DNA from: Patescibacteria group bacterium
GTDB taxonomy: Bacteria; Patescibacteriota; Patescibacteriia; Magasanikbacterales; JBBTQS01
Length of the DNA: 64,000 nucleotides
NCBI GenBank assembly: GCA_038065555.1
Contig: JBBTQS010000004.1
Location: 65-64,064 of the forward strand
Direction of reading: 5' to 3'
Shown: in pieces, positions 1-64,000 of the stretch
Position numbering within the stretch: the stretch's first letter is position 1
How the letters are laid out: the number at the start of each line of letters is the position of its first letter
The notes under the pieces: generated by a model
Told to the model about the DNA's origin: nothing
Databases searched by the model: none
Seen by the model: the letters and a program-made list of their open reading frames with translations, nothing else
Position numbers and translations under genes: made by a program

Positions 1-300
1 ACCCCCTACTCGTCATAGCCTTGGTGAGCCATTACCTCACCAACTAGCTGATAAGCCATAGGCCCCTCGCACACCGAAATTCTTTACATGAGAAAGTCAT
101 GCGACCCCTCATGTCCATCGTGTATTAGCGTCTCTTTCGAAACGTTATCCACGAGTGTGCGGTAGGTTACCAATGTGTTACGCACCCGTTTGCCACTAGA
201 CGTTCCCTTGATGTAATCGCAGAAACATCTCGTTCGACTTGCATGCCTCAGCCACGCCGCCATCGTTCGTCCTGAGCTAGGATCAAACTCTCAAATTTGA
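1..300 (-). rRNA. rrs: 16S ribosomal RNA, 5' portion (gene continues past the window start)
   Basis: Reverse complement of ~281-300 reads AGAGTTTGATCCTAGCTCAGGACGAACGATGGCGGCGTGGCTGAGGCATGCAAGTCGAACG, the canonical 16S 5' end. Downstream matches conserved 16S helices. Confidence 0.9.
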
Positions 301-354
301 GAGAATAGATTCTTTCTTGTTTTGATGGTATTTGATTCTCTGTCTGCGACAGGT

Positions 355-480
355 GTCACAGAATTTGTCAACGGACTGGGGGAAGTGTACAAGGACAGCC
401 CTACCCTGTCAAGAGCATGTTCAAACGTACTGTGTATAAGTGACCAAAACCCTGTCAACATTGGATTTTTGTCACGTACA
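355..480 (-). promoter_or_regulatory. putative tandem rRNA promoter/leader region
   Basis: Three TTGACA -35-like boxes on the minus strand upstream of the 16S 5' end (plus-strand tgtcaa at ~365, ~405, ~455). One has a 17-nt spacer to TACACT. Inferred only. Confidence 0.3.
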
Positions 481-503
481 GCGGGGCAAAATTAGCCACG
501 TTC

Positions 504-1034
504 TCACTCCGAATACTTCACGGCTTTGAGCGCGCTGAGGCAGGACTTGGGGATATCGGTCGGTGTGCGCTCTGGCGTGTGCTGAACAACGAGCATTTCA
601 CTGTCAAGAACCAGCTTGACTGCAGTGCGATCGGATGATGCGCCTCGCTGGCTGGATTCCCAAGCAGATTTGCTCATCACATAGTAGCGCACCCAGCTCC
701 CAACCCAGAGATCGGAGCCTGGGACGATGACGTCCAGGCGCATCTGCACCGGTGCCACCTCGTCTCCCACAGTCACGGCAAATACATCTCTGCATTCCTG
801 TGTTGTTACGATTGCAAAGGGATAGGTCGGATCATGGAACAGCACCTCCCCATACACAGGCGCCACAGGAAAGGCAGGATCGCCTTGGACTTCTTCGATG
901 GGAGCCACGACCTCGACTTGTGGCTGGGGTGCAGCAGTGTGCTCATCGCGTTGTTCCAATAATACGTAGGTGATACCCGATCCTGCAGCAAGAATGATGA
1001 TGAACAGGAGCTCAGCGAGCAGTCTCTTTGACAT
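504..1034 (-). CDS. hypothetical membrane-anchored protein (N-terminal TM helix)
   Basis: 176-aa ORF. Start ATG lies 2 nt after the trmD stop (translational coupling). Hydrophobic N-terminus LLAELLFIIILAAG. No recognisable domain; sits where rplS normally is but is not rplS. Confidence 0.55.
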   Translation of the reverse strand: MSKRLLAELLFIIILAAGSGITYVLLEQRDEHTAAPQPQVEVVAPIEEVQGDPAFPVAPVYGEVLFHDPTYPFAIVTTQECRDVFAVTVGDEVAPVQMRLDVIVPGSDLWVGSWVRYYVMSKSAWESSQRGASSDRTAVKLVLDSEMLVVQHTPERTPTDIPKSCLSALKAVKYSE

Positions 1035-1036
1035 AG

Positions 1037-1729
1037 TTATTTCTTGCGTGATTCAGATCGCCACTTGGCAATCGCTGCATGGTTGCCAGAGAGGAGAATC
1101 GCTGGCACTTCCCACGAACCGAACTTCTCTGGACGCGTGTATTGTGGATATTCAGCACCTTGGTCATCATCCCCTTTGCCAAATGTCTCCTGATCAAGCG
1201 ATTCCTGGTTGCCCAGCACCCCAGGAACAAGACGACTCACAGCCTCGATCATGGTGAGCGCTGGGAGCTCGCCGCCAGCGAGGACGAAGTCTCCGATCGA
1301 AACCTCTTCGTCCACGCAGAATTCTGCGACGCGGTGGTCCACGCCTTCGTAGCGACCGCAAACAAAGACAATCCGATCGTACTTCTCTACCCACTCCTCT
1401 GCTACACGCTGAGTGAAAGTGCGACCGCGTGGAGACATGAGGACGGTGTGGGTGCGCTCATCGTGCGTGCCTTCTGCTGCATTGGCCTTGGGAGAGAGCG
1501 CATTGTGCGCAGCAAGCGCGCGATGCCACGGCTCCACACGCATAACCATGCCTGGGCCGCCGCCATAGGGCGAATCATCGACGGTCTGGTGCTTGTCGAT
1601 GGCGTAGTCGCGGAGATTGATCGATTCGATCTTGATCGCGCCTGCTTCTTGGCCGCGGCCGAGAATGCTCTCGTCGGCGTAATTACGGATGAGATCTGGG
1701 AAAATGGTAATGACGGAGAATGTTTTCAT
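1037..1729 (-). CDS. trmD: tRNA (guanine37-N1)-methyltransferase TrmD
   Basis: MKTFSVITIFPDL...SPYGGGPGMVM...VFVCGRYEGVDHRV are diagnostic SPOUT/TrmD motifs. Start chosen at the internal MKTF rather than the ORF-track start. Confidence 0.92.
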   Translation of the reverse strand: MKTFSVITIFPDLIRNYADESILGRGQEAGAIKIESINLRDYAIDKHQTVDDSPYGGGPGMVMRVEPWHRALAAHNALSPKANAAEGTHDERTHTVLMSPRGRTFTQRVAEEWVEKYDRIVFVCGRYEGVDHRVAEFCVDEEVSIGDFVLAGGELPALTMIEAVSRLVPGVLGNQESLDQETFGKGDDDQGAEYPQYTRPEKFGSWEVPAILLSGNHAAIAKWRSESRKK

Positions 1730-1839
1730 ACGTGTGTAGCATACGCTACTAGGTATATTTTGCAAAAAGTAGAAGCCCTCCAACGATGAATCATTGGAGG
1801 GCTTCTGTTAGTTAGAGGCAGTGGATGAAACACCGAACC

Positions 1840-4479
1840 TCATCGGACTGAAGATATCAACTCGTACAGTTCTTGCAGTTGATACCAATGCACTGAACGC
1901 CGTAGCCTTCGCAACGCTCCAGCTTCCATTTGGCGGATTCGTTCTCGAGTGAGATTGAATATGCGTCCAACCTCCTCGAGAGAAAGTGGTTCCTCGCCAC
2001 CCAGCCCGTACCGCAACATGAGGATCTTGGATTGCTTCACAGAGAGAACACTGAAGACCGAACCCAGAAGATCGGAAACGACCTGTGGGAATGTACACTG
2101 AACCATGATCGACTCGGGGTCCTGTTTTAGACCCTCAAGACGTCCACCCAATGCATCCCAGCCGATCTCGACTCCTGCACTCAGTTGCGTCTTATCCCGG
2201 TACATCTCAGTCGTGAGGTGTTCAAGATCTTCCGCACACCATCCCCAGTCTGTCACTCCAGTGACATCCCCATAATTGTGGTTCTTGTAAACTTGGAATG
2301 CCCCCTCAGGAAAGAACCGCGCCATGAAAACGACGTAAGAAATCTTCTCTGCCATTATGCCGCAGTATCGCAGAAGTGTAGCGCCTGTCCCCACGAAGAG
2401 CTCATGTCGGAAGATGACCCACCGAAACTCTTGGTAGAACGGGATTTTGTCCTCGGTAATGTGAGGTGATGAGAGGAGAAGTGTCCGGAGCTGCTCCGTG
2501 TTCTTGGGGTCCAGGGTTGGTCTACCGTAGTACCCTTCGAACACAATCCTCCGCTGTACCGTTACCGACTCGACATTGCCGAACTCCCGATTCTTCGTAG
2601 GCTTTGGCCTTGCTTCGTCGCTCTTCCGCTGTTTTTGCGAACCTATGAGCTCTCCTTGCTCATAGGTCGGCATATTCCAGTCGAAGAGATCAAGCGGAAG
2701 GATAGGCGGCTCCCGCAGCCCCTTCGGAATGATCACGCACACCATCGCCTCCTCCGTACCCCACTTCGTGAGAGGTCGGAAGAACTTCTGAGTAGCGCGC
2801 ACCCACGAACGTACCGGCGCCAGGTCAATGAGCAGTTTGCACCGTGGTGCATTCCACCCCTCGATCAGGACACCGACGTTGATGATCGTGTCAACAACCC
2901 CATCGTCGAACGATCTGAGAATTGTGTCCCGACCTCGGGTTTCGCCGATCACCACCGCCGGCTCAGGTGTTCCAGGAGGACGCCTGAGTTTGAAGTAGTG
3001 AGCGAGATCGCCCGCTTGCTGACGCGTAACACAGCATAACAAGGCACTCTTCTTTCGATTCTCATCCGAGTAGCGACATTGAAGTGCTGCTTCCAGGAAT
3101 GGAACGTCAGACATGATCTTTCCAAGCTCATCCTCATCGTAGCCTTCTTCCCCGATTACTCGAACTGTGGAGGCGTTTCGATCCACCTCCGCAACCCAGA
3201 GTCGCATAGGTGCGACCATTTCGAGTTCGAGAGCTTCCGTAATCGTGATCTCATGGATGAGTCTCTTAAAGTATCGAGCCAACCGTCTTTCGTAGCTGTA
3301 ATTCGGCGTTGCAGTGAAGGCTACTCGAATAGCGAGAATGTGGAAGCCTTGCTTGATCACCTTCTGTCGCGCCACAGTCATACTGGCATGCGCCTCATCG
3401 AAGCAGACCAGCGATGAGCAGGCGAGCTCTGGCGGAAGACAGCCATGCTCGGCAAAAAGATTCTGGAGACTCTGGTAGGTGATGACGTTGATGCCCCACC
3501 AAACCAAACTCTTCTCTGAGTCATAGTAGGCGCCGATAGGAACATTCGGAAGCTGCGCACGCAACTCTCGTACCGTTTGTACCACCAACGCCCGCCGAGG
3601 AACGACGACTGTAGTCATCATCCCCGAACCCATCGCGATCTGCCCCATGAGAACCGTCTTACCGGTTCGAGGTGGCAGGATGATGCGCGCAGTAGGTGTG
3701 TCTGCCTCGTACAACTCCGGATTAGTCGCGACCTCTCTGAGGTACTCAGCAAAGTCGAGGTAAACCCCTATCTGCCGCTCGTAGAGTACACGACTAGACC
3801 CAGGTACCCCCCCACCCTCGAGCATGCCGATCCGATGCGCGGCGCGCATCAACCGGTCAGTCATGGAGAGAGAGGATTGTTCGAATTCCAGGAAGTGTGT
3901 GACTTCACCTTTGTCTTCCAGGACTCCGTCCTCTTCGAGTGTTCTCGGCTTCATCGACGAATAAACCGGCGCTCCGAAGAGCTTTCGGATATTGGCGTCA
4001 TTTCCCGAGTTATGACTCGTCGTGAAGGCGAGTCGAACGGCTCGGAAGTAGTCGATGGCATGTCGGTACTTGAGAACGTTCACTTCCTGCACATCATCAA
4101 TGATGAGGAGAGCGAACGCATCGGGGTTGAATCCGAACATCGTGTGGAGCGACTCCATAGTGGTTAGAAGGATGTCGCAGGAATACACTTCCGGCGCTTC
4201 ACCCTTCCCCACGAAGACGCTGACACCCAGATCACCCACGGACTCGAGCAGTTCCTCGCGGAGTTGATCTAGTGGCGCTTCAGACTCAAAGAGCAAACAC
4301 ACTCGACCTCGTGCAGCTTCGATCCAAAGCCTCAATACGAGACCGTAGACGTAAGTCCTGTCGAGATCGCTGTTGAGGCACAGAGCCTTTTCACGACCCT
4401 CAGCGAAATGAGTCAGAACTGCCTCAGCACACGCCTCCTCCATATCGAATACCATCATTGCATTCTGCTGCATCATCAT
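1840..4479 (-). CDS. SF2 DEAH-box helicase fused to a C-terminal sigma-70 region 4 (HTH) domain
   Basis: Walker A PPRTGKTV, motif II CFDEAH, motif III FTATP, helicase-C block. Extreme C-terminus LMLRYGLGGEEPLSLEEVGRIFNLTRERIRQMEAGALRRLRR matches the sigma-70 r4.2 consensus. GGAGA sits 8 nt before the ATG at 4479. Confidence 0.75.
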   Translation of the reverse strand: MMMQQNAMMVFDMEEACAEAVLTHFAEGREKALCLNSDLDRTYVYGLVLRLWIEAARGRVCLLFESEAPLDQLREELLESVGDLGVSVFVGKGEAPEVYSCDILLTTMESLHTMFGFNPDAFALLIIDDVQEVNVLKYRHAIDYFRAVRLAFTTSHNSGNDANIRKLFGAPVYSSMKPRTLEEDGVLEDKGEVTHFLEFEQSSLSMTDRLMRAAHRIGMLEGGGVPGSSRVLYERQIGVYLDFAEYLREVATNPELYEADTPTARIILPPRTGKTVLMGQIAMGSGMMTTVVVPRRALVVQTVRELRAQLPNVPIGAYYDSEKSLVWWGINVITYQSLQNLFAEHGCLPPELACSSLVCFDEAHASMTVARQKVIKQGFHILAIRVAFTATPNYSYERRLARYFKRLIHEITITEALELEMVAPMRLWVAEVDRNASTVRVIGEEGYDEDELGKIMSDVPFLEAALQCRYSDENRKKSALLCCVTRQQAGDLAHYFKLRRPPGTPEPAVVIGETRGRDTILRSFDDGVVDTIINVGVLIEGWNAPRCKLLIDLAPVRSWVRATQKFFRPLTKWGTEEAMVCVIIPKGLREPPILPLDLFDWNMPTYEQGELIGSQKQRKSDEARPKPTKNREFGNVESVTVQRRIVFEGYYGRPTLDPKNTEQLRTLLLSSPHITEDKIPFYQEFRWVIFRHELFVGTGATLLRYCGIMAEKISYVVFMARFFPEGAFQVYKNHNYGDVTGVTDWGWCAEDLEHLTTEMYRDKTQLSAGVEIGWDALGGRLEGLKQDPESIMVQCTFPQVVSDLLGSVFSVLSVKQSKILMLRYGLGGEEPLSLEEVGRIFNLTRERIRQMEAGALRRLRRSVHWYQLQELYELISSVR

Positions 4480-4652
4480 GATCTTTATCTCCAAGGTTTG
4501 ATCGGAATGAAAAGAGCGGTGCTGGAGAAATCCGAGCACAGTCTTGAAGATAACAAGGCATACTACTAAGGATTTACCAAGTTGTCAATATAGCAAAAGC
4601 CCCAACCACGCGTCGCGCAGTTAGGGCCTCATTGTCTCTGTTGTCACACACG

Positions 4653-5261
4653 TCACCACACCATTTGCTTGCGCAGTTGCCTGATCCTGATGGCGAACGC
4701 CACAAACCCAATGGACAGGATCTGGTGCGCCACGAGCCATGGTGAATGCTGCTCGTACATGAGCCATGCGCAACTCACATGCATGAACACAAGCCACCAG
4801 TATCCACTGATTCGCTGGTGCGCGAGTTGGTAGGTCCCCGCAAGGAACCCAACCACCAATCCGATTTCCAGCCACTGCGTGAACTGTTCCATCACACCAA
4901 GATCACGAAAGCTCAGCGCGATTCCCAAGACAATACAGATGTTGGCGATATGATCGATGAGTCGCGGTGTTGCAACGCGAGTCCCAATCTGCCGCGCAGC
5001 GCGCAGCCCGATCACCATCGATGGCAGAGCGCTGAGCTCAAGGAGCGCAGCAATCCAGTTGCGCCATGAAGCGAATACCACCACCCATGGCAACAAACCA
5101 GCAATGTACGTCCACCAACCCAGCACCAGAGCGCGCGACGCTTCTTGTTGTCGTCGCCGCAACACGAGCCATTCATATCGCGCGAAGAACATCTTGTTGA
5201 GCAGATAGAGTACCCCTCCGATGATCTGCAAAACAAGCGAGACGGTTTCGTTGAGATCCAT
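4653..5261 (-). CDS. polytopic integral membrane protein (possibly PnuC-like transporter; tentative)
   Basis: About six hydrophobic segments rich in Trp. Start at MDLNE, preceded by GGAGGTG with 5-nt spacing. Confidence 0.6.
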   Translation of the reverse strand: MDLNETVSLVLQIIGGVLYLLNKMFFARYEWLVLRRRQQEASRALVLGWWTYIAGLLPWVVVFASWRNWIAALLELSALPSMVIGLRAARQIGTRVATPRLIDHIANICIVLGIALSFRDLGVMEQFTQWLEIGLVVGFLAGTYQLAHQRISGYWWLVFMHVSCAWLMYEQHSPWLVAHQILSIGFVAFAIRIRQLRKQMVW

Positions 5262-5345
5262 GACCACCTCCACAAAATAGAAACCCCCCGACACGCGTTG
5301 CGCATCGAGGGGTACAGAGCCACTGCGCTGTCTTGCGGCGAACGA

Positions 5346-5564
5346 TCAGAAGTCTCTGACCAAATCCGCCCGCACAACCCGCATGACGATGTTGCTGTCG
5401 TGATTGCGCAGTGGGATGAGGTCATAGCTGACCATCGTCCCCGAGGCGCAGTCACGTGCAAAAGGCTCCTGCGACAGTTCGTGTGCCAGTCTGGCAGCAC
5501 GATCTGTCGATTCGTTGTCACGCGCGATCTGCTGCGTGATCACACTCTCGACCTGTTGATCCAT
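5346..5564 (-). CDS. hypothetical small acidic protein
   Basis: 72-aa ORF from MDQQVESV with balanced composition. Overlapping plus-strand ORF looks like antisense junk. Weak. Confidence 0.3.
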   Translation of the reverse strand: MDQQVESVITQQIARDNESTDRAARLAHELSQEPFARDCASGTMVSYDLIPLRNHDSNIVMRVVRADLVRDF

Positions 5565-6008
5565 GGACACCCCCAATTGTCGACGTTCGCCCAACTTCTC
5601 ACGCACAATACGCGAGTCGATGGACGCTGCATCCTACCGTTTGTACCGCCACTTGTCAACTACTCTCCAATGAACAAACCCTCTGCCTGTGAAGACAAAG
5701 GGTTTGCGGTTCGCGAGCAGCGTTCGCTGCTCGGGGTGCTACTTGAGGCCGTTCCCCGCCGGCTGCGGAAGGATCGCAGACATCACCGTGTGCTGCGCCT
5801 GCACCTGTGGCTGCGACGACGGACGTGGCATGGCTAGGCGTTGAAGCCGACTCAGCGGCGCCGTCTCGGGGCACCACACTCCGGGAGGAAGATTCGACGT
5901 GCGATACGTCGAACGGACTATCTGATTCGAAGACACGGTTTTGGTTGATCCTTGCCAGTGTTGATCACCTACCATCACAGACCTTCTGTGAGAAGTGACT
6001 CAGGCAGT

Positions 6009-7415
6009 CTATGCTGGTTGCGCATTTTTGTCAACCGCGCTGTAGACAAATAATATTCCAAGAATCGCAATACCCACAGGATGATTCAAAAAAGGCGAAA
6101 CGAGATGTACAACCACAAGTGCAATCACACTACACACAACCCACGGCTGTGCACCGCGAAATATGAACACGAGGAATCCAACGAAAACCAACACACCGAC
6201 CATCCCGACTTCCATCCACATATCCAACCACCCGAGTTCGAGTGCTGCAGTCGTAAACTGTCCTTGCTCACGCAAGTCCGTACTCTCGTACGTGATCGCC
6301 GTGCCAAATCCAGACCCAAGAATTGGAGCTGACTTGATCTGCGTCCACATTGGTCCTGCTTGCGCCACACGATTTTGCACACCAGGCTCACCTGTAGTGA
6401 AGATTTCTTTTTGAATCGAAGGTGTGCCGCTGTGCAACCACGCAAGCGTCGTGCCCACTCCCATGATAAGCAGCGTGCTCGCGATGACCAGACCAACGAC
6501 AATCATTTTTGTCTTCACAACGACACCGAACTGTTTGCGCACGTACCACAATGCCATGCAACCAAGACCAGCAATCGCACCCAACCAAAAACTTCTAAAT
6601 AATGTAAGCACCACAGTGCTCACAACAATCAGTAGAGCAACGACCGTCCATTTCTGCACTGCGCGCTCACGCACCTGCACTATCAACTGCGCCACCAAAT
6701 ACACCAGGACTGGCAGAAGTATGAGCTGCGGCCACTCGTAGATGCGCCACATCCCGTAGGATGCTGGAGCGATTTGCCCGCCACTGGTCTGTCTCACAAA
6801 ATGATACAAATATGTTGCAACGGCACTCCCCGCTCCTGCAGTGAGCACAAAAATCAACCACGCTTTGGCACACAAGAACACGACACCCGCGCGTACAAGC
6901 GACGACACTTGTGAGAACCACTGCGCACGATGCGCGCGAGTAGCAAGATCGAACACAGGCAATACTGCCGCGAAGTACAGCCAGTTATTTCCGTCAGCAA
7001 GCACACGAGCTATGGGCAGATGCTCAATCCACGCACCATTCACCAATCCCCACATGATTACAGCAAGCATGGCAAGTATTGCGCGCACAGTGCGCTCTCG
7101 CATCAGCGCTGCAACACGTCGCTTGCGCACCACATCAATGATCCACGCCAGCATCACCACACCGAAGAGTCCCATGCGCAACGAAATCACCGCACCACCT
7201 GCATGTAATTCCAGGAGATGCCCATTACCACTCGTGAAGATCTCAGCAATCAGTGCAAGCACTCCATACTCCAACCGACGCAATGCAAGCACAAAGACAG
7301 CAACAACAAGCAGACCACACAAGACAGTCTCCACCTGCGCCGTACGGAAGACGACGAGACTCACGAGCGTGATCGCACTCAACCCAAGCAACCAATTTCG
7401 AAATGTATTGTCCAT
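6009..7415 (-). CDS. O-antigen ligase / Wzy-like polytopic membrane protein
   Basis: 468 aa with more than 10 TM segments and a large loop near the C-terminal third, typical of the Wzy_C/O-antigen ligase family. Confidence 0.6.
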   Translation of the reverse strand: MDNTFRNWLLGLSAITLVSLVVFRTAQVETVLCGLLVVAVFVLALRRLEYGVLALIAEIFTSGNGHLLELHAGGAVISLRMGLFGVVMLAWIIDVVRKRRVAALMRERTVRAILAMLAVIMWGLVNGAWIEHLPIARVLADGNNWLYFAAVLPVFDLATRAHRAQWFSQVSSLVRAGVVFLCAKAWLIFVLTAGAGSAVATYLYHFVRQTSGGQIAPASYGMWRIYEWPQLILLPVLVYLVAQLIVQVRERAVQKWTVVALLIVVSTVVLTLFRSFWLGAIAGLGCMALWYVRKQFGVVVKTKMIVVGLVIASTLLIMGVGTTLAWLHSGTPSIQKEIFTTGEPGVQNRVAQAGPMWTQIKSAPILGSGFGTAITYESTDLREQGQFTTAALELGWLDMWMEVGMVGVLVFVGFLVFIFRGAQPWVVCSVIALVVVHLVSPFLNHPVGIAILGILFVYSAVDKNAQPA

Positions 7416-7472
7416 AACAACAAATGCGCTCGCGGCAAGTATACCGTGAGCGCATTTATATTCGCAACAGAA

Positions 7473-7820
7473 CTAGATAGTGAAATCGTCGATTGCTGAG
7501 GTGTCTACTTCTTCAGGCAATGCGCTAGGCGTCATCTGCTGATCCTGATCGTCAGATTGCTGACGAGGACCACGCGAGCCTTCTGGTTCGTAGATGCGAA
7601 CGTTCACGCGCGCATTGTTCTTCGCACCAACGGTGCGGACAAGGCGGCGGATCGCTTCCGCAGTCTGACCTGAGCGACCGATAACGTACCCCATGTCCGA
7701 AGGGTTCACGTACAGAGTGAGCAACACACCGCGTTCATCGACTTTGCGTTCTACACGAACGTCTGCCGGATTGTTCACGAGTGCTTTGACCAGGTCCTCG
7801 AGGAACTTCTGATCTTCCAT
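7473..7820 (-). CDS. khpA: KH-domain RNA-binding protein (KhpA/YlqC-like) with acidic C-terminal tail
   Basis: MEDQKFLEDLVKALVNNPADVRVE...MGYVIGRSGQTAEAIRRLV is the KhpA KH fold with its GxxG loop. The upstream part of the ORF-track call overlaps a promoter and is excluded. Confidence 0.8.
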   Translation of the reverse strand: MEDQKFLEDLVKALVNNPADVRVERKVDERGVLLTLYVNPSDMGYVIGRSGQTAEAIRRLVRTVGAKNNARVNVRIYEPEGSRGPRQQSDDQDQQMTPSALPEEVDTSAIDDFTI

Positions 7821-7911
7821 AGTGCTTGTTCTACTATTTCGAGAGTGCTTGCCGCGGCTGGCGACCCTTTCAGACCGTGCTGTCTGACACAGCTGCTGGC
7901 AGGCTGTTGCG

Positions 7912-7941
7912 AGTATACCATAGAGGTTTTTTTGCTCGCAA
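7912..7941 (-). promoter_or_regulatory. putative sigma-70 promoter of khpA (TTGCGA ... TGgTATACT extended -10)
   Basis: Minus strand reads ttgcgagcaaaaaaacctctatggtatact about 80 nt upstream of the khpA start. Confidence 0.3.
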
Positions 7942-8104
7942 CAGACGCACAAACACAAACGCTTCGCACAGACGAACGCCCCAAACCCTTTGGGAGCTTC
8001 GTTCGCAAGTCCTCCCCGTAAACTGAGGTCCGGGCTTACTCACGAACTCCCAAAGGGTTTGGGGCTCTCGGTTATACGACGCGTGTACGTGTGCATCGGT
8101 TGCG

Positions 8105-8153
8105 CGTAAAAAAGATGAACCGCTCAGGAAGACGTGTGTCTTCTGAGCGGTTC
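8105..8153 (-). terminator. rho-independent terminator after the lipoprotein gene
   Basis: 16-bp near-perfect stem gaaccgctcaggaagac/gtcttctgagcggttc, followed on the minus strand by a T run. Confidence 0.6.
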
Positions 8154-8217
8154 GGGGATCACGCGGGGTGGGCGCATGGGAGGGATGCGGGGCGCGTGAT
8201 TTTGGAGTCGTGGGTTG

Positions 8218-8835
8218 TCAGGGAATGAGCGTGGGGCTGTCGGCGGTACGTCGGCCGACGAGGACTGGTGTGAAGTTGTCGAACAACTCGTTCTCTGTCA
8301 GCACCATCGAGATGCCGTAGAGACGACCGGCGTACGGCTTGATCTCGACACAGGGTGCGTGCTGACGACCATGCACATCAGTGACAGGAGTTGAAGCGCT
8401 TGTCCAGGCGCAGTACTCGACGCGTGTGATGCCGAACTCCTCCTTTGTGAGATCGAGTTGCACACGTTTGATAGGCGCTGCGTACTCAGACTCCGAGATG
8501 AGCAGCGTGCAGTACTTCTGCGCCTTGGTTACCGCAGTGAAGACCGCCTTCCTTTTCTCCTTCTCATCTGACCACTGAATGGTCACCCTACCGTAGACCG
8601 GAATAGGCAATTCGATCGCATCGTGGACGAGCGCGTCCGACGTTGCGACACACAGCAATGCCTGAAACTCGTGTGACCTTGGTTGGGCGACCTTCTTTGC
8701 CAGCTCCTCGGCCGGTGTCAAAGGGTACTCATCACGGCAGCCCGCGCTAATCGCGAGGATGACGAACGTGATGAGAAGAGCGAAGACGAACGCACCAAAT
8801 CGGTAGTGCGTCTTCATGCTTTTATCGAGTGCCAT
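8218..8835 (-). CDS. secreted/lipoprotein-like hypothetical protein
   Basis: Start MALDK with GAGGA 7 nt upstream. Signal peptide ending ...LAISAGC (lipobox-like). The ORF-track start at 8982 lies inside the predicted promoter. Confidence 0.6.
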   Translation of the reverse strand: MALDKSMKTHYRFGAFVFALLITFVILAISAGCRDEYPLTPAEELAKKVAQPRSHEFQALLCVATSDALVHDAIELPIPVYGRVTIQWSDEKEKRKAVFTAVTKAQKYCTLLISESEYAAPIKRVQLDLTKEEFGITRVEYCAWTSASTPVTDVHGRQHAPCVEIKPYAGRLYGISMVLTENELFDNFTPVLVGRRTADSPTLIP

Positions 8836-8976
8836 GAAAAGATCCTCATGCGCGCTAGTAACCGAGCGCGAACGGTGTAGGACTTCGGCTTGTGGCCGTG
8901 TCTTCAGCAAGTGCTCGAATTTCGAGCGTTTGCTGCAAATACGGAGACGCATCACCATAGCATAGAATTTCGATTT

Positions 8977-9023
8977 TGTCAAGACAAAACGAAACCACCC
9001 AGCGTGTGAGGCCAGGTGGTGCG
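8977..9023 (-). repeat. intergenic cassette copy A: terminator-like hairpin + T tract + TTGACA-17-TATGGT promoter
   Basis: ~47 bp near-identical to 10747-10794. On the minus strand it reads hairpin ccacc...ggtgg, then tttcgtttt, then TTGACA; -10 at 8954-8959. Confidence 0.7.
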
Positions 9024-9044
9024 TTGTGTTGGTCGGATGTCACT

Positions 9045-9932
9045 CTAGAATAATACCTCCACGAACTCATCCGGAACGAACATGCAGATGAGGATGACAA
9101 CCCCCATTATGACAATGAAGCCGATGATCTGACCGATGTTCCCCATGAAGGCTTGCCAACGTGTCGGCGGCATCTTGATCGTCGCAGATGCTGGTGCAGG
9201 TCGAGCAGTCATGTAGGCTGGTCGCGCTGACTCACCTTCAGCGAGATCGCGTTGCATCGACTCGATGATTTCGAACTCCTTGAGGGTGATTCCGAATCGT
9301 TTTTCCAAGACCTGTTCGATGCGATCTTTCATATCGGCAACGACATCAGCATTCTCCGCGAGTTCAAGCGGCGAATCTCTCGAGAAAAACGAACGTATGA
9401 ATCCTCCGCCTTGCTCCTTCGACGCCTTCACGAATGCGTTGTTGACCAATCCCGGTAGAATTCCTTGCTCAAACGGTTGATCATTGCAATCATCAACCAG
9501 CCTTTGCAACTTGGATTCATCGAGATCGTACACTAATTTCACCTTGAGGAAGACAGGTTGCGGCGTCAGCGACTCTGCAAAATCCCCTAGTGGCGTATTC
9601 CTTGTCCAGCGATTTTGTTTGAGCGTGTGACCGAGTGTGGCGAGCTTGCCTTGCTCGATACGAACCACGAACGAACTCGAGATCTCGCCCATCGGCACGA
9701 CGTAGTCTGCGTCGTAGGAGTACCCAGCAAGTGGATGTTCACCAGGCGGCAAGATACGCGCCCTGTTGCCTTCGCCACCGTAGAGCACGATGCGCTCGTT
9801 GGGACCGACCTGACAGCTCGTTGTCTCGACTTGCTCCCACGTCATGTAGAGCGCGATGCCGAGAATCACCGCAACGAAGAGACACACGGAGACCTTCACT
9901 ACCTGTATCTGTTTTCTTGAAGCACTGCTCAC
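9045..9932 (-). CDS. membrane protein with N- and C-terminal TM helices (SPFH/band-7-like, tentative)
   Basis: 295 aa, GTG start with GGAGGGG 6 nt upstream. TM helices at both ends flank a soluble domain. Confidence 0.6.
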   Translation of the reverse strand: MSSASRKQIQVVKVSVCLFVAVILGIALYMTWEQVETTSCQVGPNERIVLYGGEGNRARILPPGEHPLAGYSYDADYVVPMGEISSSFVVRIEQGKLATLGHTLKQNRWTRNTPLGDFAESLTPQPVFLKVKLVYDLDESKLQRLVDDCNDQPFEQGILPGLVNNAFVKASKEQGGGFIRSFFSRDSPLELAENADVVADMKDRIEQVLEKRFGITLKEFEIIESMQRDLAEGESARPAYMTARPAPASATIKMPPTRWQAFMGNIGQIIGFIVIMGVVILICMFVPDEFVEVLF

Positions 9933-9975
9933 GGATCCCCTCCATTGGTGGTTTTGTTGTTCTCACCTGTGCGTC

Positions 9976-10665
9976 TTACGGTTCAGCACTGACGCCCAGG
10001 CTTTCTCCGTTTTCGAGCCGCTCCTCGACCTCCTCACGCAGTGCGGAGCGGCTGAAGGCGTCGATCCCGAGCGATGTGCGCCAGGCCCGGATAGTGTTCC
10101 TCGAGACACCACAGCATCCAGCGATTTCGCTGTCACTGATCTGGCCGAGAAATGGCTCAGCCACCGTTCGCCATTCCGGCCTCTCGTTGTAGGGATACTT
10201 CCCAAACCCTGCCCGTTCGTACGCATTGCGCAGCGTTCCGTAGTGCACGACTGCAGAACGGTGGAGCGATGCGTTCTCCTCCAGCAGCAGCGCCGGTTCC
10301 ATGACGCCTGTGTTACGTAGCGCCTCGAGCACCTGCGATGGGCAGTAGAAGGAGACCTCGATCTGACTCATCGCATTCCGGAAGCTGTGTATGAGTTTTG
10401 CCACGAACCGATGCCGGCAGTGGGTACTCGGACAGGTAGTCTGGATATCTGTCGGACTGTCAGAGAATCCTGCGGCGATTTCTGCTGTGGTCAGCCGACG
10501 ATTACATCCTGGGCACTCACCACGTGGTGAGTACACCTCGCCAGTGAGTGCTTCGACGAGCTCGAGCCGCTTGTCGAAGACTGCTTGTCTGATGGCGAGC
10601 TTCTGCGCCTGTGTCAGTGCGACATGTTGCTCCATCTTCTGCGACGGTACCTGCGATTGACTCAT
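9976..10665 (-). CDS. Cys4 zinc-ribbon + C-terminal HTH protein (putative regulator)
   Basis: Start MSQSQV downstream of predicted promoter copy B. CPGCNRR...CPSTHCRHR cysteine pairs. C-terminal ISDSEIAGCCGVSRNTIRAWRTSLGI is HTH-like. Confidence 0.55.
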   Translation of the reverse strand: MSQSQVPSQKMEQHVALTQAQKLAIRQAVFDKRLELVEALTGEVYSPRGECPGCNRRLTTAEIAAGFSDSPTDIQTTCPSTHCRHRFVAKLIHSFRNAMSQIEVSFYCPSQVLEALRNTGVMEPALLLEENASLHRSAVVHYGTLRNAYERAGFGKYPYNERPEWRTVAEPFLGQISDSEIAGCCGVSRNTIRAWRTSLGIDAFSRSALREEVEERLENGESLGVSAEP

Positions 10666-10746
10666 GCTAAACACGGTGCACCTCTTTCTTGCCACAGTCA
10701 TCATGACTGCTTGGCAAGAGCTCAGAGTATGTGGTTTTTCCTCGTG

Positions 10747-10794
10747 TGTCAAGATAAAACGAAACCACCCAGCGTGTGAAGCCAGGTGGGTGCG
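10747..10794 (-). repeat. intergenic cassette copy B: terminator-like hairpin + TTGACA-17-TACTCT promoter
   Basis: Same 47-bp element as 8977-9023 with 2-3 mismatches, in the same position relative to the gene upstream and downstream. Confidence 0.7.
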
Positions 10795-10825
10795 GGAGAG
10801 ATGGGTTGATGTCTCTCCAACATCG

Positions 10826-11835
10826 TTACGCGACTCGCGGAAAGTCGTACCAGACGCGGCTCCCCCGAGACCCGACATCCTCATACCCGAATCCCACTGC
10901 GCCGATTGCGAGCCCGCCAATTGCCGTGCCATGGACAAGCCCGCCAGGTGTCCAGCTTTCGAGTGGTCGATCTGGGTATACACCGCAGATCTCGCGTGCG
11001 AGGCGTCCGGGAGTAAAACTACTGAAACGAACGACGGTACTATCCGTTCGGCCCTCTACTGCGAATTCGACGGATTTGTAGCCGGCCGCAACTCGCGACC
11101 CTGCGAGGTGAATCAGGAAGAGCGCAAGATCCGTGACTCCTCTGTGAACACCACCAGCGTTGCCGGGTGTGTCCTCCTCCCACAACCCATAGAGCGGGGT
11201 AACGGAAGTGAACAGCTCACTGGACACCACATCGCGAAGTATTGTTTGACACTTGCGATGGGCATAGTAGCCGTTCGTGATTTGCATCGCCATCTCCACG
11301 CTACTCGCCACAGGCACACGGACGGTCGGAGGATCAATCGGTCGATGCTTCTCGATGACTGTATACCCCGTACGCATCTCCAACATGATGAGAACCTGCT
11401 GAAGCGCAGCAGACCCCGGAACTGATGAATCTGGCAGGTCGCGCACCAGTTCTCGCAGGAAGTGAACCTGAGATGCGCCGACCTGGCTAAGTGCACCCGC
11501 ACGAACTGGGTACAGGTCGAAGGGCGGCGGTGTGGCGGCGGTGTGGCGGCCATGGGCTGTAGCACGCGCGTTGCACCGCTCGTGAAGTTAGGATCGTAAT
11601 CCCGGCTCAATTGATACCGCCGTCCGTTCACCTCACGTACGAGATGTTCCGCCTCCTCGCTCTTGATCGCCCCAGCGCTCACTGCACTACTGATCATCCA
11701 GAGCATGTGTCCGGCGTTGTCTGTCTCGCCCACAACCCTGCCGCTTGAATCGAAGAGCACATAGAAGTGCGGTTGTCCGAGGCTACTGTACCTTGCATCC
11801 GTGAAGGTACGAATGGAAGCAGTAGAATGATTCAA
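10826..11835 (-). pseudogene. hypothetical protein gene disrupted by an 11-bp tandem duplication (frames of ORFs 11113-11835 and 10826-11446 rejoin if one repeat unit is removed)
   Basis: Removing one ggcggcggtgt unit at 11525-11546 gives a continuous ~336-aa frame ...LQPMAATPPPFDLYPVRAGALSQV... With the duplication the upstream frame runs into low-quality sequence. Confidence 0.6.
11525..11552. repeat. tandem direct repeat: ggcggcggtgt x2 plus partial third copy
   Basis: Read directly; 11-bp unit, not a multiple of 3. Confidence 0.9.
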
Positions 11836-11934
11836 AGAGCACCTCTCACAAAGTACACAGGTCTTGATCTACACACTGTGTGCAAACCACACGAGACTCT
11901 ACATATGGCATCACGATCTGTCAACAGAAGCAAG

Positions 11935-11980
11935 CAAAACAAAAGACACTCCGCGGTGAAGCGAAGTGTCTTTTGTTTTG
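11935..11980 (-). terminator. hairpin terminator downstream of rpsP
   Basis: Perfect 16-bp stem caaaacaaaagacact/agtgtcttttgttttg. Moderate U-rich tail on the minus strand, stronger T/A tracts on plus; possibly bidirectional. Confidence 0.45.
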
Positions 11981-11989
11981 AAAATATCT

Positions 11990-12313
11990 TTATGCTGCTG
12001 GTGCGTTCGCTGCCTTCTTTGCGATGGCAGTTGCGCGGCGCTTCGTGATGGTGATCGAGCGGACCTTCTTGCCGGTGATGAGTCCCTTGTCGATGAACAT
12101 GTTGCGAAGCGTGTCGGTTGGCTGTGCGCCTACTCCGAGCCAGTACTTCACGCGTTCCTCCTTGAGGGTGATTGCGCTCTCCTTCATGAGCGGGCTGAAA
12201 TGGCCGATGATTTCGTTGGTCGTGCCCCATGGATCGCGGCCCTGTTCCACAACAATAATCCGGTATTCCGGCTGCTTTTTCTTTCCAATGCGTGCGAGCT
12301 TGATTTTGACCAT
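11990..12313 (-). CDS. rpsP: 30S ribosomal protein S16
   Basis: MVKIKLARIGKKKQPEYRIIVVEQGRDPWGTTNEIIGHFSP matches the S16 family. Confidence 0.93.
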   Translation of the reverse strand: MVKIKLARIGKKKQPEYRIIVVEQGRDPWGTTNEIIGHFSPLMKESAITLKEERVKYWLGVGAQPTDTLRNMFIDKGLITGKKVRSITITKRRATAIAKKAANAPAA

Positions 12314-12385
12314 AGAAAATAGGCTTCTTCAGTTCGGGGGTATTCTATATTGGATCCAGAAAAGCGTCAAGAGGCTATACCCAGG

Positions 12386-14650
12386 TTATTTTGCAGCGCG
12401 TGCCATAGCATCCTCGAGCCGCACCGACAGAACACGCGACACGCCGTCCTCGCCCATGGTCACTCCGTAGAGAAGCTGTGCTTGTTCCATGGTGGCGCGG
12501 TTGTGGGTGATGGCGACGAATTGGGTCTGGGTGGCGAGCTCGGCGATAATCGCACCGAATCTCACCGAGTTGCTTTCGTCGAGAGCGGCGTCTACCTCGT
12601 CGAGTACCACAAACGGCGACGGGTTGGTGGAGAGAATGGCGCAGATGAGTGCGACGCTCGTGAGTGCTTTCTCGCCGCCGGAGAGTACGGCAATGTCGGT
12701 GACACGCTTGCCTGGAGGTGAAGCGACAATGTCGATGCCGACGAGCGTCTCGGCGGTTGGATCTACTGCAGAAGCGTCTGTAGGCTCGCCCGATTCCTCA
12801 GATGCATTTGCTTGCTGCTCCTTCGGCGTCTGACGAATTTCAACAATCTCAGCACGGCCGCCGTTGAAGAGTGTCGCGAAGAATCTGCCGAACTCGCGGT
12901 TGATTTGTGCAAAAGCGACGGTACGACGCTTGGTGGTGATTGCGTCGAGCTCTACAATCCCCTTCTCGAGCTGCGCGATCGCGAGATCGAGGTCGCGAAC
13001 TTGTGCGTCGAGGAATTCGTGACGCTCGCGTGTTGTCTCGTACTCCTTCATGACTTCCGGGTCAATCGAGCCGATGAGCTCGAGCTGACGGCGCAGGCGA
13101 TACACATCCTGCTGCAATGCCTGCACGTCGACTGCGCGCGCAATCTCTGGTGGAATGGCTTCGATCTCTGCGCGATACTGGGGCACTTCGCGTGCAATCT
13201 CTTCGAGCAAGGTGTCTCGACGCGTCTCGATGCGCGCGAGATCTACTGCAATTGCACTGGCGCGCTGCTCAGTAGTGTGGAGCTGTTTTTGCTTGTCCTG
13301 TAATTCGCGCTGGAGTGCGAAGAATGCACTCTTCTTCTCCTGCTCTTCGCGACTGACCGATGCGATGCGCTCCTGGAGATGGATTGCTTTTTCTTCGATG
13401 AGTACAAGTGTCTTCTCCAGTTCGGCAATTTCTGCCTGCGCCTTGGTGTCCACAAACGCTGCGGGCTGCTGCTGTGGCGCTGGTTGCTGGAGACGTTCAA
13501 TAAGTGAAGCTACTTTGCCAAGGACACCTTTCACAAATCGCTCGAGAATGGAGAGATCGCGTTCGTTCTGCGCATGCGCCACTTCGTCGCGGATGGCTTC
13601 GAGCTCGGTGATGATTTTGGTGAGCGGCAATGGCGCCCATTTCTGTTGGCTCGTGGCGCGGACCGTTGCAACCTCGATCGCATTCTTGAGACGAATAATT
13701 TCTTCGCGCAATTTGGTGCGCTCGCGGTGCACTGCGTCGTACTCCTGTTGGAGTTGCGAGTAAATGTCGTTCTTGGTCTCATGCACTTCCATAGTGCGCA
13801 ACTGCGCAAACGCAGCATCGTACGCAGTCTGCAATGCCTTTTGCTCAATCGCAATGTGATCACGCTCTACAGACATGCGCGTGAGCTGCTCCTGGATGCG
13901 AACCCACTGACCGCCGTAATATTGGATGTACGCTGTGTGGAGCTCGCTCTCCACTTCGTCACGCTTCTCGAGACGCTTCACTTGGCGTGTGAGACTCTGG
14001 AGACGCGGCTCGATTTCGGAGAGCAGCATGCGGGACTCGTGGAGATTCTCGCGGGTGGCGTTGAGTTTGAGTACAGTCTGGTGACGTTTGATCTGGAATT
14101 CTTTGATACCAGCCGCTTCGTCGAAGAATGATTTGCGCTCTGCTGATGTCGCCATGAGCATGTGATCGATCATGCCTTGGCCAACGACGGTGTAGGACTT
14201 CTCCGCGAAGTGTGCGCGGGCGAGCAGGAGTTGGATGTCGACGAGACGCACGCGCGATCCATTGAGGAGATACTCGCCTTCGCCATCACGATACACACGA
14301 CGAGTGATCGCGATCTCGGAATAATCCATTGGATGATCATCGTCAGACTCCGCAGGTTTGATCGTGCCGTCTTCGTTGTTGAGTGTGAGCGTTACTTCCG
14401 CATACCCCATGCGCGACTTCTTGTCTGAACCACCGAAGATGACGTCTTCGGACTTTTTGCCACGAATAATTTTGAGTGACTGTTCGCCCAACACCCAACG
14501 GATTGCGTCTGCAATATTACTTTTGCCCGAACCATTTGGGCCAACAATGGCAGTCACACCCTGTCGCCCGCCGGTGGGTGGGATGAACTGGATGCGTGTT
14601 TTTGCAGCAAAAGACTTGAACCCTTGGACTTCGATGCTGGACAGATACAT
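12386..14650 (-). CDS. smc: chromosome segregation SMC-family ATPase (short, 754 aa)
   Basis: N-terminal QGFKSF...IVGPNGSGKSNIADAIRWVLGEQS, long coiled coil, C-terminal LSGGEKALTSVALI...VVLDEVDAALDE (signature and Walker B/D-loop). Confidence 0.85.
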   Translation of the reverse strand: MYLSSIEVQGFKSFAAKTRIQFIPPTGGRQGVTAIVGPNGSGKSNIADAIRWVLGEQSLKIIRGKKSEDVIFGGSDKKSRMGYAEVTLTLNNEDGTIKPAESDDDHPMDYSEIAITRRVYRDGEGEYLLNGSRVRLVDIQLLLARAHFAEKSYTVVGQGMIDHMLMATSAERKSFFDEAAGIKEFQIKRHQTVLKLNATRENLHESRMLLSEIEPRLQSLTRQVKRLEKRDEVESELHTAYIQYYGGQWVRIQEQLTRMSVERDHIAIEQKALQTAYDAAFAQLRTMEVHETKNDIYSQLQQEYDAVHRERTKLREEIIRLKNAIEVATVRATSQQKWAPLPLTKIITELEAIRDEVAHAQNERDLSILERFVKGVLGKVASLIERLQQPAPQQQPAAFVDTKAQAEIAELEKTLVLIEEKAIHLQERIASVSREEQEKKSAFFALQRELQDKQKQLHTTEQRASAIAVDLARIETRRDTLLEEIAREVPQYRAEIEAIPPEIARAVDVQALQQDVYRLRRQLELIGSIDPEVMKEYETTRERHEFLDAQVRDLDLAIAQLEKGIVELDAITTKRRTVAFAQINREFGRFFATLFNGGRAEIVEIRQTPKEQQANASEESGEPTDASAVDPTAETLVGIDIVASPPGKRVTDIAVLSGGEKALTSVALICAILSTNPSPFVVLDEVDAALDESNSVRFGAIIAELATQTQFVAITHNRATMEQAQLLYGVTMGEDGVSRVLSVRLEDAMARAAK

Positions 14651-14698
14651 ATAGAGGTCATTGTACTATGAGGAAGTTGCACAGTACAATGGTTACAT

Positions 14699-15106
14699 AT
14701 GACAACTACCCACCGATTCACTGGCAAAGGGCTCTTTTATACTGCGGCATTTATTTGCATTATTTCTGTCGTGTTGTCCCCTGTTGGACTTGTGTTCCTC
14801 TGGATGGCCATCCACGCGCGCATCGAACTGACTGATGACGCATTCATCTACCGCATGTTGACCACGAAGGTGATTCCATACGCATCGATCCAATCCATCA
14901 CACAAGCTCGGCCGCACACTGCACACGCGCACATGGACACACTCAACACCACCAAAGCACTCGTGACAGTAGTTCCACTTATCATCGAATACACTCGCGA
15001 CGGCAAATCCAAACGCACCAAGCTGTCGCTCAACTTCTTCGAACGACCATACGACATCCTCACCACGCTCGAAACCCGCAGCGGTCGAGCAGTCGTAAAA
15101 CAATAA
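14699..15106 (+). CDS. hypothetical membrane protein
   Basis: 135 aa with one clear TM (AAFICIISVVLSPVGLVFLWMAI). The overlapping minus ORF is Cys/His-rich junk. Confidence 0.5.
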   Translation: MTTTHRFTGKGLFYTAAFICIISVVLSPVGLVFLWMAIHARIELTDDAFIYRMLTTKVIPYASIQSITQARPHTAHAHMDTLNTTKALVTVVPLIIEYTRDGKSKRTKLSLNFFERPYDILTTLETRSGRAVVKQ

Positions 15107-15150
15107 AAAGAACGTCGCAAAGATTGACGAAGTGAATAAACGTAACATAC

Positions 15151-15235
15151 CAAAAGGCTCTAGCGCTCGTGAGCAAACCGAACCTCAGTTAACGGGGTGG
15201 ATTTGCGAGGGAACGCTAGAGCCTTTTGCTATGCT
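15151..15235 (+). terminator. long hairpin (15-bp perfect arms, ~48-nt loop) followed by T-rich tract
   Basis: caaaaggctctagcg ... cgctagagccttttg, then ctatgctgtttt. Confidence 0.4.
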
Positions 15236-15298
15236 GTTTTAGTACGGTATGCCAACCCTTGCAACGAACCACCAACTCGTGTATAGTCATTTCTCCCT

Positions 15299-16300
15299 AT
15301 GGAGACAATCAGCACCACAATCCATCAGCATCTGTCAGAAAAAGCGCACCATGTGTTGCTGATTTCGCATCCCCGACCAGATGGCGACACACTCTCCGCA
15401 GCATGTGCATTCATGCAGTATTTGCGATTGATCGGGAAGAAGTACACTGCGTTTTGCACCACCGCGATTCCCGCTGATCTCTTGTTCCTTCCTGGGAGCC
15501 GTGAGTTCACATCTGATGTGGGGATCTTTTCGCGCACGGCGTTCGACACGATTTGTTTCTTCGATACCGGCGACTTGCGTCATGCAGGTGTGGAGGAGCT
15601 CATGCAGTCGCTACCCTACCGCCCAACGATTGTGAACATCGACCACCATCACACCAACACACTCTTCGGTACGCACAATCTCGTGCTCACTGATGCGGCG
15701 TCGACCACGGAGACGCTCTACCATTTTTTCCAGGAGAACCACATCGCGATTACCTCAGACATGGCGACAGCGATTCTCACAGGGCTTGTGACAGACACAG
15801 GTAATTTCTCCAACCAAGCAACGACGCCAACGTCGGTGCGTATTGCGGCAGATCTCATGGCCGCTGGTGCAGACTTCGGCACAATTCTCTCCAATACATC
15901 GCGCAACAAATCCATGCGCGCGCTGCAACTCTGGGGTCTCATGCTCTCGCGTCTCACCTATGTTGCAGCCCACAACGTGACCTACACATTCGTACGTCGC
16001 GAAGAACGCGACGCCATGGGCGCAACAGATGACGACATCGACGGACTCGCCAACTTCCTCAATTCGCTCGGCGAAGGACGCGCTGTCATTGTCCTACGCG
16101 AAGTCGATGGCGGTGGTGTCAAAGGCAGCATGCGCACGACCAAGCACGACATGGACGTCTCAGCTATCGCCGCATACTTCGGCGGTGGCGGACACAAAAA
16201 GGCTGCAGGATTCACGCTCAAGAACGCGCAACTCACTGACGCCGCGACTGCGTGGAAGTTGTTGGAGCCAGCATTCCTTGCTACGATGCAAAAACAGTAA
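15299..16300 (+). CDS. nrnA: DHH/DHHA1 phosphoesterase (NrnA-like oligoribonuclease/pAp phosphatase)
   Basis: HPRPDGDTLSAA, NIDHHHTN, GGGGHKKAAG motifs. Confidence 0.85.
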   Translation: METISTTIHQHLSEKAHHVLLISHPRPDGDTLSAACAFMQYLRLIGKKYTAFCTTAIPADLLFLPGSREFTSDVGIFSRTAFDTICFFDTGDLRHAGVEELMQSLPYRPTIVNIDHHHTNTLFGTHNLVLTDAASTTETLYHFFQENHIAITSDMATAILTGLVTDTGNFSNQATTPTSVRIAADLMAAGADFGTILSNTSRNKSMRALQLWGLMLSRLTYVAAHNVTYTFVRREERDAMGATDDDIDGLANFLNSLGEGRAVIVLREVDGGGVKGSMRTTKHDMDVSAIAAYFGGGGHKKAAGFTLKNAQLTDAATAWKLLEPAFLATMQKQ

Positions 16301-16318
16301 CAAACCGTAATCAGCAGT

Positions 16319-16903
16319 ATGACCAACCAATACCTAGTACCAACTGTCATTGAAAAGACGCAATTTGGCGAGCGAGCGTACGACATCTATTCTCGCCTGC
16401 TCAAGGATCGCATTATCTTCCTTGGTTCAGCGATTGACGATGGCGTTGCCAATGCTGTCATCGCACAGCTCCTCTTCCTCGACTCTCAGGACAAGACACA
16501 AGACATCAAGCTGTACATCAACTCCCCCGGCGGATCTGTCACTGCGGGCATGGCAATCTACGACACGATGAAGCTCATCAAGGCTGATGTGTCCACGATC
16601 TGTATCGGTATGGCGGCAAGCATGGCAGCAACACTGCTCGCATCTGGCCAGAAGGGCAAGCGCTATGTTCTCCCCAACGCCGAGGTCATGATCCATCAGG
16701 TAATGGGCGGCACCGAAGGCCAAGCAACGGATATCCAAATCCACGCTGAGCGCATCATCCGCATGAAGAATAGTCTCAACCAAATTCTCTCTGATCTCAC
16801 CGGCCAAACACTCGAGCGCGTGAGCGCAGACACCGAGCGCGATCACTTCATGACAGCAAAAGAAGCGGTGGCGTACGGGATCGTGGATTCCATTATTGAG
16901 TAA
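16319..16903 (+). CDS. clpP: ATP-dependent Clp protease proteolytic subunit
   Basis: [11 protein letters not shown]..., [19 protein letters not shown], catalytic Ser/His/Asp context. Confidence 0.93.
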
Positions 16904-16933
16904 TTTCGCTCAGTAACTCGCACGTGTTCCAAT

Positions 16934-17108
16934 AGTACAACAAAGATACCTATTCATCTTTCTGAGAAGTACGTCGTCGCTCGCCCTCCGGGACTCGCGC
17001 GCCTCTATCTCGGAATGTCGGACAACGAGCCACGCCTACAGCGTGTCTACCCAACCAACATTCCTCCGATGGCTTCTCAGAAAGATGAATAGGTATCTTT
17101 GTTGTACT
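16934..17108. repeat. perfect 36-bp inverted repeat flanking a ~103-bp core (MITE-like or large stem-loop)
   Basis: agtacaacaaagatacctattcatctttctgagaag at 16934-16969, exact reverse complement at 17073-17108. Confidence 0.85.
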
Positions 17109-17149
17109 TCCGCGCACGCGCAAGCTATCGAGTGGTTTTACGCAGTAAT

Positions 17150-17350
17150 GGCATACCATATCCCCACACCACCCCCTCAAAAGCAGGGGTGCTAGGGTTG
17201 AGGGGGCCAACGGAGGCCAGCCGGCAGGCAGTATCCGCCTTCAGGCGATACTCATTGTCCGGCTGGCCGAGTTAGAGACCCGATTTCCCGGTGAGGGAAA
17301 TTGAGGTTGTACCCCGACGCCCTAACACCCCTGCTTATGAGTGGGGCCGT
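17150..17350. ncRNA. candidate structured non-coding RNA (GC-rich, multiple long-range complementary segments; identity unknown)
   Basis: Nested complementary pairs: ccccctcaa/ttgaggggg; gcaggggtg...cacccctgc; ggccagccgg...ccggctggcc with an internal cagtatccgcc/ggcgatactc stem. Lies in a 680-bp convergent intergenic region. No confident match to tmRNA, RNase P, SRP or 6S motifs by eye. Confidence 0.2.
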
Positions 17351-17580
17351 CGAGATATGGAAAACCTTTCAATCCAGCGCTTGACAGCTCATAGGACACG
17401 TGGTAGTCTCCTTCCTTGAACCCCCACCACGGGTTGATCTTTTGCAAATTCCTTTCGTTCTCTGCGTCCACGACAAGCATGGAGGTGTATTTTTGGGTTA
17501 TGCTGGCTCCGGCTGGTGTGCATCAATAATGTACCTTCTTGGGCGCAGAGACTGGGAGGGATTTTTTTGTTTTCCAGCGA

Positions 17581-19602
17581 TTACTGGACAGGAGTTGGGG
17601 CTGGCGCGACGGGGGTAGAGGTCGAGACTGGAGTCAATGCAGAGTATGGCTGAGAGACCGTGCCACTTGCCTGTGCTGCCTTGAGCTCATCTGGAGTCAC
17701 ACCGACGAAGCAGATACGTGGAAGCGGACGATATGTCGAAGGGAACGCACGCTGATCAACTTTGCCGTCAGGACGCTCGATGAAGTAATCGAATGTTGTC
17801 TGTGCGCCGCGATACGAAATCTGACAGTGTGTTTTGCCTGGCGCAAGATCGGTTGTCTTCACACTGCGCGTCTCACCTGGATTAATCCACTTCAACACGG
17901 TTGGCGGTGTGTAGTATGCCTTGCGTCCATCACTTGTGCCCCACAAATAATATTTGAGCGTCACGTTGGGAACATCAACTTCGGTGGTGAGCAGTAGCGA
18001 GTGCCCCGTGTCATTGATGAACTTCAAATCACGCGATGGATCGAAGATCGTTGCGTCGGTTCCTGGATTGCCGTTAGTAAGATCGTTGTAATAACTCACC
18101 ACGAGAGAATGGTTGTAGCGCTCCGAAATATTGAGCCCTGAATTCATGGCTGCACGAAATGCAGTAGAACCAATCTGGCACAATCCACCACCGACGTCTT
18201 TTTCAATTTTGTCACCCTTGATCACGTATTCTGGGACGTATCCATTTGCAAGGGTAATCGGACGAAGTGCAGCAACAAGGGAGAATTCCTCGCCTGGACC
18301 GATCAACAATCCGTGGAGCTTGTCACTGGCATTCTGAATATTCTTGATGCGATCAGGAGAGCTGTGTACGAACTTCGACACACCAACACCGAGCAAATCC
18401 TGAATACCAAGTTGGTTGGTATCTGCGGTGCGAATGGTTGGCTGTTGCTGCACCACTACTAATGTAATTGTTGTCGTTGCCTGAACATTTCCCGCTGCAA
18501 TATCACGCATGCGCTCATTGAGCACCAAATACATCGAATCACGATCGATCGTTCGACCGACCACTGCTGGCTGGAACTGCGTCACGCGCTTGGTTGTCTC
18601 ATCAATAGCGAATCGTGCGTCCTTCGGTTCCATTTCAATTCCCGTGGCGATCTGACCAATACGATCCTCGAATGCACTTCGAGAAATACCGAGCGTCACT
18701 TCACCTGCCGGGCGCTTCTGGACTTCCAGCCATCCGCGATTATCTGCTTCGGTGATGGGCCACGATTGCATCTTGCTCGTTGTTGAGGAAGACTCGCCTG
18801 AGAACGTGAGTGTTGCTACAGCACCACGTGCGACGTCTGCTGCGCGCGCAACCATTTGTGTTGCATCTGCCATTGTAATGACAGGCGACTTCTCGACACG
18901 TGGAATATCAATCTGTCGGAACTGCAACTGACTGACTTGGCGTGCAACCTCGGCGACAGCGTATTCATATGCGAACTCTTCGCCAGCTACTTCTGGAATC
19001 GCATACGCAGCACCATCGATTCCAAATGCCACCGTTGCATTACGCATAGGTGTTTCGTACGACTGTGCATTGGCATGCAGTACATCGAGCAATACTTCTG
19101 GATGCACCGTGGCGACTACAGGAACACGCACACCCTTGGTGCTGGAATTCCAGACGACTCGCAGTCTATTCCAGAATGATCCGCTGCGCCCGACCGCATA
19201 CGCGCGAGCAACTGTGGCGTCAGCATCAATATCTGCAAAAGGCACACTCGTCTCCGTTGATGCACCAAACACCATTGGCAACGAGGTGAAAGAACGCACA
19301 CTCCCCGCTCCATCACGCACTAAAAATGTAAATCCATTATTTGCGAGCGCCACGTCTTGCGCTCGAATCTGCGCTTCTACTTCTGCTCGAGTCAATCCAC
19401 CTACTGCGTACACTCCAACAGAGACGCCAGGGTACATTCGACCTTCGTAATACAATTCATACAGCGCCGGTGCCGAAGCAACAAGACCGACCAACACTAC
19501 AAATACGCCACCGAGAATAAAATACAACAACCGCCGAGGTGATCTCGGCGCGCGAGGTGTTTGTGTCTGCTGTTCTTCTCCTACGGTATTGGTGTGCTCC
19601 AC
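17581..19602 (-). CDS. VanW-family protein with N-terminal TM anchor
   Basis: GGGLCQIGSTAFRAAMNSGL is the VanW core motif. GTG start, no SD. Confidence 0.8.
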   Translation of the reverse strand: MEHTNTVGEEQQTQTPRAPRSPRRLLYFILGGVFVVLVGLVASAPALYELYYEGRMYPGVSVGVYAVGGLTRAEVEAQIRAQDVALANNGFTFLVRDGAGSVRSFTSLPMVFGASTETSVPFADIDADATVARAYAVGRSGSFWNRLRVVWNSSTKGVRVPVVATVHPEVLLDVLHANAQSYETPMRNATVAFGIDGAAYAIPEVAGEEFAYEYAVAEVARQVSQLQFRQIDIPRVEKSPVITMADATQMVARAADVARGAVATLTFSGESSSTTSKMQSWPITEADNRGWLEVQKRPAGEVTLGISRSAFEDRIGQIATGIEMEPKDARFAIDETTKRVTQFQPAVVGRTIDRDSMYLVLNERMRDIAAGNVQATTTITLVVVQQQPTIRTADTNQLGIQDLLGVGVSKFVHSSPDRIKNIQNASDKLHGLLIGPGEEFSLVAALRPITLANGYVPEYVIKGDKIEKDVGGGLCQIGSTAFRAAMNSGLNISERYNHSLVVSYYNDLTNGNPGTDATIFDPSRDLKFINDTGHSLLLTTEVDVPNVTLKYYLWGTSDGRKAYYTPPTVLKWINPGETRSVKTTDLAPGKTHCQISYRGAQTTFDYFIERPDGKVDQRAFPSTYRPLPRICFVGVTPDELKAAQASGTVSQPYSALTPVSTSTPVAPAPTPVQ

Positions 19603-19611
19603 AGGCTTGGA

Positions 19612-20031
19612 TTATGCTTCGTCAATTATTTCGATTGGAATCTCGGCTGAGGCGCGCACGACCGGGATGCGGATTGTCAGAATCCCATTCTTGATCGTCG
19701 CCTTGGATTTGTCCTTGGACACCTCTACCGGCAAAATGATACTTCGCGAGAACGCGCCCCAAAAGCACTCTTGGTAGAAATACTCATGCGACTTAGCTTC
19801 GGTCTGCTGTTGGCGAGCTCCGCGTATCGTCACCATATCGTGGTCAATCGAAACCGACAAGGTCTCTGGATCTGCGCCAGCGATTGGCGCCACGATCACG
19901 AGTTCATTCCCCACCTTCGCCACATCTACTGCAAGCTCTCCTTCAGGTGCAACATGATGCCACGCGAATTCGCGCCGAGGTGCAGCGTTGACATTGATGG
20001 CCTTAGCGTTTGCGCGCAGAAATCGTGGCAT
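19612..20031 (-). CDS. Hsp20/alpha-crystallin small heat-shock protein
   Basis: ACD domain pattern: WHHVAPEGELAVDVAKVGNELVIVAPIAG...TLSVSIDHDMVTIRG...KNGILTIRIP. Confidence 0.85.
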   Translation of the reverse strand: MPRFLRANAKAINVNAAPRREFAWHHVAPEGELAVDVAKVGNELVIVAPIAGADPETLSVSIDHDMVTIRGARQQQTEAKSHEYFYQECFWGAFSRSIILPVEVSKDKSKATIKNGILTIRIPVVRASAEIPIEIIDEA

Positions 20032-20278
20032 ACGTAATCGTCAAAAGGTACAAAAGTACGGCCAGATGCAGGTGTGTTGAGGATTCCATCCCCAAAAAAC
20101 TCCCGTCGATGGCAACTACATACCCAAAGGTAAAAAGCACGGCAAGCCAAAATGGAATGAAGACGAACTGCATATGCGCATAGTATACCCCACGAGGCAG
20201 GCTCTTGCCAAGAATACGCAAGTGTGATGAGATCATCGACTATGCGCCGGAAACCACCACATTATTCCGACAAAATCT

Positions 20279-20902
20279 ATGCAACCACCACGAGTACTGC
20301 CAGCGGGTCACCGCGTGGCTGTTTTTGATTTCGAGCACACATTGTTTGCCATGCGTCGATTCTTGCGTGAGCAGGTTTTTGAGGCGCTTGTGCCACTAGG
20401 AATGAGCGCGAAGCAATTTGCTACACACTATCGCGCACTCGCGAACACGTACCAAGAACGATTGATCCCGCGTGGACTCTGTCGTCGTCTTGCCAAGGAA
20501 TGCGGCACATCGATTCTGCAAATCGAAGTCGCGATTGCGGAACGCCTCTTCAGTCCTGCAGCGCGCGACTACCTCTCACACCACATCAACCAACTCGTCG
20601 CACGCGCACGCATGTCACACGATCGGCTTCTCCTCATGTGTGACGGATCAGAACCGTACAAACAAAACTGGCTCCGTCATGTTGGTATCTACTCCTGGTT
20701 CAATCCCGAAGAAATCATTCTCGCGCGTAGCAAACGTGTTGCGCTCCAACACCATCTAGGCCCCGTGTCTCACGTCACCATGGTGTCTGGATATCAGCGA
20801 GACGCCCGAGACCTCGCAGCCGTGATCAACAAACGCGGTGCAGCAGTACTGCCCATCGTTACTAGACACGAGACACTAGACCGCGCAATCGAACTTTTGT
20901 AG
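20279..20902 (+). CDS. HAD-superfamily-like hydrolase (degenerate motif I FDFEHTL)
   Basis: 207 aa, N-terminal hhhFDFEHTLF. Weak family assignment. Confidence 0.45.
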   Translation: MQPPRVLPAGHRVAVFDFEHTLFAMRRFLREQVFEALVPLGMSAKQFATHYRALANTYQERLIPRGLCRRLAKECGTSILQIEVAIAERLFSPAARDYLSHHINQLVARARMSHDRLLLMCDGSEPYKQNWLRHVGIYSWFNPEEIILARSKRVALQHHLGPVSHVTMVSGYQRDARDLAAVINKRGAAVLPIVTRHETLDRAIELL

Positions 20903-20995
20903 ATGCAAAAAATATGCACAGCCCTTGTTTGACACTGCAAAAACCCAGGCGTACAATTCCGTGGTCAATCCCCAACTTCTGCCAAGGAGGCACCT

Positions 20996-21829
20996 GTGGG
21001 AAGTAGCGCCAATGGTTTCCAACCCGTCGTTGCGATCACCGATGTTCGTCACTTCCACCGGAGGTCTCGACTCAATACGATCGTCGACGAGATTACGAAG
21101 ATCCCGAGCACGCCAGTGTTCAAGCTGACGGCTCTCGAATCGCGTCTCGCGTCGATGCAGATCGACACGTACACACACCTCGCACTCCAACTGCACCACG
21201 CGATGACTCTCGGCAATGTCGGTGAGGCTATCGTCGTGGTGTACGAGGACTTCGCGACGGACGAGCAAGACGTCGTCGCTCGACTGCGATCTGCACAGCC
21301 CGGACTCGCCAACATGCGATTCCACATGTACCGTCACACCGAGGTACGTAAAGGACTCCAAGAAGGTCGGACTATCGTGGTTCGGTGCATGGATACGCGT
21401 GGTTCTGTGAACGGCTCACTGACTGTCGCAGAGCGCGTCCAACACCACCTCCAGTTGCCGGAGACTCCGTATGTCTTCGCACAAGCTGGCGGGTCGGGCA
21501 TCGCAGACCCCTACGAACGCGAGATCTCACTGCGTCATCTGGGCCAGATGGTGCTAAAGGTCAGACCAGCAAAGATCGTGCTCACGGTTCACGAGCGCTG
21601 CGCTCGCATGTTCGGCGCACAGAAGGACATCGTCCCCCTGTGCACACAACACGAACAGCTCAGCGCCAGCAGCCTCAGCTACCGCAAGGGAGTCGAAACC
21701 CTGTTGCGCAACATGGGGCACACCTGTGAGATCATCGAGCTGCTCCACGAGACCGACGCATCCCACATGCACAGACTCGTAGACATCCCGCGCGACACCA
21801 CGTTCACGTCTCACGCACACGCTGCGTAG
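20996..21829 (+). CDS. beta-carbonic-anhydrase-like protein A (divergent)
   Basis: GTG start with AAGGAGG 8 nt upstream. CMDTR (CxDxR) ... ~65 aa ... HERC (HxxC) zinc-ligand spacing typical of beta-CA. The RN.GN motif is degraded to AQAGG. Confidence 0.5.
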   Translation: MGSSANGFQPVVAITDVRHFHRRSRLNTIVDEITKIPSTPVFKLTALESRLASMQIDTYTHLALQLHHAMTLGNVGEAIVVVYEDFATDEQDVVARLRSAQPGLANMRFHMYRHTEVRKGLQEGRTIVVRCMDTRGSVNGSLTVAERVQHHLQLPETPYVFAQAGGSGIADPYEREISLRHLGQMVLKVRPAKIVLTVHERCARMFGAQKDIVPLCTQHEQLSASSLSYRKGVETLLRNMGHTCEIIELLHETDASHMHRLVDIPRDTTFTSHAHAA

Positions 21830-21952
21830 GCACAACCCAGAGACCACAGTCCGGATGAACGAGAACACTCGTTGCACCGGCTGTGGTCTTCTGCTTTTGA
21901 CAACTCGCAACCTTGCTCCTACACTGAGCGCATATTCATTTCTTCCTGGCGT

Positions 21953-23011
21953 ATGCCCAACAAGATCGCTCAGTTCGTTCTCGAGCGCAACAACGAGCAA
22001 AGCACCGCATTTAGCAGCCCCGACGCATCCCTTGCTCGACGCAAATACCGCAGTTTGCACCCGACCGAAATCGCAGCACTCAAGTGCATGGATGGCCGTC
22101 TCAACCTCGCAGTCATTACGCAGACTCCAGTAGGTATCATCCAACCGTTTCGCAATATCGGCGGCAAATTCGATATGGGATGGCCATACTTCGGTCGTCT
22201 GATGCTCGAGTGGGTTGATTACGCGGTGAGCAAAGGACGCAACGCGCTCCTCCTCATCACCTACCACTACTCCAAAGGCGACACACATCGCGGATGCAAA
22301 GGATTCGGATACGACACCGATGCTGCCCGCGTGTACACCGCGAATCTCAAGAAGCAAGCTGAAGCAGTATTTGGATTTGGCCATGCTGTTGTCTACCCAA
22401 TTCAGGTAGGTATCGAGACTGACGACGACGGACTCATTGTGCACAGCCAAGACGGTCGCACCCTCGATATGTCCGAAGTTGGTGACATCACTGAGGACGA
22501 ATTGCGTGCACGCATTATTCGATTGTTCCCAGACATGCAGATGCAGGTCGTGGATGATTTGCTCGCATTGCTTCTGGGCAACCACAACCACATCAAGGCA
22601 GTTCGTGCGATGCAGCGCCCTGTTGCAGACGTCGAGCACAAGGAGCAGATTCTCGCCATTGGTCGCGGATTCGACTGGCTCCACTTGCTCAACAAGGCAT
22701 TCATCATCGGTCCGTACGACACGGATTTGGTCAAGCCAATTGCAACCGCATCCAAGTTGCTCCTCGACAATCTCAACGCAGGACGCATTCCAAAAGAAGA
22801 AGGTCTGCTCATCATGATTGGCACTGCATATCGCTACGAAGCAGGTCCAGAAAAACCATGGGCAATTGAAAAAGCAAAGACTCTTGCTCATTTCACCATG
22901 GCAGTAATTCAGGACCACGCACCCGAACTCCTCGATCATGCACAGGTTCTTGTGGGCGCAGTCAATCAGAACACTCGCGTGTTCAATCAGATCACCATTA
23001 GCAAATATTGA
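21953..23011 (+). CDS. beta-carbonic-anhydrase-like protein B with C-terminal extension
   Basis: CMDGR, FRNIGG (matching the beta-CA VRNAGN motif), THRGC (HxxC). ATG at 21953 preferred over the upstream TTG start. Confidence 0.55.
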   Translation: MPNKIAQFVLERNNEQSTAFSSPDASLARRKYRSLHPTEIAALKCMDGRLNLAVITQTPVGIIQPFRNIGGKFDMGWPYFGRLMLEWVDYAVSKGRNALLLITYHYSKGDTHRGCKGFGYDTDAARVYTANLKKQAEAVFGFGHAVVYPIQVGIETDDDGLIVHSQDGRTLDMSEVGDITEDELRARIIRLFPDMQMQVVDDLLALLLGNHNHIKAVRAMQRPVADVEHKEQILAIGRGFDWLHLLNKAFIIGPYDTDLVKPIATASKLLLDNLNAGRIPKEEGLLIMIGTAYRYEAGPEKPWAIEKAKTLAHFTMAVIQDHAPELLDHAQVLVGAVNQNTRVFNQITISKY

Positions 23012-23048
23012 CAGAGTCTCTACGATCCCTTATATTGGGGTCGTAAAC

Positions 23049-23123
23049 GTCGCTATCGTCTAATGGTTAGGACGCTAGGTTTTCATCCTGGAAATCGGGG
23101 TTCAATTCCCCGTAGCGATACCA
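23049..23123 (+). tRNA. tRNA-Glu (anticodon TTC), CCA encoded
   Basis: Hand-folded cloverleaf: acceptor gtcgcta/tagcgat, D stem gtct/ggac, anticodon stem ctagg/cctgg, loop ttTTCat, T loop ttcaatt, 3' acca. Confidence 0.88.
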
Positions 23124-23269
23124 AGAAAGAGTACCCGTTCGAGGGTACAACGTCCCCAGCCCTCCCGGGCTGGGGCGTTTCGTTCTCGGCTTGGTAGAGA
23201 CATTCCTCTTGCTCAGACGTGCAGTCGCTACCTTCGCCTCCGAAGGCCCCTCGAACGGGTACTCTTTCT
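23124..23269. repeat. perfect 22-bp inverted repeat immediately 3' of tRNA-Glu, enclosing a terminator hairpin
   Basis: agaaagagtacccgttcgaggg at 23124-23145, reverse complement at 23248-23269. Confidence 0.85.
23154..23190 (+). terminator. rho-independent terminator after tRNA-Glu
   Basis: ccccagccc tcc cgggctgggg followed by cgtttcgttctc. Confidence 0.55.
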
Positions 23270-23321
23270 TGGTGCGTATGTGGCGTTGCCAATTCCTCTG
23301 TCTGTGTTAGGATTCTTGGGT

Positions 23322-24332
23322 ATGTATATCCTTGGTATTGAGACATCTTGTGATGACACTGCGGCTGCACTCGTGACTCAACGAGGGGGTCGATTTGTTG
23401 TGGAGCGGAGTTGTGTGTCTTCGCAGATTGATATTCACAAAATTTATGGTGGTGTCGTGCCAGAGATTGCAGGGCGCAAACATGCGGACTCGATTATCCC
23501 TGTAATCCGTGAGGCGCTGGGCAACACTCGACCTGATGCCATTGCAGTGACTGCAGGTCCAGGTCTTGTTACTTCGTTGGTTGTAGGCGTCGAAGCTGCG
23601 CGCGCATTGTCCTATGCATGGGGTGGTGTACCGATCGTCCGCACCAACCACATCGAAGGTCACATCTATTCCACGCTGCTGGGAGAAACCGCACCGACAG
23701 AGATCGCCTTCCCTGCTATGGCGCTGATTGTCTCTGGAGGACACACGGAGCTCATTCTCATGCGCGGACATGGCGACTACACGCTCATCGGGCGCACGCG
23801 AGACGACGCTGTTGGCGAGTGCTTCGACAAGGCAGCGAAAGTCATGGGGCTGGAATATCCAGGTGGACCGAAGATCAGCAAGCTCGCGCTCGAAGGCAAG
23901 CGCGACGCGATCGCATTCCCCCGCCCAATGAAGACGAGTGATGATTTTGATTTTTCTTTCGCTGGACTGAAGACTTCTGTGCTGTATTATTTGCGAGACA
24001 ATCCCACAGCAAATCATGCAGACGTCTGTGCGAGTTTCGAGCAAGCGGTGACTGACGTACTTGTTGCAAAGACCGTACGTGCAGCGCAGGAGTATAACAC
24101 CGCATCAGTGATTCTCTCCGGCGGAGTGAGCGCCAACCGCTACTTGCGCGAAGGATTACGCGCAGCGTTGGTGCGTGAGCTTCCCGAGTGCGCTGTGCTT
24201 ATCCCAGAGCTTCAATACACCACAGACAACGCCGCAATGATTGCGGCTGCCGGATGGTTCCATGCACAAAACAAAGACTACACACAGTGGAGTGCGATTA
24301 CAGCTGATCCTGCGTGGGAATTGGTGAACTAG
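23322..24332 (+). CDS. tsaD: tRNA N6-adenosine threonylcarbamoyltransferase TsaD
   Basis: MYILGIETSCDDTAAA..., HIEGH, GGVSANRYLR motifs. Confidence 0.9.
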   Translation: MYILGIETSCDDTAAALVTQRGGRFVVERSCVSSQIDIHKIYGGVVPEIAGRKHADSIIPVIREALGNTRPDAIAVTAGPGLVTSLVVGVEAARALSYAWGGVPIVRTNHIEGHIYSTLLGETAPTEIAFPAMALIVSGGHTELILMRGHGDYTLIGRTRDDAVGECFDKAAKVMGLEYPGGPKISKLALEGKRDAIAFPRPMKTSDDFDFSFAGLKTSVLYYLRDNPTANHADVCASFEQAVTDVLVAKTVRAAQEYNTASVILSGGVSANRYLREGLRAALVRELPECAVLIPELQYTTDNAAMIAAAGWFHAQNKDYTQWSAITADPAWELVN

Positions 24333-27300
24333 TGGTAAGCAGCGCACGCACGGCTACTTGCGTAGCTTCATCCCACATAATCCGATACCCAGTAATCACC
24401 TTTTGCCCACCGACCTCGAGTACGACTTGGTGATCGCCTAGATTATTTGCAAAAAATGTTTTGAGTGCTGATTTCATCTCAGGAGTTGCCTCCGCTGGGA
24501 TGGTAATGACTGCTTGAGGAAGTGGTGCAGGTGGCTCTGGTGCGCGATATGGCTCAGGCTCTGCAGGCGCGGGCAGTGGGGCGTCAGACGTGGACTTCTT
24601 CGCAGTGCGAGTATAGGTTGGTTTCACTTCTACACCACCTGTCAGTTGTGCAACGACACCATCCATGGTTTCTTCGGTGAGTTCGTACGCTTTTTCTACC
24701 ATGAGTTTGTTGTCCCCGGCTTCCTTGCCTTTGCGACCCATGACAGCGACAATCTTGCCGACGACCCAGAGGCCTTCAGTTCCTTCATACGCCTTTGGGA
24801 ATACAAGGAGCTCCATGGATCCATGCACGTCTTCGACAGTTACAAATGCCATCACCTTTCCTTTTTGAGTGATTTTCTTTTTCATGAGACGAACAATGCC
24901 GGCGATGGTCACCCACGCACCAGGCTCCTTCGCCTCCACATCCGGAATGGAGACGAGCATGCGTCCGATGCGCTTCTCGTACACCGTGAGTGGATGACCT
25001 GAGATATACAATCCGAGCAATTCCTTCTCCCATCCGAGACGTTCGTTGTCCGAAGCCGCAGGAGCCTCCGCAAGTGCCACCTTGGTCGCGAGCTCCATAC
25101 CGCTGCCGAAGAACAACGACTCCTGATTTGTCGTTGCACGCACCGCAGACTCTTTGCAAAACGTAATGATACTCTCAATGTTGCTGAGCAATAATCCGCG
25201 TTCATACCCAAAACAATCAAGCGCACCCACCTTGATGAGCGACTCGAGTGATTTGCGATTCATGTCGCGATCATGCACGCGGTCAAGCAAATTCTCGAGT
25301 GACGTGAACGGTCCATTCTCTCGGCGCTCACGAATAACTACCTGACAAATATGCTCACCCACGTTCTTCACCGCAGAGAGTCCGAATCGAATTTGCATCG
25401 GCGTGCCATCTGATCCAGTCGATACCACGGTGAACTTCTCAAACGACTCGTTAATGTGCGGAGCAGATACTTCGATATCCATGCGACGACACTCTGCAAC
25501 AATCGACGCGATCTTGTCGTTGTCACCTGTCTCAGCTGTGAGCACCGCTGCCATGTAACACACAGGATAGTGCGCCTTGAGATACGCTGTCTGATACGCA
25601 ACAACGGCGTAGCTGGCAGCATGCGCCTTGTTGAACCCATAGGCCGCAAACGGCTCGATGAGTTTCCAAATTTCTTCTGTTTTTTCTTTCGTGAGGCCAC
25701 CGTACTCCACACAGCCTTTCACGAACTTCTCCTTCTGCTGTGCCATCTCCTCGGGAATTTTCTTACCCATGGCCTTACGCAATTTGTCGGCGTCGAGCCA
25801 CGAGTAGTGCGCGAGTGTGATAGCCGTGAGCATTACGTCGTCCTGGTACACCATGATACCGAAGGACTTGTCCATGACAGCTTCAAGTCGTGGATCCATG
25901 TACATGACTGGCTTGCGACCATGCTTGCGCTCGATGTACTCGGGAATGGACTCCATCGGACCAGGGCGAAAGAGCGCCACCATAGCCATGATGTCGAAGA
26001 TCGTAGACGGGCGCAGATCCTTGAGATAGCGCGTCATGCCTGAACCCGAGAGCTGGAACACACCCATCGTCTCACCACGCGCGAGCATCTCATACGTCAG
26101 CTTGTCGTCGAAAGGCAACTTCATGATGTCGATCTTCTCTCCATGAATTTGATCGATGAGCTGCACCGCATTTCCAAGAATGGAGAGATTGCGAATACCA
26201 AGGAAGTCCATCTTGAGCAATCCCGCGGCTTCGACAGATTTCATTTCGTACTGCGTCGTGATCTTGTCTCCACCAACTTCACGCTGGATTGGAGTGAAGT
26301 CTGTGAGCGTGGTTGCAGCGATGACCACACCCGCCGCGTGAATCGATGTATGACGCACATTACCTTCGATCTTTTGCGCGATCGTGAGGAGACGCTGTAC
26401 ATCTTCGTTGGCATCGAAGAGTTTCTTGAGATCTGGCGCCTCCTTGAGCGCGCGCTCAATCGTCATCGGGAATCCTTGCGCACCAATTGGAATGAGCTTC
26501 GCCACCTGGTCACAAAAGTTGTACGAGAGTCCGAGCGCTCGACCTGCATCACGCGCTGCAGCGCGCGCAGCCATGGTTCCAAACGTGAGAATTTGTGCCA
26601 CTTTGTCCGCGCCATACTTGCGTGTCACGTATGCGTGCACTTCATCACGTCGATCGTCGGCAAAGTCCGTATCAATATCCGGCGCACTCGGACGCTCTGG
26701 GTTCAAGAAACGTTCAAACGGCAATTTGAAATACAACGGATCTACCGTCGTGATATTGAGTGCGTAAGACACGAGCGATCCAGCAGCCGAACCACGAGTG
26801 GTTTCGACAATGCCATTATCACGCGCCCACTGCACATAATCCGCTACAGCAAGGAAATACGCTGCGTACCCCTTCGTCTTGATGATATCAAGCTCGTACC
26901 GCGCACGCGCACGCACATCATCAGTGAGCTCCATGAGTGCAGGCAACCGCGCCCACGTCTGATCCTCGAGCTCCTGATCTGCAGTCTTGCCCTCAGGAAT
27001 CGGAATTGGCGGGAAGAACCATTGACCCAATGGAATCTCTACGTTGCACGCATCCACAATTCGCTGCGTGTTGTCGATCGCCTCAGGTACATGCCCAAAC
27101 CGACTGCGCATGTCAGCTTCATCATTGAGCGAGCGATCCACATGCAACATCTTCGCACGCGACGGATCACTCACCTGCCGACCCATGCGAATACACGTCA
27201 CAATATCTTGCGCCTCACTATCTTCGGGATTGAGATAGTGCACATCACGTGTTGCGACAACCGGGACGTTCATGCGACGACCAAGTTCCACAAGTGTGTT

Positions 27301-27870
27301 GTTCATGCTCACCTGCCCGTCGATCTCTGGATGATCTTGCAACTCGAGATAGAGATTGCCTTCACCAAAGATCTCGACATATTCACGTACTTCACGCTCC
27401 CAAATTGTCTGATCATCTGTAGAGCGGATCACCTGCGGGATAACACCATCCATGCAGCCAGTGAGCGCAATGAGATCGTGCGCATGCTCGCGCAGAATCG
27501 CTTTGTCGATGCGCGGCTTGCCATTGAGGAGTCCGTCAATCTGTCCGACGGAAATCAATTTCATGAGCGACTTATAACCTTCGTAATTTTTTGCCAAAAG
27601 CACAATATGATGGACCTTCACGTCAGTCCCCGCAGTCTCGCGCGTTGCGATGCCGTGCGGAGCCACGTAGAGTTCTGCCCCAATGATCGGCTTGATCCCG
27701 TCAGCGAGACACTTTTCATAAAAACTAATCGCTCCGTACAACGCATTGTAGTCCGTGAGCGCAATCGCCGAAAAACCCCGCTTTTTTGCGGTTTTGATGA
27801 GCTGTCCAATCTTCGGCAAACCGTCGAGCAGCGAGTAGTGTGAGTGGACGTGCAGGTGCGTGAACGCCAT
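24298..27870 (-). CDS. dnaE: DNA polymerase III alpha subunit
   Basis: PHP domain FTHLHVHSHYSLLDG; Pol IIIa core and OB-fold regions; 1190 aa. Confidence 0.95.
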   Translation of the reverse strand: MAFTHLHVHSHYSLLDGLPKIGQLIKTAKKRGFSAIALTDYNALYGAISFYEKCLADGIKPIIGAELYVAPHGIATRETAGTDVKVHHIVLLAKNYEGYKSLMKLISVGQIDGLLNGKPRIDKAILREHAHDLIALTGCMDGVIPQVIRSTDDQTIWEREVREYVEIFGEGNLYLELQDHPEIDGQVSMNNTLVELGRRMNVPVVATRDVHYLNPEDSEAQDIVTCIRMGRQVSDPSRAKMLHVDRSLNDEADMRSRFGHVPEAIDNTQRIVDACNVEIPLGQWFFPPIPIPEGKTADQELEDQTWARLPALMELTDDVRARARYELDIIKTKGYAAYFLAVADYVQWARDNGIVETTRGSAAGSLVSYALNITTVDPLYFKLPFERFLNPERPSAPDIDTDFADDRRDEVHAYVTRKYGADKVAQILTFGTMAARAAARDAGRALGLSYNFCDQVAKLIPIGAQGFPMTIERALKEAPDLKKLFDANEDVQRLLTIAQKIEGNVRHTSIHAAGVVIAATTLTDFTPIQREVGGDKITTQYEMKSVEAAGLLKMDFLGIRNLSILGNAVQLIDQIHGEKIDIMKLPFDDKLTYEMLARGETMGVFQLSGSGMTRYLKDLRPSTIFDIMAMVALFRPGPMESIPEYIERKHGRKPVMYMDPRLEAVMDKSFGIMVYQDDVMLTAITLAHYSWLDADKLRKAMGKKIPEEMAQQKEKFVKGCVEYGGLTKEKTEEIWKLIEPFAAYGFNKAHAASYAVVAYQTAYLKAHYPVCYMAAVLTAETGDNDKIASIVAECRRMDIEVSAPHINESFEKFTVVSTGSDGTPMQIRFGLSAVKNVGEHICQVVIRERRENGPFTSLENLLDRVHDRDMNRKSLESLIKVGALDCFGYERGLLLSNIESIITFCKESAVRATTNQESLFFGSGMELATKVALAEAPAASDNERLGWEKELLGLYISGHPLTVYEKRIGRMLVSIPDVEAKEPGAWVTIAGIVRLMKKKITQKGKVMAFVTVEDVHGSMELLVFPKAYEGTEGLWVVGKIVAVMGRKGKEAGDNKLMVEKAYELTEETMDGVVAQLTGGVEVKPTYTRTAKKSTSDAPLPAPAEPEPYRAPEPPAPLPQAVITIPAEATPEMKSALKTFFANNLGDHQVVLEVGGQKVITGYRIMWDEATQVAVRALLTTSSPIPTQDQL

Positions 27871-27952
27871 AGCAACACCACCTTACCATCCGTTGACGAA
27901 AGTACACAATATGGTAGTGTTGGTGCGGCCAATCACGGCCATGAGGTGTTCA

Positions 27953-29056
27953 ATGTCTTATGAATTGTACCGTGCAGTAGCACCGCGCATCGACAACCTG
28001 GAGCAACGATTGCGAGTCGCGCAACTCCTGCTCACCGACGAGGAGCTCGCACAAGTGACCAGCGCGATCATCAACGAAGTCATCGAGGATGCAGTGGAGT
28101 GGTCTCTACCACAAGACCTCTTCACACCCGACATTCGCGAACGATTCGTGCGATCTCTGATCAGGCGCAAACAGATGAGCCTGGCTGCCGCAGCGATCGA
28201 CGAGGTACCGGAGACGCTGCAACGTACGCTCGCCCAAGAGATCTTCAACGGCTTTCTCGAAAAGGGTCTGAAGCCGCCCGAGAAGATCCTTACTCTCCTG
28301 GGCAAGAAGTCACTCACTGTAGATGAGCTCGCAGCGTGTGCGATGCACAGCCTCTGCGACAAGCGCAGTAGCCCTGACCAAAGTCTCATCGAGGAACTCC
28401 CCGACGCTCGTCGTCATGCGGTCTTCCTCGCAATCCTCGAGAAGTTCGAAGACAACCCCAGAGCGTTCCGTCCTGAGTCTGTGCTTCTGGCCCTGCAAGG
28501 CATCCCCGAGCAGAAGGTCCACGATGTTCACGTCGCAGCGCTACTACTGGAGCACAGCGGCGCGACAGACGTCCTCCCGGAGGTGTTCACTCCGTTCGTC
28601 TCCGAGGGGAAGTCCGAATACGAGGAACTGATCCGAGACTGCATGATCCGACAAATCAGTGAGATGGACGAACGTCGGCCCACCCCTGACGAAGCTCGAG
28701 CGTGGCTCGGTCGCGACTTCACTGATGTTGAGCTCTATACCTACACGTTCGGCGCTCTCAGAAATGCCCTACATTGGCGCGATCCTGACGACATCAGCGC
28801 GTCTCTACGTGTGACACAAGACGACCTGATGAGTGCCTTCAAATACCGTACCGAGGACGCCCGTGCTGAGTACATCATCGAGATTGTGGGTCGCGTGATC
28901 GAAGGACGCCAGAGTCCGAGTTTCGAGAACATCAGCATGAGCTTGATCCCTGCACAGCATCGCGCTCGTGCCCTCGTATGCTGGTTCTCAACTACGAATC
29001 GTTCTGGTAAACGCTCGATCAACCAGTTCAGAGACTTGTGTCTCAGCGCGCTGTAG
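27953..29056 (+). CDS. hypothetical protein
   Basis: ~368 aa, helical composition, no domain recognised. Start at MSYELY preferred. Confidence 0.5.
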   Translation: MSYELYRAVAPRIDNLEQRLRVAQLLLTDEELAQVTSAIINEVIEDAVEWSLPQDLFTPDIRERFVRSLIRRKQMSLAAAAIDEVPETLQRTLAQEIFNGFLEKGLKPPEKILTLLGKKSLTVDELAACAMHSLCDKRSSPDQSLIEELPDARRHAVFLAILEKFEDNPRAFRPESVLLALQGIPEQKVHDVHVAALLLEHSGATDVLPEVFTPFVSEGKSEYEELIRDCMIRQISEMDERRPTPDEARAWLGRDFTDVELYTYTFGALRNALHWRDPDDISASLRVTQDDLMSAFKYRTEDARAEYIIEIVGRVIEGRQSPSFENISMSLIPAQHRARALVCWFSTTNRSGKRSINQFRDLCLSAL

Positions 29057-29131
29057 CGCATAGCGGGTACACCGCAGCACACAGCAGAACAAGAACCCCG
29101 GCGCATGTCACATGCCCGAGGTTCTTCATTT

Positions 29132-29449
29132 CTATTTTCTTTTTTTGCGCGGCGGGTCGTTGTCAGCGTCTTCTTCATCCTCATCTCCCCCCTTATCACC
29201 CAGTCCCAAATATTGATTGATGTACTTCGACATGAAGTGCATTCCACCGCTCACGAAATCTAACTTCTCCTGAATGTAGTCGAGTGCCTTTACGATCGCG
29301 TGGACCTTGTCTCGGATTTCGGAGATGACCTCGTTGGCATTCTTCATGGTCATCGCGAAATAGTACAGCGCCCAGCACAAGAAGATAGTGAGCCACACCG
29401 AACAAAATGCGAGAACGATGTAGAGAATGTCTTTGCTGGTATCGAACAT
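29132..29449 (-). CDS. small membrane protein with acidic/basic C-terminal tail
   Basis: N-terminal TM ILYIVLAFCSVWLTIFLCWALYYF, then coiled-coil-like region, ending ...DEDEEDADNDPPRKKRK. Confidence 0.5.
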   Translation of the reverse strand: MFDTSKDILYIVLAFCSVWLTIFLCWALYYFAMTMKNANEVISEIRDKVHAIVKALDYIQEKLDFVSGGMHFMSKYINQYLGLGDKGGDEDEEDADNDPPRKKRK

Positions 29450-29454
29450 AGATT

Positions 29455-29934
29455 CTAGCGCAGTGAAGTAGTGTCATCCATGCCCGGGAGACGTGAATGG
29501 GTTGCGCTATAGAGCGCAGCCACATGATCATGCATTGCTTCCATCTGATCAATATGGAATTCCTCTGCAGCCCAATCTGCGTGAGCTCTCCCAGCCTCTT
29601 CCTGCTTCTGACGCTGATGTGCGGCTGCTTCGTCTACCCACGTCTTGCTTGCAGATTCTCGATGCTCCGAGGCGCGTCGTCCAGCAGTATTTCGAACGAA
29701 ATCCGTTACACGCAATCGTGCGCGTTCTACGGCTTCTTCCTCGTGGCGCTTCGAGCGCGCGGTTCGATCTGCATGCTCAAGTGCACGAATCTTGCCCTCA
29801 ACCTCAGCACCGCCGCCACGAATACTCTTCGACGTATCTGGTGCATCGGCCCGCGTCACCATGTCTTTGCCGCGTGGACCGCGTAGATGCATTTCAGGAT
29901 TGGTTGGAGCAGCTCGTCGTGCCATACAGAACAA
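29455..29934 (-). CDS. hypothetical charged/coiled-coil protein
   Basis: More protein-like than the three overlapping plus-strand ORFs. Co-directional with pheST. Confidence 0.4.
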   Translation of the reverse strand: MFCMARRAAPTNPEMHLRGPRGKDMVTRADAPDTSKSIRGGGAEVEGKIRALEHADRTARSKRHEEEAVERARLRVTDFVRNTAGRRASEHRESASKTWVDEAAAHQRQKQEEAGRAHADWAAEEFHIDQMEAMHDHVAALYSATHSRLPGMDDTTSLR

Positions 29935-29988
29935 AAAATAAAGAAGCTATGGTAGCAGTATACCACAGCCTCTTCGCACGAGAAATAT

Positions 29989-32436
29989 TTATGCACGAAT
30001 CGCCGCATCACATTCACGCGCCAACGCCTCCGTAATACGCGCAAGTGCCGCGTCTACTTCTGCCGACGTCAGTGTACGCGTCACATCCATGAACTCGAGA
30101 TGGAACGCGAGACTCTTGTGGTGCGTCTGCACATGTTCACCACGATACACGTCAAACCCTTCAACGTGCGTGAGCAGTGGATCTGCCTCGCGCATCACAC
30201 GCGTCACATGTTCGTAATGCACATGTTCTGGTACCACCATTGCGAGATCACGCTTTACACTCGGGTAGAGTGACAATGGATGATACTTGGACTGCGCAGT
30301 GATATGTGGCACAAGCGCGGTAATATCAATCTCGAAGAACCCCACACGATCGCGCAATCCCAACCGATCCATATAGCGAGGATGGAGTTCACTCACTTCG
30401 CCAACCACCACATCCCCTACACGGATACTCACACTGCGACCAGGATGCATCCAGTTGGTGAGCTGCTCCGTGCCACGCAGCGTGACATCTACACCCAACG
30501 TCTGGAGAACGTGCACCGCGGCGTCACGTGCTGCAGTGAACGGTACGGAGTCGCCACGCATTGCAACAACGCCAGTAACAAAGACGTGCTGCTGTGGAAG
30601 ATACTCCCCCGAATGTAATCGTGTCTGCTCACCTTGCAACTCTGCTCGGAAATTCTTGCCGATTTCAAACCGCATCACGCGCTCGCTCGAGCGCAACTCC
30701 TGACTCACTTGCACCAACATGTTCGGTAACAACGAACGACGCAAATGCGTCTGCTCACGAGACAACGGATTGGCCACAGCTACATGCGCACTTGGATCCA
30801 AATCCATTTTTTGCAATGTCTCAAGGCTTGTGAATGAATACGTCTGTGTCTCCGTGAATGCGCGACCTAGCGCCAATGCTTCGCGCACGCGCATCATCGC
30901 CTCGCGCTCGCCGTTGCGCGGCGCTGGAGCAATCGACATGCGTGGATACTGCTCCGGAATCTGATCATAGCCATACATGCGTGCGACTTCTTCGATCAAG
31001 TCCTCTTCGATCGAAATGTCCTTCGTCGCACGCCACGATGGAACCACTACAACAAATCCTGTCTTCTTGGTTTTTTTCAGCACGAATCCAAGGGATTGGA
31101 GAATGGATCCCACACGTGCCATAGGAATCTCCACTCCCATACGCTCACGCAAGAACCCCATATGGAGTTCGAGCGGTTTGGTGAGCATTGACTTCTTCCA
31201 CGAACTACCCTCGTCAACAACAGGACTTGCAACCGTGGATCCTGGTACCAACTCGAGAATGAGCTGCACAACGCGTGCAATGGCCCGCGATGGCATGGTT
31301 GGATCCAACGTCTTCTCGAATCGCGCACTCGCGTCAGTACGCAGATCGAGCGCAGTCGCAGCCTTGCGCGTAACGAGCGGATCAAACCACGCAGCTTCAA
31401 TAATAATCTGCGTCGTGTCCTCTACTACCATCGAATCCTTGCACCCCATGATACCAGCAAGTGCGAGAACATGGTTCTTGTCTGCGATCACACCAATACC
31501 TGCTGGCAACGTGCGCTCTACTCCATCGAGTGTGACACATTTCTCATCCACACGACTCTTGCGCACAATAATCCGACTATCCTGAATCGCACGTGCATCA
31601 AATGCGTGCATTGGCTGACCCATTTCGTACATCACGTAATTGGTGCAGTCGACAATGACGTTGATCGGACGCACACCAACAGATTCGAGGCGTCGCGCCA
31701 TCCACTCCGGCGACGGACCAACCTTGATATTGTTCATGGCCACACCGACCCAACGACGGCACACGTCACTTGCTTCGATTTTTGCATGGAGCGCAATCTC
31801 CTTCTTGTTCACTTCTACTTCTGGTGTCTCTGGCACATGCATCTTGCGTCCAAGAATGGCTCCGAGCTCGCGCGCAACACCAATATGTCCCCAACAATCC
31901 GGACGATTCGTGATCGCTTTGTTATCTACTTCAATGAAGGTGTCATTCATGCCAAATGCTTCTGCAAGTGGCGTACCCGCAGGGACCTTCAACGACGAGA
32001 GGTCCATGATTTCCTTCTCCGCCTCCTGACCTGTCGCGCGCCCAATCTCACTTGCAGCACAAATCATTCCTTCGGATTTCACTCCGCGGATCTCCGTGTC
32101 AGTGAGCGTGATGAGCTCGCCCTCACCATGCCACTTCACGCGACTGCCCGAGAGTGCAAGCGCCACGCGCTGACCAACAGCGAGATTCGATCCACCGCAA
32201 ACAATCTGGAGTGTGTTCTCACCAGCATCTACACTACAGACACGCAACTTATCCGCATTCGCATGAGGCTTGACCTCACGAATAATACCGACAACCATAC
32301 GATCAAACATCTCACCCTGCCGCGTAATGCGCTCGATCTCAAAACTATGCAACGTCAGATCACGCTGGATTTGTTCCGGCGTTACCTCCTTGGGAATGTC
32401 GACGTATTCGCGCAACCACGCTAGAGAAATGTGCAT
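29989..32436 (-). CDS. pheT: phenylalanine--tRNA ligase beta subunit
   Basis: MHISLAWLREYVDIP N-terminus; B3/4, B5 and FDX-ACB domain order; 815 aa. Confidence 0.93.
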   Translation of the reverse strand: MHISLAWLREYVDIPKEVTPEQIQRDLTLHSFEIERITRQGEMFDRMVVGIIREVKPHANADKLRVCSVDAGENTLQIVCGGSNLAVGQRVALALSGSRVKWHGEGELITLTDTEIRGVKSEGMICAASEIGRATGQEAEKEIMDLSSLKVPAGTPLAEAFGMNDTFIEVDNKAITNRPDCWGHIGVARELGAILGRKMHVPETPEVEVNKKEIALHAKIEASDVCRRWVGVAMNNIKVGPSPEWMARRLESVGVRPINVIVDCTNYVMYEMGQPMHAFDARAIQDSRIIVRKSRVDEKCVTLDGVERTLPAGIGVIADKNHVLALAGIMGCKDSMVVEDTTQIIIEAAWFDPLVTRKAATALDLRTDASARFEKTLDPTMPSRAIARVVQLILELVPGSTVASPVVDEGSSWKKSMLTKPLELHMGFLRERMGVEIPMARVGSILQSLGFVLKKTKKTGFVVVVPSWRATKDISIEEDLIEEVARMYGYDQIPEQYPRMSIAPAPRNGEREAMMRVREALALGRAFTETQTYSFTSLETLQKMDLDPSAHVAVANPLSREQTHLRRSLLPNMLVQVSQELRSSERVMRFEIGKNFRAELQGEQTRLHSGEYLPQQHVFVTGVVAMRGDSVPFTAARDAAVHVLQTLGVDVTLRGTEQLTNWMHPGRSVSIRVGDVVVGEVSELHPRYMDRLGLRDRVGFFEIDITALVPHITAQSKYHPLSLYPSVKRDLAMVVPEHVHYEHVTRVMREADPLLTHVEGFDVYRGEHVQTHHKSLAFHLEFMDVTRTLTSAEVDAALARITEALARECDAAIRA

Positions 32437-32437
32437 A

Positions 32438-33466
32438 TTAAAACTGCTTCAAAAATCGTTCCTCACCGCTCATGAGTAACCGGATATCTTCAATACCGTA
32501 GCGCATCATCACCAGACGAGTGAGTCCCATACCAAAGGCGATACCACTCCACTGTCGCGGATCAAGTCCTGCTTCTTTGAGAACGCGTGGGTGCACGAGT
32601 CCGCAACCGAGCAATTCAACCCACCCACTTCGCTTGCACACCGCGCAACCACGACCCATACACAACAAACAACTCATATCCATTTCAAATCCCGGTTCTA
32701 CGAACGGGAAATACCCCGGGCGCAACCGCACTTCAATATCTTTGTGGAACAACCCGCGCAACAGAGATTTGATCACGCCGACGAGGTGGCCAATGGTGAG
32801 ACCCTTATCAACAACGAGTGCTTCGAACTGATAGAACGTATGCTCGTGACTTGCATCAGTTGCTTCGTTGCGAAACACGCGTCCAGGATATGCCACGCGC
32901 AATGGCGCGCCATACTGCTGCAACAATCGAACCTGCATGTTAGACACATGCGAGCGCATGCACCAATCAGGATGCCCTTCAATATAGAAGGTATCCTGCG
33001 CATCACGCGCCGGATGCGTCTTCGGAATGTTGAGTGATTCGAATGTGTAGTAATCCGTATCCAACTCTGGTCCATCTACGACCATGAATCCCATACTTGC
33101 CGCAACTTCCTCGAGATCTCGCTGCACGAGCGTATTAGGATGCAAATGCCCAGCTTCGCGCGCAGGGAAAAATGGCTGCGTCGTATCAATGCGCTCGCTC
33201 TCCTTGATCGAATCCCACTGCGCATCTTGTAGCTCACGCTCTCGATGTTCGAGCGCGCGCTCAATCCCAGATTTCACTTCATTGAATGCAATACCTGCAG
33301 CCTTACGCTCTTCCGGCGACAAACTCGCGAGATCCTGCTGTGCTGCTGCGAGCTTGCCTTTGCGACCAAGATACGCGAGGCGCACTGCGGCGATCGCGTC
33401 GAGATTGGCAGCATTGGTGATGTCACGGTGGGCGTCTTTTTGTAATTGCTCGCTATCTTGTTGCAT
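32438..33466 (-). CDS. pheS: phenylalanine--tRNA ligase alpha subunit
   Basis: Class II aaRS motifs, including KTHPARDAQDTFYI and GLGLTRLVMM-type motif 3. Confidence 0.93.
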   Translation of the reverse strand: MQQDSEQLQKDAHRDITNAANLDAIAAVRLAYLGRKGKLAAAQQDLASLSPEERKAAGIAFNEVKSGIERALEHRERELQDAQWDSIKESERIDTTQPFFPAREAGHLHPNTLVQRDLEEVAASMGFMVVDGPELDTDYYTFESLNIPKTHPARDAQDTFYIEGHPDWCMRSHVSNMQVRLLQQYGAPLRVAYPGRVFRNEATDASHEHTFYQFEALVVDKGLTIGHLVGVIKSLLRGLFHKDIEVRLRPGYFPFVEPGFEMDMSCLLCMGRGCAVCKRSGWVELLGCGLVHPRVLKEAGLDPRQWSGIAFGMGLTRLVMMRYGIEDIRLLMSGEERFLKQF

Positions 33467-33475
33467 ACTTTTGCC

Positions 33476-34576
33476 CTAAAAAAGTCGAATAATATCACGA
33501 TACGTTACAAGGGCAATGATGGCAAGGAGGATCAGGAAGCCAATCGCATGCGCCAAATTCTCCGTATTTGCATGCACTTTGCGCCCGCGACGCAGCTTCT
33601 CAATGATGATGAAGAGAATTCGACCACCATCAAGCGCAGGAATTGGCAAAATATTGATGAATGCGAGGCTCACCGAGAGGAATCCCATCAGGTACAAAAG
33701 TGGCACAAATCCCGATCGCGCAATCTCACCAGTGAACACCGCAATTCCCACAGGTCCTGACACGCCGTCAGCTGCTCCTGGTACGCGCGCGATGAGTCCT
33801 GAGATCAAACTCCCGAATCCAAGCACCGTGTCACGCAACGACGTCCACGTATCACGAACACCAATCCATGGAGTGATGTACCACGGGTACGAAATTGTTC
33901 CCACGTCAACAATGACAACACCGATACCGCGAGTCGTTGGTGAAACAGTGTCCAACAGTTCGGGACGCAATGTCACTGTGCGCTGCACACCCTCGTGCTC
34001 CACAATGAGCTGCTGATCCTCACCACTGTGAAATGCGTTTTGCATGGCCGCGACAGTGAGCGACGATGTCGTGATACCATTCACACCACGAATGATATCT
34101 CCTGCAACAATACCAGCTCCTGCCGCAGGCAACCCGTCACGTACACCAAGAACTTGCACGCGCTGATTTTCTACCACAGCATACGATGACAAATCACTCG
34201 GCACCTCACGCTCCATCCCCACACCTGCCACAATCGCAAACAACACAATCGCAACAACCAAATTCATGATGACGCCCGCAGCAATGATGCCCAGACGCCA
34301 CAATGCTGATTTGTGTTGGAAGCTGTGTGGATCAGCATGCGTATCCTCTCCACCTTCACCATGAATACGCACGAATCCGCCAAGCGGCAACAAATTGATG
34401 GTATAGAGCGTGTCTCCCCGCTTCCACCCCCACAACCGCGGAGGGAATCCAAATCCAAATTCATCAACTTTGCACCCCGCACGGCGCGCCATGAAGAAAT
34501 GACCCCACTCATGTGCGAGCACAAGCACCGCAAGCACCGCAACAAAAATCAATATTGTAATCATATCGGTTGACAC
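33476..34576 (-). CDS. rseP: RIP site-2 zinc metalloprotease RseP
   Basis: HEWGHF (HExxH) in TM1, PDZ domain, LDGG motif. Confidence 0.88.
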   Translation of the reverse strand: MSTDMITILIFVAVLAVLVLAHEWGHFFMARRAGCKVDEFGFGFPPRLWGWKRGDTLYTINLLPLGGFVRIHGEGGEDTHADPHSFQHKSALWRLGIIAAGVIMNLVVAIVLFAIVAGVGMEREVPSDLSSYAVVENQRVQVLGVRDGLPAAGAGIVAGDIIRGVNGITTSSLTVAAMQNAFHSGEDQQLIVEHEGVQRTVTLRPELLDTVSPTTRGIGVVIVDVGTISYPWYITPWIGVRDTWTSLRDTVLGFGSLISGLIARVPGAADGVSGPVGIAVFTGEIARSGFVPLLYLMGFLSVSLAFINILPIPALDGGRILFIIIEKLRRGRKVHANTENLAHAIGFLILLAIIALVTYRDIIRLF

Positions 34577-34665
34577 TAGTCATTCCCCATGATACGCTAG
34601 GCCATCGTCATTTGGGAAGTTCCCACATGACGACACACCACTCTTGCGCTGTTGGAGGACAGAGC

Positions 34666-35100
34666 ATGTACGAGATTTCGGACTGGCTGTTGGCCATCGC
34701 AGCGTACGTCTTGCTCGCATACTTCACTATGAGGCCAATCGATCTTAGCGAAGCGTTTCGAGAAAAGCGGCAACAAAACAATGGCCCTGAGCTCAAGGAC
34801 GTCAGACTGACGTGCGAACCCATCGTCAAACAATGCATTCCTGACTCGCATCTTCGACAACACATTCTGTATTCCTGCCTGGAAAGTCTCGTGACAGAAT
34901 ACGAGGTTCCGCCACCGACTGCGTTGCGCAAAGTCCAGGCATACGTGTCAGACTGCGCCCGCACCCCGTGTGTCGTTGGAATGGGTACGCAGTACAGTCT
35001 CACTGTATACATTAATACATGCGAAATCGATGCTGAAATCGGATTGATCACGGAGGACTCGGACCCACTCCACTACGACATCATCATCGTCAACCCCTAA
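34666..35100 (+). CDS. hypothetical protein with one TM helix
   Basis: GGAGG 7 nt before the ATG at 34666. The minus-strand alternatives look non-coding. Confidence 0.45.
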   Translation: MYEISDWLLAIAAYVLLAYFTMRPIDLSEAFREKRQQNNGPELKDVRLTCEPIVKQCIPDSHLRQHILYSCLESLVTEYEVPPPTALRKVQAYVSDCARTPCVVGMGTQYSLTVYINTCEIDAEIGLITEDSDPLHYDIIIVNP

Positions 35101-35137
35101 CGCACAAGCGCCCCGTCACCGGAGCGCTTCGCTGTTT

Positions 35138-36451
35138 TTATTTCTGTTTTTTCACGAGCTCTACGAACCAATCACCACGCTTGAACTCATTGATGCGCGG
35201 GAGCCAGGTGAGACCCGGAGAGAAGAGAACAACATCCCCGTCATGTGCAACAGATGCTGCGTGCGCAACTGCTTCGGGCAAATCAGCAACGTCGACACCC
35301 TTGGGAAGTCCATCGTTGGCATTCCCAGGAACACGAATAATCGTATGCGCCCGCGCACGCATCACACGCGCAAGTGCGGCGAGATCTGAACCCTTGGAAT
35401 TACCACCTGTGATGAGATGTACGCGCGTATCAGGAAATGCAGCGAGCGCCGCCATCGTTGCTTCAGGCGACGTTGCAGTCGAGTCATTGTACCAACGCAC
35501 ACCACGACGCGAGCGAATGAGCTCGAGACGATAGGGCACACCTCGAAATGCGCGAATTGCAGCACGGATATTCTTGTCGCTCACTCCTGCAGCACGCGCT
35601 GCAATTGTCGCTGCCATGACATTGCCAATATTGTGCTGGCCGATCAATCGTGACGCGCTGATTTCGCGTTCGAACGCATGCTGATCACGTTTTGCAGAAT
35701 ACCGATACGTGTGTGCACTGCCCAGAGACTCTTGCGCTCGCACCGTAGCATCGTCAGCATTCACCACCTTCACATCTCCTTCGAGTTGATACCGAAAAAT
35801 ATTTCGCTTGTCATCAATATACGCCTCGAGCGAATCGTACTTGTTGAGATGATCTGGATAGAGTGTTGTCCAGACACTAATATGTGGCGAAGCCTTGAGA
35901 TCCGCAAAATCGTGGAGCATAAAACTCGACAACTCGAGCACCACAGGCGCGTCCGCTCGCAACTTCGTAATGAATGTGAGTGGTGACACGCCAACATTAC
36001 CGCCCATCATTGCTCCAGGGAATTCACGCGCAAGCATCGCATGAATGAGGTGCGTCGTTGTTGTCTTGCCACGCGTTCCTGTGACTCCAATCACCCGCTC
36101 CATCCCCACGAGTTTGAGAAAAAGCGTGACATCATTGTCAACAGGAATTCCTTTCTTGCGCGCCATCGCAATGAATGGACTTGATGCCGGCACATCCGGA
36201 TTGCGCACGACCCAATCTGTGTCCGTGAAATCTCGCGCATCATGACCACCCAACCGCAACGTAATATTCTTGTATTTTGCCAATCGTTTGAGTGGTGCCG
36301 CGAGTGCGACAGCATCCTTCATGTCAGTAATGATGAGGCGCTTCACTCTTGGAGCAAGGAAGAGCGCGGCAGAGATACCACTCCCCTTTGCAAATCCTCC
36401 CAATCCCATCAGCGTGACAGTTTTGCCCGCAAAAATATTTTCTACGCGCAT
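35138..36451 (-). CDS. murD: UDP-N-acetylmuramoyl-L-alanine--D-glutamate ligase
   Basis: N-terminal MGLGGFAKGSG Rossmann loop. Mur ligase P-loop VIGVTGTRGKTTTTHL. Confidence 0.85.
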   Translation of the reverse strand: MRVENIFAGKTVTLMGLGGFAKGSGISAALFLAPRVKRLIITDMKDAVALAAPLKRLAKYKNITLRLGGHDARDFTDTDWVVRNPDVPASSPFIAMARKKGIPVDNDVTLFLKLVGMERVIGVTGTRGKTTTTHLIHAMLAREFPGAMMGGNVGVSPLTFITKLRADAPVVLELSSFMLHDFADLKASPHISVWTTLYPDHLNKYDSLEAYIDDKRNIFRYQLEGDVKVVNADDATVRAQESLGSAHTYRYSAKRDQHAFEREISASRLIGQHNIGNVMAATIAARAAGVSDKNIRAAIRAFRGVPYRLELIRSRRGVRWYNDSTATSPEATMAALAAFPDTRVHLITGGNSKGSDLAALARVMRARAHTIIRVPGNANDGLPKGVDVADLPEAVAHAASVAHDGDVVLFSPGLTWLPRINEFKRGDWFVELVKKQK

Positions 36452-37830
36452 AGATATGGTGTGAGTGCCTGGCGTACTTCTGCGACGGTAGCTGCAACAG
36501 CCTCCTCAGTCTTTCCTTCCACGTTCAATCGCAACAATGGTTCTGTATTACTTCCACGCACATTGAACCACGTCTCTCCAATATCAAATGACACACCATC
36601 GAGTCGTCCCACTTCCGATCGCGGTGCAAAATGCGCAACCATTCCTTCGAGCGCCTCAGCTACGGACGTCACACGGAAATTCACTTCGCCCGAGTGCGTA
36701 TACACGAGATACGGCGCGAAGAGCTCTGACGCTTTCTTGCCTGTGCGCGCCATCTCCGCGAGCACCATGAGCACAATCACCGCTGGCGACTCATACACAC
36801 CGACCGGAAATCGAACGAAGAAATGCCCAGACGACTCGCCTGCAAAAATCGCATCATGCTCCAACATCGTCTGCTTGATGAATGAATGCCCAACTCGGAC
36901 AATCAGCGGCACTCCGCCCATGCGACGCACAACATCCTCAGTAATACGCCCCGGACGAACATCATAAACAATCGTTGCACCCTTGTGTGTGCGCAACAGA
37001 ATCTCTGCGATAAGTGATCGCAATGCAACTGGCGAAACCGTTTTGCCCGTTTCGTCGACCAAGAACACGCGATCAGCATCGCCATCAGTTGCGACGCCCA
37101 GCGCCGCGCCAACTTCTTTCACACGCGCATGGAGTTGCTGGAGATTTTCGTCCTGAAATGGATCTGGCTCGTGCGATGGGAATGATCCATCGAGCGTCCA
37201 GTTGATGCGATCGAGTTCACACTTGTCGAGCGTTGCGAAGAGCGCATCGAGATCAGGCGCGCCAACACAATTTGCAGTATCTGCTACCACCTTCACCGCA
37301 GCATATCGCTCATCCCCAACAAAATCATGTGCAGCAAGAACTGATTCGAGCGCAGCATCTCCCGCGTACATCGTTGCAACACCCACGGTCCCTGACGCAT
37401 CAGGCAACTGACCACTCGCCACAAGATCTCGCAGCGTGTTGATACCAGTATCCGCGCTCACCGGACCTGCATGATCACGAACGAATTTGAGTCCAGAATA
37501 TTCACGAGGATTGTGTGAGGCAGATACCTGAATACCACCATCGAACCCACGTCGCGCAACCACACTATAGAAGGTAGGCGTCGAGACAACACCGAGCTCT
37601 ACCACATGCGCGCCTTGCTCCGTAAGTCCACGCACCACTGCCGCAGCAATCATCGGCGAGGACAATCGCATGTCTTGCCCAACAACAAGCGTGACATCAG
37701 CGCGACCCACTTCACGCTGCCGCATATCTGCGAACCACCGCGCCGTCGCATACGCAAGATCTTCGTTCAATTCCGTTGGATAAATCCCACGTACGTCGTA
37801 CGCCTTATAAATATGAGAAGGAAAAGCCAT
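36442..37830 (-). CDS. glmM: phosphohexomutase (phosphoglucosamine mutase GlmM-like)
   Basis: SASHNP phosphoserine loop, DGDADR metal site. Confidence 0.8.
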   Translation of the reverse strand: MAFPSHIYKAYDVRGIYPTELNEDLAYATARWFADMRQREVGRADVTLVVGQDMRLSSPMIAAAVVRGLTEQGAHVVELGVVSTPTFYSVVARRGFDGGIQVSASHNPREYSGLKFVRDHAGPVSADTGINTLRDLVASGQLPDASGTVGVATMYAGDAALESVLAAHDFVGDERYAAVKVVADTANCVGAPDLDALFATLDKCELDRINWTLDGSFPSHEPDPFQDENLQQLHARVKEVGAALGVATDGDADRVFLVDETGKTVSPVALRSLIAEILLRTHKGATIVYDVRPGRITEDVVRRMGGVPLIVRVGHSFIKQTMLEHDAIFAGESSGHFFVRFPVGVYESPAVIVLMVLAEMARTGKKASELFAPYLVYTHSGEVNFRVTSVAEALEGMVAHFAPRSEVGRLDGVSFDIGETWFNVRGSNTEPLLRLNVEGKTEEAVAATVAEVRQALTPYLCA

Positions 37831-37909
37831 ACATTGACAAAACAGACTGTTAAACCGATACTACCTCTGAGCATACACGCTCGTATTCACTCACACAACT
37901 TCCACCCAT

Positions 37910-38482
37910 ATGGGTACCATCGCCTGGATAATTATCGCTATTGCAGTTGTCATCGTGCTCTGGGTTATTTCTGCATACAACGGACTCGTCACGATCAAGA
38001 ACCGCGTCGAAGAAGCGTGGTCTGACATTGATGTACAGCTCAAGCGTCGCTACGACCTCATTCCTAACTTGATTGAGACCGTGAAGGGCTACGCATCGCA
38101 CGAATCTGGCACGCTCGAAAAAGTAGTCGCAGCGCGTAACTCCGCAATGCAGGCACACAGCGCAAAGGGCGCAACCATGGCAGAGCAGGTACAAGCTGAG
38201 AACATGCTTTCGTCTACATTGAAGAGCATTTTCGCACTCGCCGAAGCATACCCAGACCTCAAGGCGAACACCAACTTCGCGAAGTTGCAAGACGAGCTCG
38301 CAGACACCGAGAACAAGATCCAAGCATCTCGCCGCTTCTACAATGGCAATGTTCGTGATCTCAACACCCGTATCGAAACCTTCCCAAGCAACCTCATTGC
38401 TGGCATGTTCAACTTCGCAAAGCGTGAATTCTTCGAAGTTGCAGATGCAGCACAGCGCGAGAACGTCGCCGTGAAATTCTAA
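37910..38482 (+). CDS. lemA: LemA family protein
   Basis: N-terminal TM plus the conserved LemA helical domain. Confidence 0.85.
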   Translation: MGTIAWIIIAIAVVIVLWVISAYNGLVTIKNRVEEAWSDIDVQLKRRYDLIPNLIETVKGYASHESGTLEKVVAARNSAMQAHSAKGATMAEQVQAENMLSSTLKSIFALAEAYPDLKANTNFAKLQDELADTENKIQASRRFYNGNVRDLNTRIETFPSNLIAGMFNFAKREFFEVADAAQRENVAVKF

Positions 38483-38517
38483 GAGCGCATCTGGCGCTCG
38501 CGTAAACCCGCACGCCC

Positions 38518-39411
38518 ATGTACTCACAAATCGAAAGCAACAAACGTCGCACCTGGATCCTCATTGCACTGGTAATAGGATTGATCGTCGCGCTTGGATA
38601 CGGCACTGCTATTGTCAGTGGATACCAGCCGCAATTCACCATGACGATTGCCTTTGGAATCTCGCTCGTCCTTACTGCGATTAGTTATTTCGCAGGAGAC
38701 ACCGTCGCACTCTCCAGTGCTGGCGCAACGCAGATCGAAGCCAAAGACAATCCATACTACTACAAGATGGTAGAGAATCTCACCATCACTGCAGGCATGA
38801 AAACCATGCCGAAGTTGTATGTCATCGATGATCCAGCAATTAACGCATTCGCAACTGGACGTGATCCTGAGCACGCGTCAATTGCTGTGACCACAGGAGC
38901 ACTCACCAATCTCGAGAACGAAGAACTCGAAGGTGTCCTCGCACACGAACTTGCGCACATCCAGAACTACGACATTCGCATCATGACGATTGTTATTGTG
39001 CTCGTAGGTTCTATTGCGCTCATTGCTGACATGTTCCGCTATTCGCACTTCGCGCGTGGTGGTGGGGACAGCGATAGCAAAGGCAATCAGATCGCAATGA
39101 TCATTGCAGTTGTACTCATTATTCTCTCCCCGATCTTTGCGCAGCTCATTCAGTTGGCGATCTCACGCCGTCGCGAATATCTCGCCGATGCAACAGGATC
39201 AATGCTCACCCGCTACCCCGAAGGGCTCGCCAGCGCACTCGAAAAAATCCGAGACTTCAACCAGCCAATGCAGCACCGCAACCATGCGACAGCGCATCTC
39301 TACCTCGAGTCACCATTTCGCACACCAGAATCTCATTCTGTAGCCTCTTGGTTTGCTACACACCCACCTATCGACGACCGCATCAACATCTTGCGCACCA
39401 TGGGAAAATAG
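38518..39411 (+). CDS. htpX: zinc metalloprotease HtpX (M48)
   Basis: HELAHIQNYD HExxH motif with four TM helices. Adjacent to lemA as commonly seen. Confidence 0.85.
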   Translation: MYSQIESNKRRTWILIALVIGLIVALGYGTAIVSGYQPQFTMTIAFGISLVLTAISYFAGDTVALSSAGATQIEAKDNPYYYKMVENLTITAGMKTMPKLYVIDDPAINAFATGRDPEHASIAVTTGALTNLENEELEGVLAHELAHIQNYDIRIMTIVIVLVGSIALIADMFRYSHFARGGGDSDSKGNQIAMIIAVVLIILSPIFAQLIQLAISRRREYLADATGSMLTRYPEGLASALEKIRDFNQPMQHRNHATAHLYLESPFRTPESHSVASWFATHPPIDDRINILRTMGK

Positions 39412-39456
39412 GATACACTGCTTTTTCACCCATTGTGTATGCATTTGGTTGACCGC

Positions 39457-41937
39457 ATGACAACACATCTGCGCACATCCTTGCGTCAGGCAATGGCTAT
39501 AGCCACGCGTCAGGGATATGCACTCGTATACCCAGAACATCTACTCCTTGGGTTATTGAACACGCGCGGATCTATCGGATGCGAGCTCTTGCGCAAGTAC
39601 GGCGCAGACAAGAAATCTGTCCTCGCTGGAGCCCTGCGCCACCGCAAACACAAACTCATCAAACAAGTCCCTGCATTCTCCAAAGACGCGCGCCATTGCA
39701 TTGAGCGCGGATTTTTCATTGGATCCCAGCACCAGCATGTGCTCATCGGCACAGAGCATTTGCTTCTTGCGATGGTCGAGAACAACAACCCTGCCGTACT
39801 TGATGCAGTGAAGAAGTTGCGCGTAGATACCAAGGAAGTCTCATCCTATATCCACATGATCTTGCGCAGCACCAGCAAGTTCCAGGAGATCACCTCAGCA
39901 CTCACAAGCAACACCAATGTCGTTGCCGCAGCAGAGCACACGCACATCGGTGACTCAGGACTCATTGTTCCCACCGACGCCTCTGCAGTACCCAAGAAAA
40001 AACGCTCGCTCCAGACCCTCGAACAATTTGCACGCGAACTCACCAGCGCAAAGGCGCTCGAATCACTCGACCCAGTGATCGCGCGCGACGCAGAGGTAGA
40101 ACGCATGATTCAGATTTTGTGCCGCAAGACGAAGAACAACCCACTCCTCATCGGCGATCCAGGTGTAGGTAAGACTGCGATTGTAGAAGGACTCGCGCAG
40201 CGCATTGCCGCAGGACAGGTTCCGCCGATTCTTGAGCGCAAGCGAATTTTCTCATTGGACCTCTCACTCATGATTGCAGGCACTGTGTACCGCGGAGAAT
40301 TCGAGTCCCGCATCAAGCAACTCATGGAAGAAGTGAAGGCACATCCAGAGGTCATTCTCTTCATCGACGAAATCCACACCATCGTCGGAGCAGGCGCAAC
40401 ATCAGGATCACTCGATGCAGCCAACATGATCAAACCAGCGCTTGCGCGTGGTGAACTCCGCTGCATCGGCGCAACCACATACCAAGAATACAAGAAATAT
40501 ATCGAAGCTGATCCGGCATTTGATCGACGATTCGGCAAAATTACGATTGACGAGCCTAATGCTGCAGCAACACTTGAGATTCTCCAAGGCCTCAAGGGCG
40601 CGTACGAACAGTTCCACAACGTACTGATCACCGACGAAGCGCTTGCCATGGCCGTAGAGGGTGCAGCACGTCACATCCCTGATGCATTCTTCCCAGACAA
40701 GGCCATCGATCTCATTGATGAAGCATCTGCAGCAGCTGCAACCAAGCACCCCAAGAATCCAGCGATTGCAAAGCTCGCAGAAATCGATCAAGCAATCGAG
40801 GTCATCGACGCCAAGAAGCGCGACGCCGTGATGCAAGAAGATTACGAGCAAGCATTGCTCCTCAAATCCCACGAACAGGAGCTCCTCGCGCACCGTGAAG
40901 CGCTCACAACACGATCACGCCAGCGTGGAACAGCGCGCACCATTGATAGTAGCGATATTTTGCGCGTACTCACCGTTCGCACAGGTTCTCCTGTGGCAAT
41001 GGACGCAGTGCATCTGCCTACACGTGTTGGCAACATTCGCAGTGCACTCACGCAATCCATCATTGGCCAAGATGCTGCACGCACACGCATCGTGCAGGCA
41101 CTCGAAAAAGGCATTCTCGGGCTCCAGACACGCAAGCGCCCGCTTGCGGTATTGTTGTTTGTCGGACCATCCGGAACGGGCAAGACACACACCGCAAAGG
41201 CAATTGCTCGCGCAGTCTATGGCGAAGAGAAACACCTCATTACCATCGACATGTCCGAGTACCGCGAGTCCTACTCTATTTCCAAATTACTCGGCTCACC
41301 TGCTGGCTACGTTGGCTACCGTGAGCAAACCTCGCTCACCGATCGCATCCGCCGCGCACCACACAGCGTCCTCCTCTTCGATGAAATCGACAAAGCGCAT
41401 CCAGACGTACACAACCTCTTCCTCCAAATGGTGGACGAAGGTGCTATTACTGACGCAACAGGCCGACGCGTAGATCTCTCACGATCCATCATCGTCATGA
41501 CAGCCGCTGCAGGACCAGAAATGGCAGCAGCACCTCTGGGATTTGGCACCGCAAAATCCGGCGTTGCAGCAACAACTGCTCCTGACACGCACTACCAGAA
41601 TCGTCTCAAAGACTTGTTCCGCAGTGAATTCTTGTATCGTCTTGACGCGATCGTACCTTTTGTCGCACTTACTCGCGACGACTTGCGCGCGATTGCCAGC
41701 CGTGAGATCACCAAGTACATGGAACGCGTTGCGCACTTGGGATTTGCACTCACACTCGACGAAGATGTGCTTGATTGGATTGCAGACCGCGCCGCGAACT
41801 CGCCACAGATGGGCCGAACAGTGTATACTATCATCGAATCGGAAATTATTCCGATGCTTACATCGCGCATGCTGGAGGGCTCGGCGTCCAATGACCTGCG
41901 CGTCACGCGCACCGAGAACGCGTTGTCCCTCGCATAG
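39457..41937 (+). CDS. clpC: ATP-dependent Clp protease ATP-binding subunit ClpC/ClpA-type (two AAA+ modules)
   Basis: Clp_N repeat; Walker A GDPGVGKTAI and GPSGTGKTH; sensor regions; IDMSEY...GYVGY. Start at MTTHL. Confidence 0.88.
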   Translation: MTTHLRTSLRQAMAIATRQGYALVYPEHLLLGLLNTRGSIGCELLRKYGADKKSVLAGALRHRKHKLIKQVPAFSKDARHCIERGFFIGSQHQHVLIGTEHLLLAMVENNNPAVLDAVKKLRVDTKEVSSYIHMILRSTSKFQEITSALTSNTNVVAAAEHTHIGDSGLIVPTDASAVPKKKRSLQTLEQFARELTSAKALESLDPVIARDAEVERMIQILCRKTKNNPLLIGDPGVGKTAIVEGLAQRIAAGQVPPILERKRIFSLDLSLMIAGTVYRGEFESRIKQLMEEVKAHPEVILFIDEIHTIVGAGATSGSLDAANMIKPALARGELRCIGATTYQEYKKYIEADPAFDRRFGKITIDEPNAAATLEILQGLKGAYEQFHNVLITDEALAMAVEGAARHIPDAFFPDKAIDLIDEASAAAATKHPKNPAIAKLAEIDQAIEVIDAKKRDAVMQEDYEQALLLKSHEQELLAHREALTTRSRQRGTARTIDSSDILRVLTVRTGSPVAMDAVHLPTRVGNIRSALTQSIIGQDAARTRIVQALEKGILGLQTRKRPLAVLLFVGPSGTGKTHTAKAIARAVYGEEKHLITIDMSEYRESYSISKLLGSPAGYVGYREQTSLTDRIRRAPHSVLLFDEIDKAHPDVHNLFLQMVDEGAITDATGRRVDLSRSIIVMTAAAGPEMAAAPLGFGTAKSGVAATTAPDTHYQNRLKDLFRSEFLYRLDAIVPFVALTRDDLRAIASREITKYMERVAHLGFALTLDEDVLDWIADRAANSPQMGRTVYTIIESEIIPMLTSRMLEGSASNDLRVTRTENALSLA

Positions 41938-41966
41938 CCCCTGCGCGAACGCTTTTTACGTTCGGT

Positions 41967-43208
41967 ATGGACAAACGAAAACTGTTGGCCCTCATCGGCC
42001 TCATTGTGGTTACGATCGGACTTGCGATCGGAATCTACTTTGTTTTTTTCCGCAGCGCACCTGCACCAACACCCACTGACGTCACAACACCGGGTGGCGG
42101 TGGACAACTGCTCGGCGCAGATGGTGAGCGTATTCCAGGTACTGGTGTAACAACTACACCTGATGGCGGCCCACAAGGCATTGGCACAGAACCAGGTGGA
42201 GCATCCCCAATCGCCGATGGTGGAATCACTCGCGTACGCCAGCTCGTTCCATCAGGCACAGCCAATATCACTGTCGAAGGCAACTCCGGAACCGTCCAGT
42301 ACTACGACACCGACACCGGACTTTTTCACAAAATTCTTGCAGACGGAACCAACGTTGTGCTCAATGACGAAGCTCCTTTTCCAAATGCCAAAGACGTGAA
42401 CTGGAGCAACGCCACAGACAAAGCGATCATCGAATTCCCCGATGGCGCAAATGTGCTCTACAACTTCGAGACCAAGCAACAAGTCACACTCCCATCGCAC
42501 TGGGCAGAATTTGAGTTCTCCCCGAATGATTCTCAGATCGCAGCAAAGAAATTGAGCATTGATCCAAGTAGCCGCTACCTCGTAATCGCGTCCCCAGATG
42601 GCACCTCAGCAAAAAACGTAGTTGCACTGGGACAGAACGCCAACAAAGTACAAGTTTCGTGGTCACCAAACGACCAAATGGTCGCCTTTTCGCAAACAGG
42701 CAGAGCGATTGGATTGGGTCGTGAGCAAGTGCTTGTCGTCGGCAAAAACAACGAGAACTTCAAAGCACTCACCGTAGAAGGACTCGGATTCAAGCCGAAG
42801 TGGTCGCCACAAGGTGACATTCTCCTCTACAGCAGCTTCCGCCAAGCAAACAATCTTGCGCCTGAGTTGTGGGTTGTACGCGGCACTGCAGATCGCCTGG
42901 GCGAAGATCGCCAACCACTCGGTCTCTCCACCTGGGTCGAGAAATGTACCTTTGCCAACAACACAACACTCTACTGCGCCGTTCCAGATCCTGATCGCCT
43001 CCCCTATGGCATTGGATTCCAGCTCGCACTTGCAACCAACACCGATGATTCGATTTACAAAGTTGATCTCGAGACAGGACGCACCACACTTGTGGGCAAA
43101 CCTGAAGGATCATTCACGATTGATTCGCTCCGTGTAGCACCTGATGAATCAGCAGTGTACTTCACTGATCGCATCACTGGTTCGTTGCAGCAAATGCAAC
43201 TGCAATAA
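41967..43208 (+). CDS. membrane-anchored beta-propeller (TolB/PD40-like) protein
   Basis: N-terminal TM, Gly/Pro-rich linker, PD40-like repeats SWSPNDQMVAF / KWSPQGDILLY. Confidence 0.65.
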   Translation: MDKRKLLALIGLIVVTIGLAIGIYFVFFRSAPAPTPTDVTTPGGGGQLLGADGERIPGTGVTTTPDGGPQGIGTEPGGASPIADGGITRVRQLVPSGTANITVEGNSGTVQYYDTDTGLFHKILADGTNVVLNDEAPFPNAKDVNWSNATDKAIIEFPDGANVLYNFETKQQVTLPSHWAEFEFSPNDSQIAAKKLSIDPSSRYLVIASPDGTSAKNVVALGQNANKVQVSWSPNDQMVAFSQTGRAIGLGREQVLVVGKNNENFKALTVEGLGFKPKWSPQGDILLYSSFRQANNLAPELWVVRGTADRLGEDRQPLGLSTWVEKCTFANNTTLYCAVPDPDRLPYGIGFQLALATNTDDSIYKVDLETGRTTLVGKPEGSFTIDSLRVAPDESAVYFTDRITGSLQQMQLQ

Positions 43209-43214
43209 CGACGT

Positions 43215-43865
43215 ATGTCAGACCACGGCAAAGCACTTGTCATCACTGCGCTACTCCTTGCCGCACTCACGGTGGTTGGTTGGGGTGCGTACTCGTTGTC
43301 ACGTCCCAAGCCGGCTGATCTTCGTCCTCGCGCCAACTACCTGACGACCGCACCACCTGTGCTCCCCACTGATCCAACCATGGGACCAGCAACTGCAAAG
43401 GTAACAATCATTGCATTCATGGATCTTGGATGCGGGCCGTGCGCCCGTGCGATGACCATTCTCCAAGACGTACATCAGCGCATGCCAGAAGTTCGTATCG
43501 TGTGGAAGGACGTACCTGAGCATGGTGAGAGTATCCCAGGATTTATGACTGCACACATTGGCGCACGTTGCGCAGATCGCTCTGGCAAATTCTGGGACTA
43601 CGCCGCAGAGTTCTTCTCCCGCCAGGATGAAGTTCATACGTTCAACCACGCCGCACTTGCAACACAACTCGGACTCCCACTCGACGCATTCAACAAATGT
43701 CTCACGTCCGAAGGTGCATCTGCCGCTATCCAAACCAATATCTTGCAAGCACGCGAGCGCGGCATATTCTCCACACCATACTTCTTCATCAATAATCGTC
43801 GTGTTGATGGTGTAGTACCAACAGCAACCATGCTCAAATACATTATTGACGAACGTCGCAAGTAA
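43215..43865 (+). CDS. DsbA-family thiol:disulfide oxidoreductase (membrane-anchored)
   Basis: CGPC active site within a thioredoxin fold; N-terminal TM. Confidence 0.8.
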   Translation: MSDHGKALVITALLLAALTVVGWGAYSLSRPKPADLRPRANYLTTAPPVLPTDPTMGPATAKVTIIAFMDLGCGPCARAMTILQDVHQRMPEVRIVWKDVPEHGESIPGFMTAHIGARCADRSGKFWDYAAEFFSRQDEVHTFNHAALATQLGLPLDAFNKCLTSEGASAAIQTNILQARERGIFSTPYFFINNRRVDGVVPTATMLKYIIDERRK

Positions 43866-43867
43866 GT

Positions 43868-45685
43868 ATGTTCAACCGTCTTGGAATCATTCTTGCCACT
43901 CTCGCACTTCTCCTGAGCGCCTCACCTGCGCCTGTATTTGCTATTACCGACGATGCGCTTACCGGCTCCACTGATGCAGCAAGTCCTACTGGATGCACGT
44001 GCACAGGTGCGCTGACCATCAGTTCAGGTGGCAAAGTCGCTGCAGGTCTTGCAGGATACGACCTCCCCAAAGTTTGTTCACAAGCTGCAGGAACCTACAA
44101 AGACGACACCTGCTCCAATCTCAAAGCCATCATCACAGCAGCAGACGCCGACGCCTGCACCAAGACAACAGTAGATGAGCTCATGGCAACCTATGGCATT
44201 CCACAGTTTGCCAAATCATACGTAACGGTTGTCGGGAGCTGTAGCTGGGGACCAGTGAGTGCGACTGTCGAAGCTCAAGCACCTGCTGTTACTGCTGTTG
44301 GCCAGCAAATGAGCGGCCAAAAAGAAGTAGAAGCCGAAAAAGAAAAACTCCCACCCAAAGCAATCAAACCAACACTTTCCATCGACATTCCAACAGTCTC
44401 CTTCACTGACCCCGAAGACTTGTCCTTGGTCGAAGATGCCAACGGTTCCAAATTTGTCATTCCGTATATTGGTCAGTATATCAACGGTGTATTTGAATAC
44501 GCTGTCGGACTCCTGGCATTTATTGCCGTCATGACCATTGTTGTTGCTGGACTCATGTGGGCAACTGCAGGAGGTAATGCGTCTCGCATCAGTAGTGCAA
44601 AAGAAGCGATCGGCCGCGCATTCATTGGTCTAGGAATTCTGCTCGGATCGTACACTATTTTGTACATTATTGACCCCAACTTGACGCAGTTGGGCCCCAT
44701 CAGTCTCAACGTGGTAGAGACCGAAGAATTCGAACTCAAGCAATTCGACAAATACGTCGCCGAGCCTAGTAACCCCGCGGACAAGGAACCAGGTGACGAA
44801 TCTACCCAAGGCGGCGCCGTTGCTTCCCCTGCAACAAAGCTGCTTACTGGTGCTGCAACTGGCGAGACCCAACGAGGTCGCTGTCAGATTGTGAACCTCC
44901 AGAACTTCCCGAAGTTCGACATCAACGCATTTGGTGATGGCAGCAATGGCAAATGTTTGTTACAAGAATTTGCGCCAACAATCGGGCAGTCCACTGCATT
45001 TGAAGGTCAGTATCTCACCAACACCACATTCCTAGGACGCACCGTCAAAGTACACAAAAAAGCAGCAGCTTCACTTCAAAAAGTCGAAGCGGAGATCAAA
45101 TCAATTCCATCACCTATTGTGAAAAAGTGGGTCGCAAGTTTCACCACACAAGGTGCGTACGTACAATACGCAGACAAAATGGAGAAGCTCTACGCACAGT
45201 GCGACAAGCCAGGTGCAAAAACGTGGGTAGTAACAAGCTCAAGTGGCGCTACAAAAGCACGCCTCTTCACCCGCATCCTCAAAAACTTGCACGGCAACCA
45301 CAGCGACGTCTTGCGTGGTGACTTGCACAGCCTCGGACTAGCCATCGACATGTACGCACCGCAAAACCCTGACTATCGACCAATCATCACCAACATTCCA
45401 CAACAAGTTGTGGATGCATTTCGCAGAAATGGCTGGTCATGGCTCGGTGCAACAGACCGACGTGACGCAATGCACTTCCAATATTTTGGTTCAACTTGTT
45501 TCTCAGGTCTTGGTACTGCATACCCAACCGGCACAGGCTGCTGCATCAATCAATGGCCAACCAAATCCAAGGCAACCGGCAAGTTCTCGGGCTGTATGGC
45601 AGCAGGTGGTGTAGCAACTTCCTACACTGAGTGTATGGGCGCGAATGGAAAGGCTGGTAATGGCTGGGTAGCTCAAAACCCATGA
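43868..45685 (+). CDS. secreted Cys-rich protein with central two-TM hairpin and C-terminal LAS/M15-type zinc peptidase domain
   Basis: Signal peptide ...PVFA-IT and ~7 Cys in the N-domain. Conserved block IPYIGQYINGVFEYAVGLLAFIAVMTIVVAGLMWATAGGNASRISSAKEAIGRAFIGLGILLGSYTILYIIDP. C-terminus carries HSLGLAID and DAMHFQY (H..G.A.D / D..H peptidoglycan-hydrolase zinc site). Confidence 0.7.
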   Translation: MFNRLGIILATLALLLSASPAPVFAITDDALTGSTDAASPTGCTCTGALTISSGGKVAAGLAGYDLPKVCSQAAGTYKDDTCSNLKAIITAADADACTKTTVDELMATYGIPQFAKSYVTVVGSCSWGPVSATVEAQAPAVTAVGQQMSGQKEVEAEKEKLPPKAIKPTLSIDIPTVSFTDPEDLSLVEDANGSKFVIPYIGQYINGVFEYAVGLLAFIAVMTIVVAGLMWATAGGNASRISSAKEAIGRAFIGLGILLGSYTILYIIDPNLTQLGPISLNVVETEEFELKQFDKYVAEPSNPADKEPGDESTQGGAVASPATKLLTGAATGETQRGRCQIVNLQNFPKFDINAFGDGSNGKCLLQEFAPTIGQSTAFEGQYLTNTTFLGRTVKVHKKAAASLQKVEAEIKSIPSPIVKKWVASFTTQGAYVQYADKMEKLYAQCDKPGAKTWVVTSSSGATKARLFTRILKNLHGNHSDVLRGDLHSLGLAIDMYAPQNPDYRPIITNIPQQVVDAFRRNGWSWLGATDRRDAMHFQYFGSTCFSGLGTAYPTGTGCCINQWPTKSKATGKFSGCMAAGGVATSYTECMGANGKAGNGWVAQNP

Positions 45686-47553
45686 TGCGCTCTTTCCTTG
45701 CAATAATCATCGGCCTTGCGATCTTTCTCCCTGCGTCCACACACGCAGCAGTCAAATGCACCGTAACTGAGGACTGCAATCCAGGCACGACCAACACAAT
45801 GTGCGTGTACACGAAGTTCGACCCTGCTTCCAAGCAGTTCGACACCGCAAGTGGCATGTGTCTCTCAGGGTCCGCAGTCAGCAGCATGCCTGATTGCGAT
45901 TTTGCTGGCATACAAATCTGCTCAACACAAAAAGCAAGCACCTGCGTTGGTATTATCTCCCAAGTAGGCAAGCAGCCAGCGAGTGGCGACACCGCATGTC
46001 TGCCTACAGAACTCATCATCGTTACCGACACCGCTGAAAAACTCCAACAAAACTCTGCTGCCGCCCAAGAAACAATCCTCGCAGCAACCATCAACTACGA
46101 ACAGGAGAAAGAGGCAATCGAAGCAACGTATCAATCGGTCGTCACCAATCCCCAAGCAACAGAACAACAAAAAATTGACGCACTCGTCGCACGCGAACAA
46201 GCGCTCAAGAACGCTGCGATCGAACACAGTGTCGTTATTGGAGCCATTTCCAAAACACTCAAGGAATCGACTGACGCAGCACTGAGCGAAGGTGCACTCG
46301 CTGTAGCTGGCGCAACGCAGCCAACCTCAGACTTGCCACTTCCTGCAACACTCAACGTGCCTATCCCAGGCGTAGTGTTCAGCAACCCAGCAGATATTGC
46401 AGGACGTGACGACGCTGGTGGGCGACTGAGTATCCCCTATATCGGACAATACATTGCTGGTGTCTTCCAATACTCACTCTACGTACTCGCAGGGCTCGCA
46501 GTGTTTGTAATCATATTCGCTGGCGTGCGCTGGATCCTCGCGCGTGGAAATGCATCGGAAATCAAAGATGCGAAGGAAATGATCACCGGATCGTTCATCG
46601 GCCTCATGATCGCATTGCTTTCCTACAGCATGTTGCAAATTATTGATCCTCGGCTCACAACACTCTCCCCCATAGGCCTCGCGCAAATTGAAGCAACTGA
46701 ATTCAAGTTCGAGCTCTCCGCACAAGTCTACCAACAAGTCACTGGCGGCAAACCACTCGATCTCTCCTCTGGTGGGAGAGCACAAAACGCTGCAACAGCA
46801 GCAACGGCAGCGCAAAACCTCGGCATACCACCTTGCCTTGCACAGGTTATCGTAAAACATGAATCAGGTGGCAACCCCGCAGTCATTGGACACGACGAGA
46901 ACTACTGCGGCCCTAACTATGTTGGCTCACGCTTCGCCTTCCTTCGCACAGAAAAAACATACAAAGGCGTTGCATTCGAGAGCACTATCCCATCCCTCAT
47001 TCCACCGTCCTCCGACAAGAGCCCGCAAGCCAAGGCTCTGCGCAAAAAAATCAGTTGTGAATCACACAAGAACGACGATGGCGGCAAGAATATCGATGCT
47101 ACCACATTTGTTCCACCTGATTTTGGACTGGACTGGAGATTTACCCACGGCTTTGGGTTGGGACAGGTAACATTTGGAGATGGACACTACTGCAATGTGA
47201 ACGGTCAACAAGTACGCGGTATCAAGATCAAAGGACTTAATAATCGCTGTGTCACGGTGCCAGAATTGATTTCCGTGGACACCGCAGTCGAAGCTATGGC
47301 TGGCCGCCTCCTCTCGTGGTATAAAAAGGCTGGTGGCGTACCAGGCACTCCGCAGAACCAAGTACCAGAATCAGTCATTCGCCTCACCTTCGCGCACTAT
47401 GGCAAAGGTAACGACCCAGGAGATCTCTATCGAGACTCCGTGAATGGTCGCGTCAAACACTATCTCGAATGTGTCAAAGGAACAGGCTCAAGCGCTCCTG
47501 AGACCTCAACGGGCGAAAAACTTTCTGACGGATTGCCCGCTGCCGAAGAATAA
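45682..47553 (+). CDS. paralog: secreted Cys-rich protein with two-TM hairpin and C-terminal lytic transglycosylase (SLT) domain
   Basis: Same architecture: IPYIGQYIAGVFQYSLYVLAGLAVFVIIFAGVRWILARGNASEIKDAKEMITGSFIGLMIALLSYSMLQIIDP. C-terminus has AQVIVKHESGGNPAVIGHDEN (SLT catalytic Glu-Ser motif). Confidence 0.7.
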   Translation: MMRSFLAIIIGLAIFLPASTHAAVKCTVTEDCNPGTTNTMCVYTKFDPASKQFDTASGMCLSGSAVSSMPDCDFAGIQICSTQKASTCVGIISQVGKQPASGDTACLPTELIIVTDTAEKLQQNSAAAQETILAATINYEQEKEAIEATYQSVVTNPQATEQQKIDALVAREQALKNAAIEHSVVIGAISKTLKESTDAALSEGALAVAGATQPTSDLPLPATLNVPIPGVVFSNPADIAGRDDAGGRLSIPYIGQYIAGVFQYSLYVLAGLAVFVIIFAGVRWILARGNASEIKDAKEMITGSFIGLMIALLSYSMLQIIDPRLTTLSPIGLAQIEATEFKFELSAQVYQQVTGGKPLDLSSGGRAQNAATAATAAQNLGIPPCLAQVIVKHESGGNPAVIGHDENYCGPNYVGSRFAFLRTEKTYKGVAFESTIPSLIPPSSDKSPQAKALRKKISCESHKNDDGGKNIDATTFVPPDFGLDWRFTHGFGLGQVTFGDGHYCNVNGQQVRGIKIKGLNNRCVTVPELISVDTAVEAMAGRLLSWYKKAGGVPGTPQNQVPESVIRLTFAHYGKGNDPGDLYRDSVNGRVKHYLECVKGTGSSAPETSTGEKLSDGLPAAEE

Positions 47554-47564
47554 TCTCTCTCGGT

Positions 47565-48929
47565 ATGAAAACTCCTTCTCGCGTATACACGTGTAGCAAC
47601 TGCGACGCGCAATCTTCGAAATGGTCTGGCCGCTGTGAACAGTGCGGTAAGTGGGGCACAATCGATCCCGAAGGATCCATGCCCACAGCCGCAGCAAAAG
47701 CTGGCGCCAACATCAATGCTCCTGCGCGCACTCCGGTATCACTCGCATCTGTTGATCCCAATCGCGCCGCACCAGAGCGCATCCGTACGGCTATCGTTCC
47801 TGTTGACGCGGTGCTGGGCGGCGGATTCGTCCCCGGCTCTCTTGTGCTCCTTGGTGGTGACCCCGGCGTAGGCAAATCTACGCTCTCGCTCCACGTAGCG
47901 TCACACGTTCCACGCACACTCTACGTCTCAGGTGAAGAATCCATCGAGCAAGTGCGTCTGCGCGCTCTGCGCCTCGATAGCAACGACGTACTCGCCCTGC
48001 ACGAAACCAACTGTGACACGATTCTCACAACACTCATCAAGGAAAAACCGGCACTCGCCATCATCGACTCCATCCAGACCATCACCACAGCATCTGCAGA
48101 AGGTGGCGCAGGATCAGTCGGCCAAATCCGCGCGTGCACAACACAACTCCTCCACGTTGCAAAACAGCACAACATTGCAGTACTCCTCATCGGACACGTA
48201 ACAAAGGATGGTTCTGTGGCTGGCCCAAAGACACTCGAGCACCTTGTTGACGCCGTACTCTATCTCGAAGGCGACGATCAGCATTCCATGCGCATTCTGC
48301 GCGCCGTGAAGAACCGATTCGGCTCTACAGACGAGATCGGGATTTTCTCTATGGACGCAAATGGTCTCACGCCGACCAATGCGGCATCGAGCGCCTTCCT
48401 CTCCCCTGACCGCGTACATGTTCCAGGATCTATTGTGACTGTGCTCATGGATGGCAAACAACCTCTGCTCGTCGAAGTCCAAGCACTCACCACGCGCACT
48501 ACATTTGGCTATCCACAACGCCGTGCAAGCGGGTTCGACCTCAATCGCCTCCAAGTACTCATCGCAGTACTCACGACGCGCGCGGGGCTCCCGCTAGGAC
48601 AATATGATGTATTCGTGAATGTTGTTGGTGGAGTGAAGGTAACAGAGCCTGGCGCAGATCTAGCCATTGCTGCAGCCATCGTGAGCAGTATGCGCAATGT
48701 AGCGTGGTCTGCAGGCACTGTCGCCTTTGGCGAAGTGGGACTTGGTGGAGAGGTTCGTCCTGTTCGTGCGCTCGATCGTCGCGTACAAGAATCACTCATC
48801 CTCGGATTCTCCACCTGTATCACTCCCAAATTCCCTGGCGCAACTACGGCAACAGTCACCACGGTGCGTGATCTCGTTGGCGTACTTGATGCACGCACAT
48901 CCTCCGAGGCACAAGAGGCATTCGAATAG
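47565..48929 (+). CDS. radA: DNA repair protein RadA/Sms
   Basis: N-terminal C4 zinc finger CSNCDAQSSKWSGRCEQCGKW, RecA-like Walker A GDPGVGKST, KNRFG motif, Lon-like C-terminus. Confidence 0.92.
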   Translation: MKTPSRVYTCSNCDAQSSKWSGRCEQCGKWGTIDPEGSMPTAAAKAGANINAPARTPVSLASVDPNRAAPERIRTAIVPVDAVLGGGFVPGSLVLLGGDPGVGKSTLSLHVASHVPRTLYVSGEESIEQVRLRALRLDSNDVLALHETNCDTILTTLIKEKPALAIIDSIQTITTASAEGGAGSVGQIRACTTQLLHVAKQHNIAVLLIGHVTKDGSVAGPKTLEHLVDAVLYLEGDDQHSMRILRAVKNRFGSTDEIGIFSMDANGLTPTNAASSAFLSPDRVHVPGSIVTVLMDGKQPLLVEVQALTTRTTFGYPQRRASGFDLNRLQVLIAVLTTRAGLPLGQYDVFVNVVGGVKVTEPGADLAIAAAIVSSMRNVAWSAGTVAFGEVGLGGEVRPVRALDRRVQESLILGFSTCITPKFPGATTATVTTVRDLVGVLDARTSSEAQEAFE

Positions 48930-49362
48930 CAATACAAAAAAGAAAGTCGAGTAGATTGCAGTTGCAATATACTCGACTAAGCGACGATCGGCCGCGTCCT
49001 TGCGACGCGTTGTTGGCGTTGATCACCGCCGAGCGATCACACCGACCGCGACCCGCGCGCTGACCGGCTGTACGACCGGCGCGCGCAACCGCACGATGAG
49101 GTGGCTCTTGACGATATGTGCGCGACAGAGCGTCGCGCCAGGTGGGAGTGTGCACAGGCACTCTGTGCATCCGGGCCACGCGCACCGGCCGTCCGGTCGA
49201 CGTTCGAACGTCGTCGGGACCTGTACGCGATCGAGTCGAACGGGAGAACAACAACTGCAACCAGGCACCTCGTGATTTTTGTACATCAGACGCTCCTTCT
49301 CGCGATACGTTACTCGCGATTGCCTAGCACCATAGCACATTTCAGCGCATTTGTCAACACAC

Positions 49363-51456
49363 TTACTCTAAGTGCGCTGCATGCACATTGCGTGTGCGTC
49401 CATACCACAACGTATCGAGCACCTTTGTGACCTCTCCACTCTCTCCAACAAGCGCTTGTGCAATAACAGAACCGCGCTCCAAGAGCGGCGTGTCGGCAAC
49501 CGACGCAACAGTGAATGCGCTATCCCCTGATTGCATATCACCAAAGAGGTCGCCCGGACCGCGAGTATCGAGATCATACTGCGCCAGCACAAACCCATCA
49601 GTGCATCCTGCGAAGAAATCCAGCCGAGCACGCGCAGCCTGTGATGCATTCTCACTCGAAACAAAACAATACGACTGCGCCTCTCCACGACCCACGCGTC
49701 CGCGCAACTGATGCAGTTGGGCAAGGCCGAACCGATGCGCCTCCTCAATGACCATGCAACTCGCATTCGGAATATCTACTCCTACTTCGATGACGGTCGT
49801 TGTCACCAAGAGCATTGTTTCGCGTGCTGCAAAGGCGCGCATCACTTCTTGTTTTTCTTTTGCTTTGAGTTTGCCATGCAGTAATCCCATGGGGATATCT
49901 GTGAACACCTCGGCGCGCAGACGCTCCCACTCTTGGGTTACAGACTTCATCCCAGACGTATCTGCAGCATCAATAGCTGGACACAATACGAACACCTGCC
50001 GCCCAGCCGCAATCTCGCGACGCAGAAATGCATACATCTTCTGTCGTGTGGCACTATCTGCAACAACATGTGTCTTGATCGGTTTGCGCCCCGCAGGTTT
50101 GCTATGCATCGTGGAGATATCGAGATCGCCGTACAACATGAGCGCATACGTACGCGGAATTGGCGTTGCTGTGAGAGACAAGAAATGCGCGCTACCAGTA
50201 CGACTTCCACGATCAAGGAGCGCCTGCCGCTGACGCACACCGAACCGATGCTGCTCATCAACAATAACGAGACCCAACCCTGGCACCGAGAGATCTTCTT
50301 CTATGAGCGCGTGCGTACCCACCACTAATTCATATTTCCCCTCTGCAATCTCCTGCTTGATGCGTTGTTTGTGCTTGGTGCTCCCTGTAAGCAACGCCAT
50401 ACGCACCGGCAATCCATCGAAAAGCCGTGTCAGCGTGCGTGCATGCTGCTCGGCAAGCACTTCCGTAGGCACCATCATGAGTGTTTGGTTGTGATTGAGC
50501 GCCGCGTGCCATGCGGCCGCAGCAGCAACCGCAGTCTTGCCCGATCCCACATCTCCCTGAATCAACCGACGCATAGGATGTGACTCTGCAGTGTCCTGAA
50601 TAATTTTCCAAATCACTTTTTTCTGATCATCAGTGAGTGTGAATGGCAACTGCCCCACAAATCGCTGCATCTCATGTTCAAAAAAATGAAAATCAGGCGC
50701 TGTACTCTTCTTGCGTGTTGCCCGCGCACCAGCCGAGACCACAAGCATCGGCATGATTTCCTCCAATGCGATGCGACGACGCGCGCTCGTGATGTCTTCG
50801 TAGCTGGTCGGCGCATGCAATAGGTGCAATGCCTGCCCCAATGGCACTACATCTGCTTGAGTACGCAACGCCGGTGTGAGCCAATCATGTTGTTGCGTAC
50901 AAAGAGGTAACACCTGCGCGATAAGTGATCGGATGTGACGCACGGTGAGCCCTGCAGTCGTAGAATAGACAGGAACAAGTCTCCCGGTGTGCGTACGCGG
51001 CGCATCAGGTGCTGCCACACGCTCATACTGTGCACCACTGAAGACCAACCCAATGCCATCGAGTTTCACTTCACCCGCAAGCGCGATCGTATCACCTTGC
51101 TTGATCGTCTTCCCGATGAATGGTTGATTGAACCACATCGCGCGCACCGTACCCGTACCATCATCAATAATCGCCTCGGTCACCATCTTGTGCGTGCGCC
51201 ACGACCGACGATTCGTAATCATACTCACCACACCCTGCACAGTCGCTGTCACACCTTCGGTCAACTCCTGCACCGTGACACTCTTCTGAAAATCGTCGTA
51301 CCGAAATGGCACGTGCCACAATAATTCCTCCACTGTAGTGAGGTTCAGGATTGCGAGACGCTTTGCCAACAGCTCTGTAACGCCGCGCAACGCCGTGATA
51401 GGGCTTCGGAGGTTCAATGGGGCTGCCATACCCGGGTATTCTACCGCAGACCGCAA
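49363..51456 (-). CDS. recG: ATP-dependent DNA helicase RecG
   Basis: Wedge domain; helicase motifs GDVGSGKT, DEQH, TATPIPRT. True start may be a few codons internal. Confidence 0.92.
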   Translation of the reverse strand: MRSAVEYPGMAAPLNLRSPITALRGVTELLAKRLAILNLTTVEELLWHVPFRYDDFQKSVTVQELTEGVTATVQGVVSMITNRRSWRTHKMVTEAIIDDGTGTVRAMWFNQPFIGKTIKQGDTIALAGEVKLDGIGLVFSGAQYERVAAPDAPRTHTGRLVPVYSTTAGLTVRHIRSLIAQVLPLCTQQHDWLTPALRTQADVVPLGQALHLLHAPTSYEDITSARRRIALEEIMPMLVVSAGARATRKKSTAPDFHFFEHEMQRFVGQLPFTLTDDQKKVIWKIIQDTAESHPMRRLIQGDVGSGKTAVAAAAAWHAALNHNQTLMMVPTEVLAEQHARTLTRLFDGLPVRMALLTGSTKHKQRIKQEIAEGKYELVVGTHALIEEDLSVPGLGLVIVDEQHRFGVRQRQALLDRGSRTGSAHFLSLTATPIPRTYALMLYGDLDISTMHSKPAGRKPIKTHVVADSATRQKMYAFLRREIAAGRQVFVLCPAIDAADTSGMKSVTQEWERLRAEVFTDIPMGLLHGKLKAKEKQEVMRAFAARETMLLVTTTVIEVGVDIPNASCMVIEEAHRFGLAQLHQLRGRVGRGEAQSYCFVSSENASQAARARLDFFAGCTDGFVLAQYDLDTRGPGDLFGDMQSGDSAFTVASVADTPLLERGSVIAQALVGESGEVTKVLDTLWYGRTRNVHAAHLE

Positions 51457-51498
51457 GGTATTGACTATGGAACGGGCTATCGGTATACTCCCCCCGTA

Positions 51499-51570
51499 GC
51501 AAGAAAAAGCTCTCGTCGTTCAATGGATAGGACACTAGCTTGCGGAGCTAGTAATCTAAGTTCGATTCTT
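51499..51570 (+). tRNA. tRNA-Arg (anticodon GCG), CCA not encoded
   Basis: Hand-folded: acceptor gctctcg/cgagagc, D stem gttc/ggac, anticodon stem ctagc/gctag, loop ttGCGga, T loop ttcgatt, discriminator A. Confidence 0.75.
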
Positions 51571-51600
51571 AGCGAGAGCACATTTTCCATAGATTGTACC

Positions 51601-51635
51601 CATATACCGTCGAACCCCTAGGGGTTTCGCGTGAT
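51601..51635 (+). terminator. palindromic hairpin after tRNA-Arg
   Basis: cgaaccccta ggggtttcg then gtgatcttgtt. Confidence 0.4.
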
Positions 51636-51737
51636 CTTGTTATACTTGACGCTCGTACAAAAACACGATACGTTGCAAGCGCTATCTGGATAGTGTGTCC
51701 AGATATACTCTCGAACCTGAGCAAGGAGGGTAGCACC

Positions 51738-52118
51738 ATGAGCACTCAGACGGTTCTCGATCCAGAGCGCGTGGACGCCATCTTCACAGAATGCCTCATA
51801 CGTGCCGACGAGGATTCAAGCAGTTGCGTCACGATCGATGGCATAGATGTGAGGGTAGTGTTCCACCCCGAACGTCTCCAAGAACACAAGGATGAGATCG
51901 TGGCAATGCTCGATGAGCTCCCTGAGGAGTTCAAGCGGTCCGGTGGGTCGTTTCTCAATGCGTGCAACGACAGACACAACAACCAGTGGACGAGCCTCCA
52001 CCGACAAATGGAGGCACTCTTCCTACTCGGCATCGGAATCAACAGGGTCCAATACCTGTTACCCAGAGAGGAGTGGCAGTTCCTGCTGGGTGGAATGCCG
52101 TTTCTCGTAATCAACTGA
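51738..52118 (+). CDS. hypothetical protein (126 aa)
   Basis: AAGGAGG upstream of ATG. Preceded by TATACT -10 overlapping a 7-bp-arm palindrome atctgga...tccagat. Confidence 0.5.
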   Translation: MSTQTVLDPERVDAIFTECLIRADEDSSSCVTIDGIDVRVVFHPERLQEHKDEIVAMLDELPEEFKRSGGSFLNACNDRHNNQWTSLHRQMEALFLLGIGINRVQYLLPREEWQFLLGGMPFLVIN

Positions 52119-52134
52119 CACACAGGAGATCTCC

Positions 52135-52398
52135 ATGCCTTCGCAAGGCCACATTGATCGCGTTGCTCCTCCGGGGCAGTTCCGAGTCCTCGTCCGGGAC
52201 ATTTCGCCAACAACTCCACCACAGCGTGGTGCGAAGCCAGTCCCCAACACCGACGGCCCCAACTGGAGAGGTGGAGACTTCAAGACGTTCGATGGAGCAA
52301 GCCGCTACATCAACGTCAACGGGGCTGGCAAACCCCATCTCGTGATGGTCATCTACAACGACGCGGGCGAAGAAGTCCCGCGCGAACAACGCAGCTGA
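52135..52398 (+). CDS. hypothetical small protein (87 aa)
   Basis: AGGAG 6 nt before ATG; 17 nt after the upstream stop, so likely co-transcribed. Confidence 0.45.
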   Translation: MPSQGHIDRVAPPGQFRVLVRDISPTTPPQRGAKPVPNTDGPNWRGGDFKTFDGASRYINVNGAGKPHLVMVIYNDAGEEVPREQRS

Positions 52399-52419
52399 CT
52401 GGTACCAACCAGAACGCAG

Positions 52420-52458
52420 AACCCCGCAATGACGACACGTCGTTGCGGGGTTTCCAAT
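52420..52458 (+). terminator. rho-independent terminator
   Basis: accccgcaatgacg acac cgtcgttgcgggg then tttcc...ttatttttt. Confidence 0.65.
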
Positions 52459-52463
52459 TACAC

Positions 52464-52874
52464 TTATTTTTTCCTGCGCGCAACACTCACGAGTGCGAGG
52501 AGTATCACCACAAATGCGACCAGTCCCAGCAGCGGAATCGTCACAAACCCCATCATCTCCACACGCTCAGTGGTACAGCTCACCGCGCGAACACACAGTG
52601 CACGCGTATCAGGCAACAGGCCGAAATACAGCGCATTGTGATACAGCGAAATCAAGAATCCAACACCTGCCAGCGGCAACGCATACCACACCACTCCCCG
52701 ATCTCGCCGCACCAATCCAACACCAAGAATGATGACCAACGGAAAGAGCGCGATGCGCTGATACCAACACAATATACAAGGCGGGAGTCCCATGCCATAT
52801 TGCACGAATAGACTCCCAAGCATCGCAACAACACTCTGCACAAGCGCAATCCACACACCCACGCGTTGTGACAT
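52464..52874 (-). CDS. dsbB: disulfide bond formation protein B (DsbB/BdbC family)
   Basis: Four TM helices, CILCWYQR first Cys pair, second pair in the CVRAVSC loop. Confidence 0.8.
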   Translation of the reverse strand: MSQRVGVWIALVQSVVAMLGSLFVQYGMGLPPCILCWYQRIALFPLVIILGVGLVRRDRGVVWYALPLAGVGFLISLYHNALYFGLLPDTRALCVRAVSCTTERVEMMGFVTIPLLGLVAFVVILLALVSVARRKK

Positions 52875-52876
52875 AC

Positions 52877-53410
52877 CTAGATACCAATCCAGCGGCTGAA
52901 CCGATCAGTAAACGGCACGTGATAATCTTCGTTCTCGTCTTCGGGAATAAATTCAGAAAGCACTTCACGCACATCATCTACCGCATCTAACGAGATGGGT
53001 ACTGCAAATCGTGGACGCCATGCACCACGATAATCGAAGTAAATAAACGCCGGAGTCTTGTCATCCTCGCCACCAACTACCCAGAACCGACTCAACCGCG
53101 CATACGGAACCACGCGTTCGTCCAAAAACAAACCGCGAGCTGTAAGGCCAAATTGAATGGTCTTAGGCTCGCGGATTTCATGCATAACAATGATGGCTAC
53201 GAGCAACACCGTCAAAACGGCGAGGACGTAGTTGTGCACATAGATTGAGTAACCGATTGCACCCAACGAAATGAGGGTGATGAGTACATACCACATGCGA
53301 CCATGTGTGTACTTGTGATACTCAGGAATATCCCACTGCAAAATCGCAGCATCGCGGACATTCTCTTCTTCCGTTGGATCGAGCAATTCTTGGTCCTCCA
53401 TATGGACCAT
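52877..53410 (-). CDS. hypothetical membrane protein (two TM helices)
   Basis: 177 aa, TM pair in the middle; tightly linked to dsbB. Confidence 0.55.
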   Translation of the reverse strand: MVHMEDQELLDPTEEENVRDAAILQWDIPEYHKYTHGRMWYVLITLISLGAIGYSIYVHNYVLAVLTVLLVAIIVMHEIREPKTIQFGLTARGLFLDERVVPYARLSRFWVVGGEDDKTPAFIYFDYRGAWRPRFAVPISLDAVDDVREVLSEFIPEDENEDYHVPFTDRFSRWIGI

Positions 53411-53440
53411 AGTATACCAGAACTGCGCCCGAGTGTGCTA

Positions 53441-55252
53441 CTACTTGATGCCGAGCTGTGCGCGGCGAGCATCACCTTCGTCGAGAATGATCTTGCGGAT
53501 GCGCACGTTCTTCGGCGTAACTTCTACCCACTCGTCATCAGCAATGTATTCGAGTGCTGCTTCGAGATTCATTTCACGTGGCGTCTTGAAGTTGTCTGCA
53601 ACGCCGTCACCCTTGGAGCGCATGTTGCTGAGCTGCTTCATCTTGCACACGTTAATGCGCAAATCGTCATTACGGGAATACTGACCAACGACCATTCCCT
53701 TATATACCGAAATGGTTGGGCCGTAGAACAATGTTCCACGATCTTGTGCACCAATGAGACCATGCAATGTAGTAACACCTGTTTCGTGTGCAACCAATGA
53801 TCCCTGTTCGCGCTCATGCCACTTGCCTGGATCTGGCTGGTATCCATGGAACGCGGTATTGATGATGCCGAATCCTCGCGTGTCTGTAAGGAATTCTGTG
53901 CGGTATCCGAAGAGTCCACGAGTTGGAATAACGAACTCGAGGAACGTAATACCATTCTCCGTACGCATTTCACGCAATTCTCCGTAGCGGCTGCCGAGCT
54001 TCTGGATCACCGAGCCACCATAGGCTTCTGGAGTCTCCACAAATACTTGCTCGTATGGCGTCATGTTCACGCCGTCGATTGTCTTGTTGATCACGTGTGG
54101 ACGTGATACTTGGAATTCATATCCTTCGCGACGCATGCGCTCGATGAGAATCGAGAGATGCAATTCACCACGACCAGAAACAATCCAGTTATTTCCTTCA
54201 CCATCCACCACACGAAGCGCCATGTCATTCTCGAGCTCTCGGTAGAGACGCTCGCGAATCTGACGTGACGTTGTGAACTCACCTTCCTTACCAGCAAATG
54301 GCGAGTCATTCACCATGAACACCATTTTCACCGTTGGCTCTTCGATGGAGAGAAGTGGGAGTGCAACAGGCGTGTTCACGTCAGCAAGTGTTTCACCAAT
54401 AGTAACCTCTGGAATACCAGCAATTGCAACAATGTCACCAGCTTGTGCCTCAGTCACGTCGACGCGCTGGAGTCCTTCGAAGGACATGAGCGACACAATG
54501 CGCTGCTTCTTCATCACACCTTCACGGTTGATGTGCATGACATCCTGGTTGAGCTTGAGTACACCGTTGATTACACGACCTGTTGCGATGCGGCCCTTGT
54601 ACACGTCACCTGTTACCATCGTAATGTGCATCTGGAGTGGCTTGGTAATATCGCAACCAGGAGCTGGAATGTGCTTGAGAATTGCATCGAAGATCGGACT
54701 GATATCCGTCATCGTGTCGAGATTCTGCTCAAGTCCTGCCTTACCATTCTTCGCCGAGGCGAACACGACTGGGAAATCTGCGATCTCGTCATTTGCACCG
54801 AGCTCGAGGAAGAGTTCGAGTGTTTTGTCGAGTACGTAGTTGATGCGTGCGTCTGGTTTGTCGATCTTGTTGACAACAACCACAACGCGCAATCCCATCT
54901 TGAGCGCTTTCTTGAGCACGAAGCGTGTCTGTGGCATCGGACCTTCCTTCGCGTCCACGAGCAAGAGACAGCCGTCAGCCATCGTCAATACGCGCTCTAC
55001 TTCACCACCGAAGTCTGCGTGACCTGGTGTGTCAATGATGTTGATCTTCGCACCATTCCACTGCACCGAAGCATTTTTGGAAAAAATCGTAATACCGCGT
55101 TCCTTTTCAAGATCATTGTTGTCCATGATGAGATCCTTGCCCTCGGTTTCCTTGGTGAGCTTGGTCTTGGACTGACGCAGCAATGCATCCACGAGCGTGG
55201 TTTTGCCGTGGTCTACGTGAGCGATGATTGCGACGTTGCGGATTTCTGCCAT
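53441..55252 (-). CDS. typA: translational GTPase TypA/BipA
   Basis: [23 protein letters not shown]1 motif, [12 protein letters not shown]; EF-G-like domain order. Confidence 0.93.
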
Positions 55253-55313
55253 ACGATTGATATATACAAAAGGCGCCATTAGCGCCTCACAGTGGCAGCA
55301 CTATAGCAATTTT

Positions 55314-56570
55314 CTATAAAAGATACAAGAGGGCGATGGCCGACGCACCCATGAAGAGACAGATCACCCACCCAAGGACATTCGAAAACAGCGAATTTGT
55401 GTGAGATTTCATGATCTTGCGGTTGCTGGAGATGAGCAAAATCACCACGAGGAGGATCGGCGCCGCCATCCCGTTGAAAATCGCGGTATAGTAGAGCATT
55501 TTGAATGGTGGAATACCAACGAAATTCACAAGGAGTCCCACGAGCGTTGCAAGAACAATCACGCCGTAGAATCCTTCTGCTTGGCGCCAAGTGCGTGCAA
55601 GCCCCGTGTGCCAGCCAAACGTCTCAGACACAGCATAAGATGCAGAACCTGCAAGGACAGGAACCGCAAGAAGTCCTGTGCCGATAATACCAATGGCGAA
55701 GAGAAGCGTTGCAAGTTCACCAGCGATAGGCGCCAACGCTCTTGCGGCCTGATCTGCTGTCTCGATCTGCGTAATGCCATTGGCGTTGAGCGTCACCGCT
55801 GTTGCAACAATGATGAAGAACATCACAATGTTGGAGAAGAACATACCGATGACAGTGTCCCAACGCATCGATGTGATGTCATTCTCCGTAACACGTGGCG
55901 CGCGTTGCGCACCAGGCAACAACTTGTGCTGCGCAATCGCCTCTTCTACTTCTTCATCAGCCTGCCAGAAGAAGAGGTATGGTGAGATCGTTGTACCAAG
56001 CAGCGCCACGAGCATCATCACAAATTCCTTCGACCACGTAATATGTGGAACAAAGGTATGCGTGAGCACCACAGCCCAATCCACTTTCACAGCGAACACT
56101 ACTGCGACGTACGCGAAGAGTGCTAGCGTAAGCCACTTCAATACTTTTGCGTATGTGCTATAGGTGAGGAAGATCACCAATCCCAACACGATCGCTGTGA
56201 GCAGTATCAAACACCAGACAAATGGCAACCCTGTCACCATCTCCGCAGCTGACGCCATCGCCCCCAAGTCTGCGCCGATATTGACCGTATTTGCGAGCAC
56301 GAGCAAAAAAACACAACTATACAAAATCCACTTCGGATAATGAATACGCATCACTGCCGCAAGCCCCTTCCCAGTCACCATACCAATGCGACCACACATT
56401 TCCTGCACCACCGTCATGAATGGAAATGTGAAGAGCGCCACCCACAGTGTGGAGAATCCAAATTGTGCTCCTGCTTGCGAATAGGTACCGATACCTGATG
56501 GATCATCATCTGATGCACCTGTGATGAATCCTGGTCCGAGAATGCGAAGGAACTTTTTGAAGCGACTCAT
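55314..56570 (-). CDS. mntH: Nramp-family divalent metal (Mn2+/Fe2+) transporter
   Basis: GPGFITGASDDDPSGIGTYSQAGAQFGFSTLW Nramp signature; 11 TM helices. Confidence 0.85.
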   Translation of the reverse strand: MSRFKKFLRILGPGFITGASDDDPSGIGTYSQAGAQFGFSTLWVALFTFPFMTVVQEMCGRIGMVTGKGLAAVMRIHYPKWILYSCVFLLVLANTVNIGADLGAMASAAEMVTGLPFVWCLILLTAIVLGLVIFLTYSTYAKVLKWLTLALFAYVAVVFAVKVDWAVVLTHTFVPHITWSKEFVMMLVALLGTTISPYLFFWQADEEVEEAIAQHKLLPGAQRAPRVTENDITSMRWDTVIGMFFSNIVMFFIIVATAVTLNANGITQIETADQAARALAPIAGELATLLFAIGIIGTGLLAVPVLAGSASYAVSETFGWHTGLARTWRQAEGFYGVIVLATLVGLLVNFVGIPPFKMLYYTAIFNGMAAPILLVVILLISSNRKIMKSHTNSLFSNVLGWVICLFMGASAIALLYLL

Positions 56571-58327
56571 ACGATTTTGTTGGGTGCTGCGTCAGGCAAC
56601 AGCCCGTTTGATTGTAATGCTACCATGGAGCGATACAGTGTGCAGCTCTTCAGGAGTTCATCATGTGTTCCCTGCGCCTCAATGCGACCCTTATTCACCA
56701 CAAAAATCCGATCTACTGCGCGAATTGTCGAGAGACGATGCGCAATGATCACCGCCGTCTTCCCTTCGATGAGCGAAGACACGCTCTGTTGAATCGCACG
56801 TTCTGTAATTGAGTCGAGCGCTGATGTTGCCTCGTCGAGAATGACAATGTTCGCGTTCTTGAGTACTGCACGCGCGATCATGACGCGTTGTTTCTCTCCG
56901 CCGGAGAGATGTACACCACGCTCACCTACTACCGTCTTGAGGCCTTTCTTTTGCGCTGCAACAAATTCCGTGAGCGAGGCACGATCAATCGCGGTATTCA
57001 CTGCTGCGCTTGTCGCACGCAGATTCCCATACTTCACATTATACGCAAGCGACTCATGGAAGAGCATGTTCTCCTGCCAGACCATTGCAAGATGCGAGCG
57101 AAAATTATCATAGTTCCAATCAGACAATGACACACCATCGAGCGTCACCACACCTGACTTCGGATCGTAGAATCGAGCTAGGAGTTGCGCAATCGTAGAC
57201 TTACCTGCGCCCGACGGACCAACCAGCGCAACATGCTCACCTGGTTGGATGGTGAACGTAACATTACGAAGTACTGGTTTGTTGTCGTAGGAGAACGTAA
57301 CATTGCGCATTGCCAATGCACCATGCACTTGATTTTGCTCATGCGTACCACCACCTGAAGCAATCGTCTCAGGTGCTGCAGCAAGTTGCTTGAATTTATT
57401 CCAATCAATGATGTTCTTCTGTAGGTTCTGCAACTCAGTGACGAATGATCGCACAGGCGCAGTCAGGAAGCTCACGAACCCCATGAACATAAAGAACGTT
57501 CCCAGCGTGACTGAGCCATTGAGCATAAGTGGCACTCCAACCACTGCGAGAAGCAATCGCACAAACATGTCGATATCAAACATCTTTGCCATCGCCCAAT
57601 AGACATTGGTTCGAATCTGCAACTCCATCGCATGATGCAACGTGGAACCAATCCGCTGTACCTCGTGCGATTCACGTGCAAACAACTTCACCGCAAATAC
57701 GTTTTGCAACACGTCGCCAATCATACCAAACGATCGTGTCCACAACTTCCGCGCCTGATTCGCTTGTGCATCAGCTACACGATACGTGTACCACAAAATC
57801 GCCCCTTGTATCGGAAGCGCGATAAGGATCGTGAGCGCAAGTTGCCAACTGAACCACAACGACGCACTCAAAATCACCACAAACCCAAGCGCACCTGGTA
57901 ACAAATCATTGTACAGCTGCGCGTTTTGCGACCACAGCGCCTCGTGTGACTGATAGAGAACTGAGCTCACCTCTCCACCTTTTTTCTGATTGAACAGCGA
58001 AATGTTTTTTCCGAAGAGTTTTTGCAACGACGCTACATATATTTTCGCGTACTCCCGATTCATGAACGTCCACGATCCGTAGAATTGCAACGCGATCAAA
58101 ACAGATCCGAGTGCATTTGCTGCAACCCACCACCCAAGCGCTATCCACACCGGAGTAACCGGCGCTGCTATTGTGACACTCGCAATAATGCCATCAACAA
58201 TGCGGCCCATGTAATATGGACCAAGAAATGCGACTGATACACCACCTACCAGCGCTACGAGGTAGAGCGCACTCATCGCAGGACTATTGCGTAGGCTTGG
58301 AAAGAACTTTTTGTACAACTCCCACAT
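56567..58327 (-). CDS. ABC transporter fused permease/ATP-binding protein (exporter type)
   Basis: Six TM helices plus NBD: Walker A GPSGAGKST, LSGGEKQRVMIARA, ILDEATSALD. Confidence 0.88.
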   Translation of the reverse strand: MWELYKKFFPSLRNSPAMSALYLVALVGGVSVAFLGPYYMGRIVDGIIASVTIAAPVTPVWIALGWWVAANALGSVLIALQFYGSWTFMNREYAKIYVASLQKLFGKNISLFNQKKGGEVSSVLYQSHEALWSQNAQLYNDLLPGALGFVVILSASLWFSWQLALTILIALPIQGAILWYTYRVADAQANQARKLWTRSFGMIGDVLQNVFAVKLFARESHEVQRIGSTLHHAMELQIRTNVYWAMAKMFDIDMFVRLLLAVVGVPLMLNGSVTLGTFFMFMGFVSFLTAPVRSFVTELQNLQKNIIDWNKFKQLAAAPETIASGGGTHEQNQVHGALAMRNVTFSYDNKPVLRNVTFTIQPGEHVALVGPSGAGKSTIAQLLARFYDPKSGVVTLDGVSLSDWNYDNFRSHLAMVWQENMLFHESLAYNVKYGNLRATSAAVNTAIDRASLTEFVAAQKKGLKTVVGERGVHLSGGEKQRVMIARAVLKNANIVILDEATSALDSITERAIQQSVSSLIEGKTAVIIAHRLSTIRAVDRIFVVNKGRIEAQGTHDELLKSCTLYRSMVALQSNGLLPDAAPNKIV

Positions 58328-58333
58328 AGGGAC

Positions 58334-58726
58334 TTACGAATCTTTTTTCTGAAATTTCAGCGCTGCCGAATTAATACAAAATCGCTCGCCAGTCTCTGTT
58401 GGTCCATCCTTGAAGACGTGACCGAGGTGCCCGCCACAGTGCGGACAGAGTACTTCCACGCGTTCCATGCCGTGCGACGCATCGGATTGTAACCGCACTG
58501 CATCTAGCGCTACCGAACGATCAAAAGCTGGCCACCCACATCCGGAATTGAACTTCGCATCTGATGCAAAGACTGCTGCACCACACCCCGCGCACTGATA
58601 CTCTCCCGGCTCGAAGAGCTCATCATACTCACCAGTGAACGGCGCCTCAGTTCCCTTCTCGCGCAAAATACGAAACTGCTCTGGCGTGAGTGATGCGCGC
58701 CATTCTTGTTCTGATTTTTCACGCAT
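58334..58726 (-). CDS. msrB: peptide-methionine (R)-S-oxide reductase
   Basis: Two CxxC zinc pairs, GCGWPAF motif, catalytic HLGHVF. Confidence 0.92.
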   Translation of the reverse strand: MREKSEQEWRASLTPEQFRILREKGTEAPFTGEYDELFEPGEYQCAGCGAAVFASDAKFNSGCGWPAFDRSVALDAVRLQSDASHGMERVEVLCPHCGGHLGHVFKDGPTETGERFCINSAALKFQKKDS

Positions 58727-58819
58727 AGTGCCACTAGTATATCATGCAGAACAAAAAAAGATGACCCGCCGGCGTTGAAGCGCGCGGCGGGCCAGTTGAA
58801 CACACGATGGTGTCGTCTC

Positions 58820-59251
58820 CTACAGAAGCCGCAGCTCCCGCATGTTGCGCGGAAATTTCCAGGACTCGCACGTGAGCCCTGTCTCAATCCGCGACATCCA
58901 CTTCCTCGTGATCTCATCGGTCGGTTCGACGACGAGATCCAGATGGTAGCACCGCCTCAGTGGTGGTGCTTGGACGCTTGTTCTCAGAACCCTCAGTCGC
59001 GGAGCAACGTCCTTGACGATACTCCACATGAATGGAAGATATCCACCACTCTTCAATGGATAGGGCAGATACACCCCCTTCCACGTCTCCACCTCCTTTT
59101 GCGAAATGATCCGGTCTGGCTCGAAGATGAGCTTGAGACCGGAGAGTTGCTTGTCGAACGTGACCACAATCACGCCCCATTGGTTTGGGCTCGTCACACG
59201 AATCCCCGCCTCGTTGCCGCGCACATCTCGTGCAGCAATTACGGTCGGCAT
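58820..59251 (-). CDS. hypothetical protein (143 aa)
   Basis: Strong RBS GGGAGGAGAAGAGG 2 nt before ATG. Protein-like composition. Lies antisense to the non-coding 5' extension of the ORF-track 58775-61042 call. Confidence 0.5.
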   Translation of the reverse strand: MPTVIAARDVRGNEAGIRVTSPNQWGVIVVTFDKQLSGLKLIFEPDRIISQKEVETWKGVYLPYPLKSGGYLPFMWSIVKDVAPRLRVLRTSVQAPPLRRCYHLDLVVEPTDEITRKWMSRIETGLTCESWKFPRNMRELRLL

Positions 59252-59350
59252 CGCCTCTTCTCCTCCCTGCGTTCACACCCGGAGCGCAAGTGTGGTATAC
59301 TATCGCCAATCAAACATTTTGTCAAGTATTACTTGCGTAATCATTTCTCT

Positions 59351-61042
59351 ATGTCGAAACGTTCTTTTTCAGAAAGTGACCCATCGATGCGTGGCGCACA
59401 TGGAGTAACTGGCGAACACGCAATCTCCGATACTCGACACAAAAGCATCGAGGAGCAGTTATCTCCTGCAGCACTCGCCGAACTTGCGCGTGATCAAGAG
59501 CGTTGGAACAAAGAAGATGCTGAGTTCATTGACGAACACGAAAAGTCACTCGAGACCAAACACCGAAACGCGCTCGCCGAAGCGCGCACAGAGGCGCTAC
59601 AGGCTGAAAAAGAAGTCTCGACTGAACTCGAAACACTTCTCGAGAGCAGTGCGCTTCCACCATTGGCAAAGAGAATCCTGAGTTCTGACACACATCTACG
59701 CAGTCAATTTGCAGATTCTCTGATCGAAGCTGCAGCACAAAATGGAACTACTGTTGATCGACTGAACAAAAATGGATGGAACGAAGCATTCGAAAGCGTG
59801 ATTGCACTACGACAACAAGAGTTAGAAGCACACGGACTTGCATTTGATACAGATGGTACACTTCTCCAAGGAGAAACATCCCGACGACTCAGCGAACACG
59901 ATACATTGCTCGCCAAAGAGCTCATGTGGTTGCGTGAACTTCTTCACGAGGAACCAGGCACAGCGAACAAGCCAAACCGCTTGGAGCCAACCCGTCCTCT
60001 GCGCCCTACCGCACAGCCAAAAGCAACACCTCCTCGCGAAACCAACAAACCATTCTTCAACCGAGTAGCATCCAAATTCGGCAAATTCCTTGCAGGTGTT
60101 GGACTCTGGCTTGGCGGAACCAGTGGTGGAGATTTCGACCAATCGTCGAACCAGCGCGCGCAGGACGAACAGGAGCCGAATCGCGCCCTTCCAGCATACG
60201 CAGCAGAATCACCTTCACGAAATACTCGCGCAGAACTCCCTTCTGACTCTATCGAATTCTCCGAAGAAGAATCCATGGATGTCATGAATAGTGCACGTCC
60301 TGAGGTTCCTTCTGAGATGATCGAGTTCTCCGAAGAAGAATCTGAGGCAGTGATGAAGGCTGAGGTAGCTGCAGCAGTGCGCAAAGCAAAGGCACAGAAC
60401 ACCAACAAAGCAGGCGCAACACGTGCAAAAGCAAGCACAGTGAACACCAAGCGTGCAGCAGCACCAGAAGGCACAAAGGCAATGCCGAAGGCAGCACAAG
60501 ACATGCTCGACGCATTCAAGTGGTACAGCGATGAAGTTACCAAGCCTAAGACGCGCGAATCCGTGAACAACGGTGGCGCAGCCAACGAACTCCTCAAGAG
60601 CGTACCCAAGGCTCCAGAGAAGCGTCAGTCTGTTGCGCGCTACAAAGTTGCTGCAACCAGACTTGCGCAAGAGTATGCCAAGGGATCTGTTGGAGACGAC
60701 GATCTCACATCATTGCGCGGCACCGTTGAGAGCGACATGCAGCGAGGCAAAATCAATCCTGTTGATGGCAAGAAGTTGCTCCGCGATATCGACGACATGC
60801 GCGGTGTTCCCGAAGCTCAACAAGCAGCAAAGCCAGCGCCAGAATTCAAGAAGCCAGTCATGGCTCGCACACCAAGCAAGAGCCGAGGTCTCTCTGCCAT
60901 CCAAGCACAGACCGCGGAAGGCAAGAAAGTTCTCTCTGATATTGACCGCCAGATTCAATCCGTTCGCGACGCAGTACATCGCGGCGAACTCACATTGAAG
61001 CAAGGCGCAGAGCAGGTTCGAATGCTCAAAGACCTCAAGTAG
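59351..61042 (+). CDS. acidic, low-complexity/disordered protein with internal IEFSEEES repeat
   Basis: Start at MSKRSFSE. Long charged coiled-coil/disordered regions. Direct repeat of ~23 nt (atcgaattctccgaagaagaatc) about 66 nt apart. Confidence 0.55.
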   Translation: MSKRSFSESDPSMRGAHGVTGEHAISDTRHKSIEEQLSPAALAELARDQERWNKEDAEFIDEHEKSLETKHRNALAEARTEALQAEKEVSTELETLLESSALPPLAKRILSSDTHLRSQFADSLIEAAAQNGTTVDRLNKNGWNEAFESVIALRQQELEAHGLAFDTDGTLLQGETSRRLSEHDTLLAKELMWLRELLHEEPGTANKPNRLEPTRPLRPTAQPKATPPRETNKPFFNRVASKFGKFLAGVGLWLGGTSGGDFDQSSNQRAQDEQEPNRALPAYAAESPSRNTRAELPSDSIEFSEEESMDVMNSARPEVPSEMIEFSEEESEAVMKAEVAAAVRKAKAQNTNKAGATRAKASTVNTKRAAAPEGTKAMPKAAQDMLDAFKWYSDEVTKPKTRESVNNGGAANELLKSVPKAPEKRQSVARYKVAATRLAQEYAKGSVGDDDLTSLRGTVESDMQRGKINPVDGKKLLRDIDDMRGVPEAQQAAKPAPEFKKPVMARTPSKSRGLSAIQAQTAEGKKVLSDIDRQIQSVRDAVHRGELTLKQGAEQVRMLKDLK

Positions 61043-61050
61043 TCTCAACA

Positions 61051-61086
61051 AAAAACACCGCCTGCGAGGGCGGTGTTTTTTGTTTG
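61051..61086. terminator. bidirectional rho-independent terminator
   Basis: aaaacaccgcc tgcgag ggcggtgtttttt between convergent genes. Confidence 0.7.
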
Positions 61087-61098
61087 TCGAATCTCGCA

Positions 61099-61788
61099 CT
61101 ACTTCTTTGCTACAAACTGCATCTTGAGGACCACATGCTCATCAACCCATGCAATGAATGAAAGCGACGGAATCGTGAGACCAAAATCTGCATACTTGAT
61201 CTTCGTCTCCCCCGTCCCACTCACCGCAGTTTCGCTATCGCGCTTGATTGTTGTGTCGAACGTGACGGACTTCGTAACTCCACTTACCGTGAGATCCCCT
61301 GTCACCTGCACCTTTGCACTCTCGCCGATCGCGAGCTTCTGCGGCATTCCTGCGAGTGATGTTGGCTTGAACACGACGAATTCGTTTTCGTCCTTGTCAG
61401 AGCGTAGAATCACGCGCGAGAGTGTGCCATTGCGGCGCTCATTGTCGGTCTTGAGTGTGCGCGCGTTGATGCGGATCTCCCCGAGTGTGGACTGAGATGG
61501 ATTCTCCGCGTTGTAGAGAAACTCACCAGAAATCTGGTCCGTTGCCCCGACTACATGCGTAGGCTTACCATTGAGAGTCTCGTCGATTTCGAATTGCGCC
61601 TTCGACTCTGTCGAGACAATGCGGTAGAGCTCCTGACCTAACTGCGCCTGTGCTGCAAGTGTCGCTGTGCTGGCCGCGCCTTGCTGCTGCACATCCACAC
61701 TTGGCGCTGGAGCTGGTCGGGTGTAGTAGAGGAAGCCTCCTACTCCGAGCACTACTACCACACCGGCAATAATCGCTATTTGTCGCAT
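61099..61788 (-). CDS. yceI: YceI-like family protein (TM-anchored)
   Basis: N-terminal TM then YceI-like beta-barrel pattern (FEIDETLNGK...KSVTFDT...). Confidence 0.75.
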   Translation of the reverse strand: MRQIAIIAGVVVVLGVGGFLYYTRPAPAPSVDVQQQGAASTATLAAQAQLGQELYRIVSTESKAQFEIDETLNGKPTHVVGATDQISGEFLYNAENPSQSTLGEIRINARTLKTDNERRNGTLSRVILRSDKDENEFVVFKPTSLAGMPQKLAIGESAKVQVTGDLTVSGVTKSVTFDTTIKRDSETAVSGTGETKIKYADFGLTIPSLSFIAWVDEHVVLKMQFVAKK

Positions 61789-61932
61789 ATATAAGATAGT
61801 TAAAAGAATACTCACAGCATACCAATACTTGACAATACATGGCAAAATCGCTACCCTCGAATGTCATGAGCTCGATGGAGCAGCACCTACGCTTCTCCTG
61901 GATGGTTCTGACAACCGACGGAAAGGATTACC

Positions 61933-62196
61933 ATGAAAATCGTGAAGGCAGGGCGTCAATCCCCCGAGTGGAGCCGTGAATTCGAGTGCGAAGGATGCGG
62001 AACAGTCGTCTCTGTCGAGAGGGCTGATCTGTACAAGCGGCGCACAACTACTAGTGAGGACAGCCGACGACCGCGCGACACAGTCGTCGCCGATTGCGTG
62101 TGCTGCAAGCGCCGCATCGTGGTCCAAGATCACGCGACCAACGACTGGGGCGATCTCCCTGAGCATGGGGTGCAGGAGAAGCCACAGGACGAATGA
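61933..62196 (+). CDS. small zinc-ribbon protein
   Basis: CEGCG ... CVCCKRR cysteine pairs; 87 aa. Confidence 0.45.
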   Translation: MKIVKAGRQSPEWSREFECEGCGTVVSVERADLYKRRTTTSEDSRRPRDTVVADCVCCKRRIVVQDHATNDWGDLPEHGVQEKPQDE

Positions 62197-62228
62197 CAAC
62201 CTGGTAAGGAAACCAACCAACAGCGCAG

Positions 62229-62273
62229 ACCTAACCCGAGTCTGCGCTGTTGTGTTTTTATTTACTCTCTACC
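62229..62273 (+). terminator. rho-independent terminator
   Basis: aacagcgcagac ctaacccga gtctgcgctgtt then gtgtttttattt. Confidence 0.65.
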
Positions 62274-63986
62274 ATTTTCCCTTTCCACTTTCGAAGCATC
62301 ATACGAGCTGACTGAGTTTGTGGCAGCTCCTGTATACATAACACGACTTGCGTCGCGCGCGGTACCGTAGAGAGATTGTGTTACTCGTGTATTAGCACGG
62401 AAGACGTCAGTGAGCGCAACGTCTGCGCGCAGTGCTGTGAACTCTGGAGCGATGAGTCTTGCTGCGTCTGTGCCGTATATCCCGAGATGCGTTGTTGATC
62501 CAAGGAGCGTCAATCGAGAGACATCTGCGAGGCGCAGCGACGTGGTCACCATTTCGAGCTCAACCACTGCGCGTGCTGCATCGGAGAGCGTGATCGAGAT
62601 TTCCGAACCGACTACCTTGTCCACAGACACGTCCACTGAATGTGATGCAGCGATCGCAGTCACTTCAGGCATAGTAATCGTAATATCACTCGCGCGATGG
62701 TCGAAGCAGAACAAGCAGAATCCACGATCACTCTTGTCATGTGCAACCAGCAAGATTTCTCCCTGCACACTGAAGTCCAGCATCTCGTGTGCACGCTGTG
62801 TTCCTTGCACCTCAATCTTGTGTTCTGGTCCACGAACTACATGCACGTTATCTACACCGGACTGCAACGCCAACTGTGTAAATACTCCTGGTGGGACAAC
62901 CGTCTCGGTCGTAACGCGATACTGCGGCATCTCTGAGATACGCTCATGTACCTGCGGCACGTATCGTACTGCAAGTGTTCCAGCTGTAATTGCAGCGATG
63001 ATCCAAATACTCACGAGGATCAACCCGGTAGAGAGGCGCATTTTCCACTTGCGCGCGAAGAGCGATACACCGAACGTGATCGCGAATGTGAGCGGAATCG
63101 TAACAAGAAGTACTCCCAGCGCAATCGCGGTGTAGAGCAACCCGCTCGAGATCACTGACGCCACAGGGAAATCGAAGTATGGCGAATGTGCATTGAACGC
63201 AAGATTCGCTGCCACAAAAAGGAGGATCAGGATTCCAATGGTCGGAAAGACCATGAGAAACAAACTCCCGATCACAACAATCAACCGAGCGAACCCACGA
63301 ATAATTGCACCAAAGAATGCGAACACGCGATCAATGAATCGTCGCAATCCAGACTGCGCACCCACAAATGCTGCACCATTCTTGCGCAAGTTCTCTGCAC
63401 TTTCGTTCACCGTATCCTTGAACGAAGAGAGTGTCACTGGCCCGCCGCGCATTCGAACCTTGTCAGCGGGCGTCTGCGCTTTTGGGACAATCAGCGCCAA
63501 AATAATGTAGAGCGCGATCATCGCACCACCAGATACGAATGTTAGGAGGATGAAGATGACACGTACGATTAGTGGATCAATATCGAAGTACGCGGCGATT
63601 CCAGCAGCAACACCTGCAATCACTCCACGATCCATATCACGGAAGAGTCGACGCGGTGGCTGCGGCTCCATCTCTGGTTCTGCAGACTTTTCACGCGCGG
63701 ATTCCTGTTCTCCTTGCGCAGAATCCGTGATCTCTTCGACAGTACCCATGATCTCAATGACATGGTTCACATGATCGATCGTAACAACGGTTGTGTGTGC
63801 GACTTCGAGACGCTCGAGGAGTTGCTCTGCAATACGCGCTTCGATGTCTTGCTTCACTTCGCGCCCTTCGGGCAACGCATCAAAGTAATGCGCGATGGCA
63901 TCAAGATAGGATTGCAACTTTTGATACCCATCTTCCTCGAGAGTGAAGAGCGAGCTTGCAATGGTTACGTGGACTGCTTTTTTCAT
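62262..63986 (-). CDS. PspC-domain membrane protein with long C-terminal beta-rich extracellular domain
   Basis: LFRDMDRGVIAGVAAGIAAYFDIDPLIVRVIFILL is a PspC domain. Several TM helices; C-terminal region resembles the putative adhesin/DUF4097-type domain. Confidence 0.75.
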   Translation of the reverse strand: MKKAVHVTIASSLFTLEEDGYQKLQSYLDAIAHYFDALPEGREVKQDIEARIAEQLLERLEVAHTTVVTIDHVNHVIEIMGTVEEITDSAQGEQESAREKSAEPEMEPQPPRRLFRDMDRGVIAGVAAGIAAYFDIDPLIVRVIFILLTFVSGGAMIALYIILALIVPKAQTPADKVRMRGGPVTLSSFKDTVNESAENLRKNGAAFVGAQSGLRRFIDRVFAFFGAIIRGFARLIVVIGSLFLMVFPTIGILILLFVAANLAFNAHSPYFDFPVASVISSGLLYTAIALGVLLVTIPLTFAITFGVSLFARKWKMRLSTGLILVSIWIIAAITAGTLAVRYVPQVHERISEMPQYRVTTETVVPPGVFTQLALQSGVDNVHVVRGPEHKIEVQGTQRAHEMLDFSVQGEILLVAHDKSDRGFCLFCFDHRASDITITMPEVTAIAASHSVDVSVDKVVGSEISITLSDAARAVVELEMVTTSLRLADVSRLTLLGSTTHLGIYGTDAARLIAPEFTALRADVALTDVFRANTRVTQSLYGTARDASRVMYTGAATNSVSSYDASKVERENGRE

Positions 63987-64000
63987 AGTGATTTCTTGAG

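Follow-up and report, generated by a model that had tools for sequence, protein, structure and literature searches.

A VirB2-like hairpin joined to predicted peptidoglycan hydrolases in a radA-linked gene block of a Magasanikbacterales bacterium

Type IV secretion systems (T4SS) of Gram-positive bacteria need hydrolases of the VirB1 class to pass through the thick cell wall. Examples are PrgK of pCF10, TraG of pIP501, CwlT of ICEBs1 and TcpG of pCW3. These enzymes are membrane-tethered and extracytoplasmic, and they join a glycan-cleaving lysozyme or SLT domain to a peptide-cleaving domain, which may be CHAP, NlpC/P60 or LytM. A single polypeptide with one N-terminal anchor carries both activities.

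In Patescibacteria, the T4SS is among the few machines shown to be essential to epibiotic life (PMC10633639, PMC11665869), and its function is described as unknown (PMC11665869, PMC12857230). Arrays of VirB2-like pilins have been published for the T4SS of this phylum (PMC12102498, PMC10633639), and radA, recG and comF are common members of T4SS loci in class ABY1 (PMC12102498). Two essential proteins are encoded after VirB4 in S. epibionticum, one of lysozyme-like/Cys-protease type and the other with a DD-peptidase (M15) fold at its C-terminus (PMC10633639 supplement). In addition, cryoET of a Saccharibacterium has revealed a tube of 8.6-9 nm with a barbed tip that enters the host (PMC11880426).

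The locus described below lies in a window of 64,000 nucleotides (positions 65 to 64,064 of contig JBBTQS010000004.1, assembly GCA_038065555.1) from a Patescibacteria group bacterium of the Magasanikbacterales. A preliminary description, made from the sequence alone, had singled it out as an extracytoplasmic module inserted between clpC and radA.

Organization of the gene block

The block (positions 41967-47553) consists of four closely spaced ORFs on the + strand between clpC and radA, as had been described (Table 1). The spacers, first given as 3-30 bp, measure 29, 6, 2, -4 (an overlap) and 11 nt from clpC through genes 1 to 4 to radA. Matches resembling promoters or terminators are no commoner here than in shuffled sequence.

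Table 1. Features of the block and its flanks (window positions).
Feature	Position	Strand	Evidence
ClpC-type double-AAA+ ATPase, upstream flank, 29-nt gap	39433..41937	+	Pfam Clp_N, AAA, AAA_lid_9, AAA_2, ClpB_D2-small
Protein 1, 413 aa, TM anchor and TolB-like beta-propeller	41967..43208	+	
Protein 2, 216 aa, membrane-anchored DsbA-type thiol-disulfide oxidoreductase	43215..43865	+	
Protein 3, 605 aa, signal peptide/Cys-rich N-domain/VirB2-like hairpin/M15C-type peptidase region	43868..45685	+	
Protein 3 conserved block, aa 169-291	44372..44740	+	Match to protein 4 block, PF18895, pilin profiles
Protein 3 LAS/M15C peptidase domain, approx. aa 400-545	45065..45502	+	Peptidase_M15_4, Ply500
Protein 4, 623 aa, signal peptide/Cys-rich head/helical stalk/VirB2-like hairpin/lytic-transglycosylase domain	45682..47553	+	
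Protein 4 ectodomain: Cys-rich head aa 23-108 and two long helices aa 109-215	45748..46326	+	
Protein 4 conserved block (VirB2-like hairpin), aa 223-344	46348..46713	+	PF18895, hhalign
Protein 4 lysozyme-like/family-1 lytic transglycosylase domain, aa 376-600	46807..47481	+	
RadA, downstream flank, 11-nt gap	47565..48929	+	TIGR00416, 477 bits
RecG, convergent	49363..51456	-	Ortholog Pfam RecG_wedge, DEAD, Helicase_C; tblastn synteny
DsbB	52464..52874	-	PF02600, 51 bits

Protein 1 agrees with its first designation as a TM-anchored PD40/TolB-like beta-propeller. Its single N-terminal TM segment (residues 9-27) is followed by a Pro/Gly/Thr-rich linker and then by the propeller, in which a Cys pair (C327, C337) is invariant. 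The PD40 match lies just over the cutoff (21.3 bits, cutoff 20.9) and the TolB match is weak; its family profile matches 12 TolB structures (best E 0.0027). The TolB equivalog level of TIGR02800 is not reached (25.9 bits, cutoff 343), and no Tol-Pal genes were found among the ORFs scanned. Judged by these profiles, the likeness to TolB is one of propeller fold class only. Like TolB of Tol-Pal, protein 1 has a PD40-type beta-propeller predicted to face the wall, but it belongs to a monoderm organism without detected Tol-Pal partners, and an N-terminal TM anchor replaces the TolB N-domain. Its orthologs in ABY1-type loci are 38-45% identical, and recognizable orthologs adjoin the hairpin-transglycosylase gene in saccharibacterial T4SS clusters.

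Protein 2 has the features of a DsbA: thioredoxin-fold matches (Thioredoxin_4 75.6 bits, DSBA 45.3 bits), the expected CGPC motif (residues 73-76), a TM anchor (residues 7-25) and a DsbB partner gene. The latter, placed about 5 kb away in the preliminary description, was found 4.9 kb beyond the end of protein 4, and its product probably re-oxidizes the block's DsbA. A DsbA occupies the same position inside the block in 12 related loci. Proteins 3 and 4 contain 14 Cys each, with a Cys-free hairpin. The cysteines are divided between the N-domain and the region after the hairpin as 6+8 in protein 3 and 8+6 in protein 4, all even numbers; the N-domains had been credited with 7-9 Cys, which the counts of 6 and 8 correct.

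The shared hairpin and the domains joined to it

Proteins 3 and 4 each begin with a signal-peptide-like sequence and contain two TM-like helices (212-230 and 247-269 in protein 3; 268-286 and 300-321 in protein 4). As anticipated, they are paralogs of about 600 aa with a conserved two-helix hairpin. However, their similarity is limited to a 123-aa block (51% identity, E 3e-33), and no similarity between the N-domains was detectable by sequence comparison, contrary to the view that the N-domain is shared. The conserved block consists, in order, of an IPYIGQYI motif, TM1, a GGNAS..AKE loop, TM2 and an IIDP motif, and is flanked by about 170-220 aa before it and about 280-310 aa after it.

The resemblance of this hairpin to VirB2-TrbC modules was borne out by profile comparison. 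PF18895 scores of the two proteins fall under the gathering score of 26.6 bits (20.0 for protein 3, 22.4 for protein 4). One syntenic ortholog reaches 35.5 bits, and 84 of the 101 closest representatives match this family at E <= 1e-3. In hhalign, the profile of the family matches short Patescibacteria pilins, part of which bear PF04956, with 99.3% probability (E 4.4e-20), and a second profile recovers Patescibacteria pilins of 120-210 aa with PF18895, with or without PF04956. The pilin loop motif GG-x-x...AK is retained, as is the topology of a signal peptide followed by two hydrophobic helices with a short polar loop. Small-pilin size (roughly 70-190 aa) is not matched, the two proteins having 605 and 623 aa. 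The profile matches indicate that the hairpin is homologous to VirB2/TrbC-type pilins, and NCBI names protein 4 (MEK7648236.1) "pilin." An exhaustive profile search yielded 56,322 hairpin-bearing representatives, and the closest 147 have medians of 476 aa in length and 14 in Cys count. The domains partnered with the hairpin among relatives include SLT, M15/VanY, M23, Amidase_2, NlpC/P60, C39-like, C70, GDSL and GH18.

The C-terminal region of protein 3 contains the motifs HSLGLAID (487-494) and DAMH (533-536), in keeping with the LAS/M15-type zinc peptidase first proposed. It matches Peptidase_M15_4 over the cutoff (32.1 bits, cutoff 25, E 1.7e-7), and its family profile matches PDB 2vo9 (Ply500, an L-alanyl-D-glutamate peptidase) with an E of 2.7e-6. 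Residues H487, D494, D533 and H536 are invariant in that profile and align with the Ply500 Zn-ligand pattern H-x6-D...D-x-x-H. The domain thus appears to be of M15C type, closest to L-Ala-D-Glu endopeptidases.

The fold at the C-terminus of protein 4 is that of a family-1 lytic transglycosylase, and the corresponding activity is predicted. The ESGGNP motif on which an SLT C-terminus had been proposed is present, with E394-S395 invariant in the family, and GLGQ and AHYGKG align with EmtA, g-type lysozyme and MltC, consistent with a lysozyme-like fold. Protein 4 itself is unmatched by Pfam SLT at the gathering score (21.3 bits), while its saccharibacterial ortholog reaches 32.5 bits. The domain contains an insert of about 100 aa with the motifs GHDEN, NDD and DWRFTHG, and the family invariants there are GHDEN, NDD and DWRFSHG. 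Upstream of the hairpin, AF2 places helices at 109-154 and 161-211 (block pLDDT 74-89 over aa 131-180) in a model of moderate quality (mean pLDDT 52 over the full length, 64 for the C-terminal domain), which suggests a helical stalk of about 100 aa. The ectodomain is only 42% and 51-55% identical to orthologs in which the hairpin is 74-84% and the transglycosylase domain 79-83% identical.

Conservation and linkage to T4SS genes

The propeller, DsbA, hairpin-hydrolase, RadA and RecG genes are syntenic in Magasanikbacteria, Uhrbacteria and Paceibacter. The gene next after the hairpin genes is radA in 17 related loci, and gene order is kept down to 27-38% protein identity in several candidate phyla. 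ClpC precedes the block in most syntenic relatives and is absent or displaced in three (L016, L017, L027). The block has a GC content of 0.51-0.53, matching its surroundings. It is vertically conserved over class-level distances, and what is conserved is its linkage to radA/recG and to the T4SS.

In this genome, genes for a VirB6-like protein, a 503-aa protein, PrgI, a TraC-N-like protein, VirB4, a 208-aa protein and a ComFC-like protein lie 23.5 kb downstream. Two loci of the comparison set (L035/L038) are 100% identical to the window where they overlap it, and VirB4 (P0200) has a 100% match on an 881-kb contig. The PrgI match scores 30.4 bits, and the TrbL-like (VirB6-like) match is weak at 20 bits. 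VirB4, PrgI/VirB3 and VirB6-like genes are all present, the set by which a Patescibacteria T4SS (MPF-FATA-related) is recognized, a relaxase not being required. No other hairpin ORFs were found in about 86 kb. The distance of 23.5 kb and the location of the T4SS core on the other strand count against coupling to the block, and any co-regulation of the two would be putative.

In other lineages the two are adjacent. The order in Saccharibacteria and Nomurabacteria is VirB6-like, VirB3(PrgI), 215-aa protein, VirB4, 315-aa protein, hairpin-transglycosylase, propeller and second hairpin protein. In two Paceibacter-type loci (L023, L027), VirB3, a 215-aa protein, VirB4, a hairpin protein, the propeller, DsbA, the hairpin-transglycosylase and RadA are contiguous, and in L016, L017 and L029 RecG is followed by VirB4. 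The orthologs beside VirB3/VirB4 in these three lineages (Saccharibacteria, Nomurabacteria, Paceibacter-type) are only 27-33% identical to protein 4. The hairpin proteins are co-encoded with VirB4 and T4SS core genes, as pilins are, in the same genome here and side by side elsewhere, and the T4SS/pilus analogy first drawn is upheld. Two outcomes had been named as telling against the preliminary description, namely relatives with these four genes in unrelated loci and clpC and radA never adjacent in the lineage, or C-terminal domains that fail to match hydrolase families. The first is seen in part, for the propeller and hairpin-transglycosylase, which lie in another locus, the T4SS cluster, in relatives; the hydrolase predictions stood.

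Proposed role and relation to known systems

The block is probably an accessory part of the chromosomal T4SS, supplying disulfide-stabilized wall hydrolases in which VirB1 function is joined to a VirB2-type anchor. The lineage is probably of ABY1 type, with Uhrbacteria and Magasanikbacteria as relatives. Proteins 3 and 4 would both be exported by Sec, with the hairpin in the membrane and both of its flanks, the Cys-rich N-terminal ectodomain and the C-terminal enzyme, on the outer side. Their cysteines would be oxidized by the DsbA in the block, which nearby DsbB would re-oxidize. Protein 4 would cut glycan strands and protein 3 peptide stems, and together they would open peptidoglycan for the secretion conduit, doing the job of VirB1, PrgK or CwlT. 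The pilin-type hairpin may be a T4SS-directed anchor that docks with VirB3, VirB4 and VirB6-like proteins and so confines lysis to the machine, and the TM-anchored propeller may be a co-conserved scaffold or wall-binding partner.

It is unlikely that the proteins are membrane-tethered housekeeping autolysins for the cell's own growth and division, with pilin-fusion descent and T4SS proximity a historical accident. The organism does make peptidoglycan (MurD is encoded in the window, Ddl just outside), the vertically inherited block lies among core genes (murD, pgm, htpX-like M48, clpC, radA, recG, bipA), and no T4SS gene was found within 23 kb of it. However, the adjacency to VirB3/VirB4 recurs in lineages at the low identity to protein 4 given above, the pilin loop motif is conserved, and the polymorphic partner domain and fast-evolving head would be left unexplained.

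That polymorphism, which recalls effector families, would instead suit a host-directed function, in which the hairpin-hydrolases are pulled out of the membrane by the T4SS ATPase and built into a VirB2-type tube or placed at its tip. The enzymes and the variable Cys-rich heads would then be displayed on a conduit that breaches the host bacterium's wall and allows the epibiont to feed. This is rather unlikely, though the pilin loop motif is kept beyond mere hydrophobicity, sequence change is much quicker in the head and stalk than elsewhere in the protein, the hairpin-hydrolases are 67-72% identical to those of a relative whose VirB4 is 96% identical, and no short pilin gene was found near the T4SS core of this genome. 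The transglycosylase domain is conserved rather than diversifying, and no immunity-like gene adjoins the hydrolases, genes 3 and 4 overlapping and gene 4 ending next to radA. Moreover, given the structures of F and T pili, a helical filament of VirB2 type would hardly have room for 500-aa appendages at both ends of every subunit. The essentiality of a T4SS whose function is described as unknown (PMC10633639, PMC11665869) and the barbed tube entering the host (PMC11880426) also speak for host-directed action; any link between that tube and a T4SS would be conjectural. Quite unlikely is a further reading, that the hairpin-hydrolases are pilus subunits or tip/base adaptors fed by VirB4 into a short VirB2-type tube, an enzymatically armed conduit in which a variable disulfide-rich head on a coiled-coil stalk recognizes the partner cell, and the host wall is drilled by the transglycosylase together with a peptidase, amidase or esterase that can be exchanged. 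If true, it would explain what the essential Patescibacteria T4SS does, a function long sought, and give the molecular identity of the barbed cryoET "lance."

Finally, the proposal that the block is a recently inserted remnant of a mobile or conjugative element, for which one may cite the adjacency of clpC and radA in Firmicutes and the classical carriage of T4SS-type parts on plasmids or ICEs, is very improbable and contradicted by the deep synteny across several candidate phyla, the ordinary GC content, the variable presence of ClpC in relatives and the failure to find a relaxase, integrase, repeats or tRNA at the block borders.

The block had also been called no standard annotated system, which does not hold for its setting: the Patescibacteria T4SS, its pilin arrays and the radA/recG linkage are already published for the phylum, and protein 4 already has the NCBI name given above. 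No description of a pilin-hydrolase fusion was found in the literature searched. In many lineages, the VirB2-like proteins beside the machine include, besides small pilins, proteins of 300-1000 aa with predicted wall-degrading domains. This qualifies the published conclusion that a VirB1 equivalent is lacking in most VirB2-bearing genomes. A dedicated DsbA and a TolB-like propeller are also brought into connection with the T4SS. The predicted transglycosylase and swappable peptidase are assayable candidates for how an ultra-small monoderm passes a conduit through its own wall, and perhaps that of its host.

Compared with known enzymes, protein 3 shares its fold and the key residues H-x6-D...D-x-x-H with the M15C phage endolysins Ply500 and LysB4, and protein 4 shares its fold and the Glu-Ser motif with G-L-G-Q with Slt, MltC and MltE of E. 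coli and P. aeruginosa. All of these are soluble enzymes or lipoproteins and, unlike proteins 3 and 4, have no connection with pilin hairpins or T4SS. S. epibionticum SEML1_0006 and SEML1_0007, with lysozyme-like and Hedgehog/DD-peptidase (M15-type) folds after VirB4 and essential by Tn-seq, are alike by domain description. Their architectures (643 aa with two lysozyme-like domains and a Cys protease; 1113 aa) have no recorded pilin domain, and their essentiality is therefore not directly transferable to the block. In contrast to the VirB1-class enzymes, each of the two predicted activities here has a protein of its own with a pilin hairpin as anchor. The peptidase is M15C-like, and the transglycosylase domain has its large insert.

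The published VirB2-like arrays (Quinonero-Coronel et al. 2025, PMC12102498; Wang et al. 2023, PMC10633639; McLean et al. 2020, PMC7427843) have the same hairpin family (PF18895/PF04956) after an N-terminal signal peptide. Those arrays and the present one both consist of tandem divergent copies (51% hairpin identity here, a published maximum of 54%), and both are chromosomal and linked to VirB4 and, in ABY1, to radA/recG. The published arrays are treated as small pilins of about 120-190 aa, whereas here the hairpin lies mid-protein between a Cys-rich ectodomain and a predicted hydrolase. Also unlike those arrays, the present one lies 23.5 kb from VirB4, among a DsbA and a beta-propeller, and its predicted VirB1-type activity sits on the VirB2-like protein itself.

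Gene order and accessory proteins

ORF calling in the window finds four co-directional genes exactly where the preliminary description had placed them, encoding a propeller (protein 1), a DsbA (protein 2) and two hairpin-hydrolases (proteins 3 and 4). From the ClpC gene through the four ORFs to radA, the successive gaps are 29, 6, 2, -4 and 11 nt. The GC content of the block is 0.51–0.53, the same as in the remaining window, and promoter- or terminator-like sites in the region are no more numerous in a consensus scan than in shuffled sequence.

The order propeller, DsbA, one to three hairpin proteins, RadA and RecG (minus strand) is conserved. It recurs in one relative that is 66% identical, and also in relatives that are just 27–38% identical and are titled Magasanikbacteria, Uhrbacteria, Paceibacter or "Patescibacteria group". 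The genes had been read before as an insertion between clpC and radA; the shared order and the GC content speak against this, and a mobile-element insertion is rejected on composition and synteny. ClpC is mostly found upstream of the block, with an M48 protease gene in its place in two relatives (loci L016 and L017) and a displaced position in a third (L027).

Distant relatives carry a 765-aa (locus L004) or 777-aa (locus L006) protein between ClpC and the propeller. These have no Pfam match, are not alike by BLAST and have no counterpart in the window. A 755-aa window ORF was ruled out as their homologue, as it is not similar; it lacks both a Pfam family and a TM segment, and is kept in ENA assemblies, which give it a length of 699 or 563 aa. 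Several TPA metagenome records titled "uncultured Gammaproteobacteria bacterium" also carry a Patescibacteria-type locus (L008, L010, L014, L015, L019, L022 and L023), and these titles appear to be mislabelled.

Protein 1 (413 aa) has a single N-terminal TM helix followed by a Pro/Gly/Thr-rich linker. It reaches 21.3 bits against PD40 (cutoff 20.9), its similarity to TolB is weak, and its family profile, built from 12 sequences, matches 12 distinct TolB structures with a best E of 0.0027. Because of the PD40 and TolB-structure profile matches, protein 1 is a TolB-like propeller by fold class, while TolB proper is ruled out (25.9 bits, where the cutoff is 343). Protein 2 (216 aa) is a membrane-anchored DsbA (Thioredoxin_4, 75.6 bits) with CGPC at residues 73–76, and a DsbB gene is also found in the window.

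A VanW-like protein is a further wall-associated neighbour. Elsewhere in the window, an 899-aa protein joins a ResIII/DEAD helicase core to a C-terminal sigma-70 region 4 domain. A 379-aa ORF, overlapped by one of 461 aa that runs the other way, matches CsoSCA_cat, the carboxysome shell carbonic anhydrase catalytic domain (27.6 bits, cutoff 21.5), which is unexpected for a Patescibacteria genome. The window edge falls within the 5′ end of a 16S rRNA gene and truncates it.

Positions of the features discussed (window coordinates unless marked otherwise)
Feature	Position	Strand	Remark
16S rRNA gene, 5′ end	1-298	-	Rfam SSU_rRNA_bacteria, 215 bits
899-aa helicase/sigma-70 region 4 protein	1840-4539	-	
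VanW-like protein	17581-19602	-	PG_binding_4 domain
CsoSCA_cat ORF	21872-23011	+	
ClpC-type ATPase	39433-41937		left flank of block
Four-gene block	41967-47553	+	
Protein 4 Cys-rich head and helical stalk	45748-46326	+	two-helix; aa 23-215
Protein 4 LT insert	46870-47200	+	aa ~397-505
RadA	47565-48929		right flank of block; TIGR00416, 477 bits
DsbB	52464-52874	-	PF02600, 51 bits
755-aa ORF	58775-61042	+	
VirB4 (P0200)	71052-72959	-	extended coordinates
765-aa protein	L004:5783-8080		
777-aa protein	L006:5705-8038		
2817-aa, 313-aa and 503-aa genes	L038:1-9318		same genome, past window right end

The pilin hairpin and its C-terminal enzymes

Proteins 3 (605 aa) and 4 (623 aa) both have a signal-peptide-like start, with AxA-type sites read from the sequence as VFA/I and THA/A, and two TM-like helices. 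Each contains 14 cysteines, split 6+8 in protein 3 and 8+6 in protein 4 around a Cys-free hairpin. The two had been described as paralogues, and this holds for the 123-aa hairpin block (51% identity, E 3e-33), to which their likeness is limited; their N-domains cannot be aligned with each other.

The suggestion that the hairpin is VirB2-like is borne out. PF18895 (T4SS_pilin) matches both proteins slightly under threshold, NCBIfam gives a weak match to a Mycoplasma ICE pilin-like family, and the exact protein 4 is deposited in NCBI as MEK7648236.1, from a contig of 881 kb, under the name "MAG: pilin [Patescibacteria group bacterium]". Moreover, a block profile from nine syntenic proteins recovers Patescibacteria pilins of 120–210 aa with PF18895, several of which also carry PF04956 (TrbC/VirB2). 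In hhalign, the long-protein block aligns with 19 short pilins at 99.3% probability (E 4.4e-20), and the 75 aligned columns include the loop motif GG..(x)..AK. Judged from these profile matches, what proteins 3 and 4 share is a pilin domain of the T4SS type.

When 1.84 billion representatives were searched exhaustively with a profile, 56,322 proteins matched at E ≤ 1e-3, of which 11,054 reached E ≤ 1e-10; for the 147 that were measured among the listed best matches, the medians are 476 aa in length and 14 cysteines. Some representatives carry many tandem hairpin units in one polypeptide, with 17 matched stretches in 1775 aa (P0092), 11 in 1147 aa (P0090), 8 in 820 aa (P0055) and 7 in 606 aa (P0088), as if entire pilin arrays had been joined into polyproteins.

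Single-sequence queries with proteins 3 and 4 find no PDB sequence at E ≤ 1, and structural matches needed family profiles as queries. The proposed M15 end of protein 3 is confirmed: the protein passes Peptidase_M15_4, its family profile matches the L-alanyl-D-glutamate peptidase Ply500 (2vo9, E 2.7e-6), LysB4 and one further L-Ala-D-Glu endopeptidase, and H487, D494, D533 and H536 are invariant in the family. The C-terminal enzyme of protein 4 has no Pfam match. Its proposed SLT-type identity, a lytic transglycosylase (LT), is nevertheless borne out by the conserved E394-S395, GLGQ and AYNxG-like motifs and by sequence profiles that match lysozyme-like enzymes only (g-type lysozyme, E 0.006; MltC, 0.014; EmtA); EtgA and other transglycosylases associated with secretion or phages are further matches of the domain. 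An insert of ~100 aa separates the Glu-Ser motif from GLGQ, an insert with low pLDDT, in which GHDEN, NDD and DWRF[ST]HG are invariant and which is kept from ABY1-type lineages to Saccharibacteria. From these domain classes, the pair is predicted to cleave glycan strands (protein 4) and peptide stems (protein 3).

All 43 hairpin ORFs in 26 species-representative loci are long (302–1004 aa) and Cys-rich. The constant member in related loci is the transglycosylase type, whereas the domain of the second hairpin protein differs between lineages (M15/VanY, M23, Amidase_2, NlpC/P60, C39-like or C70); in the wider family, GDSL, GH18 and glucosaminidase domains occur as well.

Linkage to T4SS genes

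In Saccharibacteria/Nomurabacteria, the orthologue of the hairpin-transglycosylase (375 aa, Pfam SLT 32.5 bits) is the second gene past VirB4, in the order VirB6-like, 223-aa protein, PrgI/VirB3, 215-aa protein, VirB4, 315-aa protein, hairpin-LT, propeller and second hairpin protein. The propeller of these loci and protein 1 have an invariant KC...C..P core in common, and the saccharibacterial 315-aa protein has no similarity to protein 3. Two Paceibacter-type loci (L023 and L027) contiguously encode VirB3, a 215-aa protein, VirB4, a hairpin protein, propeller, DsbA, hairpin-LT and RadA, and VirB4 comes after RecG in three others (L016, L017 and L029).

Saccharibacterial VirB4, VirB3 and VirB6-like queries have no tblastn match inside the window. 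The T4SS core of this genome was located by extending past the right end, where minus-strand genes encode a ComFC-like protein, a 208-aa protein, VirB4, a TraC-N-like protein, PrgI (30.4 bits), a 503-aa protein, a VirB6-like 1104-aa protein (TrbL, a weak 20 bits) and a 2817-aa protein. Three genes beside the core (2817, 313 and 503 aa) have no Pfam family. The window and its right-hand extension contain no further hairpin ORF. Hain_H41 ENA contigs are 100% identical to the window across 11.7 kb, and the window belongs to a Patescibacteria MAG that was recovered from Hainich groundwater.

Proposed role and relation to known systems

A mechanism can be proposed that builds on the established domain identities, signal-peptide-like starts with two TM-like helices, Cys distribution, T4SS synteny and T4SS core. 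Proteins 3 and 4 would be exported by Sec, and DsbA/DsbB-dependent disulfides would form in both ectodomains; the earlier guess of disulfide dependence is probably right, judging by the cysteines and the DsbA/DsbB pair. The hairpin would act as a T4SS-directed anchor that confines glycan and peptide cleavage to the wall-crossing site of the conduit. The net result would be VirB1 function carried on a VirB2-type anchor; Quinonero-Coronel et al. conclude that VirB1 is missing from most genomes with VirB2 (PMC12102498).

Evolution is much faster in the hairpin-hydrolases than in the machine. In one relative, identities are 67% for protein 4 and 72% for protein 3, compared to 96% for VirB4, 89% for RadA and 95% for BipA. 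Among protein 4 orthologues, the Cys-rich head (42% identity) and the helical stalk (51–55%) have changed most, while the hairpin (74–84%) and enzyme domain (79–83%) are better kept. Because of this fast evolution and the retained pilin loop motif, a role beyond simple anchoring is suggested, and both features leave room for a bolder reading in which the hairpin-hydrolases are built into, or cap, a host-aimed VirB2-type tube. An 8.6–9 nm barbed tube entering the host has been imaged in a Saccharibacterium (PMC11880426), but nothing links it to the block genes. Three points speak against the tube reading: the enzyme core is conserved, no immunity gene lies next to the hydrolases, and a filament could hardly accommodate appendages of ~500 aa on each subunit. 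Plain housekeeping autolysins are also possible, a reading weakened because adjacency to VirB3/VirB4 is repeated in distant lineages.

VirB2-like arrays of 2–11 genes are described in 383 assemblies (Quinonero-Coronel et al., PMC12102498), and comF, recG and radA are common within the T4SS loci of the patescibacterial class ABY1 (PMC12102498). In S. epibionticum, the T4SS and pilin array are essential (Wang et al., PMC10633639), and in the tables of that study VirB4 is directly followed by a lysozyme-like/Cys-protease protein and by one with a DD-peptidase fold at its C-terminus, both scored essential (PMC10633639). In a limited literature search, where an earlier description may have been missed, none was found of fusions between pilin and hydrolase, of the DsbA within the block or of the propeller. 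The block, once considered not a standard annotated system, belongs to a known one, the Patescibacteria T4SS with pilin arrays and radA/recG linkage. Its pilin-hydrolase architecture is a variant of that system not found described in the literature searched, and it bears directly on how the essential Patescibacteria T4SS crosses cell walls.
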